Part shown: positions 1 through 64,000 of the stretch, piece by piece
Layout of the letters: each line of letters starts with the position of its first letter
Position numbering within the stretch: position 1 is the stretch's first letter
Source: an uncultured Alphaproteobacteria bacterium
Lineage (GTDB): Bacteria > Pseudomonadota > Alphaproteobacteria > RF32 > CAG-239
Direction: 5' to 3'
Length of the DNA: 64,000 nt
NCBI GenBank assembly: GCA_944390885.1
Contig: CALXRP010000006.1
Coordinates: 2,216 to 66,215 of the forward strand
Made by a program: the position numbers and the translations under genes
Notes under the pieces: model-generated
The model's input: the letters and a program-made list of their open reading frames with translations, nothing else
Databases searched by the model: none
Told to the model about the DNA's origin: nothing

Positions 1-1255
1 CGGCAAAATATCGCAGGAAGAATATAAAAAACTGGTCAATTCGGCAATAGCCTTTTTGGAAGGGCGCAGCACCAAAATCCAAGAAGAACTGTCGCAGAAA
101 ATGCATGAGGCCAGTGAGCGCGAAGATTTTGAAACCGCTATGGTTCTGCGTGACCGCATTCGGGCGCTGACCAATGTTCAAAAGGGCAATCTGGTGGAAT
201 ATGCCGACATCCGTTCGGCGGACTTTGTGGCCGTTGCCCGCAAAAACGGCTTAATCTGCATTCAGGTCTTTTTTATCCGCGGCGGACAGAACTGCGGCAA
301 TGTGCCTTTTTTCCCGCGCCAGGGGGAGGATGCGTCGGATTCGGAAATCCTGGAAGCTTTTCTGGGGAGCTTTTATACCACTCATATTCCGGCGGAAGAA
401 ATCGTCGTTTCGCACAAACTGGAAAATCACGACTTTCTTGAAAGCGCTCTTGAAACCCGGATTAATACTTACGAAAAAGGCAATAAGGCCAAAATTATCA
501 GAATGGTTGCCGAAAACGCCATGGCGTCGTTGGAACGCAAAGTTGCCATGGAAATGTCGGTGATGAATAATTTAAAAGAATTGCAGGAAGTTTTCGGCTT
601 AAAACGGATTCCCCGCCGGATTGAAATTTATGACAACTCGCACAATCAGGGGAGCTATGCCATCGGCGCAATGGTCGTAGCCACGCCGGACGGTTTCGAT
701 AAAAAGCAGTACCGCACGTTTAATATCAAAAATGAAGAAGTCCGGCAGGACGATTTCGGGATGATGAAAGAAGTCTTGTCGCGCCGCTTTGCCAAAATGA
801 CGGACGCCAACCGCCCGGATGTGATTCTGCTGGACGGCGGACTGGGGCAGCTGCATGCCGTGCATGAGATATTAAAAGATTATGACTTGAGCGAGATTGC
901 GATTATTGCCATTTCCAAAGGGCCGGATCGCAACGCCGGCAAAGAATTTTACCATATGCTCGGGCGTGAAAGCTTTGCTTTGCCGTACCGCTCGCCGCTG
1001 GCTTTTTATATGCAGAATTTGCGTGATGAGGCGCACCGTTTTGCCATTGGAACACACCGCAAAAAACGCGCAAAATCAATGTATAAGTCAAGACTGGACG
1101 AGATTGAAGGAGTCGGACAGACCCGCAAGCGCGACCTGCTCAATTATTTTGGTTCGGCGGAAGAAATTTCGCAGGCCGGCATCAAGGATTTGTTAAAAGT
1201 AAACGGGATAAGCAAAAAAACGGCGGAAAAAATATATAATTACTTCCACAATTAA
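1..1255 (+). CDS. uvrC: Excinuclease ABC subunit C, C-terminal ~415 aa (5' end lies outside window)
   Basis: Frame of ORF 56..1255 stays open back to nt 2. It carries UvrC endonuclease-domain motifs (IEIYDNSHNQG, DDFGMMKEVLSRRF, ILLDGGLGQLH) and a C-terminal HhH (LDEIEGVGQTRKRDLL). Confidence 0.85.
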   Translation, partial: GKISQEEYKKLVNSAIAFLEGRSTKIQEELSQKMHEASEREDFETAMVLRDRIRALTNVQKGNLVEYADIRSADFVAVARKNGLICIQVFFIRGGQNCGNVPFFPRQGEDASDSEILEAFLGSFYTTHIPAEEIVVSHKLENHDFLESALETRINTYEKGNKAKIIRMVAENAMASLERKVAMEMSVMNNLKELQEVFGLKRIPRRIEIYDNSHNQGSYAIGAMVVATPDGFDKKQYRTFNIKNEEVRQDDFGMMKEVLSRRFAKMTDANRPDVILLDGGLGQLHAVHEILKDYDLSEIAIIAISKGPDRNAGKEFYHMLGRESFALPYRSPLAFYMQNLRDEAHRFAIGTHRKKRAKSMYKSRLDEIEGVGQTRKRDLLNYFGSAEEISQAGIKDLLKVNGISKKTAEKIYNYFHN

Positions 1256-1315
1256 AAAAACTGCTTTACTATATCGCTAAACGGTTATTTTTTTTTAATT
1301 GTAGAGGAAAAAAAC

Positions 1316-2020
1316 GTGTATAATTTGCCCAATATTCTGACGATATCCCGGATTGTCGTTATTCCGGTTATCTTCCTTTCCATTTATATTAACACTTATG
1401 TCTGGTCGCTGTTTGCGGCAATCTTGTTTATCATTGCCTCAATCACCGATTATTTTGACGGATATTTGGCACGTTCCCGCAACGAAACGTCTGCTTTCGG
1501 CCGGATGTTTGACCCGATTGCCGACAAGCTGCTGGTTGTTTCGGCTCTGCTTATTATCGTCGCCAACGGCCTGGTTGATGAAATCAGCTATATCCCCGTT
1601 GTCATTATCCTCTGCCGCGAGGTTTTGGTCTCCGGCCTGCGTGAGTTTTTGGCCGAAGTCAAAGTCGGAATGCCGGTAACGCGTCTGGCCAAATGGAAGA
1701 CCGGATTTCAAATGACGGCTTTGTCCCTGATTCTGATTGGCGGCTGGTTCCGCCTGCCGGGCGAAATTTTGCTCTGGATTGCCGGCGTCCTGACTTTTAT
1801 TACCGGTTATCAGTATTATGAAAAGGGCATGGATTATGTCCGTAAAGAAGCGCGCGAAAAAACAAAACCCGCTGCCGTAAAAAAGGCCGAAACGCCGAAA
1901 ACCGCCGCTAAAACACCGGCTGCCCGGAGCGCTGCCAAAAAGACCGGCGTCAAAAAATCTCCGGCCAAAAAAGCGGCCAAAGCCAAAAAGCCCGCGGCCA
2001 AAGCCAAAAACAAAAAATAA
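1316..2020 (+). CDS. pgsA: CDP-diacylglycerol--glycerol-3-phosphate 3-phosphatidyltransferase with a ~50-aa Lys/Ala-rich C-terminal tail
   Basis: GTG start after GAGGAAA RBS. CDP-alcohol phosphatidyltransferase signature DGYLAR...G..FDPIADKL and multiple TM segments. Tail reads AVKKAETPKTAAKTPAARSAAKKTGVKKSPAKKAAKAKKPAAKAKNKK. Confidence 0.8.
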   Translation: MYNLPNILTISRIVVIPVIFLSIYINTYVWSLFAAILFIIASITDYFDGYLARSRNETSAFGRMFDPIADKLLVVSALLIIVANGLVDEISYIPVVIILCREVLVSGLREFLAEVKVGMPVTRLAKWKTGFQMTALSLILIGGWFRLPGEILLWIAGVLTFITGYQYYEKGMDYVRKEAREKTKPAAVKKAETPKTAAKTPAARSAAKKTGVKKSPAKKAAKAKKPAAKAKNKK

Positions 2021-2050
2021 AAATAAACCAGGGGACTGCCCGTAACGAAT

Positions 2051-2740
2051 ATGGAAAATGTAAAAGCTCACATACTGGTCGTTGACGACGATAAAAGATT
2101 GCGCTCGCTGTTGCAGCGCTTTCTGCGTGATAGCAGCTTTTATGTTTCAACCGCCAAAGATGCCGAGGAAGCCCGCCTCCAGCTCGGATATTATAAGTTT
2201 GATCTTCTGATTGTCGATATTATGATGCCGAACGAAAGCGGGCTGGAGTTTTTGTCGTCTTTGCGGCAGGAGAGTAATATCCCCGTCATTATGCTGACGG
2301 CAATGGGCGAGACGGCAGACCGCATTGCCGGTCTGGAGCAGGGGGCGGACGATTATCTGGCCAAGCCTTTTGAGCCTCAGGAACTGGTCTTGCGCATAAA
2401 AAGCATTTTGCGCCGCGCACCGGTTGAGAACAAAGAAAATGTTGAAAAGCTGAATTTGGGCTTGTGCGTTTATGATATGGTCAAAAAAGAGCTGGTCGGC
2501 AAACAGGGGCAGATTATTCACATTACGCCGCTGGAACAGTCGATGCTGAGCATTCTGGGGCAGAAGTCCGGACAGATTTTTACCCGGGAAAAACTGGCGG
2601 AAATCTTGGGTGCCGGCCAAAGTCCGCGCTCTATCGACGTTCAGATTACCCGACTGCGTAAAAAAATTGAGAAAGATTCAAAAAATCCGCGGTATTTGCA
2701 AACCGTCCGCGGCAAAGGTTATATGCTGCTGCCCGAATAA
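2051..2740 (+). CDS. ompR: OmpR-family winged-helix response regulator
   Basis: Receiver motifs (ILVVDDD, DLLIVDIMMP, LTAMGE...GADDYLAKPF) and an OmpR-type C-terminal DNA-binding domain. Near-colinear with E. coli OmpR by eye. Confidence 0.75.
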   Translation: MENVKAHILVVDDDKRLRSLLQRFLRDSSFYVSTAKDAEEARLQLGYYKFDLLIVDIMMPNESGLEFLSSLRQESNIPVIMLTAMGETADRIAGLEQGADDYLAKPFEPQELVLRIKSILRRAPVENKENVEKLNLGLCVYDMVKKELVGKQGQIIHITPLEQSMLSILGQKSGQIFTREKLAEILGAGQSPRSIDVQITRLRKKIEKDSKNPRYLQTVRGKGYMLLPE

Positions 2741-2768
2741 GGCGCAGGATTGGAGGAGGAGAAGATAA

Positions 2769-4127
2769 ATGCGTTTGGTATTTCCGGAAAAAGTTGAAAA
2801 TGCTTTACGGTATTTGAAGTTAAAGTTTTTGCCAAAGACATTGTTTTTCAGAACGATGCTTCTGATTTTTATTCCGCTGATTGTGGTGCAGGTTGTTTCC
2901 ATCTTTGTCTTTTTTGACAGCAACTGGTGGCGGGTCGGGCGTCAGCTCTCGCAAAACCTGACGGCGGATATGGCCTATGTTATGGAAATGGTCGAGAAAA
3001 ATCCGGATGAACTTAAAGAAATCAAAGAAACCGCGGCGCGTTTGTTTAATCTGGAACTCAGCGTCTTTGATAAAGACGAAAACTATACCGGTGTTGATAA
3101 CAGTGATGAAACCCGCCGGGTTGTTACCAAATATTTCCGCAAAGCTTTGAACCACCAGTTTTCTAAGGAAAATGTCAGCCTTTACTTGGATCCTAAGTCT
3201 AATGATATGGTGATTGCAATCAAAGGAAAAAATCATATTTACCAATTTGTTGCCAGCGAGAAAAAGATTTTCAGCTCGTCAATGTTCCTCTTTGTCATCT
3301 GGATGGTCATCACGTCTTTGTTGCTGTTCCTGGTTGCTGTGTTGTTCCTGCGGGTTCAGGTACGTTCGATTGCCGAACTCGCACAGGTGGCGGAAGATTT
3401 CGGTAAAGGCATTGATAATAAAACATTCAAACCCTACGGTTCCTCCGAGGTTAGAAAGGCCGCGTTTGCCTTTATCAAAATGAAAGAGCGTATTCAGCGC
3501 CAGATCAGCGAACGGACGCAAATGCTTGCCGGCGTATCTCATGACTTGCGCACGCCGCTGACCCGGATGAAACTGCAGGTTGCCCTGCTGCCGGAAGGCG
3601 AAGACAAAAAAGATTTTCTCTCGGATATTGAGGAAATGGAAAAAATGCTCGACGGTTACCTGTCTTTTGTCAGCGGGGAAGGCGGCGAAAAATCAACCTT
3701 TGTGGATATTAACGAGATGATTTTGAGCATCATTAATAAATTCCGCAACAAAAAGGCTCTGATTCGCTATTCCACCAACGATCAGGTCAGTGCCATCCAG
3801 GGACGTGAGCAGGCATTAAAACGGGCTTTGACCAATGTCATTTCCAATGCTTTCCGCTATGGCAAAACCATTGCCGTCAAACTGGAAAGCAACGATCGCA
3901 AACTGGAGATTTCGATTGATGACGACGGTCCGGGCATCCCGGCCGATAAGAGGGAAGATGTTTTCAAGGCCTTTTACCGGCTTGAGGGTTCCCGCAACAA
4001 AGAAACCGGCGGTGTCGGGCTCGGATTATCAATCGCCAAAGATGTCATTGCCTCCCATGGCGGCACAATTGAACTGGGCGACAGTGAACTGGGCGGTCTG
4101 AAAGTCCATATCAGTATTCCGTTATAA
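2769..4127 (+). CDS. envZ: EnvZ-like sensor histidine kinase
   Basis: Two N-terminal TM segments, an H-box (GVSHDLRTPLTRMKL) and an HATPase_c region (N-box ISNAFRYG, DDDGPGI, GGVGLGLSI). Lies 28 nt downstream of the response regulator. Confidence 0.75.
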   Translation: MRLVFPEKVENALRYLKLKFLPKTLFFRTMLLIFIPLIVVQVVSIFVFFDSNWWRVGRQLSQNLTADMAYVMEMVEKNPDELKEIKETAARLFNLELSVFDKDENYTGVDNSDETRRVVTKYFRKALNHQFSKENVSLYLDPKSNDMVIAIKGKNHIYQFVASEKKIFSSSMFLFVIWMVITSLLLFLVAVLFLRVQVRSIAELAQVAEDFGKGIDNKTFKPYGSSEVRKAAFAFIKMKERIQRQISERTQMLAGVSHDLRTPLTRMKLQVALLPEGEDKKDFLSDIEEMEKMLDGYLSFVSGEGGEKSTFVDINEMILSIINKFRNKKALIRYSTNDQVSAIQGREQALKRALTNVISNAFRYGKTIAVKLESNDRKLEISIDDDGPGIPADKREDVFKAFYRLEGSRNKETGGVGLGLSIAKDVIASHGGTIELGDSELGGLKVHISIPL

Positions 4128-4143
4128 AGAAAGTTTTTGAACC

Positions 4144-5382
4144 ATGGCCGATTCGGAAAATATCACAAACGCAGAAGACCTGCCTGAGCTGCCGGAAATT
4201 TCGGACGATTCGTTGTCTTTATCAGATACTGATTTAGACAAGCTGGATTTATCCGATATTTCAGATGACGGCATGGAAGGTTTTCCGAGTTTTCTGACGG
4301 ACAAGAAAGACGATGACACCGATATTGTCTTTGATGACGCTAATAATCCGGATCTCGGATTAGATGACATTAATATCGACGAACCGGCGGTTCAAATACC
4401 GGAAACGCCGGAAGAAGCGGAAATAGAATTGGAAACGGAAACGCCTGGAATCAATTTAGATGACGTTGCAGCAGATACATCGAATTTGCCGTCGGATGAT
4501 TGGACGGAAGAAACAGAGTCTCCCGTAAATCCGGACGAGTTCTTGGATACGCCGCTGCCGGAAAGTGCCATTGAAGAAGCGGGAGAATGGCCGGATGCCG
4601 AAACACCTTTGCAGGAAGCCGAGGAAGAGATCGCCGAAAACTCGGAAAACAAAGAGGAAGAGACGGCTGTTCAGGAGGTTGAAATAGAGGAAACGCCGGT
4701 TGATGAAGAAAGTATTCTTTCCGAAGAACCGGGTGAGGCAGATTTGACACCGGTCGCCGAAGAATATTCCGAAATCCCCGAGCCGGAAGAAAATGCAGAT
4801 AAAACATCGGAAGAACCTGAAGAGGAGATTATTTTAGAAACGGAAAATGATTCCTCCCCCGAAGCAGAAGCGGAAGAAAATTATAGTGATGAAGAAATAG
4901 CCAGAGAACTGGGGGATGAAGAAGTTTCCGTACCGGAAGAAAATGCCGTGCAAACAGAAATTCTGGCGCCGGAAATGCCAATTATGCAAGAAGAGGTTTC
5001 TGAAAGTCGCTATCCGGAACATCCGATACTTTCTGAGAAAGAATTAAACCGCTTTTTAAAATGGTATTCCGGCAAATCGGATAATGATTATATTGAATTT
5101 TCTACCGAATATGAAAGCGGAGAAATTGAAGGAACGGAAGAGTGTAAGGCATTGAATGTCAAAGTCGGCAATTCTTATTACGGATGGAATGTCAAGTTTG
5201 ATAATGGTTTGACAATGAGTTTGAGGGATGTTCGCGATTACCAGCTGTATTACGGAAAACTCCCCGATTCAGGCGGTATAATCAGCTTTGGAGAATTAAC
5301 GCTGACATTTAAAAATATCGAGCGCATAGTCAGTTATGAAAGCCCGGAGTATTACAGTTACGGTATTGCCGTTTATGAATAA
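4144..5382 (+). CDS. Extremely acidic (Asp/Glu-rich) protein with a ~130-aa C-terminal globular domain, unknown function
   Basis: 412-aa ORF starting 16 nt after envZ stop. The first ~280 aa are low-complexity D/E/S/P-rich. The C-terminus (YPEHPILSEKELNRFLKWYSG...) is non-repetitive. Confidence 0.6.
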   Translation: MADSENITNAEDLPELPEISDDSLSLSDTDLDKLDLSDISDDGMEGFPSFLTDKKDDDTDIVFDDANNPDLGLDDINIDEPAVQIPETPEEAEIELETETPGINLDDVAADTSNLPSDDWTEETESPVNPDEFLDTPLPESAIEEAGEWPDAETPLQEAEEEIAENSENKEEETAVQEVEIEETPVDEESILSEEPGEADLTPVAEEYSEIPEPEENADKTSEEPEEEIILETENDSSPEAEAEENYSDEEIARELGDEEVSVPEENAVQTEILAPEMPIMQEEVSESRYPEHPILSEKELNRFLKWYSGKSDNDYIEFSTEYESGEIEGTEECKALNVKVGNSYYGWNVKFDNGLTMSLRDVRDYQLYYGKLPDSGGIISFGELTLTFKNIERIVSYESPEYYSYGIAVYE

Positions 5383-5384
5383 AA

Positions 5385-5426
5385 CAAAAAAATCCCGGAA
5401 ATAAATTCCGGGAATAAAAAATTTTT
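5385..5426. terminator. Bidirectional rho-independent terminator between convergent genes
   Basis: Stem ATCCCGGAA / TTCCGGGAA with a 5-nt loop, flanked by an A-run on the left and a T-rich stretch on the right. Confidence 0.5.
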
Positions 5427-5443
5427 GATTATTTTTCTGTATT

Positions 5444-7039
5444 TTAATAACAAGTGTATGAACTTTTGAATTTATCATAAGTCATATTTGTTGGGCAGCG
5501 ATTTTCAGATTCCGGTGAGCTTTTAGCATCATCGCACCAATCTTGGCGGCTCCAACAAGTTCTAGAGATATGGGTTACAATTTCTCCGTCATATGTATCT
5601 TTATATGTACATTTCAAGAAACACCAATTGTTATTCCATACCGTTGTTATTGACTGGCGTTTAAAATATCCGCAATCGTAAGAGTGTTTGAACGAACTCA
5701 TGGAAGAAGGACAACGGCCACTTGAATTCGGCGAAGATTTTGCAGAGTCACACCAATCTTGACGGCTCCAGCAATCTCTAGAAATGTGATATTTGCCTCC
5801 TGTATAATTGCATTTTAAGAAACAAGCACCATGATCCCATACCGTACTAATGCTTGTTCTGCTGTAACTGGAACCACCGCCTCCAGATCCTCCGGTGTTG
5901 TTTGTGTTTTTAGTACATTTATAACAAGTACCAGAAGTTACACCGCAAGAACAGCTTCTTGATGTAGTTCCAGATGTTGTATATCCTGATCCACAAGAGC
6001 TGGACTGATAACCTGACGGACAAGAATAGCTATGGCTGTGTGTTTTACAGCTTATGCATTTGTTACAGGAGTTGGTAGAAGCACAGCCGTAAGTACATGA
6101 TTTAGATGTTACGGAGCAATCAGTGTTGTATTGACACTCATAACAGCTATTTCCGCATTCGGTTGTTGATACACGGACTTTTTTATAAGTTGAAGAACAG
6201 GATACTGATTTTTCTCCCGTTCGACAGGTATCATTACATTTATAACAGCTTTGTCCGCCGTTACATTCGGTCGTTCCGGCATAAGATCCGGTATAAGAAG
6301 TGCTTGAACCGGATGGACAAGTTTTACATCTGTTACATCTTGACCCGCATTCGGTTGTTGTGGAATATGATCCGGTGTAATTTTTAGAAGTACCGGACGG
6401 ACAGGTGTCATCACAGCAACGGTAACAAGTATATCCGCAGGTATCCGTTCCGGATGATCCACGAGAAGAATCACAAGTTACTTTATAATCGGTCGGACAA
6501 CCGGCAGAAGGCGAAGCGGTGCAGCATTTACCGTAAGAGCTATCCCACGGACAGCGGTTTGTCGATTTATACAACCGTCCCGGAGAACAGGAGTTGACAT
6601 AGCCTTGTTCACGGCAGGCTCTCGGCCGGTCTTCTTTACATTGTTTGTAATAAGGTTTGCCGTTCGGACATTGTCCGTCTACGAAGGACGGCAGAGAACA
6701 GGTCTGAGTATTATACCCGTTATTCTTACACCAGGTAACGGCGTCACATTTCAAGTAATGATCATCACGGGAACAAGTACCAACTTTAGCCTGATATTGC
6801 GGACATTCGCCGGAAGAATAATAGGTATAACCTTTCTCTTCGCAATACTCGGTATCAGAGTTGATGTTCATGTTAATATCACCCTGAACAACATCTTCAT
6901 CCATACAGTCGGGCAGAAAGCAAACACCTGCCGAAGCATTGGAAGGCGGGAGGAAGACGGCGAAAGCAGCGGCAACGGCAAAGGTTGACACCGCAGAGTT
7001 AAGTTTCATGTGTAGCATATTTCTGTTAATGTTTTTCAT
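5444..7039 (-). CDS. Secreted cysteine-rich repeat protein (~58 Cys, ~11%), unknown function
   Basis: Signal peptide MKLNSAVSTFAVAAAFAVFLPPSNASA. Internal repeats include CPSG(T/S)S..YTGSY..TTEC and a duplicated C-terminal ~65-aa module (..CFLKC..ISR.CWSRQDWCD.AKSSP..). Confidence 0.6.
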   Translation of the reverse strand: MKNINRNMLHMKLNSAVSTFAVAAAFAVFLPPSNASAGVCFLPDCMDEDVVQGDINMNINSDTEYCEEKGYTYYSSGECPQYQAKVGTCSRDDHYLKCDAVTWCKNNGYNTQTCSLPSFVDGQCPNGKPYYKQCKEDRPRACREQGYVNSCSPGRLYKSTNRCPWDSSYGKCCTASPSAGCPTDYKVTCDSSRGSSGTDTCGYTCYRCCDDTCPSGTSKNYTGSYSTTTECGSRCNRCKTCPSGSSTSYTGSYAGTTECNGGQSCYKCNDTCRTGEKSVSCSSTYKKVRVSTTECGNSCYECQYNTDCSVTSKSCTYGCASTNSCNKCISCKTHSHSYSCPSGYQSSSCGSGYTTSGTTSRSCSCGVTSGTCYKCTKNTNNTGGSGGGGSSYSRTSISTVWDHGACFLKCNYTGGKYHISRDCWSRQDWCDSAKSSPNSSGRCPSSMSSFKHSYDCGYFKRQSITTVWNNNWCFLKCTYKDTYDGEIVTHISRTCWSRQDWCDDAKSSPESENRCPTNMTYDKFKSSYTCY

Positions 7040-7089
7040 CGGCTTCCTCCCTTATAAAAATTCTTTTCTTTTGTCGTCCTTTTTCCTTT

Positions 7090-7464
7090 GTCATTGCCGG
7101 GCACTTTATTTTTTATGTCATCCCAGGGCTTGTTTCTTTCTAGTCATTGCGGGGCGCTTTATTTTTTTAGTCATTGCGGGGCGCTTTATTTTTTTAGTCA
7201 TTGCCGGGCTCTTTTTTTCTTTCGTCATCCCCGGGCTTGACCCGGGGATCCAAATCAAATAAATCAGCTTTATTGTTATTCTGGATCCCCGGGTCAAGCC
7301 CGGGGATGACAGAAAAATAATGTGCCGAGAATAACAAATACTTCAAAGCACTTTGTCATTCACAAATCCAGTTAGAGCAACGCGGTCTCTTGAGCACAGT
7401 ATATTCAACTCGCCGCGCACCTGCCGAGCAGGTGGATCCCCGGGTCGCAGCCCGGGGATGACAA
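7090..7464. repeat. Cluster A of the palindromic MITE/REP-like repeat family
   Basis: Half-sites GTCATTGCCGGGC + T-rich, including 2 exact 30-nt direct copies (7141..7200). Hairpin unit GTCATCCCCGGGCTTGACCCGGGGATCC at 7224..7251 and its exact reverse complement at 7284..7310 give an 87-nt near-perfect palindrome. Conserved core (..GAGCAACGCGGTCTC..CGCCGCGC..) at ~7370..7432, then a terminal inverted unit at 7433..7464. Confidence 0.85.
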
Positions 7465-7611
7465 GTAAAATACAAGCTGCCCAAGGACAACCAGTAAAAA
7501 ACAAGCAGCCCGAAAACGGCCGGTCGTCCGAGAACGACAATATAGATACTATAGCATAAGAAAAGGCACATGTCAAGCATGTCTGAAAAATGGGATAGGG
7601 ATTTTGGCAAA

Positions 7612-7648
7612 AGAAAACAAAAAAATCCTATACCGAGAGGTATAGGAT
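7612..7648 (-). terminator. Rho-independent terminator downstream of rsfS
   Basis: Stem ATCCTATACC / GGTATAGGAT with loop GAGAG, followed on the minus strand by a T-run. Confidence 0.6.
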
Positions 7649-7674
7649 GAAAGTAAAGTTTAGATGTATAAAAG

Positions 7675-8046
7675 TTATTTTGCTGCCCGGACTTCGGCAA
7701 CCGAACTCCACATCTTTTCCAGATTATAAAAATCACGAACTTCCGGTCTGAAAATATGTACAATCACATCAAAAGCATCAATCAGCACCCAATCGGCTTT
7801 TTCCTCACCTTCGGAAGTTGAAGAAAAACCGGATTCCTTAAGTTTCATCTGCACATGTTCTGCCAGAGAGGCCACATGGCGTTGGGAGGTTCCGCTGGCT
7901 ATGACCATATAGCTGGCAATAGAGGTTTTTCCTTTCAAATCGATTGTAACAACATCGTCAGCCTTATTGTCTTCCAATGTATCAACGACAATTTTCAATA
8001 TTTGCTCGTCAGCATTTTCAATATTGGAATTTGTTTTTTTCTTCAC
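7675..8046 (-). CDS. rsfS: Ribosomal silencing factor RsfS (iojap family)
   Basis: 123 aa with the typical ..DDVVTIDLKGKTSIASYMVIASGTSQRHVASLAEHV.. core. Confidence 0.8.
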   Translation of the reverse strand: MKKKTNSNIENADEQILKIVVDTLEDNKADDVVTIDLKGKTSIASYMVIASGTSQRHVASLAEHVQMKLKESGFSSTSEGEEKADWVLIDAFDVIVHIFRPEVRDFYNLEKMWSSVAEVRAAK

Positions 8047-8061
8047 TAATAAACTCCTTGG

Positions 8062-9129
<1,068 letters not shown>

Positions 9130-9225
9130 TTAAAGGTTTTTGTTGTTATTAAGATAACGCCTGATTTTATAAAAGTAAAGGGGATGTCATTGCACCCCCT
9201 CCGCCTTTTGATATCTTCGTAAAGC

Positions 9226-9480
9226 TTATTCGGTAACTACGGAAACATAAGTTCTGTCGTTGGCTTTTTTCGAAAATTCAACCTTGCCGGATGCAACGGC
9301 AAAAATGGTATGGTCTTTACCCATTCCGACATTGGCGCCCGGATGATACTGAGTGCCGCGTTGACGGACAATAATGTTCCCCGGCATAACGCTTTCGCCG
9401 CCGAACTTCTTAACGCCCAAACGACGTCCTTCAGAGTCGCGTCCGTTATTGGAACTACCGCCAGACTTTTTATGTGCCAT
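9226..9480 (-). CDS. rpmA: 50S ribosomal protein L27
   Basis: [24 protein letters not shown]-terminus is diagnostic. Confidence 0.9.
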
Positions 9481-9503
9481 GATTAATTCTCCTTAAAATA
9501 CTC

Positions 9504-9815
9504 TTATTTGCCACAAATATCGGTAATTTTAACCAAAGTGATATCTTGTCTGTGGCCGTTCTTGCGACGATAATTTTGTCTTCTTTTCTTTTTGAAAACA
9601 ATAATTTTAGCATCTCTGGCTTGTTTGAGAACGGTAGCCTTAACACTGGCGCCGGCAATCATCGGAGTGCCGTAAGTGTCATCCAGAGCCAAAACTTCGT
9701 TAAAAACGACTTCAGAACCTTCATCGCCGGCAATTTTCTCAATTTTCAATACATCGCCGGATGCAACTTTATATTGTTTTCCGCCTGTTTTAATTACTGC
9801 GTACATTTTTTTCAC
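9504..9815 (-). CDS. rplU: 50S ribosomal protein L21
   Basis: [16 protein letters not shown]...EK; located immediately upstream of rpmA. Confidence 0.9.
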
Positions 9816-9896
9816 CTTATCATTTTAAAATAAAACGTTGATTGCAATATACATAACTTTTTTCTGCTGTCAACAGAAATCTCAAGAAAATCTCAC

Positions 9897-10496
9897 TTAT
9901 TTCTGATTCTTTTTCTGTTTTTTCAGGATTCGGTAAAATTCCGGCTTTAGAAAGCGCCCCTGCCAAATGCCTTTTTTGAGGCGGCGGGCAGATTTTTCAG
10001 CGTCGTCAAATTCGTGCGTATAGCGCTTGTAGGCCACGGCCTGGCCTTGTGCAACCATTTCCCGGTTGATGTTAAGCTTGCCGTTATGGCAAATGGCCAC
10101 AACACGGCGGTATTTATCACGGGTGATTTTTTCGCACCGGATATTGGAAGAAACCAATTTTTCCAAAGCTTTTTTAGCTTTTTTGCCGCAAGGGTAGGGG
10201 TTATCTTCGGCATCATAACATTCCTGAAAATATTCCGGTGCGTCAATCCCCTCAAGACGAATTTCGGTTTTGCCGATAAAAAAACTGTCGCCGTCAATGA
10301 CTTTTAGGGGCTTGCCGCCTGCCTTGATAATTTTTTTTGGTGTTTCATGAATAATGCCGCCGAAAACTGCCGCTCCGACATCGGATCCGGAAGCAATACC
10401 AAAGAAAAAAGCCAACAGCACGGCATTATAGTGGATAAAATGTTTCATAAGTCGAAAAATAGCGCGCAAACTTAAATTTTTGTTTAATAACCTCAA
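9897..10496 (-). CDS. Secreted thermonuclease (staphylococcal nuclease-like, SNase fold)
   Basis: N-terminal hydrophobic signal sequence. SNase signature VIDGDSF..GK.EIRLEGIDAPE and a second TNase motif (RYGR/GL-like region). Real start may be the internal Met (MKHFIHY..). Confidence 0.7.
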   Translation of the reverse strand: MRLLNKNLSLRAIFRLMKHFIHYNAVLLAFFFGIASGSDVGAAVFGGIIHETPKKIIKAGGKPLKVIDGDSFFIGKTEIRLEGIDAPEYFQECYDAEDNPYPCGKKAKKALEKLVSSNIRCEKITRDKYRRVVAICHNGKLNINREMVAQGQAVAYKRYTHEFDDAEKSARRLKKGIWQGRFLKPEFYRILKKQKKNQK

Positions 10497-10569
10497 AAAA
10501 TGTTTTGGTATTTGAAAATGTTTGTCATAAGATACAACAAAAGTTATTATTTAAAAGGTAAGTAAAGAC

Positions 10570-11490
10570 GTGTTAAAGAAAATATCAAAAACCGCGGCTC
10601 TGGTGCTGGTCCTGCTGGCAGTAAACGGCTGCGGCCGCAGCTTGAAAGATGTTTTGTCGGGAGACTTCGGCTTTAATGACCGGGAATATCCCATCGCCGG
10701 GCTCCGGGCGCCGAGTTCGATTGTGGTTTGCCGCAGCAAACAGTGCGCACCGGCCAAACTTTCCATGTCACGGGAATATATTTTTAACAGCCTTTTGCAG
10801 CTTTTTGAAAATAACAATCATCAGACGGCATTAATTTGTACAGCCAGTGCGGCTAGCCATGTTTGTCTGGAACATTACGTTCAGGCGCCGATAAGAGTGG
10901 GCATTACCCCTGCATATATGTATATAGATTCGGTCAAAATTACTGATGTTATCATTGGCAAAGGCAATGAGAAAATCAATTTGGTCTTAAATTATAACCT
11001 GACTTATAACGGACAGTCGCCGGATTGTGTTCCGTCCCGTTCAATTTTGTTTGCCCGCAACGTCAACCATGTTTTGCTGGAAGATGCCGGTTATAATTGC
11101 AAAATGACGGCTATCGGTCAGACAACTGTCAAAAATGTATTTTCGATTGATTATATTGACCTGGATTACGGCTATATCGGGGGGTACTATTCCATTGGGC
11201 TTTCCGGTCCGGCTTACGGCGGAGGAACAGGATATATGATGATTCGTCTGCCCAATACGTCTTATCCGCTCAATCCTGTATTGACGGATAAGAGAAATCC
11301 GGTAACTGAGGCTAACAGCTATGTTAATGCACCGAGAGTTTCAGGCAGCAGCAATGCAACGAGCGGATATTCTCAAGGCGGGGTTCAGATCTTTCCGATA
11401 GCCAAAAAAGCTTCGGCTCCGGCACCGGAACCGGAAACCTCTGCGCCGGCCGAAGCATCTACCGCATCTGAAAGCCAAACGGCAGAATAA
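10570..11490 (+). CDS. Lipoprotein of unknown function
   Basis: GTG start. Signal peptide with lipobox LLAVNG-C. No recognisable catalytic motifs. Confidence 0.5.
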   Translation: MLKKISKTAALVLVLLAVNGCGRSLKDVLSGDFGFNDREYPIAGLRAPSSIVVCRSKQCAPAKLSMSREYIFNSLLQLFENNNHQTALICTASAASHVCLEHYVQAPIRVGITPAYMYIDSVKITDVIIGKGNEKINLVLNYNLTYNGQSPDCVPSRSILFARNVNHVLLEDAGYNCKMTAIGQTTVKNVFSIDYIDLDYGYIGGYYSIGLSGPAYGGGTGYMMIRLPNTSYPLNPVLTDKRNPVTEANSYVNAPRVSGSSNATSGYSQGGVQIFPIAKKASAPAPEPETSAPAEASTASESQTAE

Positions 11491-11527
11491 AAAAATCCCT
11501 GCAATCATCAGATTGCGGGGCTTTTTT

Positions 11528-12253
11528 TCAATTACGTTTTTTTGCGGCAGCCAGAATCTCGGCATAAGACACTTTTGTCTTATAAGTTTCAATAACTTCG
11601 GTATTTTTTTCGTTGCCGTCACCATAGCAGACAAGAGACAGTGGTTTGACATCACCGTTTTCCACCGCATAATACAAAGAACAATGCGGCATGGCATTAA
11701 AGCTGAGGCCATAATAGGTAATGATAATGGCTCTTGGTGCGCAAAGCGGTTGAAGCGGCTGAATATGATACATTCTGCTGTCCAAAAAACCGAGCTTGCT
11801 GCGTTTCTTTCCCAAAGTTGTTCCGAGCTCTGCAAAATAAGTGTTTTGATACAGCCAAACAGTCGTAAAGAAAACAATGTTGAATTTGCTGTATAAAAAA
11901 TTATTCTCCAGTCCGGACAACACCATTTCTTCCGGAGCAATTTTTTTCTTTAAAAATTTGCTCAATGCCGAGGCGGCATCTTCTCTGTATAAGATCGGAC
12001 AATCGGCATACCCCAACACCAAAGGCGAATAATTTATAACCTTGCCGGAATGAACAGCGGGATTAAGCCTTTTCTGCAATTCTTCCCATTGTTTGTATTT
12101 GGCAATTTCCTTGGTGTTTTTTTCCAAATGAAAAGCAATTCTTTGTTCTTGATATGCTTCTTTTAAGTTCTGTGCAAAAAAAGAAATTTTTCTAATAATA
12201 TTTGTCATAAAATTAATAATTAAAAATACAAAATAAAAATAGCATAAAGTCAA
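11528..12253 (-). CDS. Hypothetical protein
   Basis: Long ORF with consistent coding periodicity; start site uncertain (several in-frame Met). No family recognised. Confidence 0.4.
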   Translation of the reverse strand: MTLCYFYFVFLIINFMTNIIRKISFFAQNLKEAYQEQRIAFHLEKNTKEIAKYKQWEELQKRLNPAVHSGKVINYSPLVLGYADCPILYREDAASALSKFLKKKIAPEEMVLSGLENNFLYSKFNIVFFTTVWLYQNTYFAELGTTLGKKRSKLGFLDSRMYHIQPLQPLCAPRAIIITYYGLSFNAMPHCSLYYAVENGDVKPLSLVCYGDGNEKNTEVIETYKTKVSYAEILAAAKKRN

Positions 12254-12321
12254 AGAAAGTCAAGCTCCTTGACAAATTCGGAACAGCTTTTTATTATCAA
12301 TGCAAAGTCAGGAAAGCAAAC

Positions 12322-12763
12322 AATGAAAATAACGATTATAGCCATTGGCAAATGCAAAAAAAATTCTCCGGAAGCTGAAATCATTGCCGAATATGTTAAA
12401 CGCTCCGCTTGGCAGATAACAATCAAAGAAGCCGATAATTCCAATCAGGCGGAAGAAGCCCGTTTTTTGCAGGGGGCAATTCCTTCGGGCGCAAAAGTCA
12501 TTGTGCTGGATGAACGCGGCGAAAACTTAAAAAGCATGGAACTGGCTCACAAAATAGAAAACTGGCAGCTGAACGGCTGTTCCGAAATTTGTTTTTTAAT
12601 CGGCGGTGCTGACGGGCATCTTCCGGAAACCAGACAACGGGCAGATTTGTTGCTTTCGTTTGGAAAGCTGACCTTGCCGCATATTTTGATGCGTGCCGTT
12701 TTGGCAGAACAAATTTACCGGATCCAAACAATTATCAACCATCATCCCTATCATCGGGAATAA
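12322..12763 (+). CDS. rlmH: 23S rRNA (pseudouridine1915-N3)-methyltransferase RlmH (SPOUT)
   Basis: MKITIIAIGK..., ..VIVLDERGE..S..A..IE.W...G.SEI.FLIGGADG....R.A..LSF...TLPH.L.R..L.EQIYR...I...HPYHR colinear with RlmH. Confidence 0.8.
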
Positions 12764-12769
12764 ACTTCT

Positions 12770-13130
12770 TGCAAATTGATCCCTCACCCGCCGTGCAGGT
12801 CATTGCCGGACTTGATCCGGCAATCCAAATCAACAATAAAGATTTTTTATTTATCTGGATTCTCGGGTCAAGCCCGAGAATGACATAAACTTCTATACAC
12901 AAAGCCCTTCACAGACCCCCGCCGGAGCAACGCGGTCTCTGTGGCACAGTGCTGTCAACTTGCCGCGCGCCTGCCGTGCAGGTCATCCCCGGGCTTTTTT
13001 TCTAGTCATTGCCGGGCTTGACCCGGCAATCCACCCTTCAAAGCACAAAGCCCTTCACTAACACCCGTCGGAGCAACGCGGGTCACGGGGCACAATCCCG
13101 ACAACCGATCGCTGCCGACGTTCGGCCTTT
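12770..13130. repeat. Cluster B of the palindromic MITE/REP-like repeat family
   Basis: Stem variant GTCATTGCCGGACTTGATCCGGCAATCC, then GGATTCTCGGGTCAAGCCCGAGAATGACA, a conserved core (..GGAGCAACGCGGTCTCTGTGGCACAGTGCTGTCAACTTGCCGCGCGCCTGCCGTGCAGG), then GTCATCCCCGGGC, GTCATTGCCGGGCTTGACCCGGCAATCC and a second degenerate core. Confidence 0.85.
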
Positions 13131-13339
13131 GGGTCAAGCAAAAGTAAGAAAGTATTTTTGGCACTCAAAAAGTAACAAAGAAAAAACAAAAAACGAGAAA
13201 CAGAAAGAAAGGGAAAAGAATAACAAATAAAGAATGAGTTCATAGGGAGGGAAAATGAAGATAATTGTGCAGCTGCTTTAATGTCTGTTTACTTTAAAAA
13301 TATAATTTTCTATACTTCCTTTACAAGAAAGGAAATTAA

Positions 13340-13870
13340 ATGCTGAAAAAAGTTTTTTTGCTGATTTTTTGCCTGTGCACGGCCTGCACTTTGCCGGAAT
13401 ATGAAACTGAAGAAGATATGTCCGGCGGTATGAAAAAAATGCCCTGTCCTAATGTTGTTATTAACCGTTCGGATGCTTATCTGAGCCAGATTGAGGGCTA
13501 TAAAGATCATTTCAAAATTGAGCTGTACGGATACGAGGGCTATTGCTGGTTTGACGGAAAAGTAAATCTTCCCAAAGCCAATATCACACCGTTGTTTAAG
13601 CTGATTCGTCTTGATGGCGGAAAAGATGAAGCCTTTGTTATGTTTGACTGGTTTTATCATACCAGCGAAGGGCCGACTGCATTTTTGGGAGAAAAAACTT
13701 TTGTTGAACAGGTTGATGTGCCGGCTTCGGCTCAGATATACAAATTCCGCGGCAAAACGGTTGACATTCGTGTTCCGACCTTGGAAGACAGCACCTTCCG
13801 GATCAATCTCGGCCTTCGGATGACTAATCAGGAAAAACAATACAATGATTTCGCTTTTGACCTGAATTAA
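13340..13870 (+). CDS. Lipoprotein of unknown function
   Basis: Signal peptide and lipobox (LCTA-C); 176 aa. Confidence 0.5.
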   Translation: MLKKVFLLIFCLCTACTLPEYETEEDMSGGMKKMPCPNVVINRSDAYLSQIEGYKDHFKIELYGYEGYCWFDGKVNLPKANITPLFKLIRLDGGKDEAFVMFDWFYHTSEGPTAFLGEKTFVEQVDVPASAQIYKFRGKTVDIRVPTLEDSTFRINLGLRMTNQEKQYNDFAFDLN

Positions 13871-13889
13871 AAAAATAAAGGAGAAAAAT

Positions 13890-15872
13890 ATGTGCTTTTT
13901 TAAGAATGACAAGCAAATGGAACAAATGGCCAATGCCATCCGTTTTTTAAGTGCCGACGCCATAGAAAAGTCAAAATCCGGCCACCCGGGAATGCCTTTG
14001 GGAATGGCGGATGTTGCAACGGTCTTGTTCAGCCGTTTCATCAAGCTTGCTCCGGAAGCGCCGCATTGGTTTGACAGAGATCGATTTGTCTTGTCTGCCG
14101 GACATGGTTCCATGCTGCTGTATTCTTTGTTATATCTGCTGGGATATAAAGACATTTCTCTTGAAAACATCAAAAACTTTCGTCAGCTGGGCGCAAAAAC
14201 AGCCGGGCATCCGGAATACGGACATCTGGACGGAATTGATATGACGACCGGACCTTTGGGGCAGGGGATCTCTTCCGCAGTCGGCATGGCCATTGCCGAA
14301 AGGTTTGTCGCTGCCCGATTCGGTGATGATTTGTGCAGCCATTATACTTATGTCATTAACGGAGACGGCTGTCTGATGGAAGGTATTTCGGAAGAAGCCA
14401 TATCTTTAGCCGGTCATCTGGGGTTAAACAAACTGATTGTCTTTTGGGATAATAATAACATCACCATTGACGGCAGCGTAGATTCGGCCAGCTCAACAGA
14501 TCAGATTGCCCGCTTTAAGGCTCATAAATGGAACACGATTGAAATAGACGGACACAATCATCATCAGATTGCAAAGGCCATTGAAAAGGCGCAAAAGTCG
14601 GATAAGCCGACATTAATTGCCTGCAAAACCAAAATCGGTTTTGGCGCTCCGACCAAACAAGGAACCAGTAAATGCCACGGTGCGCCTCTCGGAGCGGATG
14701 AACTGGCCAAAATGCGCCAAAATTTGGGCTGGGATTATCCTGCTTTTGAAATTCCGGCAGAAATCCTTCAGGCTTGGCGCGCTGCCGGTCGCCGTCATGC
14801 TGAAACTTACAAGAGCTGGGTCGCTCGGGCTAAAGAAGCCGGAAAAGATTTTAATAATTTTATTAATAATGCCCTGCCCAAAGATTGGGATAAAGAGCTG
14901 GAAGAACTGAAAAAACAGGCTATCGCCGAAAAAACAAAAGTCGCCACGCGCAAAGCTTCGCAAATGTGTTTGGAAAAAATCGTACCCCATATTCCTGAGA
15001 TCCTTGGCGGTTCGGCAGACTTGGCAGCATCTAACCTGACAAAGGTTGCCGGGATGAAAGATATTGTCAAAGGAGATTTCAGCGGCAACAATATGGCTTA
15101 CGGAATTCGCGAACATGCTATGGCGGCGATAATGAACGGTATGTCATTGCACGGCGGCGTCATCCCTTATGGCGGCACGTTCTTTGTCTTTTCGGATTAT
15201 ATGCGGCCGGCCATGCGCTTGGCAGCCTTGATGGGGATTCGGGCAATTTATGTTTTGACACACGATTCTATCGGTGTCGGCGAAGACGGGCCGACCCATC
15301 AGCCGGTAGAACATCTGGCTTCTTATCGGGCCATGCCAAACTTGTTTACATTCCGCCCCTGCGACGTGGTTGAAACGGCAGAAGCCTGGCAACTGGCTTT
15401 GGAGAATGAAGACGCGCCGAGCATTTTGGCATTAACCAGGCAGGGATTACCGCTTTTGCGTACCTCTGCAGCAGAAAATCTGACGGCTCGCGGCGGATAT
15501 GTAATTTCGGATGTTGCCAAAGGGCAAAAAAGACAAGCAACGATTATTGCCACCGGTTCAGAAGTTTCTCTGGCCGTTGCGGCTCAGAAAAAACTTGCGG
15601 AAGAAGGAATTGCAGCAGCGGTTGTTTCCATGCCTTGCTGCGAGTTGTTTGACCGTCAGGATATCAAATATCAGGAAGAAGTTCTCGGAAATTGTCCGCG
15701 GATTGCCGTGGAAGCAGGTTCAAAATTCGGCTGGGAAAAATATGTCGGTTTGAACGGGGATATTATCGGAATGGACGGTTTTGGTGCTTCCGGCCCGGCA
15801 GAGGAATTGTATAAATTCTTCGGCATTACTGAGGAAGAAGTCGTTGATGCCGTTAAAAACAGCTTAAAATAA
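13890..15872 (+). CDS. tkt: Transketolase
   Basis: AAGGAG RBS 7 nt upstream. ThDP-binding motifs (SGHPGMPLGMADV, GDGCLMEGISEEA, NNITIDG), a pyrimidine-binding domain and a C-terminal domain. 660 aa. Confidence 0.9.
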   Translation: MCFFKNDKQMEQMANAIRFLSADAIEKSKSGHPGMPLGMADVATVLFSRFIKLAPEAPHWFDRDRFVLSAGHGSMLLYSLLYLLGYKDISLENIKNFRQLGAKTAGHPEYGHLDGIDMTTGPLGQGISSAVGMAIAERFVAARFGDDLCSHYTYVINGDGCLMEGISEEAISLAGHLGLNKLIVFWDNNNITIDGSVDSASSTDQIARFKAHKWNTIEIDGHNHHQIAKAIEKAQKSDKPTLIACKTKIGFGAPTKQGTSKCHGAPLGADELAKMRQNLGWDYPAFEIPAEILQAWRAAGRRHAETYKSWVARAKEAGKDFNNFINNALPKDWDKELEELKKQAIAEKTKVATRKASQMCLEKIVPHIPEILGGSADLAASNLTKVAGMKDIVKGDFSGNNMAYGIREHAMAAIMNGMSLHGGVIPYGGTFFVFSDYMRPAMRLAALMGIRAIYVLTHDSIGVGEDGPTHQPVEHLASYRAMPNLFTFRPCDVVETAEAWQLALENEDAPSILALTRQGLPLLRTSAAENLTARGGYVISDVAKGQKRQATIIATGSEVSLAVAAQKKLAEEGIAAAVVSMPCCELFDRQDIKYQEEVLGNCPRIAVEAGSKFGWEKYVGLNGDIIGMDGFGASGPAEELYKFFGITEEEVVDAVKNSLK

Positions 15873-15889
15873 AAATCCGGTATTTTCTA

Positions 15890-15920
15890 AAAAACTCCTG
15901 TTGACCAGGAGTTTTTTTTA
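15890..15920 (+). terminator. Rho-independent terminator after tkt
   Basis: Stem ACTCCTGG / CCAGGAGT with loop TTGA followed by T8. Confidence 0.7.
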
Positions 15921-16054
15921 GAAAAATCTGACAAAACCCGATCCATAAGCTAAAAATCGGCAAAATGTTGCAAATATGTTGACAAAGAGCAAAAGAGATA
16001 TTATCTTCTAGCCCATATTAACTTATTAAGAAATTTTTTTAAATATAGATTATT

Positions 16055-16447
16055 ATGGAATGTGCAATTTTAAAGGCATCCCAGTTTATGGATGCAGCAA
16101 AGAAAGAGTACGGTTTTAGTTTTAATTTGAACGATGTTCATATCGGCAGACTGGAGTTTTCAACCGGAGAAGTCCAAAAGGACAATGGTTATATTTGTTT
16201 TTATGCCTTTGGCGCTGGAAAAGTCTGGTATATGAAAGCCTTTAAAGGCAAGACCGTACGCAAGGTAAAGGTCGCAGATGCGCAAAATGTTAAAGTAAAG
16301 GTGGAATATCCGCCTATGCATGCTTTTAACTCTGCTTATGGCATGACCGTCTGGCATGTGGTAGAGCATGACAACGATGTAGAACTGGTTGAAGACAGCC
16401 GGTATCATTTGAGAAAAAAACACAAAGTTGCGGCTCAGTCTGCGTAA
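16055..16447 (+). CDS. Hypothetical protein (130 aa)
   Basis: Isolated ORF with its own terminator; no recognisable motifs. Confidence 0.45.
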   Translation: MECAILKASQFMDAAKKEYGFSFNLNDVHIGRLEFSTGEVQKDNGYICFYAFGAGKVWYMKAFKGKTVRKVKVADAQNVKVKVEYPPMHAFNSAYGMTVWHVVEHDNDVELVEDSRYHLRKKHKVAAQSA

Positions 16448-16457
16448 TGCACAAATT

Positions 16458-16498
16458 AAAACGTTTCGGATTTCTAGGCTCCGAAACGTTTTTTTGTT
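16458..16498 (+). terminator. Rho-independent terminator
   Basis: Stem AAACGTTTCGGA / TCCGAAACGTTT followed by a T-run. Confidence 0.75.
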
Positions 16499-16599
16499 TT
16501 TGGGATTTATGTGACTGACCGCAATAAAAAACTTGCATTATTACATTGATTGGCTATATTTGCAGTAACAATAATAAACCAACAATAAGGAGACAATAT

Positions 16600-17649
16600 A
16601 TGCCTTTAGTATCAATGCGTCAGATTCTTGACCATGCAGCCGAAAACAATTACGGTGTTCCGGCTTTTAATATTAATGATATGGAACAAATCATTGCCGT
16701 TTTGCAGGCCGCTAAAAAAGTAAACGCTCCGGTTATTTTGCAAACATCTACCGGTGCGCGCAAGTTTGCCGGTGATCCGATGATCCGTCATATGGTTGCC
16801 GCCGGGATTGAAATGTTCCCGGAACTTCCGATTTGTATTCACCAAGATCACGGCTCTTCAGTCAATATCTGTCAGTCTGCCATTGTTAACGGCTATTCTT
16901 CCGTAATGATGGACGGTTCTCTGGAAGCTGATGGCAAAACCCCTTCTTCTTTTGAATACAATGTCCGCGTGACCAAAGAAGTTGTTGCCCGCGCTCATGC
17001 CGTCGGCGCTTCCGTTGAAGGTGAGCTTGGTGTTATCGGTTCTCTCGAAACCGGCAAAGGCGATAAAGAAGACGGCCACGGTGCAGAGGGTGTGATTGAT
17101 AAAAAACGTCTGGTAACCGATCCTGACGAAGCCAAAAAATTTGTTGAAGAAACACATGTCGATGCTTTGGCCGTTGCTGTCGGAACATCTCACGGCGCAT
17201 ACAAATTCACCCGCAAGCCGACCGGCGATATTCTGGCAATTGACGTGATTGAAAAAATCCACAAAGTTCTGCCGAATACGCACATGGTTATGCATGGCTC
17301 TTCTTCCGTTCCGCAAGAATTGCAGGATCTGATTAACGCATACGGCGGCGCTATTCCGCAAACCTTCGGCGTTCCGGTAGAAGAAATTGTTCGCGGTATC
17401 AAATCCGGTGTCCGCAAGGTCAATGTTGATACAGACTGCCGCATGGCCATTACCGGCGCGATCCGCAGATTGTTTGCCGAAAATCCGAAAGAATTTGATC
17501 CGCGTAAATACCTGAAGCCGGCAATCGAAGAAATGCAAAAAGTCTGCGAAGCCCGTTATGTTGCTTTTGGTGCTGCCGGTCATGCAGACAAAATCAAGGC
17601 AATTCCGTTGTCTGTTATGGCAAAACGCTATGCCGACGGTGAAATTTAA
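16600..17649 (+). CDS. fba: Fructose-bisphosphate aldolase, class II
   Basis: AAGGAG RBS. Class II FBA motifs (PAFNINDMEQ, ILQTSTGA, IHQDHG, HGSSS). Confidence 0.85.
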   Translation: MPLVSMRQILDHAAENNYGVPAFNINDMEQIIAVLQAAKKVNAPVILQTSTGARKFAGDPMIRHMVAAGIEMFPELPICIHQDHGSSVNICQSAIVNGYSSVMMDGSLEADGKTPSSFEYNVRVTKEVVARAHAVGASVEGELGVIGSLETGKGDKEDGHGAEGVIDKKRLVTDPDEAKKFVEETHVDALAVAVGTSHGAYKFTRKPTGDILAIDVIEKIHKVLPNTHMVMHGSSSVPQELQDLINAYGGAIPQTFGVPVEEIVRGIKSGVRKVNVDTDCRMAITGAIRRLFAENPKEFDPRKYLKPAIEEMQKVCEARYVAFGAAGHADKIKAIPLSVMAKRYADGEI

Positions 17650-17765
17650 CGGAATTTCAGGTTCTTAAAAATATCAAAAACGGGGCAGAAATGCTCCGTT
17701 TTTTATTTCTGGACAAAATTAGAAAATGTGATATGGTAAATTTCTGTTTTTTTAATTATTAAGAT

Positions 17766-18194
17766 ATGAAAAAGATTATTTTGTCTTTATTTTTAATCGT
17801 AATGCTGTTTTCTTGTGCCAATATGGAAAAACCTCAAGCCGTTCGTCAGGATCGCCTGTTTGAAGAGTTTGATTTTCATTTTTTTGAGCTCAAAGAAAAC
17901 GAACGCATTGCTACTGTAAGCATCAACCTTCGTCCGGGACAGACCACAATTTTTTGGCGCAGCAACCTGCAAAGGGATTTTGTCTTTACGGTTAATGAAG
18001 AATGTGAACTGGATCGTTGCGGCAAAGAAAATTGTATTGTCACCAGTACAGAAACAGGCCACGTTATCGGTTTTGTCTTTTTGCTGCCGGAAGAAGTAGA
18101 TGAAGCGGAACGGATATTTTCTGAACTGCTGTTTTGGGAGCAGGAAGAAAATATTTGTCCGGGCTTAAAAACATTGCTCTATGAAGAGTATTAA
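17766..18194 (+). CDS. Lipoprotein of unknown function
   Basis: Signal peptide with lipobox LFS-C; 142 aa. Confidence 0.45.
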   Translation: MKKIILSLFLIVMLFSCANMEKPQAVRQDRLFEEFDFHFFELKENERIATVSINLRPGQTTIFWRSNLQRDFVFTVNEECELDRCGKENCIVTSTETGHVIGFVFLLPEEVDEAERIFSELLFWEQEENICPGLKTLLYEEY

Positions 18195-18198
18195 TGTT

Positions 18199-18237
18199 AT
18201 CCCCGTTTTAAACAACTGTTTAAACGGGGATTTTTTT
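18199..18237 (+). terminator. Rho-independent terminator
   Basis: Stem ATCCCCGTTTAAAC / GTTTAAACGGGGAT followed by T7. Confidence 0.75.
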
Positions 18238-18329
18238 ATATCCTAAATTAAGACTGGATTTTTTTATAAAATACTGCTACACCAAAGACCCTTATTTTAT
18301 TATGATGCTAATTATTAAATTTTTATAAT

Positions 18330-18671
18330 ATGATACATTTTAAAATTTTTTCTCATATCGTGGGTGTTGCGTTATTATTTGGGTCTTGTTCCGTATGCCA
18401 AAAGCAAAGCGATTACAGCTATGTTATTCGGCGGGTTCCGAAAAAAGATCAGGTTGTTTATTATCCCTTTGCTCCGGGTGACAAGATTTGCCAAATGGAC
18501 ACGCTCGTTTGCAAAAAGAAGCTCAATATTGTCTGGACATCAAAAAAATCGTCCCAACGGTATTATATGCGGCTTCCGGCAAATGCCAAAATTGTGGGAA
18601 TGGATTCCGATTGGACTTTGTTGCAGTTTCCCAATGATCGGATTCTGCTGGTCTGTTTCGGATATTATTAA
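18330..18671 (+). CDS. Putative lipoprotein (113 aa), unknown function
   Basis: Signal peptide with LFGS-C lipobox. Confidence 0.4.
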   Translation: MIHFKIFSHIVGVALLFGSCSVCQKQSDYSYVIRRVPKKDQVVYYPFAPGDKICQMDTLVCKKKLNIVWTSKKSSQRYYMRLPANAKIVGMDSDWTLLQFPNDRILLVCFGYY

Positions 18672-18757
18672 GCAGTCCGCGAAAGCGGAAAAACAAAACC
18701 CGCTTGAACTATAACGGTTCAAACGGGTTTTCTACGTTCAGGAGATGTTTAGAAGTC

Positions 18758-19267
18758 TTATTTTTGCATTGTCATATGTTCTTTTCCTGCTTCAATATCG
18801 GCAATATAATCGCCGATTTCCTGCTCATGTTCGATTTCTTCATCCAGAATATGGCGGGACATATGGAACGTGGCAAAATCTTTGCCGACGGTCATCTCGC
18901 AAATTTTCTGATACCGGGCAATGGCGCAGCGTTCCGCCACCAGATTCTGCTGCAAAAGTTTTTCTACATAATCATCAGATGGGGCGTCATACTTGCATTG
19001 TGCCGTTTTCTTCCAATCATCCGGATCAAGAAGAGGCGTGCCGCCCAGTTCGATAATGCGAGTTGCCAGCTTTTGAGCATGATCAAGTTCTTCATTGGCA
19101 TGTTCCATAAATTCGGCGGCAATATCCTTGCGCATCGGGCCGACGGCCACCTGAGCACCCATCCAATATTGATAATAAGCCAGCCATTCTTCGGCAAAGG
19201 CCACGTTTAACACATTAATCAGCTCTTTGCGGTCAACATTGCTGATTTGTTGAGCCATTTCACCCAT
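18758..19267 (-). CDS. Ferritin-like diiron protein (Dps/bacterioferritin superfamily)
   Basis: Four-helix-bundle pattern with paired E/H ligand motifs (EEWLAYYQYW, EHANEELDHAQ, VAERCAIARYQ, LDEEIEHEQEI). Confidence 0.6.
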   Translation of the reverse strand: MGEMAQQISNVDRKELINVLNVAFAEEWLAYYQYWMGAQVAVGPMRKDIAAEFMEHANEELDHAQKLATRIIELGGTPLLDPDDWKKTAQCKYDAPSDDYVEKLLQQNLVAERCAIARYQKICEMTVGKDFATFHMSRHILDEEIEHEQEIGDYIADIEAGKEHMTMQK

Positions 19268-19417
19268 CTTTACTTCTCCAAAATTAATGTTAAATCTGTT
19301 TTCGGCTTTTGATATAACTTCTGAAAATCGGAATACAAGACCGGTTCAAAAATCTTTTTTCTGGATTTTTTACCGCTGATGAGGTATCATCAGATAAACA
19401 TTTCAAGGAGAAGAAAT

Positions 19418-20053
19418 ATGGTTAAGATTGCCCCCAGTATCTTGTCAGCCGATTTCAGCCGCCTGGGCGAAGAAGTGACCGCTTTGGAAAAAGCCGGTGC
19501 CGATATGATTCATTTGGATGTCATGGACGGCAACTTTGTGCCAAACCTGACCTTTGGTCCGGGGATCATCAAGGCCTTACGCCCTAAAAGCAAACTTTGC
19601 TTTGATGTTCATTTAATGGTCAATAATCCGGACGAGATGATACCTTGGTTCATTGCCGCCGGAGCGGATATCATTACAGTTCATGCCGAGGTCTGCCGTC
19701 ATCTGGATAAGACGCTGTCTGCAATCCGCTCCTACGGAGTAAAAGCCGGTGTTTCGCTCAACCCGTCCACGCCGGAAAATGTTCTGGAATATGTGCTTGA
19801 TAAGCTGGATTTAGTGTTGGTAATGTCGGTCAATCCCGGTTTCGGCGGGCAAAAATTTATTGAAAACAGCCTGCAAAAAATTTCCCGGATAAAAGAAATG
19901 CGCGGCAGCCGTGAAATAGAAATTGAGGTCGACGGCGGCATAAACCCGTTGACGGCAGCCCGTTGCATTAGTGCCGGCGCCGATATTCTGGTTGCCGGGA
20001 CTTCTGTTTTTGCCGGTGGGGAATATGCCCGTAATATTGAGGCCTTAAGGTAA
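19418..20053 (+). CDS. rpe: Ribulose-phosphate 3-epimerase
   Basis: [34 protein letters not shown] and DGGI motifs. Confidence 0.85.
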
Positions 20054-20103
20054 TTTTAACCCGATTGCCTTAAACTGTCGGCAAACCAGGAAGGAGAAAA
20101 ATA

Positions 20104-20805
20104 ATGAAGTATACCGTAATGCTGATAGAAGATGAAGAATCTTTGGCCTTGATGCTGAAGTATAACTTGCAGAAAGAAGGTTATGATGTCGTGCATGAAG
20201 CCCGCGGCAATAAGGCGCTGGCAGCGGTAGAAAAAGTTCGTCCTTCTCTGATCCTGCTGGATTGGATGCTGCCGGAAATTTCCGGCGTTGAAATCTGCAA
20301 ACTGATTCGCAGCAATCCCGAAATCAAAAACATTCCGATAATTATGCTCACCGCCAAAGGCGAAGAAGAAGACAAAATCAAAGGGCTCTCTGCCGGCGCG
20401 GATGATTACGTTACCAAACCTTTTTCCATTCCGGAACTGATGGCGCGCGTCAAAACCAACCTGCGCCGTGCACCGGAGCCGCACCAGGAAAAAGAACTGG
20501 TGTATGAAGATATTCGGATGGATCTGACCGAGAAAAAAGTTTTTCGCGGTGACAATTACATTCACCTCGGCCCGACCGAATTTCGTTTGTTAAAAACACT
20601 GATGGAAGTGCCGGGAAAAGTCTTTTCCAGAGAGTACCTGCTCAAAACCGTATGGGGCGATAACGTTTATGTGGAATCCCGGACGGTAGACGTGCATATC
20701 CGCCGCCTGCGCAAATCCTTAAACGATTTTGGGCCGGACTATATCCGAACAGTCCGTGCCACCGGTTATTCGATTGACAAATCACTCGACAACGACGAAG
20801 CTTAA
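20104..20805 (+). CDS. PhoB-like OmpR-family response regulator
   Basis: Receiver domain (VMLIEDEESLA, LILLDWMLPE, IIMLTAKGEEEDKIKGLSAGADDYVTKPF) and winged-helix output domain. No cognate kinase adjacent. Confidence 0.75.
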   Translation: MKYTVMLIEDEESLALMLKYNLQKEGYDVVHEARGNKALAAVEKVRPSLILLDWMLPEISGVEICKLIRSNPEIKNIPIIMLTAKGEEEDKIKGLSAGADDYVTKPFSIPELMARVKTNLRRAPEPHQEKELVYEDIRMDLTEKKVFRGDNYIHLGPTEFRLLKTLMEVPGKVFSREYLLKTVWGDNVYVESRTVDVHIRRLRKSLNDFGPDYIRTVRATGYSIDKSLDNDEA

Positions 20806-20811
20806 AAAAAT

Positions 20812-21015
20812 CCGCCATGTCATCCCCGGGCTTCATTTTTTTTAGTCATCCCCGGGCATCGACCCGGGGATCCACATTTCAAGGCACAATCTTGACCGTG
20901 GAAAACAATAGAGCAACGCGGTTTCTGGAGCACAATTCTGACAACTGACCGCTCAGGCCGTCGCCTGTGGATTCTCGGGTCAAGCCCGAGAATGACATAA
21001 GAAAAGAAAGCCCGA
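20812..21015. repeat. Cluster C of the palindromic MITE/REP-like repeat family (3' flank of autotransporter gene)
   Basis: Reads GTCATCCCCGGGC half-site, GTCATCCCCGGGCATCGACCCGGGGATCC, conserved core (CAAGGCACAATCTTGACCGTGGAAAACAATAGAGCAACGCGGTTTCTGGAGCACAATTCTGACAACTGACCGCTCAGGCCGTCGCCTGTGG), then GGATTCTCGGGTCAAGCCCGAGAATGACA and a CCCGAGAATGAC half-site. Confidence 0.85.
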
Positions 21016-21082
21016 GAATGACTGTGCCTTTATGCCCTTCACAACCCCCGCCGGGTGCGCCGCCGCCGTTCGGCCGGACGGA

Positions 21083-24000
21083 TTAAAATTCATAACTAAC
21101 ACCGGCTTGGAGGTCAAAACCTTCGCGTCCGCCGTTACGATAAACAAGTTGGAAATAGCTGTCCACAACATCCCATTCCTTTATCACGCCAAGCGCATAT
21201 TCACTATATGGCTTAACCGATATTTCCGGCAAAACAACATTATTCGCCTTAACCTTGCTGTCATCAACCAGATTCCAATAATAACTATACCCGATATACG
21301 GCATCCAGCCGTTGCCGACATCCCACATCAGGCGCAGTCCGGGCGTCAGCTGTACAATCTGTATGGCGTCGGAATCTATATCAACACCGGCAGATGTTGT
21401 ATAATCTGATGTTTTCACATAAGTATAACTTCCCATAAAGCTCGGCTGCAGTGTAAAGCCGTCCCCGAGATAAAAATTCCTGCCGGCTTTCATGGCAAAA
21501 CCCGTAGAAAGATTATGAAAATCATCCGTGCCAAAACGCGTGTGTGCCTTGCCGTCGCCATACATCACATTAGCTGTCAGTCCTGTCCAGAATTCCCCGC
21601 GTTTAAACATTGCGCTTGCGCCTAATACCGCTGCTTTTTGGTTAATTCTGACACCGTCATATTTCTGACGAGAGCCTGTTGTTCCGACATAGCCGGAAAA
21701 TACGCCGTCCCAACAATTGTCAAAATAAACTTTCCGGCTGTCTAATCCGACAAGCATACCCCATACCCGGTTGTCAACTTTCGGGCCGTTATCCAAACTG
21801 ACTTCTTCATCGCTCATAAACGGCCTCATCCATGCCCGTCCGGCCATCACATCGCCGGATGCCAGACCCGCCGGAGAAACCGGCATCATCGCCGTGTTTC
21901 CTAACGCTTCGCGATAAACATTGGCTTGCGAAATATAAACCCCGGCATTTGTGCTCACCGGAACAGTCGTCACATCCGGGTTCAAATCGCCATAGCTGAC
22001 ATCGCCGCCGGAGGCGCCGCTTTCCGCTTTTCCGGCATTGATAAATTCTATTTCACCGGTAGTTTTGTCATATGACGCATCATATTTATAAATCGGACCA
22101 TATGCTTCTATATCTTTTTTCATGCTTGCCTGTTCCGACAAACCGTCTTTTGTATCAATAACGGCCACTTTTGTGTTGGGTGAAGTCTCATCACTCAAGA
22201 TATTTAACTCGTCAATAAACAATGATCCGCCATGCAGGTTTATGGTATCTGCCGTAATAAAGTCGCCGGTCTTGTTCGCCAGGTCAATATCCAATCCCAA
22301 GCGGGTCACGCCGGACATCAGGTTGAGTTCTTTGGGGCTAAAACGATTGATTGCCTCGTCAATCAGGCTGATTTTTCCGCCAAAAGTATTAAAGCCGCTG
22401 GTTGAAAAGTCGCTCCCTGATTTCATCACCGCCGTAACATCACCGCCTAAATAAAGCGCCTGTTCTTTGACTTCGTTACCAAACTCAACCCGCCCGCTTT
22501 CATCGCCGGTTATGTTTATGCCGGGAAACTCCGAAACACTGACAGGAAGTTGCATAACATACCCGTCTTCGGTCTTATGAAAAACTACTTCCTGCTCGTC
22601 TATAACAATATGATAATCATCGCCTTGTTGCGTAATCTGCGCACCCTGATTTTTCAGGCTTTCCAATACAGCCCCCACATCTTCTGTCGGAAGAATATCA
22701 GAATAATCTCTCGTCACATAGCCGCTATCCGTCCAAGCCAGATGTCCCAGCAGATTCTCTCCGTCATAAACATAATATCCGCCGGCATTATCCGAAACAA
22801 CGTCATAGCGCCCATTTTGGGACAATCCTTCCTCTATATCAATATAAACGCCGTTAATTTTATCATCAAACCGGATAATCCCGTTATTAACGGCATCTAA
22901 GGTCAAACTTCCGAGGTTATAAATTGCTTCACTGTCTTCAATCTTGTTGTCATTCTCATCATTATGAATAACCTTATTGCCGGAGAATTCCGATATTCCG
23001 TTATCGGCTGTGATTGTTAGGGTTCCTTCATTATAAATAGCCCCGCCCAAAGCCTCATTACCTGCTTGAGCATGGTTGTCATAAAAACTGCTGTTGGTTA
23101 TGCTCATCGTTCCTTCATTATAAATAGCCCCACCGAAAGCATCGCCATTATCAGCTCGAGCATAGTTGTCATAAAAATTGCTGTTGGTTATGCTCATCGT
23201 TCCGTTAGAGCCATTATATATCGCCCCGCCTTGGGCTGTTTTACTCGTCGCAAGTGACTGAGCATAGTTACCACTAAAATCTCCGGTGATATCCCCAATG
23301 ATACCGCTATTATAAATAGCTCCGCCTTGGCCCCAGCCGTTAGCATAGTTACCGGTAAAATCGCCGGTGATATTGCCGATACTTCCGCTATTATCAATAG
23401 CCCCGCCGAAAGCATCGCTAGTATTTGATTGAGTATAATTACCGGTAAAATCGCCGGTGATATTGCCGATACTTCCGCTATTATCAATAGCCCCGCCGAA
23501 AGCACGGCCCTTATCAGCTTGAGCATAGTTACCGGTAAAATCGCCGGTGATATTGCCGATACTTCCGCTATTATCAATAGCCCCGCCGAAAGCACGGCCC
23601 TTATCAGCTTGAGCATAGTTACCGGTAAAATCGCCGGTGATATTGCTGATGCTTCCGATATTATAAATAGCCCCGCCGAAAGCGCTATAAAGAGATGTTG
23701 CATAGTTATTTATAAAATCCGCGTTGATGTAATCCAACGTACCGTTGTTCCTTATAGGAAAAGCATATGTACTGCTGCCCACGCTGCCCATATTTTCAAA
23801 AACCACGTTTTTGATTTGCAAATCTGTTTGGGTAGAGGAAGAAAACTTAAGAAAATTTCCACCAGTTTCATTAGAAATAGAATTTCCCTGGCCGTCAATG
23901 ACAATACCGGGAACAGCTGTAGTAAGTGCAGAATTATCTGGAACAACAATGTTTTTGTCTAAATAGACTGTTCCGCCGGCGCCGGCACCGTCTACGCCGT

Positions 24001-24172
24001 TCTCTACCGCACTCTTCAATTCCGCCCAGGTCGAGACATGAATCTCTGCTGCCCAAACCGGCCTCAAAGCCAGCAAAACCGCCGGAATCAACACACTATA
24101 ATACAACTTCTTTCTAAACATCGTCCCTCTCCAAATTCTTTTGGATAAACTCATTAACGTATCATACCACAT
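21083..24172 (-). CDS. Autotransporter with Pmp-type (GGAI / FxxN) repeat passenger domain and C-terminal beta-barrel
   Basis: Signal peptide (..VLLALRPVWAAE). More than 10 GGAI(Y/D)N and F.GN/FYDN motifs. C-terminal ~280 aa of alternating amphipathic strands ending ..GVSYEF. Confidence 0.75.
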   Translation of the reverse strand: MWYDTLMSLSKRIWRGTMFRKKLYYSVLIPAVLLALRPVWAAEIHVSTWAELKSAVENGVDGAGAGGTVYLDKNIVVPDNSALTTAVPGIVIDGQGNSISNETGGNFLKFSSSTQTDLQIKNVVFENMGSVGSSTYAFPIRNNGTLDYINADFINNYATSLYSAFGGAIYNIGSISNITGDFTGNYAQADKGRAFGGAIDNSGSIGNITGDFTGNYAQADKGRAFGGAIDNSGSIGNITGDFTGNYTQSNTSDAFGGAIDNSGSIGNITGDFTGNYANGWGQGGAIYNSGIIGDITGDFSGNYAQSLATSKTAQGGAIYNGSNGTMSITNSNFYDNYARADNGDAFGGAIYNEGTMSITNSSFYDNHAQAGNEALGGAIYNEGTLTITADNGISEFSGNKVIHNDENDNKIEDSEAIYNLGSLTLDAVNNGIIRFDDKINGVYIDIEEGLSQNGRYDVVSDNAGGYYVYDGENLLGHLAWTDSGYVTRDYSDILPTEDVGAVLESLKNQGAQITQQGDDYHIVIDEQEVVFHKTEDGYVMQLPVSVSEFPGINITGDESGRVEFGNEVKEQALYLGGDVTAVMKSGSDFSTSGFNTFGGKISLIDEAINRFSPKELNLMSGVTRLGLDIDLANKTGDFITADTINLHGGSLFIDELNILSDETSPNTKVAVIDTKDGLSEQASMKKDIEAYGPIYKYDASYDKTTGEIEFINAGKAESGASGGDVSYGDLNPDVTTVPVSTNAGVYISQANVYREALGNTAMMPVSPAGLASGDVMAGRAWMRPFMSDEEVSLDNGPKVDNRVWGMLVGLDSRKVYFDNCWDGVFSGYVGTTGSRQKYDGVRINQKAAVLGASAMFKRGEFWTGLTANVMYGDGKAHTRFGTDDFHNLSTGFAMKAGRNFYLGDGFTLQPSFMGSYTYVKTSDYTTSAGVDIDSDAIQIVQLTPGLRLMWDVGNGWMPYIGYSYYWNLVDDSKVKANNVVLPEISVKPYSEYALGVIKEWDVVDSYFQLVYRNGGREGFDLQAGVSYEF
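23261..23710. repeat. Intragenic 90-nt tandem repeats (about 5 copies, two identical) encoding the 30-aa unit FGGAIDNSGSIGNITGDFTGNYAQADKGRA
   Basis: Copies at 23441..23530 and 23531..23620 are identical. Flanking copies at ~23351 and ~23621 are diverged. Confidence 0.8.
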
Positions 24173-24249
24173 TTCTCACCCAAAATCAATGAATATTTGA
24201 AAGTGCTAAATTTATTTTGTCTTCCGAGTCTCCTTTCTCTCCGTGCTTA

Positions 24250-25005
24250 TTTTTTTATCATCATCCCGAGCCCGTTTTTTCTAGTCATCCCCGGGCACTT
24301 TATTTTTTCTCGTCATCCCCGGGCTTGACCCGGGGATCCAAATCAAACATAAGGCTTCTTTTTTATCTGGATTCTCGGGTCAAGCCCGAGAATGACAGTA
24401 CCTTTATGCTCTTCACAACTCCCGCCGGAGCACCGCGGCCTCTGTGGTACAGTACTTTCAACCCGCCGCGCGCCTGCCGTGCAGGTCATCCCCAGGCTAT
24501 CTTTTTTATTATGTCATCCCCGGGCACTTTATTTTTTCTCGTCATCCCCGGGCTTGACCCGGGGATCCAAATCAAACATAAGGCTTCTTTATTTATCTGG
24601 ATTCTCGGGTCAAGCCCGAGAATGACAATACCTTTATGTTCTTCACAACTCCCGCCTGAGCACCGCGGGTCACGGAGCACATTGCTTTCAACCCGCCGCG
24701 CGCCTGCCGTGCAGGTCATCCCCGGGCACTTTATTTTTTATGTCATCCCCGGGCACTTTATTTTTTATGTCATCCCCGGGCAGTGTTTTTTTCTAGTCAT
24801 CCCCGGGCTTCGACCCGGGGATCCACTCTTCAAGGCACAATCTTGACCGTGGAAAACAATAGAGCAACGCGGTCTCTGGAGCACAATTCTGACAACTGAC
24901 CGCTCAGGCCGTTGCCTGTGGATTCTCGGGTCAAGCCCGAGAATGACTAGAAAAAAGAATCCGAGAATGACATAGGAAAAGAAAGCCTGAGAATGACGGT
25001 GCTTA
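24250..25005. repeat. Cluster D of the palindromic MITE/REP-like repeat family (5' flank of autotransporter gene), including a tandemly duplicated ~215-bp composite unit
   Basis: Composite unit = half-site + GTCATCCCCGGGCTTGACCCGGGGATCC + spacer + GGATTCTCGGGTCAAGCCCGAGAATGACA + core ending CGCGCGCCTGCCGTGCAGGTCATCCCC. Present at 24274..24494 and again at 24508..24723, then 3 half-sites, a full hairpin, a second core type and a right-end inverted unit with degenerate half-sites. Confidence 0.85.
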
Positions 25006-25269
25006 AAAACAATTCCCCCTCTTTGCTAAGAGGGGGATAGGGGGCGTTAGAAATGCCCTTTAACGAGTACTTCTTAGTCTTTGTGAAAAAGAGGAAATTA
25101 AAATCACTATGTGTCTTCTTGCCGTCTTAGCCTTGCGCTTAGACGGCCTGAACTTTTTCACGAAGACTTAGAAAACGAGTTCAGAGCTAGTATTTTTGCT
25201 TTTATGGCTGCCGACGTTCGGCCGCGATCCTCATGGCACCGCATAAACCGATCGCCGCCGACGTTCGGC

Positions 25270-25286
25270 TGGCACGGTATTTGCAT
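25270..25286 (+). promoter_or_regulatory. Sigma54 (RpoN) -24/-12 promoter upstream of flgF
   Basis: TGGCAC-GGTAT-TTGCA matches TGGCAC-N5-TTGCW exactly. It lies ~45 nt upstream of the flgF start. Confidence 0.65.
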
Positions 25287-25331
25287 CATAGAAAGCAAAA
25301 TAAAAAATTATCCGCTATTGGGGAGAATAAA

Positions 25332-26075
25332 ATGGATAATACAAAATACATTGCGTTGTCGCGCCAAATGGGGTTATGGAAACAAATGAACATTGTTTCC
25401 AACAATATGGCGAATATGAACACCGCCGGTTATAAGCAGGATGACGCAGTATTCAGCTCTTACATTGTCAAAACAGAAGGAGCCAAAGGCTTTGGACAGG
25501 TTCCTCTGTATTTTACGCAAGACTTCGGAACATTTAAGGACTTTCAGGAAGGCGCATTCCAGGAAACGGGAAATTCGCTTGACGTGGCTCTGCAGGGCGA
25601 TGCTTTCTTTGCCATTGAGACGCCGCACGGTGAAATGTATACCAAAAAAGGACAATTTTCACTGGATGCCAACGGTATGATTGTAACAAAAGACGGCGAT
25701 GCGCTGCTTTCTGAAAATAACGAGCCGTTTTTTATCGCTCCGGGCGAAAAAGAAATTGTCATTAGCGAAAACGGCGAAGTTTCGACGGAAACGGGCATCA
25801 TCGGCCGCTTAAAACTGGTTAGTTTTGAAAATGAGCAAAACCTTTTAAAAATCGGCGGCACGAAATTTGCAAATACCGAAGGCAACATGATGACGGTCGG
25901 CGGCAACAACACGCGCGTTCTGCAGGGGAAGGTAGAAGAATCTAACGTGCAGCCGATTGTTGAAATGACAAAAATGATTAATTTGCAACGTTCTTATGAA
26001 TATGTGCAGCAGATGATTGACGAGGAGCATGAACGCCTTTCCAACACCATCAGCACTTATTCGGAACTTATATAA
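25332..26075 (+). CDS. flgF: Flagellar basal-body rod protein FlgF
   Basis: N-terminal rod motif (..SRQMGLWKQMNIVSNNMANMNTAGYK) and C-terminal rod motif (..VQGKVEESNV..EMTKMINLQRSYE). Confidence 0.8.
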   Translation: MDNTKYIALSRQMGLWKQMNIVSNNMANMNTAGYKQDDAVFSSYIVKTEGAKGFGQVPLYFTQDFGTFKDFQEGAFQETGNSLDVALQGDAFFAIETPHGEMYTKKGQFSLDANGMIVTKDGDALLSENNEPFFIAPGEKEIVISENGEVSTETGIIGRLKLVSFENEQNLLKIGGTKFANTEGNMMTVGGNNTRVLQGKVEESNVQPIVEMTKMINLQRSYEYVQQMIDEEHERLSNTISTYSELI

Positions 26076-26095
26076 TAATTTAGAGGGGAAAAATT

Positions 26096-26884
26096 ATGAG
26101 AACATTGGATATCGGCGCAACCGGAATGCTGGCACAACAAACCAACGTTGATGTCATCGCCAACAACCTCGCCAATATGAACACCACCGCTTATACCAAA
26201 AGACGGGCAGAATTTACCGACCTCTTGTACCAGAATATTATCCGCCCGGGTTCAGCCTCCACGGCATCGCAGACAATTGTTCCGTCCGGCATCCAGCTTG
26301 GTCTGGGTGTTAGAACAGCTGCCGTTTATCGCATTACCGACGGCGACGGCCTGACCAATACCGGCAACGAGCTCGATTTGGCCATTCGCGGCCGCGGCTA
26401 TTTTCAGGTAGAGCTGCCGGACGGGCAGGGAACGGCTTATACCCGTGACGGTGCTTTTCAAAGAAACGGCGACGGCGTTATCGTAACTCATGACGGCTAT
26501 ACCGTTCAGCCGGAAATTACAATTCCGGAAGATGCGGTTGAAGTTTATGTCAACAACTCCGGCGAGGTCTGGGTCAAACAAGACGGCGAAACAGATGAAG
26601 TCAATGTCGGCCAGCTGGAATTGGCAACTTTCCCGAACGAAGCCGGCTTGGAAGCCGTTGGAAACAACCTGTTTACGGAAACCGAAGCCTCCGGCGCTCC
26701 GATTATCGATAACCCGGATACTGAGGGTTTTGGTTCGATTTTGCAAGGATATTTGTCAACCTCTAACGTCAATCCGGTTTCAGAAATCACCGAGCTGATT
26801 TCCGCTCAACGTGCTTATGAAATGAACTCGAAGGTCATCTCAACCGCAGACCAGATGTTGAGCACAATCAATCAGTTGAGATAA
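26096..26884 (+). CDS. flgG: Flagellar basal-body distal rod protein FlgG
   Basis: MRTLDIGATGMLAQQTNVDVIANNLANMNTTAYTKRRAEF.. and C-terminal ..LQGYLSTSNVNPVSEITELISAQRAYE. Confidence 0.9.
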   Translation: MRTLDIGATGMLAQQTNVDVIANNLANMNTTAYTKRRAEFTDLLYQNIIRPGSASTASQTIVPSGIQLGLGVRTAAVYRITDGDGLTNTGNELDLAIRGRGYFQVELPDGQGTAYTRDGAFQRNGDGVIVTHDGYTVQPEITIPEDAVEVYVNNSGEVWVKQDGETDEVNVGQLELATFPNEAGLEAVGNNLFTETEASGAPIIDNPDTEGFGSILQGYLSTSNVNPVSEITELISAQRAYEMNSKVISTADQMLSTINQLR

Positions 26885-26898
26885 GGGGATAGCGCAAA

Positions 26899-27609
26899 AT
26901 GAAACGTCTGCTGCTGACATTAGCTTTGTTTCTAACGGTTTTTAGCCCGTTTCCGGTTTTCGGACAAACTTTTGTTTCGGAAGAAAAAGTCGCCGACGCA
27001 TTAAAAAAAGAATATGTTGAGCGTTTTGGCTCGGGCGATGAAATTGAGCTGGAATTTTACGGCGGGCAGACCAATTTTGCCATAGAAGAACCGGGAGAGC
27101 TCAAAATTATGGTGTCTAACGCCCGGTTTGACGAGTTGCAAAACAAGTTTTCGGCAGATGCGGAATTTTTTGCCGGCGGGCAATCGGTAGCCAAGTCCTC
27201 TTATTTGGGAAAATATTATATTCTGACGGAAATTTTTGTGCCGGCGCAGAATATTAACAAAGGCGAAATCATCACCGCCGACAAGTTAAAAAGTATCAAA
27301 ACCCGCTCAAACCGGATTAAGCCGCAAAATCTGGTGGACAAAGAAAAACTGCTCAATATGGAAGCCAAAAGAAACTTGCGGGAAGGCAAAATCATCAACG
27401 ACAAAGATGTCGGTAAAGAGATTTTGATCAAAAAAGGCAGTCCGGTCAACCTGGTTTATCAAACGCCGTTTATGCAGATTACAGCCAGAGCCGAGGCCTT
27501 GGAAGACGGAAGTTTGGGCGATAAAATAGAGATTCGCAACACCAAAAGCAAAAGAGATTTATACGGAGAAGTTATTGATGCCGATACGGTGCGTGTTGAG
27601 CAGCAATAA
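26899..27609 (+). CDS. flgA: Flagellar basal-body P-ring formation protein FlgA
   Basis: Signal peptide and a C-terminal SAF-like domain (..VKKGSPVNLVYQ..I.ARAEALEDGSLGDKIEIRN). Sits between flgG and flgH as in Caulobacter. Confidence 0.7.
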   Translation: MKRLLLTLALFLTVFSPFPVFGQTFVSEEKVADALKKEYVERFGSGDEIELEFYGGQTNFAIEEPGELKIMVSNARFDELQNKFSADAEFFAGGQSVAKSSYLGKYYILTEIFVPAQNINKGEIITADKLKSIKTRSNRIKPQNLVDKEKLLNMEAKRNLREGKIINDKDVGKEILIKKGSPVNLVYQTPFMQITARAEALEDGSLGDKIEIRNTKSKRDLYGEVIDADTVRVEQQ

Positions 27610-27624
27610 GAAGAGGAACACAAA

Positions 27625-28386
27625 ATGACGAACAAAACAAACGGTATCAAACTTTGGGCAGGAATGCTGCTGATGGCCACATCCCTTTCCGGTTGCGGGA
27701 TTTGGGGACGCCTGACCTCTATCGGCGAGCTTCCGGAGATCAGCCCGATTGAAAATCCGACCGAGGTCAAAAACTATGAGCCCGTAAGTATGCCGATGCC
27801 GCAGCAGATTGAGGCGCAGCCGATGGCAAATTCGTTATGGAAACCGGGATCTTCCGGATTCTTCAAAGACCAGCGGGCATCAAAAGTCGGTGATATCATT
27901 ACCGTCAAAATCTCCGCAAAAGATAATGCATTAATGGAAAACGAAACCGAGCAAAACCGTGATGACAATAAAGATTCTGTCGGAATAACGTCTTTCCTGG
28001 GTTATGAATCTTATGCCAAAGATTATCTGCCGGATGCCGTTGATGCTTCTGATATAATCAATATCACGTCCAACCGCGAGATTTCCGGCGACGGCAAAAT
28101 TGACCGCCAGGAAAAAATTAATATGACTTTGGCCGCAATAGTAACGCAGGTTTTGCCGAATGGTAATCTGGTTATTGAAGGCAGTCAGGAGATTCGCGTT
28201 AACTACGAGCTCAGACAGATGATGGTCAGAGGAATCATCCGCCGGGCAGACATTGCCTCGGATAATACGATTGAATCGAGCAAGATTGCCGAAATGAGAG
28301 TTTCTTACGGCGGAAAAGGTGTCATCTCCGATGTCCAACAGCCGCGTTACGGCCGCCAGTTGATAGACATCATATCGCCATTCTGA
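27625..28386 (+). CDS. flgH: Flagellar L-ring lipoprotein FlgH
   Basis: Lipobox LSG-C and FlgH core (..ITVKISAKDNA.., ..AAIVTQVLPNGNLVIEGSQEIRVNYELRQMMVRGIIRRADI..). Confidence 0.85.
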   Translation: MTNKTNGIKLWAGMLLMATSLSGCGIWGRLTSIGELPEISPIENPTEVKNYEPVSMPMPQQIEAQPMANSLWKPGSSGFFKDQRASKVGDIITVKISAKDNALMENETEQNRDDNKDSVGITSFLGYESYAKDYLPDAVDASDIINITSNREISGDGKIDRQEKINMTLAAIVTQVLPNGNLVIEGSQEIRVNYELRQMMVRGIIRRADIASDNTIESSKIAEMRVSYGGKGVISDVQQPRYGRQLIDIISPF

Positions 28387-28652
28387 CAAAAGTTTCCCAT
28401 ATTATTATGTTTTGTGGTGTTAAAAAATCTCCCCGTTTTTTACCCGCATAGGGGCTGTCGATCCAGAATAGATCCCCAACTTTGCTGGAAAAGCGCAGCC
28501 CCTTTCCCCAAACGGGTCCGTTTAACTTCCCCAATTTGAGCGGACCCGCTTATTATGAAAGAAAAAAGTGAATAGCTTGAAGTTTACGGTTTAAAAGACC
28601 GGTGCGATAGATTATATAAATAGAGAAAAAATTTTTTTTGTAAGGATGCAAA

Positions 28653-29318
28653 ATGAAAAAGACAGTGAACGAAGTAAAACATGCGGAAAACGAAGCCGAA
28701 ATCTTTTTGAAATATGCGCTGGCAATTTCAAACGCTTTTAACGGCGGTGACGAGATGGAGATTCTGACCGCATTGGACAATAACTTAAAATTATGGGTGG
28801 AGATAGAAACCTCTCTCAAAGATGTAAAGAATTTGCTTCCTGAAGATATCAAAGAAAACCTGTTGAAATTGTCAAAGTTTGTTGAGCGGTTGACTCTTTC
28901 CAAAGGGATTCATATGAGCGCACCGGATTATAACTGCCTGATCAATATCAATATGCAAATCTCGGAAGGGCTTCTGGAAGCTGTTAGAAATCATCTGGCC
29001 AAGGCAGAAGCTTTTTCATTGTTAAAATGTGCGCTTGACATTTCAACTGCCCGCGATAACGAGGATAAAAACAGCCTGATCGAAGCGCTTGATAAAAATA
29101 TGAAACTTTGGGTCTATATCAAAACGCTTGCCAATTCCGAAGACAGCAAAATGCCGAAAGAAACCAAAAACAATCTGATCAAACTGGCAGATTATGTTTC
29201 GGCCAAAACACTGGAAGTCGGAAAAAATATTGATAACTTGAACCAAAAAGCGATTGATAGTATGATCATGACCAATCTGCAAATTTCCGAAGGGCTGATG
29301 TCTAAAAAAAGCGCTTAA
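28653..29318 (+). CDS. flaF: Tandem-duplicated FlaF-like flagellar biosynthesis regulator (FlaF-FlaF fusion)
   Basis: Two ~105-aa repeats each matching the FlaF pattern recalled from memory (..L.LW..I......LPE..K.NL..L..FV......L..LI.IN..I.EGL..). Confidence 0.6.
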   Translation: MKKTVNEVKHAENEAEIFLKYALAISNAFNGGDEMEILTALDNNLKLWVEIETSLKDVKNLLPEDIKENLLKLSKFVERLTLSKGIHMSAPDYNCLININMQISEGLLEAVRNHLAKAEAFSLLKCALDISTARDNEDKNSLIEALDKNMKLWVYIKTLANSEDSKMPKETKNNLIKLADYVSAKTLEVGKNIDNLNQKAIDSMIMTNLQISEGLMSKKSA

Positions 29319-29394
29319 CAGAAAATTGCAGCAAAAAACGCGGAGAATAACCTCCGCGTTTTTTTTGTGTGGCTATAACTTTATTTTCTTTCTA

Positions 29395-29655
29395 GTCATT
29401 GCCGGGCACTTTATTTTTTTTCTAGTCATCCCCGGGCTTCGACCCGGGGATCCATATTTCAAAGCACCTTGTCATTCACAAATCCCGTCATAGCAGCGCG
29501 GTCTCTTAGGCACAGTGTATTCAACTCGCCGCGCGCCTGCCGTGCAGGTCATCCCCGGGCTTGACCCGGCAATCCACTTGGCGTCACCCAAAGGGTGTGA
29601 CCCGGGGATCCGTTTGACGTCACACCCTCAGGGTGACACAGAATGACAGAAAAAA
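29395..29655. repeat. Cluster E of the palindromic MITE/REP-like repeat family
   Basis: Half-sites, GTCATCCCCGGGCTTCGACCCGGGGATCC, core (..CATAGCAGCGCGGTCTCTTAGGCACAGTGTATTCAACTCGCCGCGCGCCTGCCGTGCAGG), GTCATCCCCGGGCTTGACCCGGCAATCC, plus a distinct hairpin pair GTCACCC..GGGTGTGAC / GTCACACCC..GGGTGAC. Confidence 0.8.
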
Positions 29656-29672
29656 TAGGCTGGAGATTTTGG

Positions 29673-30524
29673 CTAATAAACTTTCCAAATATCAGGATAA
29701 ATAGAATCGAAACCCTGGTTATGTTCGGCACCGTCAACAATAATAACCGGGGCGGTACCTCCGACAAAATTGCGAATTAACACCGGCGGCATAACCTTGT
29801 CTTCGCTGCCGGCATAATGAATCTGCGGTACATCAGCAAATTGCCGACGGTAACTTTCCAGATTAAGCGATTCGTTTAACGGCGGAAGATGATGAAACTG
29901 TGTCCAAGCCAAATGGTCAAGATTTCCGGCAATGGTAATAACTTTTTTAATGTTCAGTCCGGGTTTTGCGGCTGCCAAAAGGCCGGCAATCTGCGCCCCG
30001 CCGGAAAATCCGATAAGGATGATTTCCTGCTTTCCGGCAATTTGTTTAACCGCCTCATATTCGGCATTCAATATTTCCGGAGCAAAACGAGCCGTTGTCC
30101 AGTGTCTTTGAGAACAGATTTCACTTTTCACATATTGGCAGGGACGCGCCAGATAAACCACGTTGGGAGACGGATCGCCGAAAGCCAGTTCCCGCATCAT
30201 TGTTCCTTTCGGAGTCGGATCCCTGCTGGGCAGTCCGTGGGCATTGAAGGCGTAGCCGTCTCCTTCAATATAAATTTTGACCGGTAACGTCGGATTGCTT
30301 AACTTCTGCCAACTGGCAAGTTCAAAATTCCGTGTTTTGACGATTCGGAACTGATAAGCGGAAGGAACTTCTAGAGAAGAACAACCGATAATTAAAAAGA
30401 GGAGGACAAGCCCGGTTGAAAGTCTGCGGAAAATAGGCAAAATTTTTCCCTTTGTTACAGTTATGTTAATTCTAAAGCTCAAAGGCCGTGATTTTCTTGA
30501 GTAGATTCTATAATCATTATACAA
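29673..30524 (-). CDS. Alpha/beta-hydrolase-fold lipoprotein (putative esterase)
   Basis: Lipobox LIIG-C. Hydrolase-like GFSGG nucleophile-elbow motif (IILIGFSGGAQIAG). Confidence 0.5.
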   Translation of the reverse strand: MYNDYRIYSRKSRPLSFRINITVTKGKILPIFRRLSTGLVLLFLIIGCSSLEVPSAYQFRIVKTRNFELASWQKLSNPTLPVKIYIEGDGYAFNAHGLPSRDPTPKGTMMRELAFGDPSPNVVYLARPCQYVKSEICSQRHWTTARFAPEILNAEYEAVKQIAGKQEIILIGFSGGAQIAGLLAAAKPGLNIKKVITIAGNLDHLAWTQFHHLPPLNESLNLESYRRQFADVPQIHYAGSEDKVMPPVLIRNFVGGTAPVIIVDGAEHNQGFDSIYPDIWKVY

Positions 30525-30552
30525 TAAAAGTAAAGAGGGGAAATAAACTCGC

Positions 30553-31413
30553 TTGGAGCAGAAAATGACAGATGTTTTAGAAAATATTTCAGCCGGAGGC
30601 TACAGCCTGGTTTCTCAGGGCGGCAGAAATATACTGCTTTCCGGGGACGGAAGCAGTTATGAGCTGACATCTGCCGAAGTATCTTGTATTATGAATGTCC
30701 GAGCCGAGGATTTTCAGGATATTTCTTCAGCCTACAGCCGGGCTTTGTCAGAACTCAAAACGCGCGGTGAAATCTTAAGCCTGGCTGTATCTTCTCATAC
30801 ATTTATCCGGCATAACGAAGCGGTTGTCAGAGAAGTTGACGCCGTGCTGCAGGGCTTTGCCTCTTCGTTTTATGCCTTTATTAAGGACAATCCGCAGAAA
30901 GCGGAACGTTACCTGTCCTCCCTTGAAGACATGATCTATGCGGCAACCCGCGGAGAACCGCTGAAAAAGGGAAATGTTTTCGGCCCGAAGAGTGCCTGGC
31001 AGAAACTTATCAGCCGTTTCCGGAAAAATGCTGCGGAAGAAAATATCCGTAAGCAGGCCAAGAGCTTGTGGCGGAACATTTCCCTTAACCAGGAACTTTA
31101 CAGCGAGTATATTTGCGGCGGCGGTATATCTTTTGACGGCATTGTTGCCGCCTCGGCCGGAAATTGCCGGCATAAGCTGGAATGTCTGCAAAATCAGGAA
31201 GAAAGCTTGGAAACGGCCCGCAGACAAAAAGAGGCTGTTCAGAAAAAGGCCGGAATGTTAGCGATTCAAAATTATCTGGCCGGAAAACTTTATATTGAAA
31301 AAGAAAAAACAGCCGCCATGGCCCCGTCCGGAAATATTATCGACTTTCCACAAGCTGTCCGGGAAATCAAACGTATTGTTCGTGTAGAAGATTTGGTATT
31401 TATGAATGCCTGA
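30553..31413 (+). CDS. Hypothetical protein (286 aa)
   Basis: ORF with terminator downstream; no family recognised. Confidence 0.4.
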   Translation: MEQKMTDVLENISAGGYSLVSQGGRNILLSGDGSSYELTSAEVSCIMNVRAEDFQDISSAYSRALSELKTRGEILSLAVSSHTFIRHNEAVVREVDAVLQGFASSFYAFIKDNPQKAERYLSSLEDMIYAATRGEPLKKGNVFGPKSAWQKLISRFRKNAAEENIRKQAKSLWRNISLNQELYSEYICGGGISFDGIVAASAGNCRHKLECLQNQEESLETARRQKEAVQKKAGMLAIQNYLAGKLYIEKEKTAAMAPSGNIIDFPQAVREIKRIVRVEDLVFMNA

Positions 31414-31433
31414 TCCGAAGATGTCAAAAGGTC

Positions 31434-31462
31434 ACCTTTCCTCACGGAAAGGATTTTTTTTT
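31434..31462 (+). terminator. Rho-independent terminator
   Basis: Stem CCTTTCC / GGAAAGG followed by T9. Confidence 0.65.
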
Positions 31463-31573
31463 GCGCTTCATCGATACGCCGGAAAAAAAGGTTGATTTTC
31501 TCTGCAAATTCTATATACCTGTATATTAGTTAAAAAATCTCAAGATAAAAATCAATAAAAGGTGATATTCAAA

Positions 31574-33046
31574 ATGAGCGATGAAGTTAGCATTCACAGA
31601 CAAGGGCGGCTGAACAAGCTGAATGCCCTGTTAGAAATGGGCTATAATCCGTATCCGTACAAGTTTTCTCCCAATGCCTTTGCCAAAGATCTGCAGGAGA
31701 AATATAAAGATCTGGAAAACGGTGCCCATACGGAAGACCGCGTAACGATTGCCGGCCGCGCCATGGCTGTCCGCAATGACGGCATGTTTATTGACGTGAA
31801 AGACAAAACCGGTACAATTCAGGCATTTTGCCATAAATGCAATCTGGATGAAGCTAACCTGAAACTGCTCAAATGCCTGGATATCGGTGATATGGTCGGC
31901 ATAACCGGTTTTATCCGCCGTACGCCGCGCGGAGAGCTTTCCGTTGCCGCCGAGAAATTTGATATTATTGCAAAATCGCTGGAACCGCTGCCGGAAAAAT
32001 TCCACGGCATGACGGATGTGGAAGCGCGCTATCGTCAGCGTTATGTTGATATGATTATTAATGACGAGGCCAAAGAGGTTTTAATCACCCGTTGCAAGAT
32101 TATTTCCGCCGTTCGCGAATACTTTAACAATAACGGTTTTCTGGAAGTAGAAACCCCAACGCTGCATCCGATTATGGGCGGCGCTTCGGCCAAACCGTTT
32201 ATCACCCATTACAATGCTCTGGATAATGATTTTTATCTGCGCGTTGCTCCGGAACTTTATCTGAAAAAATTGATCGTCGGCGGCATGGATCGCGTTTTTG
32301 AAATCGGCAAAAACTTCCGCAATGAAGGGATTGATAAAAACCATAATCCTGAATTTACCGCTTTGGAAGCCTATATGGCCTATGCCGATTATCATGACGG
32401 AGCCGAGCTGATCTCCGGCGTTATCCGTTATGTTGCCAAACGCGTTTTCGGAAAAGAAGAGTTTCAGGTTGGCGATTATACGATAGATGTTTCAAAACCG
32501 TTTGAAAAAATTTCAATGATTGATTTAATCAAGCGTGAATGCGGGATTAATCTTTTGGATGCCGCAACGGTAGAAGAGGCCAGAGCCATGGCCAAACAGG
32601 CCGGTGTAAACGCTGATGACTGCGATTGCTGGGGCAAGGTCGTTGTGGCCGTATTTGATGAAAAGGTGGAGCATAAGCTGATCCAACCGATACATGTTAT
32701 GGATATGCCGCGCGACGTTTCTCCCTTGGCCAAAACGCACCGTTCCGAACCGCGCCTGGTTGAGCATTTTGATACTTATATTGCCGGAATGGAAGTCGGC
32801 TGCTCATATTCCGAGCTGTCCAATCCGCTGGAACAACGGGAGCGTTTTGAGGCTCAGGTCAAAGCCCGTGAAAACGGTGATGATGAAGCCCAGATGATGG
32901 ATGAGAGTTTCTTGGACGCGCTGGATCACGGTTTTGTTCCGACAACCGGTTTGGGAATGGGGATGGACCGCCTGGCTAAGATAATGACCAACTCGGCAAC
33001 GCTGCGGGATGTAATCTTATTCCCGACCCTGCGGCCTAAAAAATAA
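31574..33046 (+). CDS. lysS: Lysine--tRNA ligase, class II
   Basis: N-terminal OB anticodon-binding domain. Class II motifs 2 and 3 (..FRNEGID..HNPEFT.LE, ..GLGMGMDRL.MI.T) and FEIGKNFRNE. Confidence 0.9.
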   Translation: MSDEVSIHRQGRLNKLNALLEMGYNPYPYKFSPNAFAKDLQEKYKDLENGAHTEDRVTIAGRAMAVRNDGMFIDVKDKTGTIQAFCHKCNLDEANLKLLKCLDIGDMVGITGFIRRTPRGELSVAAEKFDIIAKSLEPLPEKFHGMTDVEARYRQRYVDMIINDEAKEVLITRCKIISAVREYFNNNGFLEVETPTLHPIMGGASAKPFITHYNALDNDFYLRVAPELYLKKLIVGGMDRVFEIGKNFRNEGIDKNHNPEFTALEAYMAYADYHDGAELISGVIRYVAKRVFGKEEFQVGDYTIDVSKPFEKISMIDLIKRECGINLLDAATVEEARAMAKQAGVNADDCDCWGKVVVAVFDEKVEHKLIQPIHVMDMPRDVSPLAKTHRSEPRLVEHFDTYIAGMEVGCSYSELSNPLEQRERFEAQVKARENGDDEAQMMDESFLDALDHGFVPTTGLGMGMDRLAKIMTNSATLRDVILFPTLRPKK

Positions 33047-33053
33047 GAAAATA

Positions 33054-33117
33054 AAAATCCCGGAATTTTGAACTGTTCCCCGAAAGTTGAACAGTTCATT
33101 TTTCGGGATTTTTTTTG
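33054..33117 (+). terminator. Compound rho-independent terminator after lysS
   Basis: Outer stem AAAATCCCGGAA / TTCGGGATTTT enclosing inner hairpin GAACTGTTC..GAACAGTTC, followed by T8. Confidence 0.65.
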
Positions 33118-33470
33118 TTTATTAAAAATAGAATCGAAAGTTGTAAAAAGCAAAAAAGAACATTTCGAATCGATATTTATTATAAAAATTGCCAAATTAT
33201 TTTTAATAATACCTTCCGAAAACAGTTAAAAATTTGTTTTGTCTCAAAAATATGTCTCATAAAAATAAAAGGTGTAAAAGTGGCCGGATTCTAAAGAAAA
33301 TAGCCATTTTTTTGAGATAAGACATGTATAGATATGTATATTTTTGATATATTACAAGCTAAGGTTTAAAAAAGATGTTGATTTTTGAAAATTTTTATAA
33401 TATAGTCCATTTGTCTATATTATTGTATAAAAGTTAAAAAAATGATAATTTTAATTTGAAAGATTAATAA

Positions 33471-34373
33471 ATGCTCAGCAAAAAAGAAATGGCTGCTTTT
33501 AACGCTTTATATTATCTTTATGCAATATCAATAAACCACTCCAAAAGAGAAGTTGCTGATTTGCTTGGCACTTCTGTCGACACCATCAACAAATATATCT
33601 CTGATCTTGAATATGAACTCGGTGTTACCCTCCTGAACAGCAACGGCAGAGGAACAGCCCTCACGCCGGAAGGAATTTTTTATGTTAAGGCAGCAGAAAA
33701 TATTGTTAATGCTTTGCGCAGACTCACAACGGGAGAAAGATATTCTCCTGCTGATAGCCAGACGATTAAAATTTCTATGCCGGATACAATTTCCTGCGAT
33801 TTTGGTGAAAAAAGCATCAAGACCTTTATGGAAAAACATCCCGACATAAATATCATAACAGAAATAGAAGATTGCCCGGATGTCAAAGCGGATATCTGCC
33901 TTTCAGTAGAGCGTCCGAAAGATGACAGTTGGGTGAGCGTTGCAGAAAAGAATATTTTCTGCGGCTTATATGCTTCTCGCCTTTATTTGAAAAAACACGG
34001 AATGCCGAAAGATTACGGCGACTTGATAAACAGTCATCGCATTTGCAGCAGAAATTCAAGCGAAAATTTCATTCCGGGGTGGGGAGAAGTATTAAGGACT
34101 TCTCCCTTCGTCGTTTTACGGCACAATTCTGTCTTTGCCCATTATTCGGCAATTAAAAACGGTATCGGAATTGGCATCTGTTCTCAAAATTATGCGTGTA
34201 ATGATTTGGTAAAGATCAAAACCGTTACAGACTTTGATACAACTTACAAAATATATTTAAGCGCTCGTAAAGATGTCATGGAAACACCTCAGATAAAAGC
34301 CTTTCTCGAATTTTCGAAAGGCTTTTTTAACGGCGAAAAAAACTCGGAAAATAGCAAAAAAAACAAAAAATGA
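33471..34373 (+). CDS. LysR-type transcriptional regulator
   Basis: N-terminal HTH (..LGTSVDTINKYISDLEYELGVTLLNSNGRGTALTPEG) and a C-terminal substrate-binding domain. Gene and its ~350-nt upstream region are markedly AT-rich. Confidence 0.75.
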   Translation: MLSKKEMAAFNALYYLYAISINHSKREVADLLGTSVDTINKYISDLEYELGVTLLNSNGRGTALTPEGIFYVKAAENIVNALRRLTTGERYSPADSQTIKISMPDTISCDFGEKSIKTFMEKHPDINIITEIEDCPDVKADICLSVERPKDDSWVSVAEKNIFCGLYASRLYLKKHGMPKDYGDLINSHRICSRNSSENFIPGWGEVLRTSPFVVLRHNSVFAHYSAIKNGIGIGICSQNYACNDLVKIKTVTDFDTTYKIYLSARKDVMETPQIKAFLEFSKGFFNGEKNSENSKKNKK

Positions 34374-34446
34374 ACTGTGAGTAATTATTTTTTTTGTTGG
34401 TAAAATCCGGCGGTTTAAGACAATATAAAACATATACGATTTTATT

Positions 34447-34887
34447 TTGGAGGAGAATAAAATGGAACTCGAGCTTTGGCAATCTCTTTCAATCGCCGGT
34501 CTGGTGCTTTTGATTGTAGAAATCTTAACGCCGACGATGTTTTTCTTAAATTTGGCGCTGGCCTGTTTTGTCACGGCCGGCGTTTCCGTATACTTTTCGG
34601 AGCTGAATATTTTGGTTCCGGTCTGGGTTGTGGCCTCGGCCGTATTTTTGTTCTTGTTAAAACCGTTGCAAAAGCGCAATAAAATCAGCGCCGGAACGGG
34701 AATGGACAAATACGTCGGGCAAAAAGCGCAGGTGATTGAAAAAATAGACGGCGATGGCGGTGTTATTTCGGTTTTTGACGAGCGATGGAATGCCCGCAGC
34801 GAAAACGGAGAAGAGTTTGATGTCGGAAGCAAAGTTTATATTGTTCGCAATGAAAATTTAACAATGTTTGTAAGAAAGGAAAAATAA
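34447..34887 (+). CDS. NfeD-like membrane protein (stomatin-operon partner)
   Basis: Hydrophobic N-terminal segments and a C-terminal OB-like domain. Immediately precedes the SPFH gene (2-nt gap). Confidence 0.65.
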   Translation: MEENKMELELWQSLSIAGLVLLIVEILTPTMFFLNLALACFVTAGVSVYFSELNILVPVWVVASAVFLFLLKPLQKRNKISAGTGMDKYVGQKAQVIEKIDGDGGVISVFDERWNARSENGEEFDVGSKVYIVRNENLTMFVRKEK

Positions 34888-34888
34888 A

Positions 34889-35881
34889 ATGGTCGTATGG
34901 TGGATATTGATTGCACTTGTTGTAATATATGTTTTGAAAGGGATTATCATTATTCAACAAGCCGAAGCCGTAATTGTGGAAAGGCTCGGAAAATTTGAAA
35001 AAGAACTCTCTCCGGGCTTAAACTTTATTTTTCCGATCTTGGAAGCACCGCGCGCAATTTCCTGGAAAATAACCCAAAAGCTTCCGAACGGTGAGAGTTA
35101 TTCTTATATCAAAGACCGTGTAAAAATAGATCTGCGTGAGTCGGTTTATGACTTTCCCCGTCAGAATGTGATTACCAAAGACAATGTTACAATCAGCATT
35201 AATGCCTTGTTGTATTTTCAGATTGTCAATGCCAAAAGTGCAGTTTATGAAATTCAGAACCTGCCGGAAGCAATTGAAAAACTGACGCAGACCACGTTGC
35301 GTAATTTGGTCGGTGCAATTGATCTTGATGAAACGCTGGTTTCAAGAGACAAAATCAATCATGAGCTGCGTGCTATTTTGGATGAAGCCACCAACAAATG
35401 GGGGGTTAAGGTCAACCGTGTCGAGCTGCAGGATATTATTCCGCCGGCAGACATTCAACAGGCTATGGAAAAACAAATGAAAGCCGAGAGAGAACGCCGC
35501 GCTGCCATTTTGGAAGCTGAAGGTCTTAAAAAATCGGCCATTTTGAAAGCCGAAGGTCAGAAAGAGGCCGAAATCAACCGTGCGGAAGGTGAGAAACAAT
35601 CTGCAATTTTAAGGGCAGAAGGTTCGGCGGAAGCCCGGATCAAAAATGCCAACGCTGAAGCCGAAGCAATCCGCGCCGTCAGCGATGCCATCGCCTCTAA
35701 TGGGCAACCCGATAAATACCTGATTGCAATGAAGTATCTTGAAACCCTGAAGTCCATTACCGAAGGCGAAAACAATAAGGTAGTCTATATGCCTTATGAG
35801 GCAACCGGCATCTTGAGCTCCATTGACGGTATCAAACAAATGCTGGAAAGCAGCGGAAAAGCTTCTAAAAAATCTGCATAA
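34889..35881 (+). CDS. SPFH/band-7 (stomatin/prohibitin-family) protein
   Basis: N-terminal TM. Band-7 core (IIIQQAEAVIVERLGKF..LSPGLNFIFP, ..ITKDNV.I.INA.LYFQIV....AVYE) and a C-terminal coiled-coil region rich in E/A/K repeats. Confidence 0.85.
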   Translation: MVVWWILIALVVIYVLKGIIIIQQAEAVIVERLGKFEKELSPGLNFIFPILEAPRAISWKITQKLPNGESYSYIKDRVKIDLRESVYDFPRQNVITKDNVTISINALLYFQIVNAKSAVYEIQNLPEAIEKLTQTTLRNLVGAIDLDETLVSRDKINHELRAILDEATNKWGVKVNRVELQDIIPPADIQQAMEKQMKAERERRAAILEAEGLKKSAILKAEGQKEAEINRAEGEKQSAILRAEGSAEARIKNANAEAEAIRAVSDAIASNGQPDKYLIAMKYLETLKSITEGENNKVVYMPYEATGILSSIDGIKQMLESSGKASKKSA

Positions 35882-35887
35882 AGAGCA

Positions 35888-35922
35888 ATAAAAAAGGCCT
35901 TCATCAAGAAGGCCTTTTTGTT
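35888..35922. terminator. Bidirectional rho-independent terminator
   Basis: Stem GGCCTTC / GAAGGCC with loop ATCAA, flanked by an A-run and a T-run. Confidence 0.7.
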
Positions 35923-35925
35923 GTC

Positions 35926-36435
35926 TTAAAAAATGCTTCTTTGGTAGGTTGGAAGTTTGATTGTATCAAAGTCAACCACATTGCTTCCCATGACCAGAGG
36001 AGACATGCTGATAGTAAGACTTTGCTTGTAAAATTGATTATTAAAGTCAAACTTCAGATATGTAATTCCTTCATACCAGGCCGCTTCGGCCACATCACGC
36101 AACATATCGGTTTTCTCCAGTTTGTCTTTTTTCAAAACGCCCGGAATGCAGACATAAACGTCTTTATGGTCTTTTAGAGCCACCGGTTTACAAGACATAA
36201 AATGTTTGTCTTCGTCATAAACGATAGTAAAACGGCCGTCTTTATGCTCTTCATCAGGGTTTATTTTGATGATATTGATATTTCCGGAGAAAATATCCTG
36301 CCGATCAGCTTGTTTTTCCGGATGCCACAAACCGTAAATGTCATTGTGGGACTGATAGTAACAATAAGCTCCGACGGCAGCACCGGCAATCATAACGGCC
36401 GCAGCGGCGGAAACAAATAAAGCAGACTTTTTCAT
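35926..36435 (-). CDS. Membrane-anchored/secreted hypothetical protein (169 aa)
   Basis: N-terminal hydrophobic signal/anchor MKKSALFVSAAAAVMIAGAAVGA. Confidence 0.45.
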   Translation of the reverse strand: MKKSALFVSAAAAVMIAGAAVGAYCYYQSHNDIYGLWHPEKQADRQDIFSGNINIIKINPDEEHKDGRFTIVYDEDKHFMSCKPVALKDHKDVYVCIPGVLKKDKLEKTDMLRDVAEAAWYEGITYLKFDFNNQFYKQSLTISMSPLVMGSNVVDFDTIKLPTYQRSIF

Positions 36436-36514
36436 AACTTTTTCCTGACAGTTAATTGCGATGGTTGTATTTTGCCAAATTCTAATATTATAATCAAGTC
36501 AATTTTTACAATTT

Positions 36515-37939
36515 CTACTCTGCCGGCGTAGAGGTATGGAGCGGCGACGGACAATGACGGTCCGAAATTTTCAGCTTGTTGCCGAGCCACTTCATCTGGT
36601 TATGCCAATATTTGCCTTTTAGTTTCTTGATGGTCAGCCAGTAACCGATATCAACCACTAAAGCGCCGCCGACCCAGGCAATCGGGCTGGCATAACAAAT
36701 GCCGATATAGCCGTATTGCCTTGCCAGATAAACGGCAGCCAGCGCCCGCATAACCAACTCGACAATACTGGCCAGCAGCGGAATTTTGGCTCTTCCCATT
36801 CCTTGCAGGGCATTTCGGAAAATAAAAATCTGCCCGAGAAAGAAATAGAATAAGGTCGAAATATTTAAATAATCCTTGGCCGTGTCGATAATGTTGGCAT
36901 TCTCCCCGTCAATAAAAATCTGGATCATATTTTCTCCGCCGTACCGTACAAACAGAGCCATGAAAATGCTGAAAACAAGGGATATGATTGAACAAATAAA
37001 AACGCCCCGTCGAATGCGTCCGATCATGCCGGCACCGAAATTTTGGGCAGAAAAAGTCGCCACTGCCAGTCCGATAGCCACCAGGGGCTGGGTCGCCAGT
37101 TGTTCAATTCTCAAAGCAGAGGTAAAGGCGGCAATCACTTCCGGCCCGAAAGAGTTGCAAACGCTCTGAATAATCATAACGCCGAAAGCAATAATGGAAA
37201 ACTGTATGGACATTGGAATAGCAATATCCAAATGTTTCTTAAATATGGCACCGTCAAGTTTCCAGTCTTTTCTTGTTAAGTGAAGGATCGGAAATTTCTT
37301 GCCGATAAAAACAATGCAGGCAATAACGGAAATTGAAATGGCAACCACAGTTCCCAGAGCCGAACCGACAACGCCCATTTTAAATACATAAATAAAAAGC
37401 AGGTTAAGAAAAATATTCAAAACGGAAGAAAAAATCAAAAAGTATAACGGCGTCCTGCTGTCGCCTAATGCCCGCATAAAAAAGGAGAGCAGGTTATATC
37501 CGACAATCAGCACCAGTCCGGCGCATAAAACGCGAATAAATTTAAGCGCTTCCGGCATAATCTCTTGCGGAACGTTCATAATCTGAAGAAGTTCTTTCAT
37601 ATAAAAAAACATAAAGAGGGTCATGACCAGACTGAGCACCATACTGGCAACCAGACTGTGAACAACCGATTTCCGCACGCCGTCTTCATTTTTGGCCCCG
37701 AACTCCTGCGCGGTAATCACTGTCAAGCCGCCGGTAAAGCCCAGAATAACCAATAACAAAACAAAATAGAGCGGAGCTGACGCGCCGACTGCGGCCAAAG
37801 CATTAACGCCGATTAATCTGCCAACAATGATAATGTCGGAAATATTGTATAACTGCTGAAAAATATTTCCGATTAACAAAGGAATGGAAAATTTAACAAT
37901 AAGCTTGGCCGGGTTGCCCGACGTCATATCCTGAATCAT
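36515..37939 (-). CDS. MATE-family multidrug/oligosaccharidyl-lipid efflux transporter
   Basis: 12 predicted TM helices. MATE N-terminal signature (..LIVKFSIPLLIGNIFQQLYNISDIIIVGRLIG). Probable start at internal Met (MIQDMTSG) rather than at nt 38035. Confidence 0.75.
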   Translation of the reverse strand: MIQDMTSGNPAKLIVKFSIPLLIGNIFQQLYNISDIIIVGRLIGVNALAAVGASAPLYFVLLLVILGFTGGLTVITAQEFGAKNEDGVRKSVVHSLVASMVLSLVMTLFMFFYMKELLQIMNVPQEIMPEALKFIRVLCAGLVLIVGYNLLSFFMRALGDSRTPLYFLIFSSVLNIFLNLLFIYVFKMGVVGSALGTVVAISISVIACIVFIGKKFPILHLTRKDWKLDGAIFKKHLDIAIPMSIQFSIIAFGVMIIQSVCNSFGPEVIAAFTSALRIEQLATQPLVAIGLAVATFSAQNFGAGMIGRIRRGVFICSIISLVFSIFMALFVRYGGENMIQIFIDGENANIIDTAKDYLNISTLFYFFLGQIFIFRNALQGMGRAKIPLLASIVELVMRALAAVYLARQYGYIGICYASPIAWVGGALVVDIGYWLTIKKLKGKYWHNQMKWLGNKLKISDRHCPSPLHTSTPAE

Positions 37940-38083
37940 ATTCGTCCCCTTTTGCAAACGAACGGAATGTATATCACCATCGCAGAAATGTAAAGGGCAA
38001 ATGATAAAAATTTGGTGAATATCTTGGAAAAACATTAAATTATAATTATATAAATATCAGAACAGGTTAAAAAGGAGAAAATT

Positions 38084-38623
38084 ATGGTCATAAAAGAAAC
38101 GGAAATCAAAAAAACGGCCGGTATCTGGCATTTAATCGCCGGGATTTTAATGGCCGTGCTCGGTGTGTTCATCTGGCTGAACCCGGCGGCAACCCTGATG
38201 GCGCTTGCCCTTTATATCGGCATTGTATTTATTATCGTCGGGGCAGGATATTTTGCCGCGTCTTTTTCTTTTCGCTCTGGATGGTATTTGCTGGTCGGGC
38301 TTCTTGATATTTTGGTCGGGATAATCTTTGTCAGCAATTTGGGCGTCAGTGCGGCCAGCCTGCCGATTATTTTTGCGGTTTGGTGCCTGGCGGTCGGAGC
38401 GGTTCAGGTTGCCTCGGCTTTTCAGTTACGCTCGGCAGGATTCCCCTGGAGTTGGACATTGGGAGCCGGTATTCTCGGAATTCTGTTCGGCTTTCTGATT
38501 TTGGCTTATCCGGCACTCGGTGCTTTGACGATTACCGCGTTGATGGGAGCCTATGTTGCGCTTTATGGCATTGTGGAAATTATAGAATTCTACTTTACCA
38601 GAAAGTTTCTTGCCGGAATATAA
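38084..38623 (+). CDS. HdeD-family (DUF308) acid-resistance-type membrane protein
   Basis: Six short TM repeats with the HdeD-like pattern (..GILMAVLGVFIWLNP....ALALYIGIVFIIVG..). Confidence 0.6.
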   Translation: MVIKETEIKKTAGIWHLIAGILMAVLGVFIWLNPAATLMALALYIGIVFIIVGAGYFAASFSFRSGWYLLVGLLDILVGIIFVSNLGVSAASLPIIFAVWCLAVGAVQVASAFQLRSAGFPWSWTLGAGILGILFGFLILAYPALGALTITALMGAYVALYGIVEIIEFYFTRKFLAGI

Positions 38624-38626
38624 TTA

Positions 38627-38660
38627 AAAAAGCGGTTCTGAAAAGAGCCGCTTTTTTTTA
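38627..38660. terminator. Bidirectional rho-independent terminator
   Basis: Stem AGCGGTTCT / AGAGCCGCT with loop GAAA, flanked by an A-run and T8. Confidence 0.65.
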
Positions 38661-38754
38661 TGACCGGATTTCATCTCGATACCGTCGGGAATCATCCGTC
38701 GGATTCCATATCGGAAACAACAATGCAGTCATAAGAGCTAAAACGGAAGAAAGT

Positions 38755-40098
38755 TTACTCTTCTTCGTTTTTGTCTTTTTGCTTTTCTCGAATTTTCAAT
38801 TGGGTTTTTACCCGGGTAATCCGCATATTTTCAAGCCCGAGAACTTCATAAACGCAATATTCGTCTTCGGCAATGTCGCCGATTTTCGGCTCTCTTCCGA
38901 GTAGGCCGAAGACATAGCCGCCGATGGTGCTTTCCTCATGTTCGCATTCCGGCAGGTTCATACATTCAAATGCGTCTTCTATCAGAACCAGTCCGTCAAA
39001 CTCACAGGTCTTGTCGTCAAGTTTTTTGACCGGCTCCTCTTTGGGCACGTCATGCTCATCCTGAATTTCGCCGACCAGTTCTTCCAAAATATCTTCCATT
39101 GAAAGCAGACCGGCTGTTCCGCCATATTCATCCACCACAATCGCCAGATGGATGCCTTTAGTCATCATCTGGTGCAAAATTTCGGAGATGGATTTGTTTT
39201 CCGGCACAAACAAAATATCACGGCAGATTTTCTTCTGAATATCCTTGTCATGTCCTTCATCATAATGCTCAAGCAAATCGCGGATATGCACCATTCCGAC
39301 AATATGATCCTTGTCTTTGTCGCAAAGGGGATACCGTGTATGGCGGTTTTGCTTGACAAAGCTGATCATCTCATCAAAGCTGCAGCCTTTGTAAAGGCAT
39401 TTCATGTCCTGCCGCGGAATCATAATCTCATGAGCACAGATTTCGGAAAAATAAATGGCGTTTTGAATGATTTCGCCCTCTGTATCGTCAATAATACCGT
39501 CTTTTTGCGAGGCGTCGATAATCAGTTTGATTTCTTCTTCGGAGTGAGCCTCATCCGTTTCATTGGTAACTTTAACGCCCATAATCTTCAAAATCAAAGC
39601 GGTAACATGGTCAAACACCCAGATAAACGGAGAAAAAATCATGTTAAAACGATAAAGGGTATTGGCAATACACAAAACATATTTTTCGGTATGAATAATA
39701 GCCAGAGATTTCGGCACCAACTCGCCGAGCACAACGTGCAGCAACGTAATCAGCGAAAAGGCAATACCAAAGCTGAGGGAATGGAGCAAGATTTTGTTAT
39801 CGGCAAAAAAGCCGCCGGCCAAGTCTTCAATCAGGCGGGAAACCGCTGGTTCGCCAATCCAGCCCAGTCCGAGGGAAGCCAGCGTAATGCCGAGCTGAAT
39901 AGCACTGAGATAAGTGTTCAAGCGTTCGGTGATTTTTAGGGCCGTAACGGCACGTTTGTCACCGGCGTGAGCCAGTTCCTCAAGTTTTGTACGACGGATT
40001 TTAACGATTGCAAATTCAGAAACAACAAAGAAAGCATTGGCAAATACCAGAAAAAACACCAACGCAATATTAATAATATAAATATAAGCAGGATTCAT
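38755..40098 (-). CDS. CNNM/CorC/HlyC-family transporter (DUF21 + CBS pair + CorC_HlyC domain)
   Basis: N-terminal 4-TM DUF21, tandem CBS motifs (..HEIMIPRQDM.., ..VGMVHIRDLL..) and a C-terminal transporter-associated domain (..VLIEDAFECMNLPE..GGYVFGLLGREPKIGD..). Confidence 0.85.
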   Translation of the reverse strand: MNPAYIYIINIALVFFLVFANAFFVVSEFAIVKIRRTKLEELAHAGDKRAVTALKITERLNTYLSAIQLGITLASLGLGWIGEPAVSRLIEDLAGGFFADNKILLHSLSFGIAFSLITLLHVVLGELVPKSLAIIHTEKYVLCIANTLYRFNMIFSPFIWVFDHVTALILKIMGVKVTNETDEAHSEEEIKLIIDASQKDGIIDDTEGEIIQNAIYFSEICAHEIMIPRQDMKCLYKGCSFDEMISFVKQNRHTRYPLCDKDKDHIVGMVHIRDLLEHYDEGHDKDIQKKICRDILFVPENKSISEILHQMMTKGIHLAIVVDEYGGTAGLLSMEDILEELVGEIQDEHDVPKEEPVKKLDDKTCEFDGLVLIEDAFECMNLPECEHEESTIGGYVFGLLGREPKIGDIAEDEYCVYEVLGLENMRITRVKTQLKIREKQKDKNEEE

Positions 40099-40201
40099 AG
40101 TTGTTTAATTTTAGGACCTCTGTAACTATTAATGAATGACGCATTCTATCGTGTAATCAAACCGTTGTCAATGCCGCATATGTTATCTTCTGCGTAAAAC
40201 G

Positions 40202-42640
40202 TCAGTCAATGTCTGCCGCCGTTTCGTTAATCTGCCGTACAACACGCTGCGGAAAAGGAATATTGATGTTGTTTTCTCTGAATCTCTCCACCACTTTTTC
40301 CCGCACGCGGTAAGAAATATCGGCACTTTTGAAAACATCTCCGGTATAACAATTGAGCTGAAAGTTCAGACTGCTGTCGCCCAGATCCGTAAACAAAAGC
40401 GACGGTGCCGGATTTTTCAGCACATCCGGATCTTCGGCCGCAATCTGCATCAAAAGACTTTTGACTTTTTGAAGATCACTGCCGTAATCGACGCCGACTT
40501 TAACCTCTACCCGGGCGGTTTTGTTGCCGAAAGTTTTGTTAACCAGACTTTGGGACAAGATTGCCGAATTGGGAATTAAAACTTTGGCTTTGTTCCAGGT
40601 CTCAATCTCGGTGGCCCGCATATTGATTTGCTTCACAATCCCTTCATACCCGTCAATAATAACCCAGTCGCCGATTCGGATAGGACGTTCAAACAAAATG
40701 GTAAAACCGGCCACCAGATTGCTGACCGTATTTTGCAGGCCCATACCGGCGCCGAAAGAAAGCGCGCCCGCCATAATGGCAATACTCTGAAAACTTCCGC
40801 CCATCACCGCAACGCTGACCACCAGCGAAAAAATAACACCGAGAAAACCGATGGCGGAAACCAGAGAGTTTCTGGCGCCGGGAGACATATCTATCTGGCT
40901 CAGCGTCCCGGAGGCCAGGCTTTCCCTCAGACTGCGAAACAGCCACAGCGAGATAAAAAACGTTAAAATGCCCAGCAGGATTGACGAAATGGAAATATGC
41001 AGGCTGCCGATATTAAACCCGTTAAGAAAGCTTTTGACCTGGCTGAGCAGAATATCAACCGAGGCTCCCCAGATCCCGAGCAGCACAAAAAACGTTGCCA
41101 GCGTCAGCACCGGGGTCAGCAGCAACCCAAACCAAAAATTGATTTTAACGCGCGTGCGGGATTTCAGGCGCAAAATCCGGATAAGAAAACGCCATTGCAA
41201 AAACTGACGAAAGAGGGCGCGCAGCAGTTTTTGCAAAATATAAGCCGCCGCAACGGTCAATACCGAAATAATAAAACGGTTGATGACAAATTCGGACAGG
41301 CGGATATAACCGAACAAAGCCGCGGCAAAGGCGGCCAGCATTAAAAAAGAAATCACCAGCCCTGCCTTGGAAACGGCAGAAAGCCCTGGCGTATCGTCTT
41401 CAGATATGTCGCTGCCGTCTTCGGCTTTGCCGTCATCAGGATTGTTGTATAAAAATTTATAAGAAATAAAAATAACAAAAAAGGCCTTAACGCCGCTGGC
41501 AAAAATTTTCAGCGAATATAAAATATCGGCGTCGCTGTTGAGCCGCAAAGCCAGATTCTGAAAAAAACTGACCAGACAGAATGCCGCGGAAGTATAAATC
41601 AGCGTGGATGCCAAAGAGGCGGCCGCATCTTTTCTGACTTCAAAAATGCGCCACTGCGGATAAGCCGGAACCAAAGCCGTTTTAACGATGGCCAGGGCAA
41701 TAAAGAAATATAAAATATATAATGCCGCAGTATCAACCATCGTGCCGAAAGGCGTTCCGGCAAAAAGTTTATTATTGTTTATCCAAAACATAAACGAGCC
41801 GACCATCGCCGCCGGAATAATTCCACGCGCCGTAAACATCCAGACCGCGGCTTTAACCTTCTGCCCGTAATTGGGATTGATGACCCCGTTGTTATAGCCG
41901 AACCGCCCGCGGATAAAACGCCGGATATAATAGGCAGCAAAATAAGCCGCCAAAATATATCCGGCAGCATAAAGCAGATTTTTTGCGGCTGTCTTTTTTT
42001 CCGTTTCATTCAGTTTTTGATACCATAAAGACGGCGTCTTGGCCATATCCCAGGAAAAAACGGCAAAATTATATAAGGAAGAAGCAAAATCTTTAAGCTG
42101 AAAGACGGAACTTTGCTTGGTTAACAGATTGTCCAGAAGTTTCTGATTCCGAAGTTTGACAATCATGTTTTTGATGTCGCCGATTTTGTTTAACGCCAGA
42201 TTCCCTTGGGCAATTGCCGTTTTATAATCGTCAGCCTGTTTGTTGAAAGCACTTCTTTGAACGGCGATGGTTTTGGGCTCGTTTCCGTCGGCCGGCGCAA
42301 TGCCGAGGGCGTCTATTTTCTTTTGCAGCTTGTCCAAATCACCGGTATTTTGCAAAACAGCCTGGTTGATCTGATTGTAAAAACCGTCCAGATCATCAAG
42401 CATCGGCACGGTTTCTGCCGGAGTGGCCTTATTGCTGCTCAGGCTTTTGGCCATCTTATCCAGCTGTTTGTTGATTGCGGTATAATCCAACGCCGCCGGC
42501 ATTAAAACACTTTCTGCTGCCGGCCCTAAAACCGGAACAACAGAAAACAAAAAACACAAAATAAAAAGACAAATCCTTCTCATACCCGTTATGCTCCCGG
42601 ACAGCAGATATAAGCCTCCTGTCCGGCATATCAAGGGCAT
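40202..42640 (-). CDS. MscK/KefA-like large mechanosensitive channel (MscS family)
   Basis: Signal peptide, a periplasmic coiled-coil region, ~11 TM helices and an MscS core (..GNVVSAIGFLGVIFSL..RPIRIGDWVIIDGYEGIVKQINMRATEIETWN..). Confidence 0.8.
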   Translation of the reverse strand: MPLICRTGGLYLLSGSITGMRRICLFILCFLFSVVPVLGPAAESVLMPAALDYTAINKQLDKMAKSLSSNKATPAETVPMLDDLDGFYNQINQAVLQNTGDLDKLQKKIDALGIAPADGNEPKTIAVQRSAFNKQADDYKTAIAQGNLALNKIGDIKNMIVKLRNQKLLDNLLTKQSSVFQLKDFASSLYNFAVFSWDMAKTPSLWYQKLNETEKKTAAKNLLYAAGYILAAYFAAYYIRRFIRGRFGYNNGVINPNYGQKVKAAVWMFTARGIIPAAMVGSFMFWINNNKLFAGTPFGTMVDTAALYILYFFIALAIVKTALVPAYPQWRIFEVRKDAAASLASTLIYTSAAFCLVSFFQNLALRLNSDADILYSLKIFASGVKAFFVIFISYKFLYNNPDDGKAEDGSDISEDDTPGLSAVSKAGLVISFLMLAAFAAALFGYIRLSEFVINRFIISVLTVAAAYILQKLLRALFRQFLQWRFLIRILRLKSRTRVKINFWFGLLLTPVLTLATFFVLLGIWGASVDILLSQVKSFLNGFNIGSLHISISSILLGILTFFISLWLFRSLRESLASGTLSQIDMSPGARNSLVSAIGFLGVIFSLVVSVAVMGGSFQSIAIMAGALSFGAGMGLQNTVSNLVAGFTILFERPIRIGDWVIIDGYEGIVKQINMRATEIETWNKAKVLIPNSAILSQSLVNKTFGNKTARVEVKVGVDYGSDLQKVKSLLMQIAAEDPDVLKNPAPSLLFTDLGDSSLNFQLNCYTGDVFKSADISYRVREKVVERFRENNINIPFPQRVVRQINETAADID

Positions 42641-42898
42641 TGCCGGAAAACTTTAAATCCATCTCACCCGGAAATATTTTTTCACACAGTTTTTATAAAG
42701 TTGTTTTTTCTTGAAACGTTTTCTTGAATTCCCGATTGTTGGCCTGTGCTAATTGAATTTGTAATTATACTTATTAGAAATTGACTTGGTAAAAAGGATA
42801 GATAATAATAAAAAACAGAGGTATGAAATGAACAAAAATTTGCTGATAATTATATTTTCTTTACTGCTGTCAAATAATGCAGACGCAGCAGAAAAAAT

Positions 42899-43285
42899 AT
42901 GACGTCAATTGATAATTTAAAAGAGCAATATACTGAATGTGAAAAAATCTTTGAGCAAGAAAAACAAAAATGCCAAGAAAGCTGGAGTATGAAATGTTTT
43001 GATTATTTAATTTCCTTAAATCACAAAACACAAGATTGTTATATAAAAATTGCTACAAGGATGTTTACAAAATTTTACGGACAATCTGAAGATAGAACAG
43101 TCAAACAAATGACGGAATATATCAATTTTATGTATGAACAATATTTATTTATCTATGGAAATACAAACTTTTGCAAGAAAAATAATTGCGGCATCTCTCC
43201 ATATTTATATAGCGAATATGCCGCAACTTATGCAGTAAAGGACTATATTTTTAAAGCCATAAAAGCTATTGATATTCGTGAATAA
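42899..43285 (+). CDS. Cys-containing hypothetical protein; probably the mature part of a secreted protein whose signal-peptide ORF (42828..42902) is in another frame
   Basis: Upstream 24-codon ORF MNKNLLIIIFSLLLSNNADAAEKI* overlaps the ATG at an A6 tract. AT-rich locus. Confidence 0.35.
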   Translation: MTSIDNLKEQYTECEKIFEQEKQKCQESWSMKCFDYLISLNHKTQDCYIKIATRMFTKFYGQSEDRTVKQMTEYINFMYEQYLFIYGNTNFCKKNNCGISPYLYSEYAATYAVKDYIFKAIKAIDIRE

Positions 43286-43310
43286 TATCTATTATACCTG
43301 TTTCTAAATA

Positions 43311-43348
43311 ACAAAAAAAAGCTTTTACATTCAAAAGCTTATTTATTT
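43311..43348. terminator. Bidirectional rho-independent terminator
   Basis: Stem AAGCTTTT / AAAAGCTT with loop ACATTC, flanked by A8 and a T-rich run. Confidence 0.65.
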
Positions 43349-43365
43349 CGTCAGATTTTGCTCTA

Positions 43366-43707
43366 TTACTGCCGGCTGTATGAAACGGAAAGATTTCCGC
43401 GTTTTACGACCAGATTATCGCTATCCAGTTTTTCAATCGGCAGCGTCTCGGAAAAATCAATAGTCTGCCGGTTGCCGATGCTTTTGCCTGATAAAACCAG
43501 CGTATTGCCTTTTTTCTCCCATTTTTCATAACGCAAAGTTGCCATATTAACCGATTCCGCACGCCCGTCCGGATATAGCATAAAACCCTGAACAACATCC
43601 GGCATTCCGGGAACCGGCTCAACCCATTTGCCTTCAATACCAGATTCGCTGCAGGCTTGCAAAAACAATAAGGCTGCAGCCAAAACAATTTTATTTTTCA
43701 TAAACAC
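43366..43707 (-). CDS. Small lipoprotein (113 aa), unknown function
   Basis: Lipobox LFLQA-C. Confidence 0.5.
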   Translation of the reverse strand: MFMKNKIVLAAALLFLQACSESGIEGKWVEPVPGMPDVVQGFMLYPDGRAESVNMATLRYEKWEKKGNTLVLSGKSIGNRQTIDFSETLPIEKLDSDNLVVKRGNLSVSYSRQ

Positions 43708-43802
43708 CTCCTACTTTGAAAACTTATCAAAGCACGGAAAAGTAAAATAAAAATAAACGGCGCCGAACAAACAGCGCCGTTCATCAAAAAAAGACAAAGA
43801 AA

Positions 43803-44384
43803 TTATTTCTTATATCCGAGGTCTTCCAGCCAACCGGAAATGCCGAAAGTACGGCTGCCGTAACCAACCCAGCCGTCGGCATTGACCTTGCAGCCTTTGC
43901 ACTGGGCCGTCATATCTTTAATGGTGTTCTGCACACCGCCGCCGCCGTGCGTAATAAACGGAATAACGGTTTTGCCGGACAAGTTATAACTGTCAAGAAA
44001 AGAGCTGACCTGCGGCGTAATCGTCCCCCACCAGTTCGGCGAGCCTAAAAAGACAACATCATATTTTGAAATATCGTCAACCTTGGTCAGCAGTTTCGGC
44101 CGATAGTTGTTTGCAATCTCCTGTTTGGCCTGAACGGTCATAGGGCGATATTCTTCCGGATAAGTCCCTTCGGTTTTGATCTCAAAAATATCACCGCCGA
44201 CTTTTTCATGAATAGCCTCGGCGACTTCTTTTGTATTGCCGCTGTAAGAATAATAAGCGACCAGAATTTTGGGCGTATCGGTTGTCATGGCCTTATTCTC
44301 CTGTTTCATTTGGGCATAAGTTTTGTAGGTTGTTGCTGCCAGAATGGCAAAAACGGCAGCGCCGAATATAATAAGTTTGTTCAT
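43803..44384 (-). CDS. Flavodoxin-like FMN-binding protein with N-terminal signal/anchor
   Basis: Flavodoxin signature (KILVAYYSYSGNTKEVAEAI), ..VVFLGSPNWWG.. and ..FITHGGGG.. Confidence 0.7.
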   Translation of the reverse strand: MNKLIIFGAAVFAILAATTYKTYAQMKQENKAMTTDTPKILVAYYSYSGNTKEVAEAIHEKVGGDIFEIKTEGTYPEEYRPMTVQAKQEIANNYRPKLLTKVDDISKYDVVFLGSPNWWGTITPQVSSFLDSYNLSGKTVIPFITHGGGGVQNTIKDMTAQCKGCKVNADGWVGYGSRTFGISGWLEDLGYKK

Positions 44385-44553
44385 TTATTTCTCCTTAGGT
44401 TATACGGATAAAATTATTTTGCAAAAATCTATCGGACCAAGTCAGTATATTTTTTAGAGCATACTCTAAGTCAAGACGTTTTTTTGAAAAAAATACATAA
44501 TTCTTTGATGGAAAATTTTGAATATCGGTGTTAAAAATAATCAGGAGAAAAAA

Positions 44554-44697
44554 GATGAAAAGGCGCGAATTCTTATTAAATTCCATATGGGCTGCCGGCG
44601 GGCTGGCCTGGCTGCTGAAAATGATTGAAGAAAACAAGAAAAACGGCCTTACTCTGCCGCAAGATGAAAGCGGCGCCCGCACAAACTTTATTCGTTA
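44554..44697 (+). CDS. 47-aa small ORF consisting essentially of a twin-arginine (Tat) signal peptide
   Basis: AGGAG RBS 7 nt upstream. MKRREFLLNSIWAAGGLAWLL.. (RR-x-F-L motif plus h-region). Overlaps the 3' end of tatC convergently by 10 nt. Not in the supplied ORF track (<60 aa). Confidence 0.3.
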
Positions 44698-45404
44698 GGC
44701 TTTATTCTGCGGGCAAAATATAACCCGCCTTCAAATAACCCGTAGGTCGGAAGCGCAAGCAGCAGCTGGCTCACAATGTCCGGCGGCGTCAAAAATGCCG
44801 CCACAACCAAAATCGCAATGAAGATATAGCGCCGCTTGCTCTTAACGGCCTCATAAGAGGCGATTCCCGAACGGATGAGCGAATAAGTTACCAGCGGAAA
44901 CTGAAACATAATGCCAAACGCTACCGCCAGCCATAAAGAAAGCCCGATAACGTTTGAAATGCCAAAGACGGCTTTGAGATCTTCGGACGAAAAACTGACA
45001 CCGAATTTGATAATCAACGGCAGGATAAGAAAAATGCAAAAAACAACGCCGGTGCAAAAGAGCAGGCTGGAAACCAGCACAATCGAGCGGATAAAACGCC
45101 GCTCGTTGTCATAAAGCGCCGGCAGAACAAAGTTCCAAACCTGCTTGGCAATATACGGAAAACAAACCGCCAGATCCAAAACAACGGCCAGTTTGATCTG
45201 CAAGATAAAAACTTCCGCCGGCGAAAAAAAGTTCAGCGTAACCGGGCTGTCCGCGATAATCGTTTTTATCAGCCAGTCCAGAAAATACGGTGCAATCAAA
45301 ATCATCGGCACCAACCCGACCGCAATGGCCGTCAGGCAGCGGATGAGCATCGAACGCAGCGCCTCCAGATGGGCAACCAGATTTTCGTCTTTGTCTTCTT
45401 CCAT
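44688..45404 (-). CDS. tatC: Sec-independent protein translocase TatC
   Basis: Six TM helices and TatC-conserved segments (..FFSPAEVFILQIKLAVVLDLAVCFPYI..QVWNFVLPALY..ERRF..). Confidence 0.85.
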   Translation of the reverse strand: MEEDKDENLVAHLEALRSMLIRCLTAIAVGLVPMILIAPYFLDWLIKTIIADSPVTLNFFSPAEVFILQIKLAVVLDLAVCFPYIAKQVWNFVLPALYDNERRFIRSIVLVSSLLFCTGVVFCIFLILPLIIKFGVSFSSEDLKAVFGISNVIGLSLWLAVAFGIMFQFPLVTYSLIRSGIASYEAVKSKRRYIFIAILVVAAFLTPPDIVSQLLLALPTYGLFEGGLYFARRIKPNE

Positions 45405-45634
45405 TATTGATCAGATTTTTCGTCTTTTTTAGCTTCTTTCTTTTCCTCTTCTGCCACGGCTTTTTCAACCGTATCTTTCAGCTCTTTGGCCTCGTTTTGC
45501 AAAGTTTCTTTGGCTTTTTTATATTCATATTGGGCTTTTCCGAGTGCTTTGGCCAGTTCAGGAATGCGCTTTCCGCCAAACAAAACCAAAACAACGACCA
45601 AAATTAAGATAATCTCCGTAACGCCTAATGACAT
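45404..45634 (-). CDS. tatA: Sec-independent translocase TatA/E
   Basis: [34 protein letters not shown].. (TM + hinge + amphipathic helix). Its stop overlaps the tatC start (ATGA). Confidence 0.8.
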
Positions 45635-45655
45635 ATTTTTTCTCCTTAAATAAAA

Positions 45656-46945
45656 TTATACAATCTGCTGTTCCTGAACCGGAAAAATGCTGATGGCCTT
45701 AACCGGACAAACACTGTGGCAAACACCGCAGCCGATGCAGCCGGCCGTGTCAATCTGCGGAAACTCGCCGTCTTTTTTGCTGATAACTCCGCGCGGACAT
45801 TCAGCAACACACAGGCCGCATTTGACGCAGGTTTCCTGATTAATGCTGGCAATGCCGATTCTTGTCTTTTGCTTTTCCTCCAAGGTGATTCTTCTGATTG
45901 CACCGGACGGACAAACTTCGGAACACTTGTGGCAGTCATAGTTGCAAAAACCGTTGCTGTAATCAATATGAACGGCAGCAAACTCGCTGTCGGCTTTTTT
46001 CAAAATCTTCATCGGACAGTTCTGCACACATAAATTGCAGTTCAGGCATTTGTTAACAAACTTCTCCGGATTATCGGCTCCGGCCGGCAAAATAACGCGC
46101 CGAACTTTTGCCGCAACACTTTTGCCCAGCTCAATTCCACCTTTGACGGCCGCCGCCAGAACAACCAAAGCCGCCCCGCCGATCAGAAATCTGCGCCGCG
46201 AAGGGCTGAAAGCGCTTTCTTCTTTTTTCTCTTTTGCCGAATGCCCGAAACAAATGGTGTCTTTCGGACATTGCGTCAGACATTTCAGACATTTGACGCA
46301 GGTCTCATTGTCCACGATATGATTTTTAAAGTCGATGCTGGCAGTCGGACAGCTTCGGGCACATAAGCCGCAGGAAACGCAGTTATCCGGTTTGATGTAA
46401 ATTTTGTTGTAAGAAACCTTGGAAATCAGTCCCAAAAGCGCACCGACCGGGCAGATTTCCGAACAAAACATCCGGCCTTTGAACCAGACCAGCAGGGCAA
46501 CGGCTATAACAACGCCGATACCGAGATAAGCGCAGCTGACTGCTGACCTGAAAAGCGTATATGGGTCAATCAGCCAGATAAGATATGCCGTTCCGCCGAT
46601 AAGGGCGCCGAAGACCACTGCCGCAATAAAATATTTATACGGATGTGATTTTCTGTGCAGCGGTTTTCTTTTGCGCCGGAATATAAAAGCTAAAAATTCC
46701 TGCATCAGGCCGAAAGGGCAGAGCGTTGAACAATAAATGCGCCCGAACAGCAACGTCAGCAGCAAAACGCCGGCAAACAACAGCACTGCTGCCAAAGAAA
46801 AATCAATAAACACACGTTGCGCCAGGGCGGTAACCTGTACGTCAAAAATCTTAACCGGATAAAAAATTCCGGTCAGCGCGGCTAACGACAACAAACCGAC
46901 AATAACAGCCGCAAAAATTCTGACATAACGATATGTTTTTTTCAT
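45656..46945 (-). CDS. Membrane-bound polyferredoxin: NapH-like N-terminal half fused to a NapG-like half carrying an internal twin-arginine motif
   Basis: TM helices with CSTLCPFG and CSEICPVG motifs plus 2 Cys4 clusters (NapH-like). Then SRRRFLIGGAALVVLAAAV (Tat-like) followed by 4 more CxxCxxCxxxCP clusters (NapG-like). Confidence 0.65.
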   Translation of the reverse strand: MKKTYRYVRIFAAVIVGLLSLAALTGIFYPVKIFDVQVTALAQRVFIDFSLAAVLLFAGVLLLTLLFGRIYCSTLCPFGLMQEFLAFIFRRKRKPLHRKSHPYKYFIAAVVFGALIGGTAYLIWLIDPYTLFRSAVSCAYLGIGVVIAVALLVWFKGRMFCSEICPVGALLGLISKVSYNKIYIKPDNCVSCGLCARSCPTASIDFKNHIVDNETCVKCLKCLTQCPKDTICFGHSAKEKKEESAFSPSRRRFLIGGAALVVLAAAVKGGIELGKSVAAKVRRVILPAGADNPEKFVNKCLNCNLCVQNCPMKILKKADSEFAAVHIDYSNGFCNYDCHKCSEVCPSGAIRRITLEEKQKTRIGIASINQETCVKCGLCVAECPRGVISKKDGEFPQIDTAGCIGCGVCHSVCPVKAISIFPVQEQQIV

Positions 46946-47017
46946 AAAAACTCCTTCCGTACGGATACAGACTGATAATTTAAATTATCTGCAATTTTGC
47001 AAGAACGCAAGGCAGAA

Positions 47018-47560
47018 TTATTTTATGCTCCTGCCGGCGTTATAAGCTTCCTCCATGGCAGGGCTGTTCTTTATATCGCCGATTTGCCATGCGCCTGTGC
47101 CGTAAATAACGCCTTTTTCTCTGGCGCCTTCCAGACAGTCTTCTGTAAAGCCGCGGAAACCTTCGAGCGTTTTTTCCATGTTGTCGCGGTTATCATCGGC
47201 GGCAGCAACGATAAAGTAAAAATCCTTATTGCTGATTTCCGTATAACGGGGAACGCTACGGTCAATCAGGGTTTTCATCTGTCCGTTCATCGTATAAAAA
47301 TAAACCGGCGTTGCCATAACGATAACATCGGCTTTGACCATCTTGTCCAGAATCTCTTCCATATCGTCTTTCTGAACACATTTGTGTGTGGTATTGCAGA
47401 CGCCGCAGCCCCGGCAGAAATTGATTTTCTTGCTGTTGATAAAAATCTTTTCAACATGGTTTCCGGCCTCTTCGGCGCCTTTGGCAAACTGGTCGCAGAG
47501 AGTGTCGGAGTTGCCGCCTTTGCGAAAACTGGCAGACAGGATAAGTACGTTTTTAGACAT
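47018..47560 (-). CDS. Iron-sulfur flavoprotein (Isf-like, flavodoxin/NADPH-dependent FMN reductase fold)
   Basis: ..LILSASFRKGGNSD.. FMN-binding N-terminus. Compact Cys motif CRGCGVC-x5-C (C-x2-C-x2-C-x5-C) typical of Isf. Confidence 0.7.
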   Translation of the reverse strand: MSKNVLILSASFRKGGNSDTLCDQFAKGAEEAGNHVEKIFINSKKINFCRGCGVCNTTHKCVQKDDMEEILDKMVKADVIVMATPVYFYTMNGQMKTLIDRSVPRYTEISNKDFYFIVAAADDNRDNMEKTLEGFRGFTEDCLEGAREKGVIYGTGAWQIGDIKNSPAMEEAYNAGRSIK

Positions 47561-47699
47561 TATATCTCCTTTCTGTTGTTAATAACGTCTGTTTTGCGAT
47601 TCTGAAAATATCATAAACTTTAGAGTTAACTCGAGGTCAACTATTTTCTTGACATTTATCCTGATTTTTTTACACTTCCCGAATATGGAGGGCAAAACA

Positions 47700-48134
47700 A
47701 TGGGATATTCAATCGGACAAGTATCAAAAAAAATGGGTCTGACCGCCCATACGCTGCGTTATTATGAAAAAGAAGGGCTTCTTCCGTTTGTCAAAAAGAA
47801 CGGCGCCGGCCTGCGGGTGTTTTCCGATAACGACCTCGGCTGGCTGGAACTGATAGAATGCCTGAAAGGCACCGGCATGACGCTGAAGGGCATAAAACAA
47901 TACATCGATTGGTTTCAGGAGGGCGATTCGACCTTAAAACAACGTCTGGAAATGTTTAAGGAACAAAAAGTCAAATTAAAAGAACAAATGGCCCGCCTTG
48001 AAAAATATATGGAAAGAATAGATTATAAAATCGCTTATTACAACGAAGTCATAGCCCACGGCGAAAAAGGCATTTGGGACAGAAATCCCGGCCTCAAAGC
48101 CGCCAGAGAACGCATTTACGGCAAAAGAGGATAA
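47700..48134 (+). CDS. MerR-family transcriptional regulator
   Basis: GGAGGG RBS. MerR HTH (MGYSIGQVSKKMGLTAHTLRYYEKEGLL) and a coiled-coil dimerisation helix. Divergent from the isf operon. A 10-bp perfect palindrome GAGTTAACTC sits at 47623..47632 in the shared intergenic region. Confidence 0.8.
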   Translation: MGYSIGQVSKKMGLTAHTLRYYEKEGLLPFVKKNGAGLRVFSDNDLGWLELIECLKGTGMTLKGIKQYIDWFQEGDSTLKQRLEMFKEQKVKLKEQMARLEKYMERIDYKIAYYNEVIAHGEKGIWDRNPGLKAARERIYGKRG

Positions 48135-48243
48135 TTTGCGCCGAAATACAGATTTAGCTCTTGCAAAAATATATTTCTGTAATAAAATTCGCACAACGTT
48201 AAAATTAAGCAAATTCAACAAAAAATAAAAAGAGATTAAAGCC

Positions 48244-49803
48244 ATGGCAGAAAAATTTTACATTACCACCCCGATTTACTATCCTTCCGGTTCGCCGCAT
48301 ATCGGCCATTGTTATACCACGGTTGCCTGTGATGCCGTTGCCCGTTACAAACGCGCCCGGGGATATGACGTTATGTTCCTGACCGGAACGGATGAACACG
48401 GTCAGAAAATCGAGGATAAGGCCGCTGCTGCCGGACTTTCGCCGAAAGCTTATGCTGATCAGGTCGTCGGCGAGTTTAAAAAACTCTGGACCTATATGAA
48501 CATTTCTTATGACCGCTTTGTTCGCACAACGGATGATTATCACATTCAAACCGTACAATATGTCTTTAAGCAGCTTTACGACAAAGGCTATATTTATAAG
48601 GGCGAATACAAAGGCAAATATTGCAAACCCTGTGAAAGTTTCTGGACCGATTCTCAGCTGGTAGACGGCAAATGTCCGGATTGCGGACGCGATGTGGTCG
48701 AAATGACGGAAGAAGCCTATTTCTTCAAGCTTTCCGCTTTTTCCGACCGGCTGCGCAATCTGCTCGAGAATAATGATTTTCTTGAACCGTCCAGCCGGGT
48801 GAACGAAATGGTCAACAACTTCATCAAACCGGGGCTGGAAGACTTGTGCGTCTCCCGTACCGGGTTCAAATGGGGCGTGCCGGTAACGTTTGACGACAAG
48901 CATATTGTTTATGTCTGGATTGACGCGCTTTCCAACTATATTTCCGCCCTTGGTTTTCATAATGACGTTTATCACGATTATGAAAAATATTGGCCGGCGG
49001 ATATTCATGTTATGGCAAAAGAAATTGTCCGTTTTCATGCCCTGATTTGGCCGGCAATCCTGATGGCGCTGGACATTCCTTTGCCGAAAAAGATTTATGG
49101 CCATGGTTGGATCACCTTTGGCGATAAAAAAATGAGCAAATCGCTCGGCAATGTGGTCGATCCTTTTGTCTTGGGCGACCGTTACGGCGTAGATGCACTG
49201 CGTTATGAAATTTTGCGCGAAATGCCGTTCAGCAGCGACTGCACTTTTGTCAGCGAACTGTTTTTGCAGCGGATTAATACCGATTTGGCCAACAATTTGG
49301 GCAATCTGGTTTCCCGCACCGTTTCAATGATTCAAAAATATTTTGACGGCCGCCTGCCGACCGAAAGACAGTCGGAGGATTTGGACAAGGAACTGATTGC
49401 CTTGGCCGAAGCAACGCCGAAGAAAGTTGAGGAAAAAATAGATTCAATGCATTTAAGTGATGCGCTGGCCGAAATTTTTAACCTGATTTCCCGCGCTAAT
49501 AAATACATTGACGAAACCACGCCCTGGGCCTTGGCAAAAGACGAAAGTCAGAAAACGCGGCTGGCGACGGTTTTGTATAACCTGCTGGAAACCATCCGCA
49601 TCAGCTCGGTTTTGTTGCAGCCCTTTATGCCGACAACCATGCCGGAAGTCTGGAAGAGGATTGGCGCCGGAGAAAAAGAAACGGCCTGGAACACGCTTTA
49701 TACTTTCGGCGGCCTGCCGGCAAATGCCGAAGTTACCGGCGGCGCCCCGTTGTTCCCGCGCATTAATATCCCGCAGGAACTTGAATATATGGCGGCAATT
49801 TAA
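48244..49803 (+). CDS. metG: Methionine--tRNA ligase (short form)
   Basis: HIGH motif (PSGSPHIGHCYT), Zn knuckle (CKPC...CPDC), KMSKS (KMSKSLGN) and an anticodon-binding helical domain. Confidence 0.9.
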   Translation: MAEKFYITTPIYYPSGSPHIGHCYTTVACDAVARYKRARGYDVMFLTGTDEHGQKIEDKAAAAGLSPKAYADQVVGEFKKLWTYMNISYDRFVRTTDDYHIQTVQYVFKQLYDKGYIYKGEYKGKYCKPCESFWTDSQLVDGKCPDCGRDVVEMTEEAYFFKLSAFSDRLRNLLENNDFLEPSSRVNEMVNNFIKPGLEDLCVSRTGFKWGVPVTFDDKHIVYVWIDALSNYISALGFHNDVYHDYEKYWPADIHVMAKEIVRFHALIWPAILMALDIPLPKKIYGHGWITFGDKKMSKSLGNVVDPFVLGDRYGVDALRYEILREMPFSSDCTFVSELFLQRINTDLANNLGNLVSRTVSMIQKYFDGRLPTERQSEDLDKELIALAEATPKKVEEKIDSMHLSDALAEIFNLISRANKYIDETTPWALAKDESQKTRLATVLYNLLETIRISSVLLQPFMPTTMPEVWKRIGAGEKETAWNTLYTFGGLPANAEVTGGAPLFPRINIPQELEYMAAI

Positions 49804-49844
49804 TCTTCTCTCCCCGGATCCCCTCCGGGGAGTTTTGTATCTGT

Positions 49845-50273
49845 TTAATACCCGCCGACCGAAGTTGGAACATAATTGCCGAAAGCGTCATAACCGTAAC
49901 CGATTCGGTCTTTCCCGACCGCAGTCGGCACATAGTTGCCCTGGGCGTTGTAACCGTAATTTATTTTTTCTGTTCCGACGGCCGTCGGAACATAATCTCC
50001 CTGCGGATTATACCCGTAATTGATTTTTTTGTTGCCGACCGCGGTGGGAACATAATCTCCCTGAGCATTGTAACCGTAGTTTATTTTTTTCTTTCCGACA
50101 GCGGTAGGCACATAGTCGCCTTGGGCGTTATAACCATATTCAACCTTTTCTCCGTCAATCGAAACCGGCACCCAGTCGCCCTGGGCATTGTAACCGTATT
50201 GAATGTTTCCGGCCCAAGCAGTTACCGGCAAAATCAGAATTGAAAAACATAAGATAAAAATAAAACGGGCCAT
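49845..50273 (-). CDS. Small secreted protein made of 7 tandem 18-aa repeats (consensus INYGYNAQGDYVPTAVGK)
   Basis: Signal peptide MARFIFILCFSILILPVTAWA followed only by repeats. Underlying 54-nt DNA tandem repeats span ~49860..50230. Confidence 0.55.
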   Translation of the reverse strand: MARFIFILCFSILILPVTAWAGNIQYGYNAQGDWVPVSIDGEKVEYGYNAQGDYVPTAVGKKKINYGYNAQGDYVPTAVGNKKINYGYNPQGDYVPTAVGTEKINYGYNAQGNYVPTAVGKDRIGYGYDAFGNYVPTSVGGY

Positions 50274-50330
50274 GTTCCGCCTCCTTTATTGTCCGCCGTT
50301 AAAACTACTATATTGCCTTATCGGCAAAAG

Positions 50331-51974
50331 TCAATGCCCGGCGCCTTTTTTAACCTTGATACGGTAAATGTCGTAGTAATACACGCCTCTCAGAAAAGTC
50401 CCGATATAGTGAAGATGCTTTCTGATTTTGCTGTCAAGTTTTCTCGGTTCAGATGGTTTTTGTTTCATAAAAGCTGTAGCACTACTGTTGGCAACGATGA
50501 AATAATCGCCTTTATGCTTGACAAGAGAAGAAATGATTTGCACTTTGTCGGCATCGTGAACAAAAGTAACGGAATGAACCTTTCTAAAATCATTAACCAG
50601 ATTGATAATGGCAAAAATTCGCTCATTATAAAAAACAACATCTTTACCGGATAAGTCAGCAAAAATTTTAGCCTTTTCTTGAGACGTATGAAAAGCATAG
50701 TTACTTCGGTCAGAAAAATCGGTCAGCCAGACATTGCTGAAAATCAAAACTCCTAAAATATAAAATCGCCAATTTATAGAAAGACCGCAGGCTTTTCCGA
50801 AAGCGTCCGCAAAATATATGATAATCAGGCAAAGAACAGGAATAATCGGCATAAAATAACGATCATCAAAATCTGCCATATCCGGGCTGGCAAAAGCAAT
50901 AAATACAAAATACGGAAGAGTATATAAAAGCAAAACGGGAAAAATGGAACCGGGAGTTTTTTGATGAAGAGGGCTGATCTTCACAAAAGTCACGGACAAG
51001 ATAAAAATAACCAAAACCGCCGCCGGGTAGGAAACCTTGTTAAAGGGCAGAATATTTATCAGAACCAGATTGGAGATTCTCATCATAAATTTTTCAGAAA
51101 GGAGCAGATAATAGTCCAGGTCTTTATCTGCGGCTTCATCTCCGCGGTAAGAATGCATCAAAACGTCAGCTGCCGGATAATAAAAAAGAAAAAAGGCCGC
51201 CACACTGGTCAACATCAATCCGGCATAAATAAAAATGAGCCGGAATTGCTTTCTTTTTAAGAAAATAAAACAAGTGCCTGCAGAAATAAAAAATATGACC
51301 GGCAAAAGATAGTAATGTGTCAAAAAGCCAAAAAACGCCAAAAGAAAAATTTTAAGAGCCATAGAAAAATTAAGGCTGTTGCTTTTTAGCAAAATAAGAT
51401 GCTCATAAATCAACCAGGTTATCAGCATAGCCTGTAGCATATAAGAGCGGATAAATACGGCCATATTCAAATTAGCCAAGGAAAAACTAAAAAAGATAAG
51501 GCTCAAATAACAAAGGCGTTTGTCCTGAAAAAGCTCACCAGCAATTTTGTATAAAAAATAAAGCAACAAAACAAGAGAAACAGCATTAATCGGGTATCCT
51601 TGCCATTTGCTGAACGTTTCCGGAAAGAACGAGGATATGGTATGCAAAATAAAATAATAAAAAGGAGGATGAACACCCAAAGCCAGATTTTCAACAACAT
51701 TTTCATAATCAAAGCGGTGTTCCGGGCTGACGGTAATATAGCTTGTAAAAAAATCCGAAGAAAAGCTCTGCCCGAATAACTGATGATGCGTATCTTCAAG
51801 AAATGAATCTATCCCCGGAGCCAAATATGGCCCTTGTTGACTGTTGGCATGCGCAAATGAAAAAATTTCGTCACCGTGAAAATCGTCTTTCTGGTAAAAA
51901 TAAAATGTTACCAGGCATAAGTTAATTAAAACGATCAGAAGAAATTTATAATCTGCTTTTTGCCAAATTTTCAT
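50331..51974 (-). CDS. GT-C fold polytopic glycosyltransferase (ArnT/PMT-like)
   Basis: ~12 TM helices. Conserved acidic DE motif in the first extracytoplasmic loop (..FYQKDDFHGDEIFSF..). 547 aa. Confidence 0.6.
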   Translation of the reverse strand: MKIWQKADYKFLLIVLINLCLVTFYFYQKDDFHGDEIFSFAHANSQQGPYLAPGIDSFLEDTHHQLFGQSFSSDFFTSYITVSPEHRFDYENVVENLALGVHPPFYYFILHTISSFFPETFSKWQGYPINAVSLVLLLYFLYKIAGELFQDKRLCYLSLIFFSFSLANLNMAVFIRSYMLQAMLITWLIYEHLILLKSNSLNFSMALKIFLLAFFGFLTHYYLLPVIFFISAGTCFIFLKRKQFRLIFIYAGLMLTSVAAFFLFYYPAADVLMHSYRGDEAADKDLDYYLLLSEKFMMRISNLVLINILPFNKVSYPAAVLVIFILSVTFVKISPLHQKTPGSIFPVLLLYTLPYFVFIAFASPDMADFDDRYFMPIIPVLCLIIIYFADAFGKACGLSINWRFYILGVLIFSNVWLTDFSDRSNYAFHTSQEKAKIFADLSGKDVVFYNERIFAIINLVNDFRKVHSVTFVHDADKVQIISSLVKHKGDYFIVANSSATAFMKQKPSEPRKLDSKIRKHLHYIGTFLRGVYYYDIYRIKVKKGAGH

Positions 51975-52426
51975 GACTTTGAACCTCTTGCGGTAAAAAC
52001 AAAATGTCTTCCGAGATAATAGTTAAGAAAAACTATTCCGATTAATACGACATATTTGGAATAAAAAGCGGAAAAGTCCAGAAAACCGACCAAAAAAACA
52101 ACCGATAAATAATCCAGGAGCCCTGTCCCGCCGCGGCATACAAAAAATCTCCAAACTTCGGAATACAGTTCTTTTTTTGTATGGCAAACGCTGCAGTAAA
52201 CATAATATTTGTTAATAACATAAGCATAAACTTTGGCAATGACAATCGCAGCCAGATTGGCAAAATAATAACGAACGCCGAACAGCAGCAGAATTGTATA
52301 AAGAACGGCGTTTATCGCGGTTGTGCTCAGTCCGGCAAGAATATAACGCGAGAATTCGGAACGGCATATGTCAGACAACTTTTTCATCATTGTTTTTCTA
52401 TTACGGCAAGAGTCCAAACCAGACAA
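51971..52426 (-). CDS. GtrA-family small membrane protein (polyprenol-phosphate sugar translocation)
   Basis: Four TM helices with GtrA-like pattern (..FSRYILAGLSTTAINAVLYTILL..). Confidence 0.7.
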   Translation of the reverse strand: MSGLDSCRNRKTMMKKLSDICRSEFSRYILAGLSTTAINAVLYTILLLFGVRYYFANLAAIVIAKVYAYVINKYYVYCSVCHTKKELYSEVWRFFVCRGGTGLLDYLSVVFLVGFLDFSAFYSKYVVLIGIVFLNYYLGRHFVFTARGSKS

Positions 52427-53001
52427 TCAAAGAGTTTTATTTTTTCTGCTCGCGCATGTTTCCTCAGAAATTTTTTAAAACCGTAAAAAGTATAATGGTT
52501 TATGTGGTCGGGAGGATTCCCGAACCGTAAAATATTTTTGCCGGAAAGCAGGTTTCCCAAACAAAAATAAGGTTCTTTCGGAACAGAAACGATCAAATAT
52601 TTTTTAGCCACTCGGAGAAGTTCGCCCAAAGCCTGTTCAGGGTATTGCAAATGTTCCAAAACTTCTGTGGCACAGACCAGATCAAACTGGTTGTCTTTCG
52701 CTTCAATATGATAAATGTCGCCGACAGAAAATCGAATTTCCAGCGGCAGATGCGAGCGGGCATAAGCTACGGCATCGAGGTTGGCGTCAATTCCTGAAAT
52801 TTGAGCCTGAGGAAAATTCTGAAAAAGCAGGTTTGTAACAAAACCTTCTCCGCAGCCGGCATCCAAAATGGTTGGTTTCTTCAGCCCGAGGAAAGCGACA
52901 GCGTTTATAAAACGGCGGTTAAAATAGCTAAGCATCATCTTTTTCAGAGGATTTTTAGTCTGATATTTTTGCAGATTGCCGCTATTTTTCATCTTTTGCA
53001 T
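52387..53001 (-). CDS. Class I SAM-dependent methyltransferase
   Basis: Motif I ILDAGCGEGF, with post-I and motif II regions. Start is uncertain (in-frame Met at 53001, 52992 or 52938). The longest ORF would overlap the upstream GT2 gene. Confidence 0.65.
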   Translation of the reverse strand: MQKMKNSGNLQKYQTKNPLKKMMLSYFNRRFINAVAFLGLKKPTILDAGCGEGFVTNLLFQNFPQAQISGIDANLDAVAYARSHLPLEIRFSVGDIYHIEAKDNQFDLVCATEVLEHLQYPEQALGELLRVAKKYLIVSVPKEPYFCLGNLLSGKNILRFGNPPDHINHYTFYGFKKFLRKHARAEKIKLFDCLVWTLAVIEKQ

Positions 53002-53950
53002 CCTTGCGGTAAATTTCCTGAATAAAAATATCTTTGTTGGTTTTAGGGGCATTGTCGACAATCAGATTCGCAATCAGCCCGAGTGAAAAAGACTGAAAAC
53101 CGACTAAAATGAACAAAACACCGAGCAACAGCAACGGTCGATGCCCGATAGCTTGTCCGGAAAACCATAGCAGCGTAAGATAAGAACAAATAAGAAAACC
53201 GATACCGAACAAAAACAAACCGAATTTCCCGAAAAAATACATCGGTTTATCGTAAAACTTCATCAAAAACAGGGCGGATATTGCATCAAACATACCGCGA
53301 AGATATCGTTCTGCGCCAAATTTAGAATATCCATACCGGCGTTTATGATGCTTTACCGGAATTTCCCCGATTTTAAAACCGTTACGTCTGGCCAAAAGCG
53401 GAATATAACGATGAAATTCTCCGTAAACATTAAGGCTCTTGACTACATTACGGCGGTATGCTTTAAAACCGCAATTAAAGTCATGCAAAGCAATTCCTGA
53501 AATTTTTGATGTTACAAAATTAAAAACTTTTGACGGCAGTCGTTTTTCCAGAGGATCTTTTCTGTTTGTTTTCCAACCGGAAACCAGATCATAGCCTTCA
53601 TCAATTTTTTTGATAAATTTTCCGATTTCTCCGGCGTCATCTTGCAAATCAGCGTCCATCGTAATAACGATATCACCGGATGTATGCCGAAAACCGGTCT
53701 GCAATGCGGCTGATTTACCAAAATTTTTTCTGAGAGAAATCAATGTAACCGTCGGGTCGGCATCAGCAATATTTCTGATTTTTTCTTCTGTCGTATCGGT
53801 AGAACCGTCGTTTACAAAGCAAATCTCATATTGTGAAAATAAGGCCTTTTGCTGAAGTTTGTTCAGATTTTTCTTCAGTTTATCATAAAGCGAAACAATT
53901 GCTTCTTCTTCGTTATACGCGGAAATAACAACGGATAAACACCTCTGCAT
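52982..53950 (-). CDS. GT2-family polyprenol-phosphate glycosyltransferase (GtrB/ArnC/DPM1-like)
   Basis: ..VVISAYNEEEAI.. , ..VNDGSTDTT.. , ..ITMDADLQDD.. DxD region, and two C-terminal TM helices. Confidence 0.8.
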   Translation of the reverse strand: MQRCLSVVISAYNEEEAIVSLYDKLKKNLNKLQQKALFSQYEICFVNDGSTDTTEEKIRNIADADPTVTLISLRKNFGKSAALQTGFRHTSGDIVITMDADLQDDAGEIGKFIKKIDEGYDLVSGWKTNRKDPLEKRLPSKVFNFVTSKISGIALHDFNCGFKAYRRNVVKSLNVYGEFHRYIPLLARRNGFKIGEIPVKHHKRRYGYSKFGAERYLRGMFDAISALFLMKFYDKPMYFFGKFGLFLFGIGFLICSYLTLLWFSGQAIGHRPLLLLGVLFILVGFQSFSLGLIANLIVDNAPKTNKDIFIQEIYRKDAKDEK

Positions 53951-54119
53951 CTTAAAACAGCCTCATCATTTTATTAATAATGAAAAATGTTATAATATTT
54001 TTGAAAATAAGTAAGCCTTTTTTTGTCGGTTATCAAATATAAAATATATCCTTCATATTGACAGATGTTAAAAAACAATATAACTTCCCGGCAAAATAAA
54101 TTATTAATCATATATTACT

Positions 54120-54860
54120 ATGGAAGAAATACAATTTTTTGAAAAATTTGCAGATTCTCGTTTTATGGTCTGCATAAGAACACCCCGCAATCTGACATCA
54201 GAAACGACGGTTGTTTTGGTTCATGGCTTTTGGTCTCTTCCGTTGGGAAGAAAATATGACTTGTTGAGCAACATCTGTGAACGCCTGGGCGTAAAATGTG
54301 CGGCTTATGAGCTGATCGGACACGGTTCGGACATTGCTCGTCTTGATAATATGGATTTAAATGTTCTGATTGGGCAGCTGGAAGATCTGATTCCCCGCGT
54401 ATTTGGCAATGATGTTATTTTGATCGGATCCTGCGGCGGCGGTCTGGTTGCTTTGCAGACAGCCCGAAAACATCCGACAGCGGTAAAAGGCATTATAACT
54501 TTGGCCACCGCGCTGGATTGGCGTTTTCTAACACCGGAACAAATGAAGACTGTCAATGAAAAAGGCTTTGTTTATGTGCGTTTTGGACACCATGTGGAAG
54601 ATTGCAAAATCACCAAAAGATTTTGCGATTCGTATGCCGAAGTAGAACATTGGGCGCCGCATGAAGTCTCTTATCCCGTACACATTATCCAAGGCAGCGG
54701 TGATAATGTTATGGACTGGCGAAAGTCATTAAAATTATTGGAGTTTGTGCAAGGCAAAGATGTCATGTTGAAGGTCATTCAGGGAACAGGACATCGAGTT
54801 GCCGACAAAAAGAGCTTTAGGGAAATAGAGTTTTCTCTGCAGACAATGTTAGGCAAATAA
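54120..54860 (+). CDS. Alpha/beta hydrolase
   Basis: ..VVLVHGFWS.. ; nucleophile elbow region ..ILIGSCGGG.. ; 246 aa. Confidence 0.65.
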   Translation: MEEIQFFEKFADSRFMVCIRTPRNLTSETTVVLVHGFWSLPLGRKYDLLSNICERLGVKCAAYELIGHGSDIARLDNMDLNVLIGQLEDLIPRVFGNDVILIGSCGGGLVALQTARKHPTAVKGIITLATALDWRFLTPEQMKTVNEKGFVYVRFGHHVEDCKITKRFCDSYAEVEHWAPHEVSYPVHIIQGSGDNVMDWRKSLKLLEFVQGKDVMLKVIQGTGHRVADKKSFREIEFSLQTMLGK

Positions 54861-54892
54861 AAAAAGGAGGCTCATGCCTCCTTTTTTTATAA
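54859..54892. terminator. Bidirectional rho-independent terminator
   Basis: Stem AGGAGGC / GCCTCCT with loop TCAT, flanked by A7 and T7. Confidence 0.75.
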
Positions 54893-54894
54893 AA

Positions 54895-55632
54895 TCACAA
54901 ACAATACGTCGCTTCATTACCGTAATCATCATAAAAACGGACTAAAGCACTGCCGTTTCCGGTTGTTACTTCAATATCGGTATATCCGACACTGTAACTG
55001 ACCGTTTGGTGCCGATACAAATCAAGAAATGACACGCTGTTTCCCGATTGAATCTTTAATCTGTTCTGATACCTTGTCAAAACCATGTTGCCGATTTCGA
55101 GCCTTGTCGGAGCATCAAGTGCACCCCAGATATAATATCCGAGCAGACTGTCAAAAAAGCGGTTATGATACAGGGCGTGACAGATAAAACGGTTATAATA
55201 CCCGCCCCACCGATACCAATACCAGTCATTAAAATAACAATGATGGTGATAATGCCTAAAACCGTGATGGTGATGAAAGATCGGCCGCCACGAATGGCTT
55301 GGTGGAGGAGGCATATGTCTGTGATGATACCCGGATGGCGGACGTTGATATCGCAAAGCCCCCGGACGGTTTCTGTCAACATTCGGACGTCCCGGTGCAT
55401 AATGTCTGACGCCACGGTCCCCGACATCAGAGTGTCGATAAGAACGACTGTTTTGATTAGCCGAAAAATTCCGCGACGGCGAGCTGCGTAAAGAATGTAC
55501 CGATGACATACTGCGATTGGAAGAACGTTCAACCCGATGGCTTTGATTCCTGCCATTTTCTCTTTGCGCGTAACCTTGAACTGCAAAGAGTCCCATAACC
55601 AAAATAGTTATGATAAAAATTTTCTTTTTCAT
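54895..55632 (-). CDS. Secreted His/Arg/Ser-rich low-complexity protein with an aromatic-rich C-terminal domain
   Basis: Signal peptide MKKKIFIITILVMGLFAVQGYAQ. His clusters (HHRHMPPPP, FHHHHGFRHYHHHCYF). C-terminal W/Y-rich ~100 aa. Confidence 0.5.
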   Translation of the reverse strand: MKKKIFIITILVMGLFAVQGYAQRENGRNQSHRVERSSNRSMSSVHSLRSSPSRNFSANQNSRSYRHSDVGDRGVRHYAPGRPNVDRNRPGALRYQRPPSGYHHRHMPPPPSHSWRPIFHHHHGFRHYHHHCYFNDWYWYRWGGYYNRFICHALYHNRFFDSLLGYYIWGALDAPTRLEIGNMVLTRYQNRLKIQSGNSVSFLDLYRHQTVSYSVGYTDIEVTTGNGSALVRFYDDYGNEATYCL

Positions 55633-55861
55633 AATAATGATATTTTAACTAAAAACAAAATAGCATATAAAAACCAAAAAGTCCATCTTTTAACATTAGC
55701 CGCCGTCGGAAAATTAAAAAATATAAAAAAGGGATAATTTCGTATCAAAACAGACAAGGTCTTGCAAAGATCAAAATCTTATGTTATCGAAAAATAAGGT
55801 AAATTAGACCATTTGATAGTACATAGATACCAAAAAGTTTGAGGTTTTATAGGGTATAAAA

Positions 55862-58800
55862 ATGATAACTGGGACTGAAAGATTATTATATCTCGGAATA
55901 GATGTGGGTTCAACGACGGTTAAGGCCGTTGTTATTGATGACAAAGAAAATGTTTTGTTTTCCACCTATCAGCGCCATATGTCGGAAGTTCGCAAAAAAA
56001 TCATTTCCATACTGAATGAAATCATCAAAAAATTTCCCGATACCCGTTTTAAAATAAGTCTGACCGGTTCCGGTGCCCTGTCACTGTGTACCAAACTGAA
56101 CGTTCCTTTTGTGCAGGAAGTCATCGCCTCCAGCCTGAGCATAAAAAAGCAGATTCCCGATGCCGACGTTATTATCGAACTGGGCGGGGAAGACGCCAAA
56201 CTGACTTTTCTGACCAGCGGAACGGACTTGCGGATGAATGAAACCTGTGCCGGCGGTACGGGGGCTTTTATCGACCAGATGGCCTCTTTCCTAAACCTTG
56301 ACGTCAGCGAAATGGATGAACTGGCGCTGCAATATAAAAATATTTATCCGATTGCCTCGCGCTGCGGCGTTTTTGCCAAAACGGATATTGTGCCGCTGAT
56401 TAACGAAGGCTGCACAAAAAGCGATATTGCCATGTCGATTATGCAGGCGGTTGTCAACCAGTTTATCGGCGGTTTGGCACGCGGGCGGGACATTACCGGT
56501 AAAATTGTGTTTCTGGGCGGTCCGCTGGCTTTTATCAAATCTCTGCGGCAATGCTTTATCGAAACTTTGAAATTAGAGGCTGAAAACGCTGTCCTGCCGG
56601 AGCGGGCCGAGCTTTTTGTGGCTTTGGGAGCGGCCTTGCATGCGCTGGGAGGGTCGGAAGAACCGATAGAATTAAAGAGCTTTGCTGCGGCATTGGATAA
56701 ACTGGATGAAGAAAACGAAATTCAAAAACTGCCGCCGCTTTTTAAAGACAAACGGGAAAAAGAAGAATTTGATAAACGACACAGCCGCACCAATGTCCGG
56801 ACTTTTCCTCTGGAAGAATACGAGGGTGATGCCTGGTTCGGCATTGACAGCGGCTCCACCACTATTAAAGCTGTTTTGATAGATGCTCAGGATCGGCTGC
56901 TTTATTCCCATTACGGGCCAAACAAGGGAGATCCGTTTCATCAGGCCTTAAATATTTTGCAGGAAATATATTCCCGGGCCAAACCCGGATTAAAAATCAA
57001 GGCCGCGGCGGCGACCGGATACGGCAGTGCGCTGTTGAAAGCCGGTTTAAAACTGGATATTGATGAGGTGGAAACGGTAGCGCATTGTCAGGCCGCAGCG
57101 TTTTTTGCTCCGAATGCCAGCTTTGTTCTCGACATCGGCGGACAAGACATAAAATGTATGAAGCTGAAAAACGGCGTCATAGAAAAAATCGGGCTGAACG
57201 AGGCCTGTTCTTCCGGTTGCGGATCTTTTATTGAGAATTTTGCCAAATCTCTGAATATGAGTATGCCGGAATTTGTCGAGGCGGCGCTCAAAGCCAAACA
57301 CCCGGTCGATTTGGGCACGCGCTGCACGGTATTTATGAACTCTAAGGTCAAACAGGCGCAAAAAGACGGTGTTTCCGTCGGAGATATTGCCGCCGGTCTG
57401 TCTTATTCCGTAATCAAAAACGCCTGTTACAAGGTCATTAAAATCACGGACGTTTCCGAATTAGGCGATTGCATCGTTGCGCAGGGGGGCTCGTTTTTAA
57501 ACGACGCGCTGCTCCGGGCCTTGGAAATCCAGGTCGGCAAAACGATTGTCCGGCCGGGGCTTGCCGGTCTGATGGGCGCTTTCGGCGCGGCGCTGATTGC
57601 CCGAAAACGCGGGCCGGAAAACGGAGTTAAAACCGGTCTTATTACCCCGGAAGAAATCAAAAATCTGAACATCAAAACCACTAACGCCAGATGTCAGGGA
57701 TGTACCAACCATTGTATGCTGACAATCACCGATTTCGGCAATAAAAAGAAGTTTATTTCCGGCAATAAATGTGAAAGAGGCGCCGGCAAAGTCAAAAATA
57801 ACAAAATCAACCTCTGCGCATACAAATATGCCCGCTTGTTTGATCATTACAAACCCCTTCCGAAAGAAAAAGCCGTTCACGGCACGGTCGGCATTCCGCG
57901 GGCATTGAATATGTACGAGAACTATCCGCTGTGGTTCACACTTTTCACACATTTGGGCTTTCGGGTAGAACTGTCGTCGCCATCTTCCAAAAAAATGTTT
58001 TTCAGCGGCTATGCCTCCATTCCGTCGCAAACGGTCTGCTATCCGGCCAAGATGGCGCACGGACATATTATGGATTTGTTGAATAAAAACGTAGATTGCA
58101 TCTTTTTCCCGTGCATTCCACGGGAGCAAAAAGAATTTCCGTCGCAGGCCGACAGCTATAATTGTCCGGTCGTAACCGGTTATCCGGAACTGCTGTCTAA
58201 AAATATTTCCGAGCTGGCATCGGGAGAGGTGCCGTTTTATGCACCGTTTTTGCCGCTGGATGAAAAGATTTTGGCCAAACGGCTGAAGTCTATACCGCTG
58301 TTTGCCGGCTTTTCTTCTTTGCAGTTAAGGATGGCTGTCAAACGTGCTTTTGTGGAGTTGCGAAGGTTTAAAAAAGACATCAGAAACGCCGGTATTGAAG
58401 CCGTCGAGAAATTGAAGAAAAACGGCGAATACGGCATTGTCCTCGCCGGCCACCCGTATCATATCGACCCGGCTATCAACCACGGGATCCCTGAGCTTAT
58501 CAATGCCTGCGGCTTGTCTGTTCTGACAGAAGATTCCGTTGCTCACCTGCGGCCAAATCCGGAGGCGCTGCGGGTTCGCGACCAATGGACCTATCACTCC
58601 CGCTTATATCGGGCAGGTACTTTTGCTGCCGATAATAACAATCTTGCAATTTTGCAGCTGGTGTCTTTCGGTTGCGGCGTCGATGCCATTACTGCAGATC
58701 AGCTGGAAGAAATTGTAACCTCCAAAGAACAGCTTTATGCTCAGATAAAAATTGACGAGGGCGATAATCTGGGGCCGGCAAAGATTCGGATTCGTTCCTT

Positions 58801-60100
58801 ACTGGCTGCGTTGAAAGATCGCCAGCAGGAAAAGAAAAAATCTGAAAAAACGGTATCTGAAAAGGTTCCGGTCTTTACTGCCGAGATGAAGAAAACCCAT
58901 ACGATTCTCATACCGCAGCTTTCGCCGACGCATTTTCAGTTTATGGAAACGATATTTGCCAGTGAAGGCTATAAAGTCGCCCAGCTTCCGAAAGTTGATA
59001 AAGACGCGATAGAACTTGGCTTGAAACATGTCAATAATGACGCTTGTTTCCCGGCAATTGTTGTCATCGGCCAGCTGTTACAGGCAATCCGGAAGGGTGA
59101 TTACGATACCGACAAGATTGCTCTGCTGATTTCTCAGACCAACGGCGGCTGTCGGGCGTCAAACTATGCCGGACTTTTGCGCCGGGCTCTGATTCAATGT
59201 AATATGGGACACATTCCGGTCATTACCATGAATGTCAGCGGCAATGTCGACAGTCCGGGCTTTATCCCCGGCCGCAAGATTCTGCTGCGTATGATTATGG
59301 CCGGCTGTTACGGCGACGCCCTGATGCGGATGACGCACCGGGTTTCCCCTTATGAAAAAGTCAAAGGCAGCACGCAGAAACTGGTGGACAAATGGGTTGA
59401 AATCATCAAGAAAAATCTGCAAAGCGGCAATGTCATTACGTTCAATCTGAATATGCTCCGGATGATTCGGGAGTTTGATAAGCTGCCGCTCAGAGATATA
59501 AAGAGAAAGCCCCGTGTCGGCCTGGTCGGCGAAATCCTGCTGAAATACCATCCGGATGCCAACAATCAGGCAGCCCGGATAATAGAAGAAGAGGGCGGAG
59601 AAGCCGTTATTCCTGATTTGATGGACTTTATGCTCTATGGGTTTTATGACCATATTTACAATTACAAATATCTGCAGGGCTCTTGGAAAGCTTATGCCGT
59701 CAGCCTTTCGAGCATAGCCGCACTGGAACTGTGCCGCGGAACAATGCGGCTGGGCTTGAAACTTTCCAAACGGTTTGAACCGCCGGTATTTTTCAAGAAT
59801 TTGCGAAAGAAAATCCGCGGTTTGTTGTCTTTGGGGCATCAGACAGGTGAAGGATGGCTGCTGACTGCCGAGATTGTCGAACTGCTGGAAGCCGGTGTTG
59901 ACAATGTTTTGTGCATGCAGCCTTTTGGCTGTCTGCCAAACCATATTACCGGAAAGGGCTTTATCAAAGAAATCAAAAAACGCTTTCCGAAAGCCAACAT
60001 CATCGCAGTTGATTATGATCCCGGTGCCAGTGAAACCAACCAGATTAACCGTATCAAGCTGATGATGTCTATTTCCAAACAAAAGCAGAAAGGAAATTAA
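55862..60100 (+). CDS. 1412-aa fusion protein: two BadF/BadG/BcrA/BcrD-type (HgdC-like activase) ATPase domains plus a 2-hydroxyacyl-CoA-dehydratase-like (DUF2229-type) C-terminal region
   Basis: ASKHA phosphate-1 motifs LGIDVGSTTVKAVVID (aa ~11) and FGIDSGSTTIKAVLID (aa ~325). Cys motifs NETCAGGTGAFI and NEACSSGCGSFI. Cys-rich C-terminal ~800 aa. Confidence 0.75.
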   Translation: MITGTERLLYLGIDVGSTTVKAVVIDDKENVLFSTYQRHMSEVRKKIISILNEIIKKFPDTRFKISLTGSGALSLCTKLNVPFVQEVIASSLSIKKQIPDADVIIELGGEDAKLTFLTSGTDLRMNETCAGGTGAFIDQMASFLNLDVSEMDELALQYKNIYPIASRCGVFAKTDIVPLINEGCTKSDIAMSIMQAVVNQFIGGLARGRDITGKIVFLGGPLAFIKSLRQCFIETLKLEAENAVLPERAELFVALGAALHALGGSEEPIELKSFAAALDKLDEENEIQKLPPLFKDKREKEEFDKRHSRTNVRTFPLEEYEGDAWFGIDSGSTTIKAVLIDAQDRLLYSHYGPNKGDPFHQALNILQEIYSRAKPGLKIKAAAATGYGSALLKAGLKLDIDEVETVAHCQAAAFFAPNASFVLDIGGQDIKCMKLKNGVIEKIGLNEACSSGCGSFIENFAKSLNMSMPEFVEAALKAKHPVDLGTRCTVFMNSKVKQAQKDGVSVGDIAAGLSYSVIKNACYKVIKITDVSELGDCIVAQGGSFLNDALLRALEIQVGKTIVRPGLAGLMGAFGAALIARKRGPENGVKTGLITPEEIKNLNIKTTNARCQGCTNHCMLTITDFGNKKKFISGNKCERGAGKVKNNKINLCAYKYARLFDHYKPLPKEKAVHGTVGIPRALNMYENYPLWFTLFTHLGFRVELSSPSSKKMFFSGYASIPSQTVCYPAKMAHGHIMDLLNKNVDCIFFPCIPREQKEFPSQADSYNCPVVTGYPELLSKNISELASGEVPFYAPFLPLDEKILAKRLKSIPLFAGFSSLQLRMAVKRAFVELRRFKKDIRNAGIEAVEKLKKNGEYGIVLAGHPYHIDPAINHGIPELINACGLSVLTEDSVAHLRPNPEALRVRDQWTYHSRLYRAGTFAADNNNLAILQLVSFGCGVDAITADQLEEIVTSKEQLYAQIKIDEGDNLGPAKIRIRSLLAALKDRQQEKKKSEKTVSEKVPVFTAEMKKTHTILIPQLSPTHFQFMETIFASEGYKVAQLPKVDKDAIELGLKHVNNDACFPAIVVIGQLLQAIRKGDYDTDKIALLISQTNGGCRASNYAGLLRRALIQCNMGHIPVITMNVSGNVDSPGFIPGRKILLRMIMAGCYGDALMRMTHRVSPYEKVKGSTQKLVDKWVEIIKKNLQSGNVITFNLNMLRMIREFDKLPLRDIKRKPRVGLVGEILLKYHPDANNQAARIIEEEGGEAVIPDLMDFMLYGFYDHIYNYKYLQGSWKAYAVSLSSIAALELCRGTMRLGLKLSKRFEPPVFFKNLRKKIRGLLSLGHQTGEGWLLTAEIVELLEAGVDNVLCMQPFGCLPNHITGKGFIKEIKKRFPKANIIAVDYDPGASETNQINRIKLMMSISKQKQKGN

Positions 60101-60148
60101 GCGGAAACGTGGTAAAGCATATTAAAACTTCTTTGCGACATTTGCGCA

Positions 60149-60790
60149 TCATTGGTTAGGCAATATCTCAAACATCAGATATTTGAACAGCGGTACTCTG
60201 CCCGGATTATAATCCGTCCAACATTTTTCACAGTTGTAAGTTCCTTTTAACTCAAGCTTGTTTCTGCGAAATTTGTAATTAGGATTTTTATAAAAATCTT
60301 CTTTCCATTCAAGCTTACCATGCAAAGTTTTTTGTTTTTCATTAATAGAAAAAGCATATCCCAAACTTTGTTTGCAAGGCAGTTTTTCGTTCCAGTAATT
60401 GTTATCATTGGTAAGAAGTATAGCATAACTGGATGATCCTTTTTCTGTATACTTTTCCAGCCGTTGAATATCAGCACAAAAATCGTATCGGCCATTGTCC
60501 TGTGCGGCATGGGTTTTTAGTTCCAGCTTAACACCGTGGCAATAAACCTCCTTCTTTTTGGTTTTATATTTTAGTTCAATAAAATGTTTCTTCCCGTCAT
60601 ATATGACACATAAATCAATATAATTAATTTTTTTCTCGGTTGGTTGAGGATATTCCAAAATAACTTCTGCTCTGTTTCCGAGTTTTTCTTTTATTTTCCA
60701 GGCCAGACAGAATTGAAAATCTGCTTCTGAACAAAAAATGGTGTTTTCATCTCCAAAAGATTTCATGATATCGATTAATATTTTTTTCAT
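60149..60790 (-). CDS. Small (213-aa) protein with a PD-(D/E)xK-like motif (putative nuclease/effector)
   Basis: E..(ILEYP).. YIDLCVIYDGKKHFIELKYK gives a D / E-x-K arrangement on consecutive predicted strands. Its start abuts the stop of the WYL regulator gene. AT-rich. Confidence 0.4.
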   Translation of the reverse strand: MKKILIDIMKSFGDENTIFCSEADFQFCLAWKIKEKLGNRAEVILEYPQPTEKKINYIDLCVIYDGKKHFIELKYKTKKKEVYCHGVKLELKTHAAQDNGRYDFCADIQRLEKYTEKGSSSYAILLTNDNNYWNEKLPCKQSLGYAFSINEKQKTLHGKLEWKEDFYKNPNYKFRRNKLELKGTYNCEKCWTDYNPGRVPLFKYLMFEILPNQ

Positions 60791-60791
60791 T

Positions 60792-61745
60792 TTAGCTCTT
60801 CCAATTTGTAGGCTTAATCACTTTTACATGTTCACCCCAAGTGTAAAGATGCCAGTCCATTTCCAATCTTCCGCCGGCTTTGAATTTGACGGTCAGACTT
60901 CCATCGTCGTTTTTATGCATTATCTGCGTCGGATGAAAAATATATAAGGAGGCTTCATCAGCAGCTTCTTTGTCAAACAGCCACTCCACCTCAAAAGGTT
61001 CTTCGTGATATGCACCAAAAGATAATTCTGCATATTTTTTCAAATCAAACCCTTTTGTCGGCACAAAAGGAATATCCAAAATTTCAACCGCTTTGATATT
61101 GCTTAAAATAAAATTATGCACTTCATCTCCAAAATAACCATCACTATGATGAGCTACCAAATAATGATTCCTTTCGCCATATAAAAAACCGTATGGGTCA
61201 AGAATGTTTGAGCTGGTTTTTCCTGTTTTTTTATTCAAATAAGTAATTTTAATTTGATGACATTCCAAAATAGCCTGTTTGATGATTGATATAATTTGGT
61301 TATCTATTTTTAATTTTGGTCCCGGGCGGCAAATAAAACCTTCAGCCTCCAATAAAGCCTCAGCATCCGGTTCTATCCGACGAAAAACATCTGTTTTTAT
61401 ACTCGCTTTAATTTTATTAATAATGTTTTCAAAAACTTCTTTTTTATCTTTCAGTTGCTTGTTTTCAAACAAAGATGCCGCCATTTCCAAAACCGATAAT
61501 TCTTCGGCCGAAAATTGAATAAAATCTTTTAATGTTCCTTGTGGAATATACCAACGTTTTGTATTATTATCGCCGATAATTTCTTCCGTTTGCGGAAAGC
61601 GGGTCGTGATCATATTACGCATACGCTCAGCAGTACGCCTGGAAACTCCGAATTTGGCAGAAATTTCATTTAAGGAAACACCTTCACGGGTTGCCTGCAT
61701 CCAAATTGCCAAATCCAACAAATCATAAGTTTTCTCATAGGGCAT
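60792..61745 (-). CDS. HTH-WYL-WCX transcriptional regulator (YafY/PafBC/BrxR-like)
   Basis: N-terminal wHTH (..LNEISAKFGVSRRTAERM..), central WYL-type domain (..ERNHYLVAHHSDGYFGDEVHNFILSNIKAVEIL..) and a C-terminal extension. Confidence 0.7.
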   Translation of the reverse strand: MPYEKTYDLLDLAIWMQATREGVSLNEISAKFGVSRRTAERMRNMITTRFPQTEEIIGDNNTKRWYIPQGTLKDFIQFSAEELSVLEMAASLFENKQLKDKKEVFENIINKIKASIKTDVFRRIEPDAEALLEAEGFICRPGPKLKIDNQIISIIKQAILECHQIKITYLNKKTGKTSSNILDPYGFLYGERNHYLVAHHSDGYFGDEVHNFILSNIKAVEILDIPFVPTKGFDLKKYAELSFGAYHEEPFEVEWLFDKEAADEASLYIFHPTQIMHKNDDGSLTVKFKAGGRLEMDWHLYTWGEHVKVIKPTNWKS

Positions 61746-61784
61746 ATTACCGTTCTTTCATATATTTTGTGTTGTCTCTCTTTA

Positions 61785-62954
61785 TCATTTTGCAATGCAT
61801 TTTAACAAATCGATATCTGGTATTTTGTCCGTATTAAATTTTTCAGCAAAGAAAATTATGTTATGGCCGGTTATGTTCAAATCTGTATTTTCATATTGAG
61901 CTTCTATGTTTTTTGCTTTATATACTGCCAAACATTGATGTTTTTGCTGCAAACTTGGAAAATTTATATTACAATACCACCATAACTCATCATAAAATTT
62001 CCCCTTCTCGACTCTCATACGATTAGTTATTCCTACATTTAAAAACTCATTGTGTGGTATAGCAATATACTCATTCCAGCTTTGTGGATTATGAATAGAC
62101 TTTCTGGGAAAATTTTTTTTAAATAATTTATCAATATATTCTTTCAAATTTTTTACACATTTTTTATAGCTGTCATAAAATTGGGAATCTTCCGGAGTGT
62201 ATGCATGCAGCATCCAAATAGCTGAAGGATATTTTTGAAATACCTTAAAATCAAAGTTTGCATTTTTTACCTTCTCAGCATAATCGTATAAAACTTTTTC
62301 AGAAAGAAGCTCATAGATATTCAAATAATTTGCGCCATGTCCATACAATTGCGCATAAATTGAAGATACATAATATCGCACAAAATCATAACTTTCGTTT
62401 TGTATTTTATCTTCAATAGTTGCAACCAAAATTTTTGCTATATCTCCCCATATCATTTGGATCCACTGATTATTTCCAGGATTTTCCTTATTGACGGTGA
62501 GATATATCTTTGTAACATTTTTTTTGCTTTTTAAATAAGCATCATATTTTTTTAACTGACCTTTTCCGAGCGTACTGCTTGTTTTGGCTTCAATGACTAT
62601 GATAAAAGGTTTGTCTTTGTCGGTTATCCCTTCAATGTATATGTCAAAACGTCCTTTTTTTGGGGGATCAAAATAGAACTCGGGGTAAACATTGTAACAT
62701 GTTATCTGATTTGAATAATCGATACCTTTTACATAATGCAGCAAACGTTTTAAAATTTCTCCCCCAAGACCATGAGGAGCCTTAGCATCTAACAAATAAG
62801 CCAAAGTACGAGTATAGGCCGTTTCCAATCGTCCGTTTTCCAAAAAAGAAAATAATCCCTGATGCAAATTAACAGGATGCGGATATTTTTTATCTTTAAT
62901 AATATTCTGATAAGCTTCAACGGCCTGTTTTTTCAATTCCTCAAAGTCAATCAT
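61785..62954 (-). CDS. 389-aa protein with a PD-(D/E)xK nuclease-like core
   Basis: ..ETAYTRTLAYLLD.. then GRFDIYIEG......FIIVIEAKTSS (D ... E-A-K). Remainder unassignable. Confidence 0.45.
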   Translation of the reverse strand: MIDFEELKKQAVEAYQNIIKDKKYPHPVNLHQGLFSFLENGRLETAYTRTLAYLLDAKAPHGLGGEILKRLLHYVKGIDYSNQITCYNVYPEFYFDPPKKGRFDIYIEGITDKDKPFIIVIEAKTSSTLGKGQLKKYDAYLKSKKNVTKIYLTVNKENPGNNQWIQMIWGDIAKILVATIEDKIQNESYDFVRYYVSSIYAQLYGHGANYLNIYELLSEKVLYDYAEKVKNANFDFKVFQKYPSAIWMLHAYTPEDSQFYDSYKKCVKNLKEYIDKLFKKNFPRKSIHNPQSWNEYIAIPHNEFLNVGITNRMRVEKGKFYDELWWYCNINFPSLQQKHQCLAVYKAKNIEAQYENTDLNITGHNIIFFAEKFNTDKIPDIDLLKCIAK

Positions 62955-62963
62955 TGTTTCTCC

Positions 62964-64000
62964 TTATAAAAAGCCAATTTTCCTACTGACGGGAGCTTTG
63001 TTTTGCTGCTCTGTTTCAAGCATTTTAATAAGCTCCTCTTTATCTCCCGTAAGCCCTAAAATCTCAGCCTTATCTTTTACGACAACAAAGTCTCCGGGGG
63101 TCAACAGATTAAGATGAGATAAATCTATATTAGGAATATTAAAGAAATGCTTAAAAGCGGCAGAACACTGTTCTGAAGTCATATAATCATATTTTACTTT
63201 AAAGGTAAAACGTCGTAAAGATGCCTTATCAAGCGTATCCATTAAGTTTGTTGTACAAACAAAGGGATAAGTATGTTTTTCCATCTGGGTAAGCATTTCA
63301 TTTACTTGGGTAATTTCCCAACTTCTTTGAGCACTGCTTCTGTCTTGCAAAAAACTGTCAGCTTCGTCAAATATAAGCAGGGCTCCTCGTTGCTTGGCTT
63401 CTTCAAAGGCCTTGGCAATGTTTTTTTCAGCTTCGCCAACAAATTTATCTAATAAATCAGAACATCTTTTCTTAATGATCGGAAGTCCCATTTGTTTTCC
63501 TAAATATTGAGCAAAAGCAGATTTTCCTGTCCCGGATGCCCCATAAAGACAAAGTGAAAAATTAAGTTTGCCGAGAGTAGTCAGTCGCTCAGCTAAAATT
63601 TCCAGACTAATATCTGTATTTAGAAGTTTAGGATTAAAATCTATTTCAAAATCAGAGACATTAGTTTTAAGTTTTTCTCCGTTATTATAAGCTTCTTGTA
63701 GCACGTCAAGCGTTTGTTCCACTTCTGCAATGTTTCCGTTTATCAAGCGAGTCGCTTTTGTTGCCGTATTGATAAATGAAGGGGATAATGAATATTTGCG
63801 AGCAAAGGTCTCAGCTGTCTTTTTGTTGCAGGGAAGGTTATTTTCCTGCAGGCTTTTTTGCCACATCTCTTCTATTACCGTTTTGGACGGACGGGTAAAA
63901 TTTATAGCATAGCTAAAACGGCGCAAATAAGCTTTATCCATGGTATGAATATCATTAGAAATCCAAATCGTCGGCTTGGCATTATTTTCCAGCAGACGGT
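62964..64000 (-). CDS. Tandem AAA+ ATPase, 5' end outside window (second AAA domain complete)
   Basis: Walker A GASGTGKS, Walker B LLIFDEADSF, sensor-1 TTN and Arg-finger region DKASLRRF. The frame stays open upstream of the annotated Met to the window edge and encodes ..PTIWISNDIHTMDKAYLRRF, the sensor/Arg-finger end of a preceding AAA domain. Confidence 0.7.
   Translation of the reverse strand, partial: RLLENNAKPTIWISNDIHTMDKAYLRRFSYAINFTRPSKTVIEEMWQKSLQENNLPCNKKTAETFARKYSLSPSFINTATKATRLINGNIAEVEQTLDVLQEAYNNGEKLKTNVSDFEIDFNPKLLNTDISLEILAERLTTLGKLNFSLCLYGASGTGKSAFAQYLGKQMGLPIIKKRCSDLLDKFVGEAEKNIAKAFEEAKQRGALLIFDEADSFLQDRSSAQRSWEITQVNEMLTQMEKHTYPFVCTTNLMDTLDKASLRRFTFKVKYDYMTSEQCSAAFKHFFNIPNIDLSHLNLLTPGDFVVVKDKAEILGLTGDKEELIKMLETEQQNKAPVSRKIGFL

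Follow-up and report, generated by a model that had tools for sequence, protein, structure and literature searches.

The Sca autotransporters of Rickettsia and Orientia are alphaproteobacterial type Va proteins encoded by multi-gene families, with conserved beta-domains and near-identical tandem repeats in their passengers; the number and order of the units differ between strains, and members are present or absent between isolates. The Pmp proteins of Chlamydia are paralogous autotransporters with alternating GGA(I/L/V) and FxxN motifs that show high inter-strain polymorphism and recombination, and some pmp genes phase-vary through poly-G tracts. Among small intergenic elements, the Correia elements (CREE) of Neisseria have inverted-repeat ends, often lie beside outer-membrane genes, vary between strains and are found at rearrangement breakpoints, and the REP elements of enterobacteria have roles of the terminator or mRNA-stabiliser type. 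Here we compare an autotransporter locus of an uncultured flagellated gut alphaproteobacterium with these systems, in particular with rOmpA (Sca0) and the Sca families (PMC6168176, PMC4453529, PMC6908463) and with REPINs as previously defined (PMC3337134, PMC3116915). The window, that is the whole stretch of DNA analysed, measures 64 kb, and the comparison set comprised 25 related loci, all from gut metagenomes and MAGs. Feature coordinates are collected in Table 1.

The autotransporter is encoded on the minus strand by an open reading frame of 1029 aa (21083..24172), the product of which carries the Pfam Autotransporter beta-domain (PF03797, 66.5 bits for a cut-off of 26). This reading frame exists as initially annotated, but the true coding sequence is likely to be 1012 aa long, because M18 (MFRKK...) is the start in all but one of 14 aligned homologues, ATG 24121 is preceded by a ribosome-binding site (GGAGAGG, 24132-24126) and ATG 24172 falls inside the predicted -10 region. 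Both the ribosome-binding site and ATG 24121 are invariant across 10 loci. In the AF2 model (mean pLDDT 81.9), a signal helix is followed by a beta passenger, a helix (residues 715-739) and a barrel, which Foldseek matched to the beta-domains of EspP, BrkA, Hbp, AIDA-I and NalP (target TM-score 0.69-0.85). The product is a classical type Va autotransporter, with a Sec signal peptide ahead of a beta-rich passenger, then an alpha-helical linker and a barrel of the 12-strand type, and is most likely an adhesin-like surface protein. The homologue P0008, the exception among the 14, is called from an earlier start.

Table 1. Features of the autotransporter locus and its surroundings (window coordinates)
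Feature	Position	Strand	Evidence or detail
GTCATCCCCGGGC cluster	7090-7462		motif scan
GTCATCCCCGGGC cluster	12872-13017		motif scan
8-kb segment (transketolase, FBP aldolase, ferritin, Rpe, response regulator)	12885..21009		same repeat modules at both ends
Array C, between convergent response-regulator and autotransporter stops	20817..21082		repeat search, motif scan
GTCATCCCCGGGC cluster C	20819-21022		motif scan; starts 12 nt past response-regulator stop, on to autotransporter stop
173-nt element, direct repeat flanking the gene	20836-21008 and 24787-24959		94 % identical
16-nt motif GCCGCCGCCGTTCGGC, directly past autotransporter stop	21059..21074	+	repeat family search
Probable autotransporter CDS, 1012 aa	21083..24121	-	ORF, conserved start, RBS, PF03797, AF2 model
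C-terminal translocator beta-barrel, about aa 762-1012	21086..21838	-	AF2 secondary structure, Foldseek, dN/dS
Alpha-helical linker, aa 715-739, before barrel	21905-21979	-	AF2 secondary structure
Eight GGAI/FxxN (Pmp-like) passenger units	22943..23677	-	motif register; high-confidence beta-rich in AF2 model
Tandem array of five ~90-nt units (30, 30, 30, 27, 32 aa)	23231..23677	-	TRF, repeat search, unit identities
Candidate sigma-70 promoter: TTGATT (24189-24184), 17 nt, TG-extended TATGAT (24166-24161)	24161..24189	-	consensus scan
Variable junction patch, conserved promoter block to array D	24226..24279		L025 differences; alternative versions among loci
Array D including degenerate units, mosaic of palindromic units	about 24262..24997		TRF, repeat search, motif scan, folding
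230-nt tandem in array D, 2.2 copies	24275-24781		repeat analysis
GTCATCCCCGGGC cluster D	24284-24947		motif scan; 13/28 matches, largest cluster
Two 85-nt hairpin elements in array D	24312-24396, 24541-24626		fold z -7.6 to -8.8
27-nt half-unit/T-rich modules in array D, 3.5 copies	24715-24808		repeat analysis
Non-palindromic conserved module between array D and flgF	24983..25222		hairpin 25014-25037; fold z -5.5
Sigma-54 type promoter TGGCACGGTATTTGCA of flgF-flgG-flgA-flgH, divergent	25270..25285	+	motif scan
GTCATCCCCGGGC cluster	29395-29560		motif scan

A type Va family with a conserved barrel and a variable tandem-repeat passenger is common to this gene and to the Sca families, but outside the barrel family no sequence relationship is detectable. 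GGAI/FxxN turns of 30 aa make up the units here whereas the rOmpA repeats measure 72-75 aa, the host, a flagellated bacterium of the gut, is free-living or commensal whereas Rickettsia is obligate intracellular, and the 5' leader and C-terminal half are here homogenised between copies. Like Chlamydia Pmp, this is a GGA/FxxN autotransporter of a paralogous, polymorphic and recombining family. However, its initial description as a Pmp-repeat protein holds at the level of the motifs only, the Pfam Chlam_PMP model scoring 19.7 bits, just under its cut-off of 20.6, and the NCBIfam search for a Pmp repeat model giving no match. By contrast with Pmp, the units are arrayed in tandem as nearly identical DNA of recent origin, and the poly-G tract of the phase-variable pmp genes was not found in the gene or its core promoter.

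About five tandem 90-nt repeats, two of them identical, had been read from the letters of the gene, and both repeat programs agree: TRF gave a period of 90 with 3.8 copies and 93 % matches (23342-23683), and a repeat search within the window found five copies of about 90 nt spanning 23255-23696. Identities between the tandem units range from 67 to 96 %. As a 118-nt match is exact at an offset of 90 (23439-23556 and 23529-23646, the perfectly periodic stretch of 208 nt being 23439-23646), one unit has been perfectly duplicated.

The autotransporter belongs to a multi-copy family, with at least four paralogues in one MAG and members in at least five different gene neighbourhoods; all sequences compared are metagenome or MAG contigs, among which alleles and paralogues are not always separable. 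As had been proposed, the intragenic repeats are variable: family members carry 3-9 GGAI units and measure 864-1046 aa, exact unit counts, that of the window included, being uncertain because one contig ends (L019) and another of the same sample begins (L025) inside the perfect 90-nt duplicate, a kind of repeat that short-read assemblers break or collapse. The N-terminal passenger is a hypervariable mosaic and the C-terminal half is near-invariant across the family. Blocks of 100 % identity between alleles lie beside blocks of 67-85 %, and three alleles share a stretch of 100 % identity at about nt 300-590 of the gene, beyond which they diverge in unit number and order. In same-species pairs with 98 % identical flanks, the passenger is only 66-76 % identical (dS about 1), and in such pairs the barrel is 90-100 % identical with a dN/dS of 0.02-0.1. 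Because the dN/dS of the passenger (0.25-0.68) is raised but not above 1, the passenger may possibly be under relaxed constraint rather than diversifying selection.

Compared across strains, as the initial annotation had suggested, the locus is far from invariant, since units, arrays and gene presence all differ. The site between the response-regulator gene and flgF is occupied in L015, L019-L021, L023 and L024, and four same-species contigs (L016, L017, L018 and L022) lack the gene and have the response-regulator gene next to flgF. In L017, the empty-site junction falls in the 16-nt motif, which links the module of the autotransporter 3' flank to the flgF promoter. Nearly all family members have this motif directly after their stop, every locus has it before flgF, and further copies lie at 25207-25222, 25254-25269 and 13111-13126. 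The 8-kb segment is missing at the matching place in a sister species, window position ~12775/12884 being joined directly to the autotransporter 3' flank in L004 and L014. Further synteny breaks likewise end in repeat modules of the arrays.

Using a motif scan that allowed up to two mismatches, we found 28 matches of GTCATCCCCGGGC in the 64-kb window against 1.06 expected, a number reached in 0/100 shuffles. The matches fall into five intergenic clusters, and the gene is indeed bracketed, by array C at its stop and by the largest, D, upstream. Array C is made of T-rich half units, the long 173-nt element, more half units and a module ending in the 16-nt motif, and in contigs of the same species its spacer measures between 277 and about 583 nt. 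The gene is flanked by the element motif in 9/9 alphaproteobacterial loci examined for it and in 0/5 unrelated loci. The conserved module between array D and flgF is 98 % identical to L006 5299-5418 and recurs upstream of the paralogues L003 and L005 as well as in L015 and L018. Recombination had been expected of these arrays, and their length and composition do vary between strains whose flanks are 98-99 % identical, with indels ending in their modules.

The arrays appear to be REP/BIME- or REPIN-like mosaic palindromic elements, present in many intergenic regions of this genome and not specific to this gene. As in the gamma-proteobacterial families, the palindromes are short, imperfect and intergenic; they pair up as inverted doublets that form long hairpins, make mosaic clusters whose linker modules are fixed, vary between strains and serve as sites of rearrangement. 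The sequence is different, however: the element begins with GTCAT and is without the conserved GTAG head, and the clusters also include long modules that are not palindromic and half-units in tandem that carry T-rich tails. No transposase or recombinase that could explain the spread of the element was found in the 64-kb window, nor was a RAYT transposase, although a window of this kind cannot rule on a single-copy gene. The element also shares conserved positions and the GTCAT-stem-TGAC-stem-GGATCCA ... CTGGATTC-stem-...-ATGAC architecture with WsnRNA46 (Wolbachia small RNA 46, Rfam RF02625), a model that in a full-window search matched three copies with E from about 1e-10 to 4e-5 (40-58 bits, below the gathering score of 65.3); these matches are on both strands, as expected of a palindromic DNA repeat and not of an oriented RNA gene. 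Correia elements are similar in being small, intergenic, strain-variable inverted-repeat elements by a surface gene and at breakpoints, but neither a TA duplication nor a consistent target-site duplication was found at the array elements, and the conserved-block comparison indicates that the array element contributes no promoter.

The promoter had been thought to be embedded in these palindromes, and this is not supported by the position of the candidate sigma-70 promoter, a consensus match that sits between array D and the start codon, outside the arrays, and is not bracketed by their inverted repeats. It lies in a block of about 105 nt before the ATG (24122-24226) that is conserved in 10/10 orthologous or paralogous loci, a conservation that could partly reflect gene conversion homogenising the 5' end of the gene. 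Nearly all differences of a 99.6 % identical strain (L025) fall within the adjoining junction patch. The divergent sigma-54 type promoter, the single match of TGGCAY-N5-TTGCW in the 64-kb window, is also outside the arrays, 46 nt before the flgF ATG (25332), and is kept in both empty and occupied sites. An invariant locus together with a promoter outside the arrays had been named as evidence against the initial annotation, and the two come apart here, the locus being variable and the candidate promoter lying outside.

We consider that the gene is probably a member of a recombination-varied type Va family in which the arrays are rejoin points and the conserved sigma-70 promoter lies outside them. 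Homologous recombination would hold the promoter/leader almost constant from copy to copy, together with the C-terminal ~450-600 residues, and the N-proximal passenger would diversify by gain, loss and reshuffling of ~90-nt units, always in frame, through unequal crossing-over or slippage during replication; a second diversifier may be segmental gene conversion or the import of alleles. As dispersed homologous sequence, the arrays would serve as break and rejoin points, expanding and contracting between strains, and with the 16-nt motif they could mediate larger indels as well as the loss (or acquisition) of the entire gene cassette that lies between the response-regulator gene and flgF. Transcription would most likely start from the sigma-70-type promoter, and since this lies between array D and the ATG, the arrays would alter the upstream context and not the core promoter. 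Host immunity or phage may be the selective agent.

The arrays could alternatively be functional RNA or DNA elements whose size modulates expression, downstream as a bidirectional terminator or mRNA stabiliser and upstream as an insulator or as binding sites tuning the divergent autotransporter and flgF promoters. Stable hairpins whose stem variants preserve pairing (CCCCGGG/CCCGGGG, TTGCCGG/CCGGCAA, TCTCGGG/CCCGAGA), the placing of arrays where genes converge (C and 29378-29640) and where promoters diverge (D), and the analogy with enterobacterial REP elements are consistent with such roles. We nevertheless hold this to be rather unlikely, as a terminator scan gave 6 sites against 5.5 in shuffles, and so no excess, clusters occur in every kind of intergenic context, and strains that are 98-99 % identical differ freely in whether clusters are present and in how many.

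It is improbable that gene, promoter and array form a mobile cassette with site-specific integration and excision at an att-like 16-nt motif, GCCGCCGNCGTTCGGC, although this would explain the copies in many unrelated contexts and the occupied or empty response-regulator/flgF site, and would fit the places of the motif after stops and before flgF, its copy (13111-13126) at the edge of the 8-kb indel and the one empty site with a clean junction in it. Copies at other loci are without the motif at their upstream ends, the empty sites L016 and L018 have different junctions, inside array modules, and no integrase or transposase was found within or beside the cassette; because the motif is part of a longer repeat module, the L017 junction is accounted for by an ordinary deletion, either homologous or microhomology-mediated.

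There is little likelihood that this is a programmed contingency locus, at which 90-nt slippage or promoter rearrangement or inversion would turn the adhesin on and off frequently among the members of a population. The units measure 81-96 nt, all in frame, so that slippage by such multiples of 3 keeps the frame, and re-translation from the loci gave an intact reading frame for each of the 7 complete family genes. Apart from T7 at 24250, no homopolymer of at least 7 nt or short tandem repeat was found in the gene and core promoter, including the 5' coding sequence and promoter spacer; the conserved core promoter is not enclosed by inverted repeats, and locus annotations gave no adjacent recombinase gene. 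These points outweigh the 208-nt periodic stretch, the many upstream inverted repeats (e.g. 24300-24340 with 24919-24959) and the differences of the near-identical strain just upstream of the -35 box. Finally, that much of the variation is an assembly artefact, near-identical paralogue 3' halves and repeated flank modules leading to mis-joins, collapsed units and a skipped gene, is very unlikely even though two contigs of one sample break exactly within the perfect duplicate and several terminate in arrays or gene, since arrays C and D share no exact match above 45 nt, a length shorter than typical final k-mers, the four empty-site contigs come from different samples, each with its own internally consistent junction, an independent contig reproduces array D base for base, and alleles differ by many substitutions beyond copy number.

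Slipped-strand or recombinational size and phase variation had been proposed for this gene. Recombinational variation in size and content is supported, but promoter scrambling and phase variation are not, because neither the candidate sigma-70 promoter nor that of flgF is inside the arrays, the units preserve the reading frame and short-repeat tracts are absent. The locus of this flagellated gut bacterium would therefore be a clear example, of an ordinary kind, of surface variation driven by recombination, and not of an on/off switch.

The minus-strand open reading frame reported in the initial annotation is present in the window and its product is a classical type Va autotransporter. This assignment is made because of a PF03797 autotransporter beta-domain at residues 780-979 of the 1029-aa ORF (66.5 bits; cut-off 26), a signal-peptide helix followed by a beta passenger, and a helical linker ahead of a 12-strand-type barrel that resembles solved translocators. 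The AF2 model (34-sequence alignment, mean pLDDT 81.9) has a helix at residues 8-18, then unbroken short strands over residues 25-700 (pLDDT mostly 80-98) that make up a beta-rich passenger, an alpha-helical linker at 715-739 and a C-terminal barrel at 762-1011. Using Foldseek, this barrel matched EspP, BrkA, Hbp, AIDA-I and NalP with E-values from 2e-11 to 1e-8 and target TM-scores of 0.69-0.85. A putative N-terminal Sec signal peptide, MFRKKLYYSVLIPAVLLALRPVWA/AE, could be read directly from the sequence. The second methionine (MFRKKLYY) is the start in nearly all of 14 aligned close homologues, and the corresponding ATG at 24121, with its GGAGAGG ribosome-binding site, is invariant in an alignment of ten upstream regions; as the ATG at 24172 falls within the predicted -10 box, we take the gene to be the shorter version. 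An exact-sequence look-up of the 1012-aa product gave no match, and a PDB sequence search returned RecA-fusion matches only, which we consider spurious.

The passenger contains eight GGAI motifs, each followed by F(T/S/Y)(G/D)N, with a spacing of 27-35 aa, and five of these eight units form the ~90-nt tandem array. The intragenic repeats with identical copies could be confirmed: 118 nt recur exactly at an offset of 90, showing that one unit is perfectly duplicated. The "Pmp" label of the initial annotation is justified at the level of motifs, as chlamydial Pmp proteins alternate GGA(I/L/V) and FxxN tetrapeptides many times per protein and the same is found here, but the curated repeat models were not reached: PF02415 (chlamydial Pmp repeat) scored 19.7 bits, under its cut-off of 20.6, and NCBIfam returned no model at E <= 0.01, neither a family for the protein nor a TIGR01376-type Pmp repeat. 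Precomputed PF02415 matches are present on some distant homologues.

The closest relatives belong to uncultured Alphaproteobacteria MAGs from gut metagenomes, one of which carries at least four members of the family. These close homologues, all from ENA or NCBI sources, share 72-91 % identity, are 864-1046 aa long and contain 3-9 GGAI units, so that the proposed size variation by recombination holds between strains and paralogues. Almost no variation is seen in the last ~450 residues, the first 50 or the ~105 nt leading up to the ATG; residues ~50-560 are hypervariable. The gene shows mosaic identity: for several hundred nucleotides two related loci, L002 and L012, match the window at 100 %, beyond which the number and order of units differ and alternative linkers appear (ADKGRAF versus SNTSDAF). 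Between same-species pairs whose flanks are ~98 % identical, dS is ~1 and dN/dS 0.24-0.48 in the passenger, as against a dN/dS of 0.02 in the barrel, and this difference fits segmental conversion or allele import in the passenger and a remainder that is homogenised and kept under purifying selection.

The site itself was compared in ten same-species loci, defined as contigs encoding exactly the response regulator of the window, with flanks 95-99.8 % identical. The autotransporter gene lies between the response-regulator gene and flgF in six of the ten and is absent from the other four (L016, L017, L018 and L022); like all our strain comparisons, these counts are at the level of contigs assembled from metagenomes. 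Complete genes at the site, among the same-species contigs overall, are the window allele and two others, of 864 aa (L015) and 1013 aa (L013). Empty sites consist of the response-regulator gene, 529-786 nt of repeat modules and then flgF, the length being taken from L016-L018; the L022 contig stops within flgF. At the L017 junction, the 16-nt motif GCCGCCGNCGTTCGGC links the module that normally follows autotransporter stops to the region upstream of flgF, and we read this as a probable deletion scar; the junctions of L016 and L018 are unlike that of L017 and lie inside array modules. Simple mis-joins of the assemblies would be a more trivial explanation for the empty sites; it is argued against by the finding that arrays C and D, the repeat clusters on the 3' and 5' sides of the gene, share no exact match longer than 45 nt. 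The number of identical units is less secure, possibly also in the window, since two contigs from one sample respectively end (L019) and begin (L025) inside the perfect 90-nt duplicate.

In the window, the convergent stops of the response-regulator and autotransporter genes are 277 nt apart, a spacer that is filled by cluster C and reaches ~583 nt in other loci; from the autotransporter ATG to flgF the distance is 1210 nt, as against 855 nt in L015 and ~430-590 nt elsewhere. A sister species (L004 and L014, ~94.5 % identical in the flagellar genes) does not have the 8-kb block 12885-21009 here, and its SPOUT-methyltransferase gene adjoins the autotransporter 3' flank via the same kind of GCCCGAGAATGAC unit; L001 matches the window at 98 % on the flagellar side and is unrelated to it on the other. 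Taken together, the 8-kb gap, the L001 break and the empty-site junctions indicate that the repeat clusters coincide with structural breakpoints, and the recombination-prone flanks that had been proposed are borne out at strain and paralogue level by spacer lengths, empty sites and breakpoints. Elsewhere, in the cluster after flaF, one element (29434-29547) is replaced by ~16 nt in L016 and L017 and is missing in L001, a single-element indel polymorphism between 99 %-identical strains. Two same-species contigs also have a ~2-kb insertion after the transketolase gene (L020 359-2374 and L024 349-2364, between window positions 15872 and 15979), with a 585-aa opposite-strand ORF without Pfam match.

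Features of the autotransporter locus and its surroundings in the window
Feature	Position	Strand	Remarks
Autotransporter open reading frame	21083..24172	minus	1029 aa
Autotransporter gene as taken here	21083..24121	minus	1012 aa
Candidate promoter	24189..24161		TTGATT-17-TATGAT, TG extension; consensus scan
Cluster D	~24262-24997		largest of the five clusters; mosaic
85-nt inverted doublets	within cluster D		fold into ~28-bp hairpins
173-nt long element	within cluster D		94 % identical, same-orientation copy in cluster C
230-nt tandem duplication	within cluster D
27-nt half-unit/T-rich modules	within cluster D
WsnRNA46-like (RF02625) 85-nt hairpin elements	7210-7326, 24297-24412, 24526-24642	both	sub-threshold Rfam match
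Non-palindromic conserved module	24983-25222		strong hairpin at 25014-25037; overall fold z -5.5
Sigma-54 consensus TGGCACGGTATTTGCA	25270-25285		46 nt before flgF; the only one in the window
8-kb block (transketolase, FBP aldolase, ferritin, ribulose-phosphate epimerase, OmpR-type response regulator)	12885-21009		edged by the same repeat modules as the autotransporter flanks

Both flanking clusters are real: with at most 2 mismatches, GTCATCCCCGGGC is found 28 times in the window, versus 1.06 expected, in five intergenic clusters. The elements have inverted ends (GTCATCCCCGGGC ... GCCCGAGAATGAC), their arms are themselves small palindromes, and the stems exist in three versions that preserve pairing (CCCCGGG/CCCGGGG, TTGCCGG/CCGGCAA and TCTCGGG/CCCGAGA); the 85-87-nt doublets fold with z from -5.5 to -12.9. 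As short imperfect palindromes that are extragenic, present in many copies and arranged as inverted hairpin doublets, they resemble REP, BIME and REPIN sequences, the doublets corresponding to the definition of REPINs (PMC3337134, PMC3116915) and the clusters of elements to BIMEs, whereas the head is GTCAT here and a conserved GTAG in REP elements. They do not qualify as MITEs, as the flanking bases of different copies compared in the window show no target-site duplication. A scan of 20 small ORFs from the window detected no Y1 transposase (RAYT) domain. RAYTs are Y1/IS200-like transposases encoded by a single gene per genome, which could sit elsewhere.

Two plus-strand ORFs within array D (24217-24846 and 24406-24846; 146-209 aa) were rejected as genes, their translations being repeats of the DNA modules. 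Gene callers do annotate an array-D ORF (211 aa in L025) that is almost certainly not a gene. The non-palindromic module next to array D is found again ahead of further members of the family in another MAG (98 % identity to L006 5299-5418), as well as in L015 and L018. It had no match in Rfam and could encode a small RNA or serve as a regulatory module.

Rfam at gathering thresholds gave nothing in the window, and no tRNAs were found either. Below threshold, the highest RF02625 score was 57.9 bits (7210-7326), and the copies in array D reached 40-43 bits, under the gathering score of 65.3; the positions common to the elements and WsnRNA46 are GTCAT...TGAC...GGATCCA / CTGGATTC...ATGAC. This resemblance suggests that the Wolbachia WsnRNA46 family derives from a related palindromic repeat. 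The WsnRNA46 "small RNA" may then stem from a REPIN-like repeat more widespread in Alphaproteobacteria, which bears on how the family is read. A limited literature search on WsnRNA-46 and Rickettsia palindromic elements found no link to the element of the window. Matches of the hairpins to microRNA families were dismissed as generic hairpin resemblance.

The initial annotation had placed the promoter inside the palindromes; neither this nor scrambling of the promoter was supported. The candidate promoter block is kept in all ten aligned loci, and all sequence upstream of about -105 diverges into different repeat modules. Whether the site is empty or occupied, the sigma-54 consensus lies immediately next to the 16-nt motif that borders the autotransporter cassette. 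Given their positions, both predicted core promoters lie at the edges of array D and not inside it. Any enhancer sites of the flagellar operon would sit in the variable region. In L025, which is 99.6 % identical, array D is the same from 24280 on and nearly all differences fall within 24175-24279, just upstream of the -35 box, implying that the upstream context can change by patch replacement.

Phase variation, also proposed, is not borne out, as the locus has no simple-sequence tract, its units are in frame and its inverted repeats lie outside the promoter. The stretch 21083-24300 is free of homopolymers of at least 7 nt and of 2-6-nt repeats with at least 5 copies, except for a T7 at 24250, outside the core promoter. 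An invertible promoter was rejected because the inverted repeats are upstream and do not enclose the conserved promoter, and no recombinase lies beside the locus, the neighbours being the response regulator, rpe and flgF.

Away from the locus, a tandem repeat (49855-50135; period 60, 4.7 copies, 75 % matches) lies in a 142-aa minus-strand ORF (49845-50273) without Pfam match. G+C content is 32-37 % at 33001-34000 and 60001-64000, versus ~45 % elsewhere, and these stretches could, from their composition, be acquired regions.

The locus is a member of a hypervariable, repeat-bearing autotransporter family embedded in REP/BIME-like repeats, and the rickettsial Sca/rOmpA and chlamydial Pmp families are comparable. 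We regard as rather unlikely the wider reading of a portable cassette system (family, conserved leader, 3' 16-nt motif and REPIN-like arrays). Such a system would shuffle complete, expressed surface-protein genes between strains and around the chromosome by exchange, loss and re-insertion at sites that bear the motif; the arrays would supply portable homology, and the elements would be an ancient alphaproteobacterial repeat that also gave rise to WsnRNA46. The locus is a clean example that brings no new mechanism and leaves current concepts unchanged. Contigs break inside the 90-nt array and the flanking arrays, which are thus trouble spots for metagenome assembly and binning. In an uncultured alphaproteobacterium of the human or animal gut, a surface-protein family varies at four levels, namely repeat number, mosaic alleles, flanking arrays and gene presence, and its genes probably help to determine colonisation, recognition by the immune system or susceptibility to phages.

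Follow-up and report, generated by a model that had tools for sequence, protein, structure and literature searches.

Predicted dual Sec/Tat-targeted polyferredoxin encoded with tatA-tatC and divergently from an NmlR/AdhR-type regulator in an uncultured alphaproteobacterium

Introduction

The first membrane proteins recognised as being inserted by both Sec and Tat were actinobacterial Rieske proteins with three transmembrane (TM) helices, such as S. coelicolor Sco2149 (Keller et al. 2012, as cited in PMC5449189). A further group, polytopic polyferredoxins described as NapH-NapG fusions, was reported by Tooke et al. 2017 (eLife 6:e26577; PMC5449189). In that study, reporters placed after TMD5, as in the MLMS-1 polyferredoxin (PFD) Q1NSB0, were exported in dependence on both the twin-arginine (RR) motif and Tat. 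For MerR proteins of the NmlR type, the role of Cys54 and the logic of promoters with 19- to 20-bp spacers have been laid out elsewhere (PMC5001606).

Here we analyse the polyferredoxin gene pfd and its surroundings in a stretch of 64 kb from an uncultured alphaproteobacterium, which is referred to as the window. A preliminary description of this DNA had called the architecture of the encoded protein unusual and had considered a novel membrane redox module. This was overstated, as Tooke et al. (PMC5449189) had already described and tested such an architecture along with its dual Sec/Tat biogenesis. The internal twin-arginine helix being known, pfd adds a good natural case to a class for which experimental validation exists in only a few proteins.

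Results

Gene order and domain architecture

The following genes are all encoded on the minus strand of the window:

47018-47560, minus strand: isf, Isf-like FMN_red flavoprotein, 180 aa (Pfam FMN_red, 3.6e-22)
45656-46945, minus strand: pfd, polyferredoxin, 429 aa, a single ORF composed of a NapH-like and a NapG-like half
45404-45634, minus strand: tatA, 76 aa (Pfam TatA_B_E, 3.5e-16; TIGR01411, 55.6 bits, cutoff 53.9)
44688-45404, minus strand: tatC, 238 aa (Pfam TatC, 1.9e-55; TIGR00945, 164.9 bits, cutoff 132.7)

The intergenic distances are short. A gap of 72 nt, which contains the ribosome-binding site GGAAGGAG and in which a terminator scan detected no terminator-like site, separates isf from pfd; pfd and tatA are 21 nt apart, and the start of tatC overlaps the stop codon of tatA by 1 nt (TAATG). 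With this arrangement the four genes likely form one operon, in support of the earlier proposal.

In Isf of Methanosarcina thermophila, the fold is of the FMN_red/flavodoxin type and the cysteines form a compact CX2CX2CX4-7C motif. The isf product of the window, a putative iron-sulfur flavoprotein, resembles it in its FMN_red fold and in a compact motif, which reads C49-x2-C52-x2-C55-x5-C61 (CX2CX2CX5C) in the translation. It obtained no match to a curated family for Isf. As the protein has no signal peptide, it is predicted to be cytoplasmic.

Three parts can be distinguished in the pfd product:

46220-46945, minus strand: NapH-like half, residues 1-242, comprising TM1-4 plus a pair each of CX3CP motifs and of predicted cytoplasmic [4Fe-4S] motifs (NapH profile, hydropathy, AF2 helices)
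46133-46201, minus strand: internal Tat signal-anchor, S249-RRRFLI plus TM5 at residues 253-271 (translation, alignments, hydropathy, NapG profile)
45656-46132, minus strand: NapG-like domain, predicted extracytoplasmic, residues 272-429, containing four [4Fe-4S] motifs (motifs, NapG profile)

The basic N-terminus MKKTYRYVR is followed by hydrophobic helices at residues 10-28, 49-67, 107-125 and 135-153 as judged by hydropathy, and the helices of the AF2 model coincide with these positions. By both approaches an even number of TM helices, namely four, precedes the RR motif, as expected for an N-in orientation. The CX3CP motifs are CSTLCP at C72 and CSEICP at C161, and two CxxCxxCxxxC motifs at C189 and C216 complete the NapH-like half. 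Downstream of the RR helix, [4Fe-4S] motifs start at C300, C334, C373 and C403, the second of which is a CX3CX2CX3CP variant. Hence, all sequence features that had been listed for this protein at the outset (helices, CX3CP motifs, Cys4 clusters and a mid-protein RR) are present.

The sequence S249-R-R-R-F-L-I directly abuts TM5, with FLIGGAALVVLAAAV next in sequence, and positively charged residues come after (K268, K275, K280, R282, R283). In a position-independent sum on the Hessa scale, which is simplified relative to the full deltaG predictor, TM5 scored +2.1 as compared to -0.2 to -3.6 for TM1-4. The AF2 model, which is of moderate confidence (pLDDT 74.9, pTM 0.51), places a long helix at residues 248-281 between the two ferredoxin regions.

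The NapH profile PRK09477 matched residues 60-242 (4e-26; 91.8 bits, cutoff 234) and TIGR02163 also aligned with pfd (84.2 bits, cutoff 213), while the NapG profile PRK09476 matched residues 242-422, beginning at profile position 3 (3.2e-15; 56 bits, cutoff 269). The presence of both profiles on one ORF bears out the previously suggested NapH-NapG gene fusion. Since the alignment with the NapG profile already begins at profile position 3, the internal RR segment is homologous to the Tat signal of NapG. The scores below the NapH equivalog cutoffs indicate that pfd is NapH-like rather than a NapH orthologue. Polyferredoxins MvhB and FwdF provided the closest solved chains to the NapG-like domain. 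A membrane ferredoxin of the CcoG/FixG/RdxA type was also considered and rejected, as Fer4_18 reached 21 bits (cutoff 27) and FixG_C had no match in pfd.

From these sequence features, pfd encodes a polytopic polyferredoxin that arose by NapH-NapG gene fusion and whose fifth helix is predicted to be an uncleaved internal twin-arginine signal-anchor. We regard the overall explanation of the locus, of which this assignment is one part, as reasonably probable.

Conservation of the fusion and of the twin-arginine segment

A single ORF of this kind could in principle be an assembly or sequencing artefact, in which a collapsed stop or a frameshift joined separate napH-like and napG-like genes, and a missed frameshift or stop had indeed been put forward for pfd. 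This is refuted by an identical ORF (100% identity) on an independent Logan contig, by a 91%-identical ORF in a metagenome-assembled genome (MAG), and by more than 1000 full-length homologues of 403-437 aa, which align end to end. The linker and the RR segment were also conserved in the multiple alignments. No support for an artefact was found, and its probability is negligible.

Conservation was assessed in an alignment of 40 sequences from two clades, reaching down to 30% identity. R250 and R251 were invariant in 9/9 and 40/40 aligned homologues. Of the 28 cysteines in the cluster and CX3CP motifs, 27 were invariant (n=40): all those of the motifs in the NapH-like half and 15 of the 16 cluster cysteines of the NapG-like domain, the sixteenth, C379, being kept in at least 90% of the sequences. 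TM5 was less hydrophobic than TM1 in 40/40 sequences, and the tail following TM5 had a net positive charge. Together, the invariant RR, the helix of low hydrophobicity and the positive charges behind it uphold the Tat features that the preliminary description had read into this segment.

Gene neighbourhoods in relatives

Among 26 non-redundant loci of the gut alphaproteobacterial clade (PFD identity at least 43%), tatA-tatC lies directly downstream of pfd in 22, and four loci have no adjoining tatAC. What flanks the pfd-tatA-tatC trio varies from locus to locus. The same order is found in locus L081, whose PFD is 32% and whose TatC is 28% identical to the proteins of the window. All but one of the tatAC-linked loci stem from a single gut-associated clade, indicating that shared ancestry contributes to the synteny.

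This distribution would also fit another reading, according to which the RR helix is a plain fifth Sec-inserted helix or does not span the membrane, and tatAC is a housekeeping copy that is adjacent by inherited gene order; the four loci without tatAC linkage point in the same direction. However, the RR pair is kept without exception in homologues as distant as 30% identity, whereas its neighbouring residues vary, and the segment aligns with the Tat signal of NapG. Moreover, unfolded threading through Sec is not feasible for a domain with four FeS clusters. The variable flanks of the trio and the preserved order in the distant locus L081 likewise argue against mere inheritance of gene order, and we consider this reading very improbable.

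Directly upstream of PFD, 18 of the 20 assessable distant loci have a gene for a redox enzyme with a Tat signal (17 DUF362, 1 AKR-Fer4), and so do at least 13 of the 25 alphaproteobacterial-clade loci that were assessable. In the window this position is taken, unlike in most relatives, by the signal-less Isf, whereas its relatives have Tat signals in L015 and L018. We know of no description of Tat-exported Isf versions, which the related genomes encode here. Overall, the PFD genes of relatives have, almost without exception, a Tat-exported redox enzyme as their partner (AKR-Fer4, Isf-like or DUF362).

As a separate observation, genes for LarB, LarC and LarE of cofactor biosynthesis and for a putative metal transporter share operons with pfd in relatives.

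Regulator, promoters and the exported flavodoxin

A regulatory gene is located divergently from isf:

47700-48134, plus strand: MerR-family regulator of the NmlR/AdhR type, 144 aa (Pfam MerR_1, 1.5e-21; NCBIfam NmlR)

Its start is most likely the ATG at 47700 rather than the TTG at 47649, in agreement with the identical contig, on which a gene of 144 aa is called. The best NCBIfam match was NmlR (NF041849) with 105.7 bits, which is under the cutoff of 175 bits, and the next family reached 49 bits. The only cysteine of the protein is at position 54, and C-terminal metal-binding cysteines are missing, which speaks for thiol-based sensing of electrophiles or redox state rather than of metals. The sequence thus points to an NmlR/AdhR-type regulator with such a thiol-based function. 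MerR-type control by metal or redox had been suggested for this locus; the MerR-type promoter was found, as detailed below, and Cys54 alone with no C-terminal metal site narrows the probable signal to electrophiles or redox state.

Two promoters of the MerR type were identified:

47610-47640, minus strand: P1, promoter of isf-pfd-tatA-tatC, with -35 TTGACC (47640-47635), 19-bp spacer TCGAGTTAACTCTAAAGTT and -10 TATGAT (47615-47610)
44444-44474, minus strand: P2, upstream of an exported flavodoxin gene, with -35 TTGACT, 19-bp spacer TAGAGTATGCTCTAAAAAA and -10 TATACT

The P1 spacer TCGAGTTAACTCTAAAGTT holds the 10-bp palindrome GAGTTAACTC, which was confirmed by sequence check at 47623-47632, in the divergent promoter region where it had been noted before. 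With roughly 0.1 such palindromes expected by chance in 139 bp (an estimate), it is not significant alone. It forms, however, the core of the longer motif TTGACN-TNGAG-N4-CTCTAA, of which the 64-kb window contains exactly two copies, as compared to 0.05 expected. The P2 dyad reads TTAGAG-N4-CTCTAA. Both sites combine a 19-bp spacer with the TNGAG-N4-CTCTAA dyad, i.e. they show the 19- to 20-bp spacing and the quasi-palindromic operator that characterise MerR-activated promoters, and the dyads are accordingly designated putative operators. The second copy, in front of the flavodoxin gene downstream of tatC, had been missed in the preliminary description.

In relatives, the P1 motif together with a -10-like hexamer at the fixed 19-bp spacing was present at 24 sites in 19 loci. 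The divergent intergenic region is 98.6% identical to that of the related locus L001, as compared to 94% for the flanking genes, and P2 is kept in L001 with one mismatch. The genes preceded by the motif in relatives encode Flavodoxin_4 proteins (in L027, L031, L033, L035, L041 and L047), AKR-Fer4, Isf and DUF362 proteins with Tat signals, and a cupin.

43803-44384, minus strand: Flavodoxin_4-family protein, 193 aa, with N-terminal signal peptide (Pfam Flavodoxin_4, 2.9e-28)

This gene is followed by a strong terminator at 43785-43752. Its product has a Sec-type signal and is the only exported candidate partner of pfd in the window. Signal-peptide-like N-termini were found in 13/13 Flavodoxin_4 homologues, at least five of them with clear AxA-type sites, and the copy in L042 carries the Tat signal MKRRHFLFGG. 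The Flavodoxin_4 protein is therefore a candidate for the periplasmic redox partner of pfd, a link that derives solely from the shared promoter motif and the recurrent synteny.

Discussion

Proposed assembly and function

With the experimentally tested MLMS-1 protein as a model, Sec/YidC would most likely insert TM1-4 of pfd co-translationally, until TM5, with its low hydrophobicity, and the positive charges behind it abort Sec insertion. Still on the cytoplasmic side, the C-terminal domain would then fold and acquire four [4Fe-4S] clusters, and TatAC would translocate the folded domain, leaving TM5 behind as an anchor. As to function, we infer that under electrophile or redox stress the cell may build a membrane electron conduit together with the translocase needed for it. 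This conduit would resemble NapGH, being quinol-linked and/or fed from the cytoplasmic side via Isf, and could pass electrons to exported flavo- and FeS reductases, which have no access to NAD(P)H outside of the cytoplasm. As exported partner we propose the flavodoxin-like protein in the window and a Tat-exported AKR-Fer4, Isf-like or DUF362 protein in relatives. We favour this explanation, in which a dual Sec/Tat-assembled, inducible conduit provides periplasmic reductases with electrons, as the fairly probable one. Counting against it are the regulator score under the NmlR equivalog cutoff, the 4/26 loci without tatAC, and, in the window, the signal-less Isf upstream of pfd and the Sec-type signal of the only exported candidate partner. 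In addition, NapH-type proteins to our knowledge contain no haem, which counts against a transmembrane electron conduit.

Alternatively, pfd could be an ordinary fused quinol dehydrogenase of the NapGH/NosGH/MauMN type that serves a periplasmic terminal reductase encoded elsewhere in the genome, with the neighbouring regulator and flavoproteins being unrelated. Its best full-domain matches are indeed the NapH and NapG profiles, and NapGH represents the textbook function of this pair of modules (as cited in PMC5449189). Yet both scores are far below the respective cutoffs (91.8 versus 234 bits and 56 versus 269 bits). Further, no molybdoenzyme or molybdopterin oxidoreductase, cytochrome c, nap or nos gene was found among the 40 scanned ORFs of the window, among the genes called up to 10 kb from pfd on the identical contig or in the 120-aa ORF list of the window. 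The stress-type promoter is common to pfd and the flavoprotein genes, and the constant neighbours in relatives are Tat-exported AKR-Fer4, DUF362 and Isf proteins rather than Nap or Nos components, making an ordinary quinol dehydrogenase unlikely.

The conduit could also operate in reverse, carrying electrons from periplasmic donors to the quinone pool, or, instead of powering detoxifying reductases, have a maintenance role in the reduction or maturation of an exported cofactor protein, as has been proposed for NosR/NapH-type proteins or MauMN. The architecture of pfd allows electrons to flow in either direction, and LarB/LarC/LarE and the putative metal transporter in the operons of relatives are compatible with maturation or cofactor handling. 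Against this stand the reductase-type folds of the co-regulated partners (AKR, FMN reductase, flavodoxin), the NmlR/AdhR-type control, which fits detoxification of electrophiles (PMC5001606), and the fact that no periplasmic donor of the dehydrogenase type was seen in the 64-kb window. We rate a reversed or maintenance function as improbable as well.

Beyond the favoured supply of electrons to periplasmic reductases, a more far-reaching proposal can be made tentatively. The thiol-sensing NmlR/AdhR-type regulator might switch on a self-contained periplasmic reduction pathway that comprises its own TatAC, electron supply by the polyferredoxin, and exported flavo- and FeS enzymes independent of NAD(P)H (the flavodoxin-like protein in the window; Tat-exported AKR-Fer4, Isf-like or LarA-related DUF362 proteins in relatives); NapH-NapG fusions in general might then be dedicated electron donors for many uncharacterised reductases that gut and environmental bacteria export through Tat.

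We know of no report of the conserved pfd-tatA-tatC trio, of the NmlR/AdhR-type regulator with its twice-occurring 19-bp-spacer promoter, or of the pairing of PFD with Tat-exported enzymes. It is the context that is of value: a translocase operon lies directly behind a predicted dual-targeted substrate of that translocase, a recognisable putative regulator-operator pair ties this operon to an exported flavoprotein, and polyferredoxins of this kind are accompanied across phyla by function-unknown enzymes that are exported via Tat (DUF362, AKR-Fer4, Isf-like). As thousands of pfd homologues carry the bare annotation "4Fe-4S binding protein", the locus offers a hypothesis for these genes, and suggests how anaerobic gut bacteria may feed electrons to periplasmic reductases without pyridine nucleotides.

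Comparison with known systems

The regulator resembles NmlR of H. influenzae and AdhR of B. subtilis (PMC5001606) as a short MerR protein that has no sensor domain and retains the conserved Cys54. The DNA-contact residues R20 and K24 are kept and F21 is replaced by Y. Shared are also the divergent position relative to the target, the 19-bp spacers and an inverted repeat that abuts the -35 element. It differs in its score (105.7 versus the 175-bit cutoff) and in its targets, which here are the polyferredoxin-Tat operon and exported flavoproteins instead of genes of the adhC/estD type.

With the Rieske protein Sco2149 (as cited in PMC5449189), pfd would have in common that Sec inserts the early helices, while an internal RR helix of low hydrophobicity and a folded FeS domain are left to Tat. 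The [2Fe-2S] Rieske fold and cofactor are unrelated to pfd, the number of helices differs, and the Rieske protein is part of the bc1 complex.

NapGH, the menaquinol dehydrogenase of E. coli and Wolinella succinogenes, and the related pairs NosGH and MauMN correspond to pfd in domain content and predicted topology. NapH has four TM helices, CX3CP motifs (two) and, towards its C-terminus, two [4Fe-4S] clusters on the cytoplasmic side, and NapG has a Tat signal and four clusters. Unlike NapGH, pfd is one polypeptide instead of two and keeps the Tat signal as an internal anchor, whereas NapG is separate and soluble. It scores well under the equivalog cutoffs, has a promoter of the stress-regulator type, and lies in a 64-kb window that provides no nap, nos or mau context.

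The closest counterpart is the MLMS-1 PFD Q1NSB0. This protein has four TM helices, a conserved RR right before TMD5, a TMD5 of low hydrophobicity followed by positive charges, and four [4Fe-4S] motifs on the outer side (PMC5449189), all of which recur in pfd, where the outer location is predicted. It is larger, with TMD5 at residues 338-359 and three predicted cytoplasmic clusters, as compared to TM5 at residues 253-271 and two such clusters in pfd. The consulted parts of the paper make no mention of tatAC linkage, a MerR-type promoter or paired Tat-exported enzymes. Judging from the shared architecture and the NapH and NapG profile matches, pfd probably belongs to the dual Sec/Tat polytopic polyferredoxins.

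Results

Gene arrangement and integrity of the reading frames

The sequence features given in the preliminary description proved accurate, and the four minus-strand genes with their motifs were found again:

47018–47560, minus strand: isf, FMN_red-family flavoprotein, 180 aa, with a C49-x2-C52-x2-C55-x5-C61 motif
45656–46945, minus strand: pfd, polyferredoxin (PFD), 429 aa
45404–45634, minus strand: tatA
44688–45404, minus strand: tatC

A compact cysteine motif as in the isf product is the defining feature of iron-sulfur flavoproteins. The gaps between the successive genes measure 72 nt and 21 nt, followed by a 1-nt overlap of tatA and tatC. An RBS-like sequence lies upstream of every start, and a terminator scan of the 72-nt gap between isf and pfd returned no terminator-like site. 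An Rfam scan of the whole window detected no RNA family and hence no riboswitch on these genes, and a repeat search of the locus yielded only short repeats at chance level. A missed frameshift or stop codon had been offered as an explanation for the fused architecture of PFD. However, a contig assembled independently contains the identical ORF, and a MAG has one of 91% identity. Moreover, a database search retrieved 1097 PFD homologues, the best 120 of which are nearly all 403–437 aa long and nearly all align end-to-end. A frameshift or assembly artefact was therefore rejected.

Architecture of the polyferredoxin

PFD possesses hydrophobic helices at residues 10–28, 49–67, 107–125 and 135–153, and its N-terminal half carries CX3CP motifs at C72 and C161 as well as [4Fe-4S] motifs at C189 and C216. 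The mid-region reads S249-RRRFLI-GGAALVVLAAAV and is followed by four cluster motifs (C300, C334, C373, C403). The NapH profile spans residues 60–242 and the NapG profile residues 242–422, and the proposed reading as a NapH-NapG fusion was right. As the NapG profile aligns from its position 3, the internal RR stretch is homologous to the Tat signal of NapG. An alignment of 40 sequences from two clades, with identities as low as 30%, shows no variation at R250 and R251. Of the 28 cysteines in the clusters and CX3CP motifs, 27 are likewise invariant, and the remaining one, C379, is kept in at least 90%. The helix following the RR motif (TM5) scores +2.1 in a simple Hessa-scale sum, as compared to -0.2 to -3.6 for TM1–4; in each of the 40 aligned homologues its hydrophobicity lies below that of TM1. 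It is trailed by the positive residues K268, K275, K280, R282 and R283. In an AlphaFold2 model (pLDDT 74.9, moderate confidence), residues 248–281 form a single long helix that separates two ferredoxin regions. Sequence search of solved structures and Foldseek analysis of this model produced generic ferredoxin-domain matches alone (MvhB, FwdF, RnfB), and neither revealed a solved structure resembling the NapH-like membrane part, so that these searches offered no clue to function.

Both profile matches failed the curated cutoffs (NapH, 91.8 versus 234 bits; NapG, 56 versus 269 bits), and no nap, nos or molybdoenzyme genes were found in the window among 40 scanned ORFs, genes called at distances of up to 10 kb from pfd and the list of 120-aa ORFs. 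Therefore, PFD was classified as NapGH-like in design, but not as NapGH; genuine membership in NapH, NapG or CcoG was rejected by the curated cutoffs and the genomic context.

Against the closest related MAG (L001, pfd at 6001–7287), protein identity is 91% for PFD and 97–99% for MetRS, MerR, Isf, TatA and TatC. Nucleotide identities are similar across PFD and its neighbors (91–95%). The substitutions are scattered along PFD and spare the cysteines. This comparison suggests that the non-ligand residues may be under relaxed or diversifying selection.

Linkage of pfd to tatA-tatC

For comparative analysis, 89 homologous loci were grouped into 62 clusters (90% PFD identity). Of the 26 clusters whose PFD is at least 43% identical to the window protein (alpha clade) and for which 1 kb or more of downstream sequence is available, 22 have tatA-tatC directly 3' of pfd on the same strand. 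In the distant group of more diverged PFD loci, adjacent tat genes occur in none of 18, and the linkage is not universal for the PFD family. The flanks of the trio vary by lineage, comprising glycosyltransferases, Lar genes or MerR-isf, and the same order was observed with a PFD homologue of 32% identity, whose TatC is only 28% identical. Given this recurrence with differing flanks and the diverged locus, pfd-tatA-tatC looks like a selected operon in the alpha clade, beyond inherited gene order alone. Such an operon with tatAC appears to be undescribed. In the window, no RR-signal candidate other than PFD was found. That a dedicated Tat translocase serves PFD alone was considered but dropped as a general claim, as the clusters of relatives encode several Tat-signal enzymes.

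A putative two-promoter regulon

Promoters activated by MerR-family regulators are characterized by a 19-bp spacer with an embedded dyad (PMC5001606). The promoter scan was limited to spacers of 16–18 nt, and promoters with 19-bp spacers were found by sequence reading and pattern search. Upstream of isf, the sequence in operon direction reads TTGACC-TCGAGTTAACTCTAAAGTT-TATGAT with a 19-bp spacer, followed by an AAGGAG RBS; the previously reported palindrome GAGTTAACTC is present at 47623–47632. When the pattern TTGACN-TNGAG-N4-CTCTAA was searched over 64 kb allowing up to two mismatches, exactly two matches were obtained versus 0.05 expected. Both lie on the minus strand, one being the isf promoter itself. 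The other (44474–44454; TTGACT-TAGAGTATGCTCTAAAAAA-TATACT) is found 90 nt before the start of the gene that comes after tatC, which encodes a 193-aa Flavodoxin_4-family protein. Compared with L001, identity reaches 98.6% in the isf promoter region and ~94% in the flanking genes, and the second site is kept there with one mismatch.

Read from ATG 47700, the divergent MerR regulator comprises 144 aa with a single cysteine at position 54, and its best family match is NmlR, albeit below the cutoff. In the NmlR/AdhR subfamily, Cys54 is the conserved sensing residue and the metal-binding region is absent (PMC5001606). From the lone Cys54 and the NmlR match, the regulator is inferred to sense electrophiles or redox stress through a thiol; of the "metal or redox" control suggested initially, the redox part would thus stand and the metal part would not. 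The mechanical ORF start (TTG 47649, plus strand) would add 17 residues; both the HTH alignment and the conserved gene call speak for ATG 47700. A sigma-70-like promoter (TTGACA-16-TACACT) was noted beside the operator at 47649–47676, which suggests adjacent divergent promoters at MerR/isf, as in NmlR loci. A two-promoter regulon of the NmlR type appears not to have been described.

Candidate exported partners

Signal-peptide-like N-termini are seen in the flavodoxin-like protein and in each of its 12 homologues; at least five of these N-termini have clear AxA-type cleavage sites, and one homologue encoded directly upstream of pfd carries the Tat signal MKRRHFLFGG. When Isf and the flavodoxin-like protein were searched against the PDB, only uncharacterised "putative flavoprotein" entries came up. 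The promoter with the 19-bp spacer recurs in relatives ahead of genes that encode an aldo-keto reductase carrying a C-terminal Fer4 domain (AKR-Fer4), an Isf-like flavoprotein and a DUF362 protein, each with a Tat signal, and a signal-peptide cupin. The gene immediately upstream of pfd encodes Tat-signal DUF362 in 17 of 20 assessable clusters of the distant group and Tat-signal AKR-Fer4 in one more; for the alpha clade, the counts are 10 for Tat-signal AKR-Fer4 and a further three for Tat-signal DUF362, Isf or flavodoxin taken together. The window isf at this position lacks a signal peptide, and AKR-Fer4 and DUF362 genes are absent from the 64 kb. Judged by these gene contents, the window lineage is a derived variant in the gene upstream of pfd. 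Tat-signal DUF362 beside PFD was noted among L006 and L071–L100 (distant group) and L028, L056 and L005; in L098, a Bacteroidota contig, the DUF362-PFD pair adjoins cytochrome bd genes.

LarB, LarC and LarE serve nickel-pincer cofactor synthesis. Genes resembling them separate pfd from the MerR-type promoter in L015 (3780–7233) and in L043 and L046 (~2240–4980), accompanied in these relatives by a histidine-rich membrane protein of 217–247 aa; neither gene type is present in the window. There are hints that some exported partner enzyme may use the nickel-pincer cofactor. DUF362 and the LarA nickel-pincer enzymes belong to the same Pfam clan (PMC11770544), and apart from this tie, a literature search on DUF362 function and exported or periplasmic flavodoxins retrieved nothing relevant.

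A 47-aa ORF (44555–44698, plus strand; MKRREFLLNSIWAAGGLAWLL...GARTNFIR), for which the identical contig has a gene call, is convergent with tatC and overlaps its 3' end. With weak statistics (E 5e-4 to 0.14), its first 20 residues resemble Tat signals of the relatives' AKR-Fer4 (65% over 20 aa) and its last residues the C-terminal tail of a Tat-exported Isf-like protein in L015. About 150 nt of this region are missing in L001. The ORF may be what is left of a Tat-exported partner gene after an internal deletion.

Wider window

Among genome records, the nearest are gut MAGs that carry the label uncultured (alpha)proteobacteria, and the related PFD loci derive largely from human-gut assemblies. 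The window encodes flagellar genes including flaF, which is known mainly from Alphaproteobacteria. Further observations comprise:

43366–43707, minus strand: Lipocalin_3 lipoprotein (lipobox LQAC), 3' of the flavodoxin gene beyond a strong terminator (43785–43752), kept in the closest relative only
49845–50273, minus strand: 142-aa secreted protein with signal peptide and six ~20-aa tandem repeats (I-N-Y-G-Y-N-A-Q-G-D-Y-V-P-T-A-V-G), no family recorded
21083–24172, minus strand: 1029-aa autotransporter
55862–60100, plus strand: 1412-aa BcrAD/BadFG and DUF2229 "CoA-enzyme activase" protein, suggesting an anaerobic radical dehydratase system
60001–64000: apparently acquired island, possibly with a role in defence; G+C falls sharply to ~34.5% (~45% elsewhere in the window), and the genes encode a WYL/WCX regulator, a PD-(D/E)XK nuclease and an AAA ATPase

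Discussion

NAD(P)H is not available to exported reductases, which makes it plausible that PFD, with predicted clusters on both membrane faces, supplies electrons to such enzymes; this role is proposed from gene association and co-regulation. The pairing of PFD with Tat-exported enzymes across phyla appears to be undescribed. Together, the tatAC operon, the two-promoter regulon and the cross-phylum pairing provide a concrete, testable functional hypothesis.

The internal Tat signal had been considered unusual, but it defines an already published class. In the study of Tooke et al. 2017 (eLife, PMC5449189), genomes were searched for an internal RR motif following an even number of TM helices, which identified a family of polytopic polyferredoxins, the protein being termed a NapH-NapG fusion. 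For the MLMS-1 protein Q1NSB0, the study showed that export of reporters fused after TMD5 is RR- and Tat-dependent, and that handover from Sec to Tat needs a last helix of low hydrophobicity with positive charges behind it (PMC5449189). The architecture of PFD itself is not new, and the window protein adds another member to the class. It shares the weakly hydrophobic TM5 and the trailing positive charges with the MLMS-1 protein, but is smaller and has two predicted cytoplasmic clusters, whereas three are predicted for the MLMS-1 protein. Electron supply by PFD would be analogous to NapGH serving NapAB.

Follow-up and report, generated by a model that had tools for sequence, protein, structure and literature searches.

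Four genes on the minus strand close the 64-kb stretch of DNA analysed here (the window), and they raise the question of whether they form a defence system that has not been described. A sequence-only reading had proposed such a system, made up of a tandem AAA+ ATPase, a PD-(D/E)xK-like protein, an HTH-WYL regulator and a small PD-(D/E)xK-like protein.

Layout and extension of the operon

The ORF list agrees with that reading in showing four tightly spaced, co-oriented genes (Table 1). Their spacing is exactly 9, 39 and 1 nt, and these gaps indicate that the genes are probably read as a single transcript. The stretch had also been called more AT-rich than its flanks, and sliding-window analysis gave a GC content of 0.344 at 60149-64000, against a mean of 0.440 (sd 0.021, minimum 0.376) for the remaining 3.85-kb intervals of the window. 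The convergent neighbour gene (1412 aa) has a GC content of 0.481. The suggested extension past nt 64000 was made with Logan contig L001, which is identical to positions 56419-64000 (100% over 7,582 bp), runs 8.2 kb further and completes the ATPase as a protein of 686 aa whose gene starts about 1,024 nt past the window end.

Table 1. Features of the operon, by position in the window
Feature	Position	Strand	Remark
Small PD-(D/E)xK-fold gene (stand-alone, predicted)	60149-60790	minus	ORF call, 213 aa; start codon 1 nt after WYL stop
Small protein E72-L-K74	60566-60580	minus	invariant
Small protein D59	60611-60622	minus	invariant
Small protein conserved motif SEADF	60716-60730	minus	
WYL regulator gene	60792-61745	minus	ORF call, 317 aa
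Regulator WCX domain	60807-60998	minus	Pfam
Regulator WYL domain	61083-61295	minus	Pfam
Regulator HTH	~61608-61721	minus	
Strain-specific segment with PDDEXK_4 gene	61746-62969	minus	1,224 bp; blastn, L001 against L092
PDDEXK_4 nuclease gene	61785-62954	minus	ORF call, 389 aa
PDDEXK_4 catalytic E122-A-K124	62580-62597	minus	invariant columns in alignment
PDDEXK_4 catalytic residue D104	62637-62651	minus	invariant column in alignment
PDDEXK_4 catalytic residue E44	62817-62834	minus	invariant column in alignment
AAA+ ATPase gene	62964 to >64000	minus	frame open at window edge
ATPase part in window	62964-64000	minus	residues 343-686 (344 aa), end of D1 and whole D2
ATPase C-terminal KIGF[LI]	62967-62981	minus	invariant
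D2 Arg fingers, LRRF	63207-63218	minus	
D2 sensor-1, TTN	63246-63254	minus	
D2 Walker B, LLIFDEADS	63354-63380	minus	
D2 pore loop, DKFVGE	63432-63449	minus	
D2 Walker A, GASGTGKS	63519-63542	minus	
Tail of upstream AAA domain (D1), WISNDIHTMDKAYLRRF	63915-63965	minus	

A tandem AAA+ ATPase of the classical clade

The part of the ATPase in the window matches the AAA family (Pfam PF00004, 1.5e-27), and the complete protein has two PF00004 domains. All four motifs cited earlier (GASGTGKS, FDEADS, TTN and SLRRF) were located, and what had been taken for the end of another AAA domain in the open frame is the tail of D1, which is intact in L001. Both domains keep the Walker A and B motifs, sensor-1 and Arg fingers in 24 sequences with identities as low as 39%. 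The closest solved relatives by sequence match to the PDB are p97/Cdc48/VAT, so that the assignment to the classical clade with two AAA domains stands. Like these type II unfoldases, the ATPase has tandem classical AAA domains and an aromatic D2 pore loop. Unlike them, it has no double-psi-barrel N-domain but a helical and winged-helix domain formed by its N-terminal 236 residues, ends in the invariant K-I-G-F-[LI] tail, and is a bacterial, accessory and WYL-regulated protein. Six of the 11 conspecific contigs carry a frameshift in the AAA gene.

A regulator of the DriD/DdaA family

The 317-aa protein has an N-terminal HTH followed by WYL (PF13280, 3.3e-09) and WCX (PF25583, 2.6e-06) domains. 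The HTH-WYL-WCX architecture had been recognised correctly, but the assignment to the BrxR/CapW/PafBC type did not hold: in a phmmer search of the PDB, residues 1-313 matched only Caulobacter DriD entries (1.3e-51), and no BrxR, CapW or PafBC chain was matched at E below 0.01. The protein thus appears to be a wHTH-WYL-WCX transcription factor of the DriD/DdaA family. DriD of Caulobacter crescentus and DdaA of Moraxellaceae are homodimeric activators of this architecture in a non-SOS DNA-damage response. Switched on by ssDNA, DriD activates a neighbouring operon in divergent orientation (PMC9186387, PMC13004042), and DdaA activates DNA-damage genes and defence systems alike (PMC12392091).

The alignment with DriD is full-length with the same domain order, at an identity of roughly 35-40% by eye. 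The ssDNA-contact residues Y168 and Y192 of DriD are kept, whereas four others are changed (W206 to F, R204 to H, K202 to E and R178 to S; PMC9186387). Because only part of these contacts is retained, an ssDNA ligand for the window regulator is putative. Family WYL genes are often divergent from the operon that they apparently control, as in DriD (PMC13004042). In contrast to driD, the regulator gene lies in a low-GC variable island, and the family is often plasmid-borne. The conserved neighbour also differs, being a tandem AAA gene for the family but CCNA_03891 and a TonB-dependent transporter in the operon of driD (PMC13004042). With the BrxR and CapW repressors of BREX, CBASS and other defence operons, the regulator has in common its architecture and the logic of a nucleic-acid-sensing regulator beside a defence operon that could be toxic (PMC9122601, PMC11662680), although it matches DriD only and its predicted operator is of DriD/DdaA type.

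A predicted operator upstream of the AAA gene

At many loci, a palindrome of the form (A/G)CG(A/T)CA-N5-TG(A/T)CG(T/C) precedes the AAA start by about 45-60 nt. Its consensus is that published for DdaA (CGWCA-N5-TGWCG) and DriD (CGAC-N7-GTCG), so that half-sites and spacing of this predicted operator are those of the published boxes (PMC12392091). Of the 17 positions in the box ACGTCCGTTTCTGACGT of two loci (L073 and L113), 15 are the same as in the didA box of Caulobacter (PMC9186387, PMC13004042). At 21 of the 81 loci (0.33 expected) a box has its centre between 30 and 90 nt ahead of the AAA start. The loci counted here had also supplied the first matrix; only the clustering by position and the loci held out of the matrix are independent evidence. 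Seven held-out loci (L105, L108, L110, L113, L115, L125 and L127) have a box 44-62 nt upstream of AAA. Among loci outside the matrix set, the box was absent where the locus had no WYL gene. The window itself has no DriD-type box in its 64 kb. Two boxes, known from L001 alone, lie about 1.07-1.16 kb past its end, and the 12-mer CGACAAATTATG occurs in L001 in exactly two copies, both intergenic and upstream of the AAA gene.

The AAA-WYL pair is the conserved core

Conservation of the cassette as one unit had been suggested as a check, and the four genes do not show it: only AAA and WYL are conserved as a pair. WYL is present at 60 of 81 deduplicated AAA loci, adjacent in 33 and at most three genes away in 50. 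The pairwise identities of AAA and WYL co-vary (r = 0.75), a value reached by 0 of 2000 Mantel permutations. The pair occurs in Alpha-, Beta- and Gammaproteobacteria, Elusimicrobia, Planctomycetes and other phyla, and plasmids and IMG/VR viral contigs carry it too. RefSeq plasmids of Fuscovulum, Leisingera, Novosphingobium, Pantoea and Rhodoferax carry an 'AAA family ATPase' or 'ATP-binding protein' beside a 'WYL domain-containing protein', and on a Methylomonas plasmid the WYL gene is about 4 kb from the ATPase. The tandem AAA and the WYL regulator form a conserved core, and the pairing is apparently both widespread and undescribed. A tightly coupled gene downstream of AAA is missing at 41 of the 81 loci, indicating that a nuclease effector is not obligatory.

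Two nucleases joined to the core

The second gene had been read as a PD-(D/E)xK nuclease, and the 389-aa protein indeed matches PDDEXK_4 (PF14281, 7.5e-16) over a region spanning RFDIY and VIEAKT, with its catalytic residues invariant (Table 1); its C-terminal half (about residues 200-389) gave no family match. All 11 conspecific contigs examined (L091-L101) lack this gene and have AAA, then 56-62 nt, then WYL. In one of them, L092, a 62-bp AAA-WYL spacer replaces the strain-specific segment, the breakpoints of which are the last two AAA codons and the WYL start codon. Clusters at 90% identity contain 3 PDDEXK_4, 39 AAA, 28 WYL and 21 small proteins.

PDDEXK_4 is nevertheless the commonest non-WYL operon partner of AAA (5 of 61 partners). 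Homologues with 51% and 37% identity directly follow the family AAA in L108/L109 and L110, respectively, and the order AAA-PDDEXK_4-WYL recurs in L110 at 61% and 37% identity. AAA is also followed by PDDEXK_4 in L022, and homologues are present after WYL in L019, L027 and L073 and five genes off in L017. In diverged genomes the AAA-WYL slot is filled by nucleases, namely PDDEXK_4 in L110 and DUF2779 in Rhodoferax. PDDEXK_4 is an optional but dedicated partner of AAA, inserted precisely between AAA and WYL in the window strain. The protein also matches PDC-S26 (6.9e-17), itself a single-gene candidate system of PADLOC. Several PDC-S26 models match both this protein and a 336-aa paralogue in the same island, and both likewise match PDDEXK_4 of Pfam. 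Unlike a stand-alone PDC-S26, however, every homologue with context examined has a family AAA at most a few genes away.

The 213-aa protein encoded by the last gene has no Pfam family match. Its fold and invariant D59 and E72-L-K74 agree with the earlier description of a small PD-(D/E)xK-like protein, and it represents a new, unannotated PD-(D/E)xK family. Its gene follows WYL in close relatives only and is elsewhere a lone prophage gene.

Genomic neighbourhood

The flank of the variable island contains an R-M pair, Fic, DpnI and a resolvase and differs among strains. AAA-WYL-213 is found at the same chromosomal site in all 11 conspecific contigs. No integrase or replication gene lies beside the operon at the loci of the window's species, whereas L005 is an island with an integrase and PrimPol. 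Plasmid neighbours of family loci include toxin-antitoxin, HEPN, macro, PLD and SNF2 genes. AAA-WYL is directly upstream of recC-recB-recD in L086, AddA/AddB-like genes adjoin the family loci in L025, L063 and L105-L107, SbcCD that in L124, PIF1 and RmuC that in L008, and Cas4-DUF2779 is found beside a family locus elsewhere. Because RecBCD- and AddAB-type genes often stand beside family loci, a role in the DNA-damage response rivals a pure phage-defence role.

Interpretation of the locus

The operon is horizontally acquired and composite, consisting of a two-gene AAA-WYL module, the AAA of which is a double-ring ATPase like p97/Cdc48, and two nucleases added in the window strain. We infer a role in defence from its genomic associations. 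Most likely it is an ssDNA- or DNA-damage-inducible AAA-plus-nuclease module of a defence island, and that the operon built on the AAA-WYL core acts as an inducible anti-phage or anti-mobile-element module is a reading to which we give slightly better than even odds (about 0.55). The WYL dimer would sense ssDNA or a related nucleic-acid signal arising from DNA damage or from invading or replicating foreign DNA, then bind the operator overlapping the -35 region and switch on AAA-(PDDEXK_4)-WYL-nuclease; we propose positive feedback, given that WYL is itself a gene of the operon. Using the K-F-V-G pore loops of D2, the AAA hexamer could unfold or extract a target protein, perhaps one bound to DNA and chosen by the winged-helix N-domain, and the co-induced nucleases would degrade DNA.

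The earlier claim of an undescribed system survives in that no named system fits: the PADLOC run returned only a partial IetA match and the PDC-S26 candidate. It is scarcely credible that the locus represents a diverged form of Ietat (IetA ATPase and IetS protease), CBASS TRIP13/HORMA, Dodola (DolB) or a CoCoNuT with its CDC48-like accessory ATPase. PADLOC models do match D2 (IetA up to 5.6e-37, TRIP13 2e-21, DolB 1e-10), as does NCBIfam IteA (1.3e-27), but each match spans one AAA domain, the IteA score is 97 bits against a cutoff of 510, and IetA models have 262-395 positions against 686 aa. IetA, the best match of D2 in PADLOC and NCBIfam, is like the window ATPase a classical AAA protein of defence islands, yet it has a single AAA domain and a subtilase partner; the tandem window ATPase has no protease partner, and subtilase, HORMA and DolA partners are not recurrent among the neighbours of the 81 loci. 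The CDC48-like ATPases of CoCoNuT Type III-A are likewise bacterial tandem SpoVK/CDC48-like proteins in a conflict-system context beside a PD-(D/E)xK-fold protein, but only their C-terminal domain is active and they have C-terminal LRR and barrel domains and McrBC-type partners, none of which occurs at the window locus (PMC11090510); the window ATPase keeps both domains intact and has its extra domain at the N-terminus. Also highly improbable is that AAA helps a mobile element to replicate, partition or transpose, as a loader like IstB, DnaC or Orc would, with WYL merely as the element's regulator. Such a helper would suit the winged helix, the weak IstB, DnaC and clamp-loader matches and a family found in viral contigs and integrase islands as well as on plasmids, but the IstB-type matches are far under cutoffs, the pore loop, double RR fingers and p97/Cdc48 best matches belong to the classical clade rather than to initiators or loaders, and adjacent integrase or replication genes are absent in the window's species.

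A chance juxtaposition of single-gene island modules (AAA, PDC-S26, WYL and the small nuclease) with no functional coupling is improbable. The absence of PDDEXK_4 from the conspecific contigs, the single-gene status of PDC-S26 in PADLOC, the lone prophage homologues of the small nuclease and the 41 AAA loci without a tight downstream gene agree with it; the AAA-WYL linkage with correlated divergence, the WYL-type operator at a fixed distance upstream of AAA, the recurrence of AAA-PDDEXK_4-WYL in L110 and of AAA-PDDEXK_4 in L108 and L022, and the short gaps argue for coupling. The leading competitor of the defence reading, though unlikely, is a DNA-damage-response or repair module in which WYL is a host damage regulator like DriD or DdaA, AAA is a damage-induced remodeller (e.g. 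clearing proteins trapped on DNA or recycling repair complexes) and the nucleases process DNA ends. Two facts fit repair just as well as defence: DriD and DdaA, the homologues that have been characterised, regulate the response to DNA damage, and DNA-break-processing genes (RecBCD, AddA/AddB-like, SbcCD, PIF1, RmuC and Cas4-DUF2779) recur beside family loci. Further points for repair are DriD as the sole solved-structure match, the DriD/DdaA-type operator (PMC12392091) and the single chromosomal site in all 11 conspecific contigs. A repair role accords less well with the patchy distribution of the family, its occurrence on plasmids and in viral contigs, a GC content about 10 points under that of the host, the frameshifted conspecific AAA genes, the R-M, Fic, DpnI, toxin-antitoxin, HEPN, macro and PLD neighbours, and a window in which no other DriD-type box occurs. 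Moreover, DdaA-type regulators control defence systems too, and the defence and repair readings therefore overlap (PMC12392091).

An AT-rich operon with a tandem AAA+ ATPase

The sequence-only reading described four co-oriented minus-strand genes separated by 9, 39 and 1 nt, and both the order and the spacing were borne out by the ORF table (see table below). The stretch was as AT-rich as that reading had stated: GC was 0.344 for 60149-64000, while the other 3.85-kb windows had a mean of 0.440 (sd 0.021, minimum 0.376). In Pfam searches the four proteins yielded AAA (1.5e-27), PDDEXK_4 (7.5e-16) and WYL with WCX and HTH, and no Pfam family matched the 213-aa protein. No tRNA genes or Rfam families were found in the window, and when the operon was searched for promoter and terminator consensus sequences, the matches were no better than in shuffled sequence.

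The ATPase gene, cut by the window edge, was completed by extension past nt 64000. L001, a Logan contig found by exact-match look-up with the 389-aa protein, was 100% identical to window 56419-64000 across 7,582 bp, ran 8.2 kb past the window and gave an ATPase of 686 aa. An N-terminal region of ~236 aa is followed by a first AAA domain, D1 (GEPGTGKT, LLVDEADD), and a second, D2 (GASGTGKS, LLIFDEADS). The earlier assignment to tandem classic-clade AAA+ proteins was supported by two PF00004 matches and by the closest solved relatives of the family profile, p97/Cdc48/VAT, each of which matched in two stretches; the motifs cited for it were all found where they had been placed. Among 24 family members, down to 39% identity, GEPGTGKT and GASGTGKS with their DEAD motifs, the sensor-1 residues N357 and N593, the RRF Arg-finger residues R368/R369 and R604/R605 and a C-terminal I-G-F were invariant. 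The D2 pore loop DKFVGE is of the canonical K-F-V-G form with G530 and E533 invariant, and its D1 equivalent is only a degenerate Y-P-I-G-E. The protein has the make-up of a classical-clade type II (tandem) AAA+ ATPase with a predicted substrate-threading pore loop in D2.

Homology searches recovered a large set of full-length relatives of ~655-700 aa. When 1.84 billion representatives were searched exhaustively, at least 150 50%-identity clusters matched the ATPase at E 1e-102 or better and 3,272 clusters at E 1e-30 or better, and PHROGs contained a full-length match (phrog_10401 'ATPase', 1.5e-91). Family members also occurred within co-directional gene arrays of three IMG/VR contigs of 203-282 kb (L112, L121, L122), which are possibly jumbo phages. 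Neither a WYL gene nor a DriD-type box accompanied the AAA gene in these contigs, so the ATPase also exists outside a WYL-controlled context.

Two features of the gene were seen in passing. The last residues, K-I-G-F-(L/I), were invariant across the family (alignment A1) and may form a docking tail; the strain-specific insertion of the PDDEXK_4 gene leaves them intact except for an I-to-L change at the last position. Six of 11 conspecific contigs (L091-L101, independent assemblies) carried T6 in place of the T7 homopolymer in AAA codons 46-48, which splits the gene into ORFs of 67 aa and 614/619 aa. No other difference was present across the 370 nt compared between L001 (T7) and L093/L099 (T6). 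Phase variation or repeated pseudogenisation could account for this difference.

The ATPase is paired with a WYL regulator

A family-alignment scan using one genome per species confirmed more than 564 loci. The best 80 of these were fetched, four metagenome contexts were added, and removal of duplicates left 81 distinct loci. A WYL regulator was present in 60 of the 81, lay no more than three genes from the AAA gene in 50 and was directly adjacent in 33 (HMM count); in the blastp cluster, adjacent WYL genes were divergent and upstream in 16 loci and co-oriented and downstream in 14. The proposed test for conservation of the cassette as a unit therefore failed for all four genes together and held for the AAA-WYL core. 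Pairwise identities of AAA proteins co-varied with those of WYL proteins (r = 0.75; none of 2000 Mantel permutations was as high), a value to which shared host phylogeny would contribute. Because 41/81 loci had no tightly coupled gene downstream of AAA, the minimal unit is AAA plus WYL.

Other recurrent neighbours in the 81 loci were a Cas4-like DUF2779 protein of ~486 aa (20 loci), PAD_porph (15), MBL/RMMBL (5), PIF1 (4), Ankyrin (4) and PDDEXK_4 (4 by blastp cluster; the Pfam model finds more). The AAA-WYL pattern recurred, in several arrangements, on plasmids of cultured bacteria annotated in RefSeq. In Fuscovulum blasticum pRsa and Leisingera thetidis the order was AAA, WYL, ADP-ribosylglycohydrolase, (HEPN), AddB-like and UvrD/AddA-like. 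Novosphingobium humi had AddA-like, AddB-like and WYL genes divergent from AAA, with a PD-(D/E)XK gene after AAA. Pantoea sp. At-9b had AAA, WYL, two hypotheticals and SNF2; Rhodoferax antarcticus had AAA, DUF2779 and WYL; and Methylomonas koyamae and Croceicoccus marinus carried further variants. Elsewhere, a WYL gene was divergent from AAA-recC-recB-recD (L086), and AddA-like genes adjoined AAA in L025 and L063.

Enzymes of the PAD_porph deiminase-like and ADP-ribosylglycohydrolase types belong to families known to act on arginine modifications. Proteins of the former kind lay next to AAA-WYL in L008 and 14 other loci, mostly from Elusimicrobia, and ADP-ribosylglycohydrolases lay near AAA-WYL in several Alphaproteobacteria and plasmids, some with a DriD-type box of their own.

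A DriD/DdaA-type candidate operator precedes the AAA gene

When the 317-aa protein was compared with all PDB sequences, only Caulobacter DriD entries were matched (chains 9pfq and 8tp8; 1.3e-51, residues 1-313), and no BrxR, CapW or PafBC chain was found at E up to 0.01. Its predicted architecture is that of the DriD/DdaA family: wHTH, three-helix linker, WYL and WCX. The HTH-WYL-WCX layout proposed from the sequence thus stood, and the BrxR/CapW/PafBC type did not, DriD being the only PDB match. A BrxR/CapW repressor identity was rejected on the same ground, together with the absence of BREX or CBASS genes from the locus in PADLOC scans.

DriD is an ssDNA-activated homodimeric activator whose binding site, a pseudo-palindrome, overlaps the -35 region, and its targets include the operon divergent from driD (PMC9186387, PMC13004042). 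In Moraxellaceae, DdaA activates CRISPR-Cas, R-M and Zorya defence systems as well as genes for the response to DNA damage (PMC12392091). Caulobacter driD was considered as a precedent for the AAA pairing and rejected, as its divergent operon consists of CCNA_03891, whose function is not known, and a TonB-dependent transporter instead (PMC13004042). At the published ssDNA contacts of DriD (PMC9186387), the 317-aa protein keeps the equivalents of Y168 and Y192 and has W206 replaced by F, K202 by E, R204 by H and R178 by S. With two tyrosines kept and several basic contacts lost, ssDNA is a putative ligand that we infer for this protein.

The 139 bp between the AAA gene and a divergent small ORF in L001 contain two inverted copies of CGACAAATTATG, the only copies in the whole contig (0.17 expected). 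Each sits inside a 17-bp pseudo-palindrome, giving the candidate boxes GCGACAAATTATGTTGC and ACGACAAATTATGACGC. Across the 81 loci, the density of palindromes of the form ACGAC-N7-GTCGT was 1.14 per kb within 300 nt upstream of AAA and 0.26 per kb overall. By a position matrix, 21/81 loci had a site centred 30-90 nt ahead of the called AAA start (0.33 expected), and in several further loci the box fell at the 5' end of an ORF that had evidently been called too long. Since this matrix was derived from the same 81 loci, the box was tested again on loci fetched later. Boxes were present 44-62 nt upstream of AAA in the held-out loci L105, L108/L109, L110, L113, L115, L125 and L127, and by RefSeq-annotated AAA starts box centres were 48, 59 and 50 nt upstream. 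L106 and L127 also had boxes at a distance of ~100 nt upstream, and extra boxes preceded ADP-ribosylglycohydrolase cargo in L105 and L107. No box was found in the loci without a WYL gene (L112, L116, L117, L120, L124).

The box consensus, (A/G)CG(A/T)CA-N5-TG(A/T)CG(T/C), is that published for DdaA (CGWCA-N5-TGWCG) and is compatible with the DriD motif (CGAC-N7-GTCG; both PMC12392091). The site shared by L073 and L113, ACGTCCGTTTCTGACGT, agrees with the didA box at 15/17 positions. These features define a candidate operator of DriD/DdaA type in front of the AAA gene. The L001 boxes lie ~1.07-1.16 kb past the window end; in the window itself there was none, with no matrix score of 8 or more in 60000-64000 and none of 12 or more in the whole window, and the simple pattern CGAC-N7-GNCG was not enriched there.

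The nuclease slot varies between strains and genomes

The D...E-A-K core of a PD-(D/E)xK nuclease, read in the second gene, was confirmed for the 389-aa protein by a PF14281 (PDDEXK_4) match of 59 bits (cutoff 22.3) and by conservation. E44, D104, E122-A-K124 and Q133 were invariant in its family, E44/D104/E122/K124 in 12 sequences down to 33% identity. The protein also matched PDC-S26, a PADLOC single-gene candidate (6.9e-17). All 11 conspecific contigs examined, from other samples and 98% identical in nucleotide sequence, had the locus at this chromosomal site, with AAA, 56-62 nt, WYL and the 213-aa gene, and the 389-aa gene was found in none of them. In pairwise alignment, 1,224 bp of the window stood in place of a 62-bp spacer, with breakpoints at the last two AAA codons and the WYL start codon. 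The sizes of the 90%-identity clusters (AAA 39, WYL 28, small protein 21, PDDEXK_4 3) agree with this absence.

PDDEXK_4 nevertheless ranked first among the non-WYL families in a set of 61 operon partners, its five members there also matching PDC-S26; it followed the WYL gene in L019, L027 and L073 and the AAA gene in L022. A small home-made PDDEXK_4 HMM built on five sequences missed members found by the Pfam model, e.g. L019 and L027, so counts obtained with home-made HMMs are lower bounds. The 389-aa protein had 17 detectable homologues, and both that were checked for context directly followed a family AAA gene. One (51% identity, L108/L109) lay in the order AAA, PDDEXK_4, two reverse-strand genes, WYL; the other (37% identity, L110) had the window's own order of AAA, PDDEXK_4 and WYL, with an AAA protein 61% identical. 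In Rhodoferax, the slot held by PDDEXK_4 in the window contained a DUF2779 protein, a predicted nuclease. We concluded that the PDDEXK_4 gene encodes an optional yet dedicated predicted nuclease partner and is no random passenger.

The small protein, for which a D / E-L-K motif had been read, has the alpha-beta-beta-beta-alpha-beta core of the PD-(D/E)xK fold, in which strand 2 bears the D and strand 3 the ExK, and D59 and E72-L-K74 were invariant. Invariant as well in its family were S21, E22, D24, E46, D107, R110, E112, T127 and N128. None of its 278 homologues is annotated. By profile, a homologue or a remote 186-aa relative directly followed WYL only in the closer AAA relatives L002, L005, L013 and L024. 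In Firmicutes prophages, homologues of ~40% identity occurred as lone insertions: the gene in L102 (Peptoclostridium) lay between those for the large terminase and the portal protein, and the one in L103 (Aneurinibacillus) lay beside a terminase-sized gene and an integrase. Such a position is typical for a moron or homing endonuclease. The predicted nuclease is an autonomous module that the window's lineage has coupled to the WYL gene, and the present analysis newly defines its ~210-aa, prophage-carried family.

Coordinates of features in the window, in L001 and in other loci
Feature	Sequence	Coordinates	Strand	Remarks
213-aa ORF	window	60149-60790	minus	PD-(D/E)xK fold
317-aa ORF	window	60792-61745	minus	WYL regulator
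389-aa ORF	window	61785-62954	minus	PDDEXK_4
ATPase ORF	window	62964 to window edge	minus	frame open through nt 63998
Segment in place of 62-bp spacer	window	61746-62969		1,224 bp
K-I-G-F-(L/I) tail	window	62967-62981		last ATPase residues
D2 pore loop	window	63432-63449		DKFVGE
T7 homopolymer	L001	7303-7309		~880 nt past window end
Small ORF (94-103 aa) and PDDEXK_4/PDC-S26 gene (336 aa)	L001	5632-7027		divergent from AAA
Strong DriD-type box	L001	7028-7044		abuts small ORF
Weak box	L001	6691-6707		precedes 336-aa gene
167-aa unknown; Peptidase_S51	L001			outer part
EcoRI-like methylase and GmrSD_N-HNH enzyme (type II R-M pair); resolvase	L001			outer part
Strain-variable far side of island	L001	394-4694
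	L092	1-4457
	L093	87-3688
213-aa protein homologues	L102	6001-6630		Peptoclostridium
	L103	6001-6627		Aneurinibacillus
PAD_porph gene	L008	9962-10855
PAD_porph/ADP-ribosylglycohydrolase neighbours	L005	4795-5586
	L105	9084-10517
	L107	8852-10420
	L110	3889-4704
1412-aa fusion gene	window	55862-60100		GC 0.481
Second low-GC stretch	window	50331-55632		GC 0.37-0.40
Lowest-GC kilobase	window	33471-35881		GC 0.33
Class II aminoacyl-tRNA synthetase (D/K/N type)	window	31562-33046		just upstream of LysR-type gene
LysR-type regulator	window	33471-34373
NfeD/SPFH (Band 7) pair	window	34447-35881

Island context

Beyond the ATPase gene, all conspecific contigs had the divergent small ORF and the second, distant PDDEXK_4/PDC-S26 gene, and the boxes next to these two genes suggest that they may belong to the same regulon as the AAA operon. 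A recent duplication of the two PDDEXK_4 genes of the island was rejected, their shared match being weak and local (E 7e-05). The island's far side resembles a hot spot for defence genes. The Peptidase_S51 and 167-aa genes were constant among these strains, and the variable genes were the EcoRI-like methylase, GmrSD_N-HNH enzyme and resolvase in L001, Fic/MerR in L092, Fic and DpnI in L093 and DUF234 in L091. The conserved chromosomal border on the other side is a 1412-aa fusion of BcrAD_BadFG activator ATPase domains and DUF2229 (2-hydroxyacyl-CoA dehydratase-like), which converges on the small nuclease gene across a 48-nt spacer.

Interpretation of the locus

These comparisons showed a composite operon with an AAA-WYL core, a putative DriD/DdaA-type operator, a predicted nuclease slot that varies between strains and genomes, and an island context. 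We give a probability of about 0.55 to the locus being an inducible defence-type module, in which the WYL factor would sense ssDNA or damage and the operon would be induced, the AAA hexamer would act as a protein remodeller, possibly brought to DNA by its winged helix, and the nucleases would serve as DNA-degrading effectors. This reading is based on low GC, plasmid and viral carriage, strain-level gain and loss, frameshifted copies, and R-M, Fic, DpnI, toxin-antitoxin, HEPN, macro and PLD neighbours. A primarily DNA-damage-response role, which we hold to be possible and rather unlikely, would accord with the kinship of the regulator with DriD and with the repeated neighbourhood of RecBCD, AddAB, SbcCD and PIF1. 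As DdaA-type factors control both damage and defence programmes, defence and repair may not be exclusive.

Small weight was given to a chance juxtaposition of modules, to a mobile-element maintenance function and to a known system. On the last, PADLOC, NCBIfam, Pfam and PHROGs scans of the four proteins and their island neighbours agreed with the sequence-only reading, which had recognised no named system, and returned only partial IetA, TRIP13 and DolB matches and the candidate PDC-S26. Ietat was rejected: NCBIfam IteA scored 97 bits (cutoff 510) in D2 only, IetA, the best PADLOC match, was matched over residues 486-641 only, and neither L001 nor the recurrent neighbour genes in the 81 loci included an IetS subtilisin-like protease. 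CoCoNuT-associated CDC48-like ATPases, also considered, have an architecture unlike that of the window ATPase. The parts are of known kinds (WYL factor, classical AAA, PD-(D/E)xK nucleases). Literature searches on WYL/AAA+/DUF2779, PDC-S26, tandem AAA anti-phage proteins and WYL-AddAB returned no description of the module. The AAA-WYL pairing, its operator, the wHTH-tandem-AAA architecture, the coupling of AAA to PDDEXK_4/PDC-S26 and the 210-aa nuclease family were in no library or paper searched.

A more specific and doubtful proposal is that the ~680-aa wHTH and double-ring AAA family could be a WYL-gated bacterial counterpart of p97/Cdc48 that would unfold or extract a DNA-bound or phage-encoded protein ahead of the nucleases. 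An ssDNA-sensing DriD-type WYL factor would switch on the AAA protein, whose target might be, e.g., a protein that inhibits or obstructs end processing of the RecBCD/AddAB type, and the DNA so exposed would be destroyed by interchangeable nucleases (PDDEXK_4, Cas4-DUF2779, small PD-(D/E)xK). If true, WYL-gated systems of a class not recognised before, with a role in immunity or DNA damage, would span many phyla and plasmids.

DriD, DdaA, CapW and BrxR are emerging WYL switches that link DNA damage or phage attack to stress and immune programmes, and the targets of WYL regulators are mostly not known beyond a few model species. A p97-like tandem AAA+ family is now a conserved, physically linked and operator-marked candidate target of a DriD-type regulator, beside which the nuclease slot is filled differently between genomes and even between strains of one species. 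If functional, the module would add a protein-unfolding motor to the inducible effectors of bacterial defence or repair. Cultured carriers of ATPase and WYL on plasmids are at hand in Pantoea, Rhodoferax, Fuscovulum, Leisingera, Novosphingobium and Methylomonas, with a defined 17-bp candidate operator.

Other low-GC stretches of the window

The second low-GC stretch was conserved in the conspecific contigs L091-L093. Its products are two unknowns (547 aa and 245 aa), a GtrA-like protein, a methyltransferase, a family-2 glycosyltransferase and an alpha/beta hydrolase, a set that resembles a cluster for the modification of surface glycans. GC was lowest in the kilobase that holds the LysR-type gene, which is followed by the NfeD/SPFH pair.
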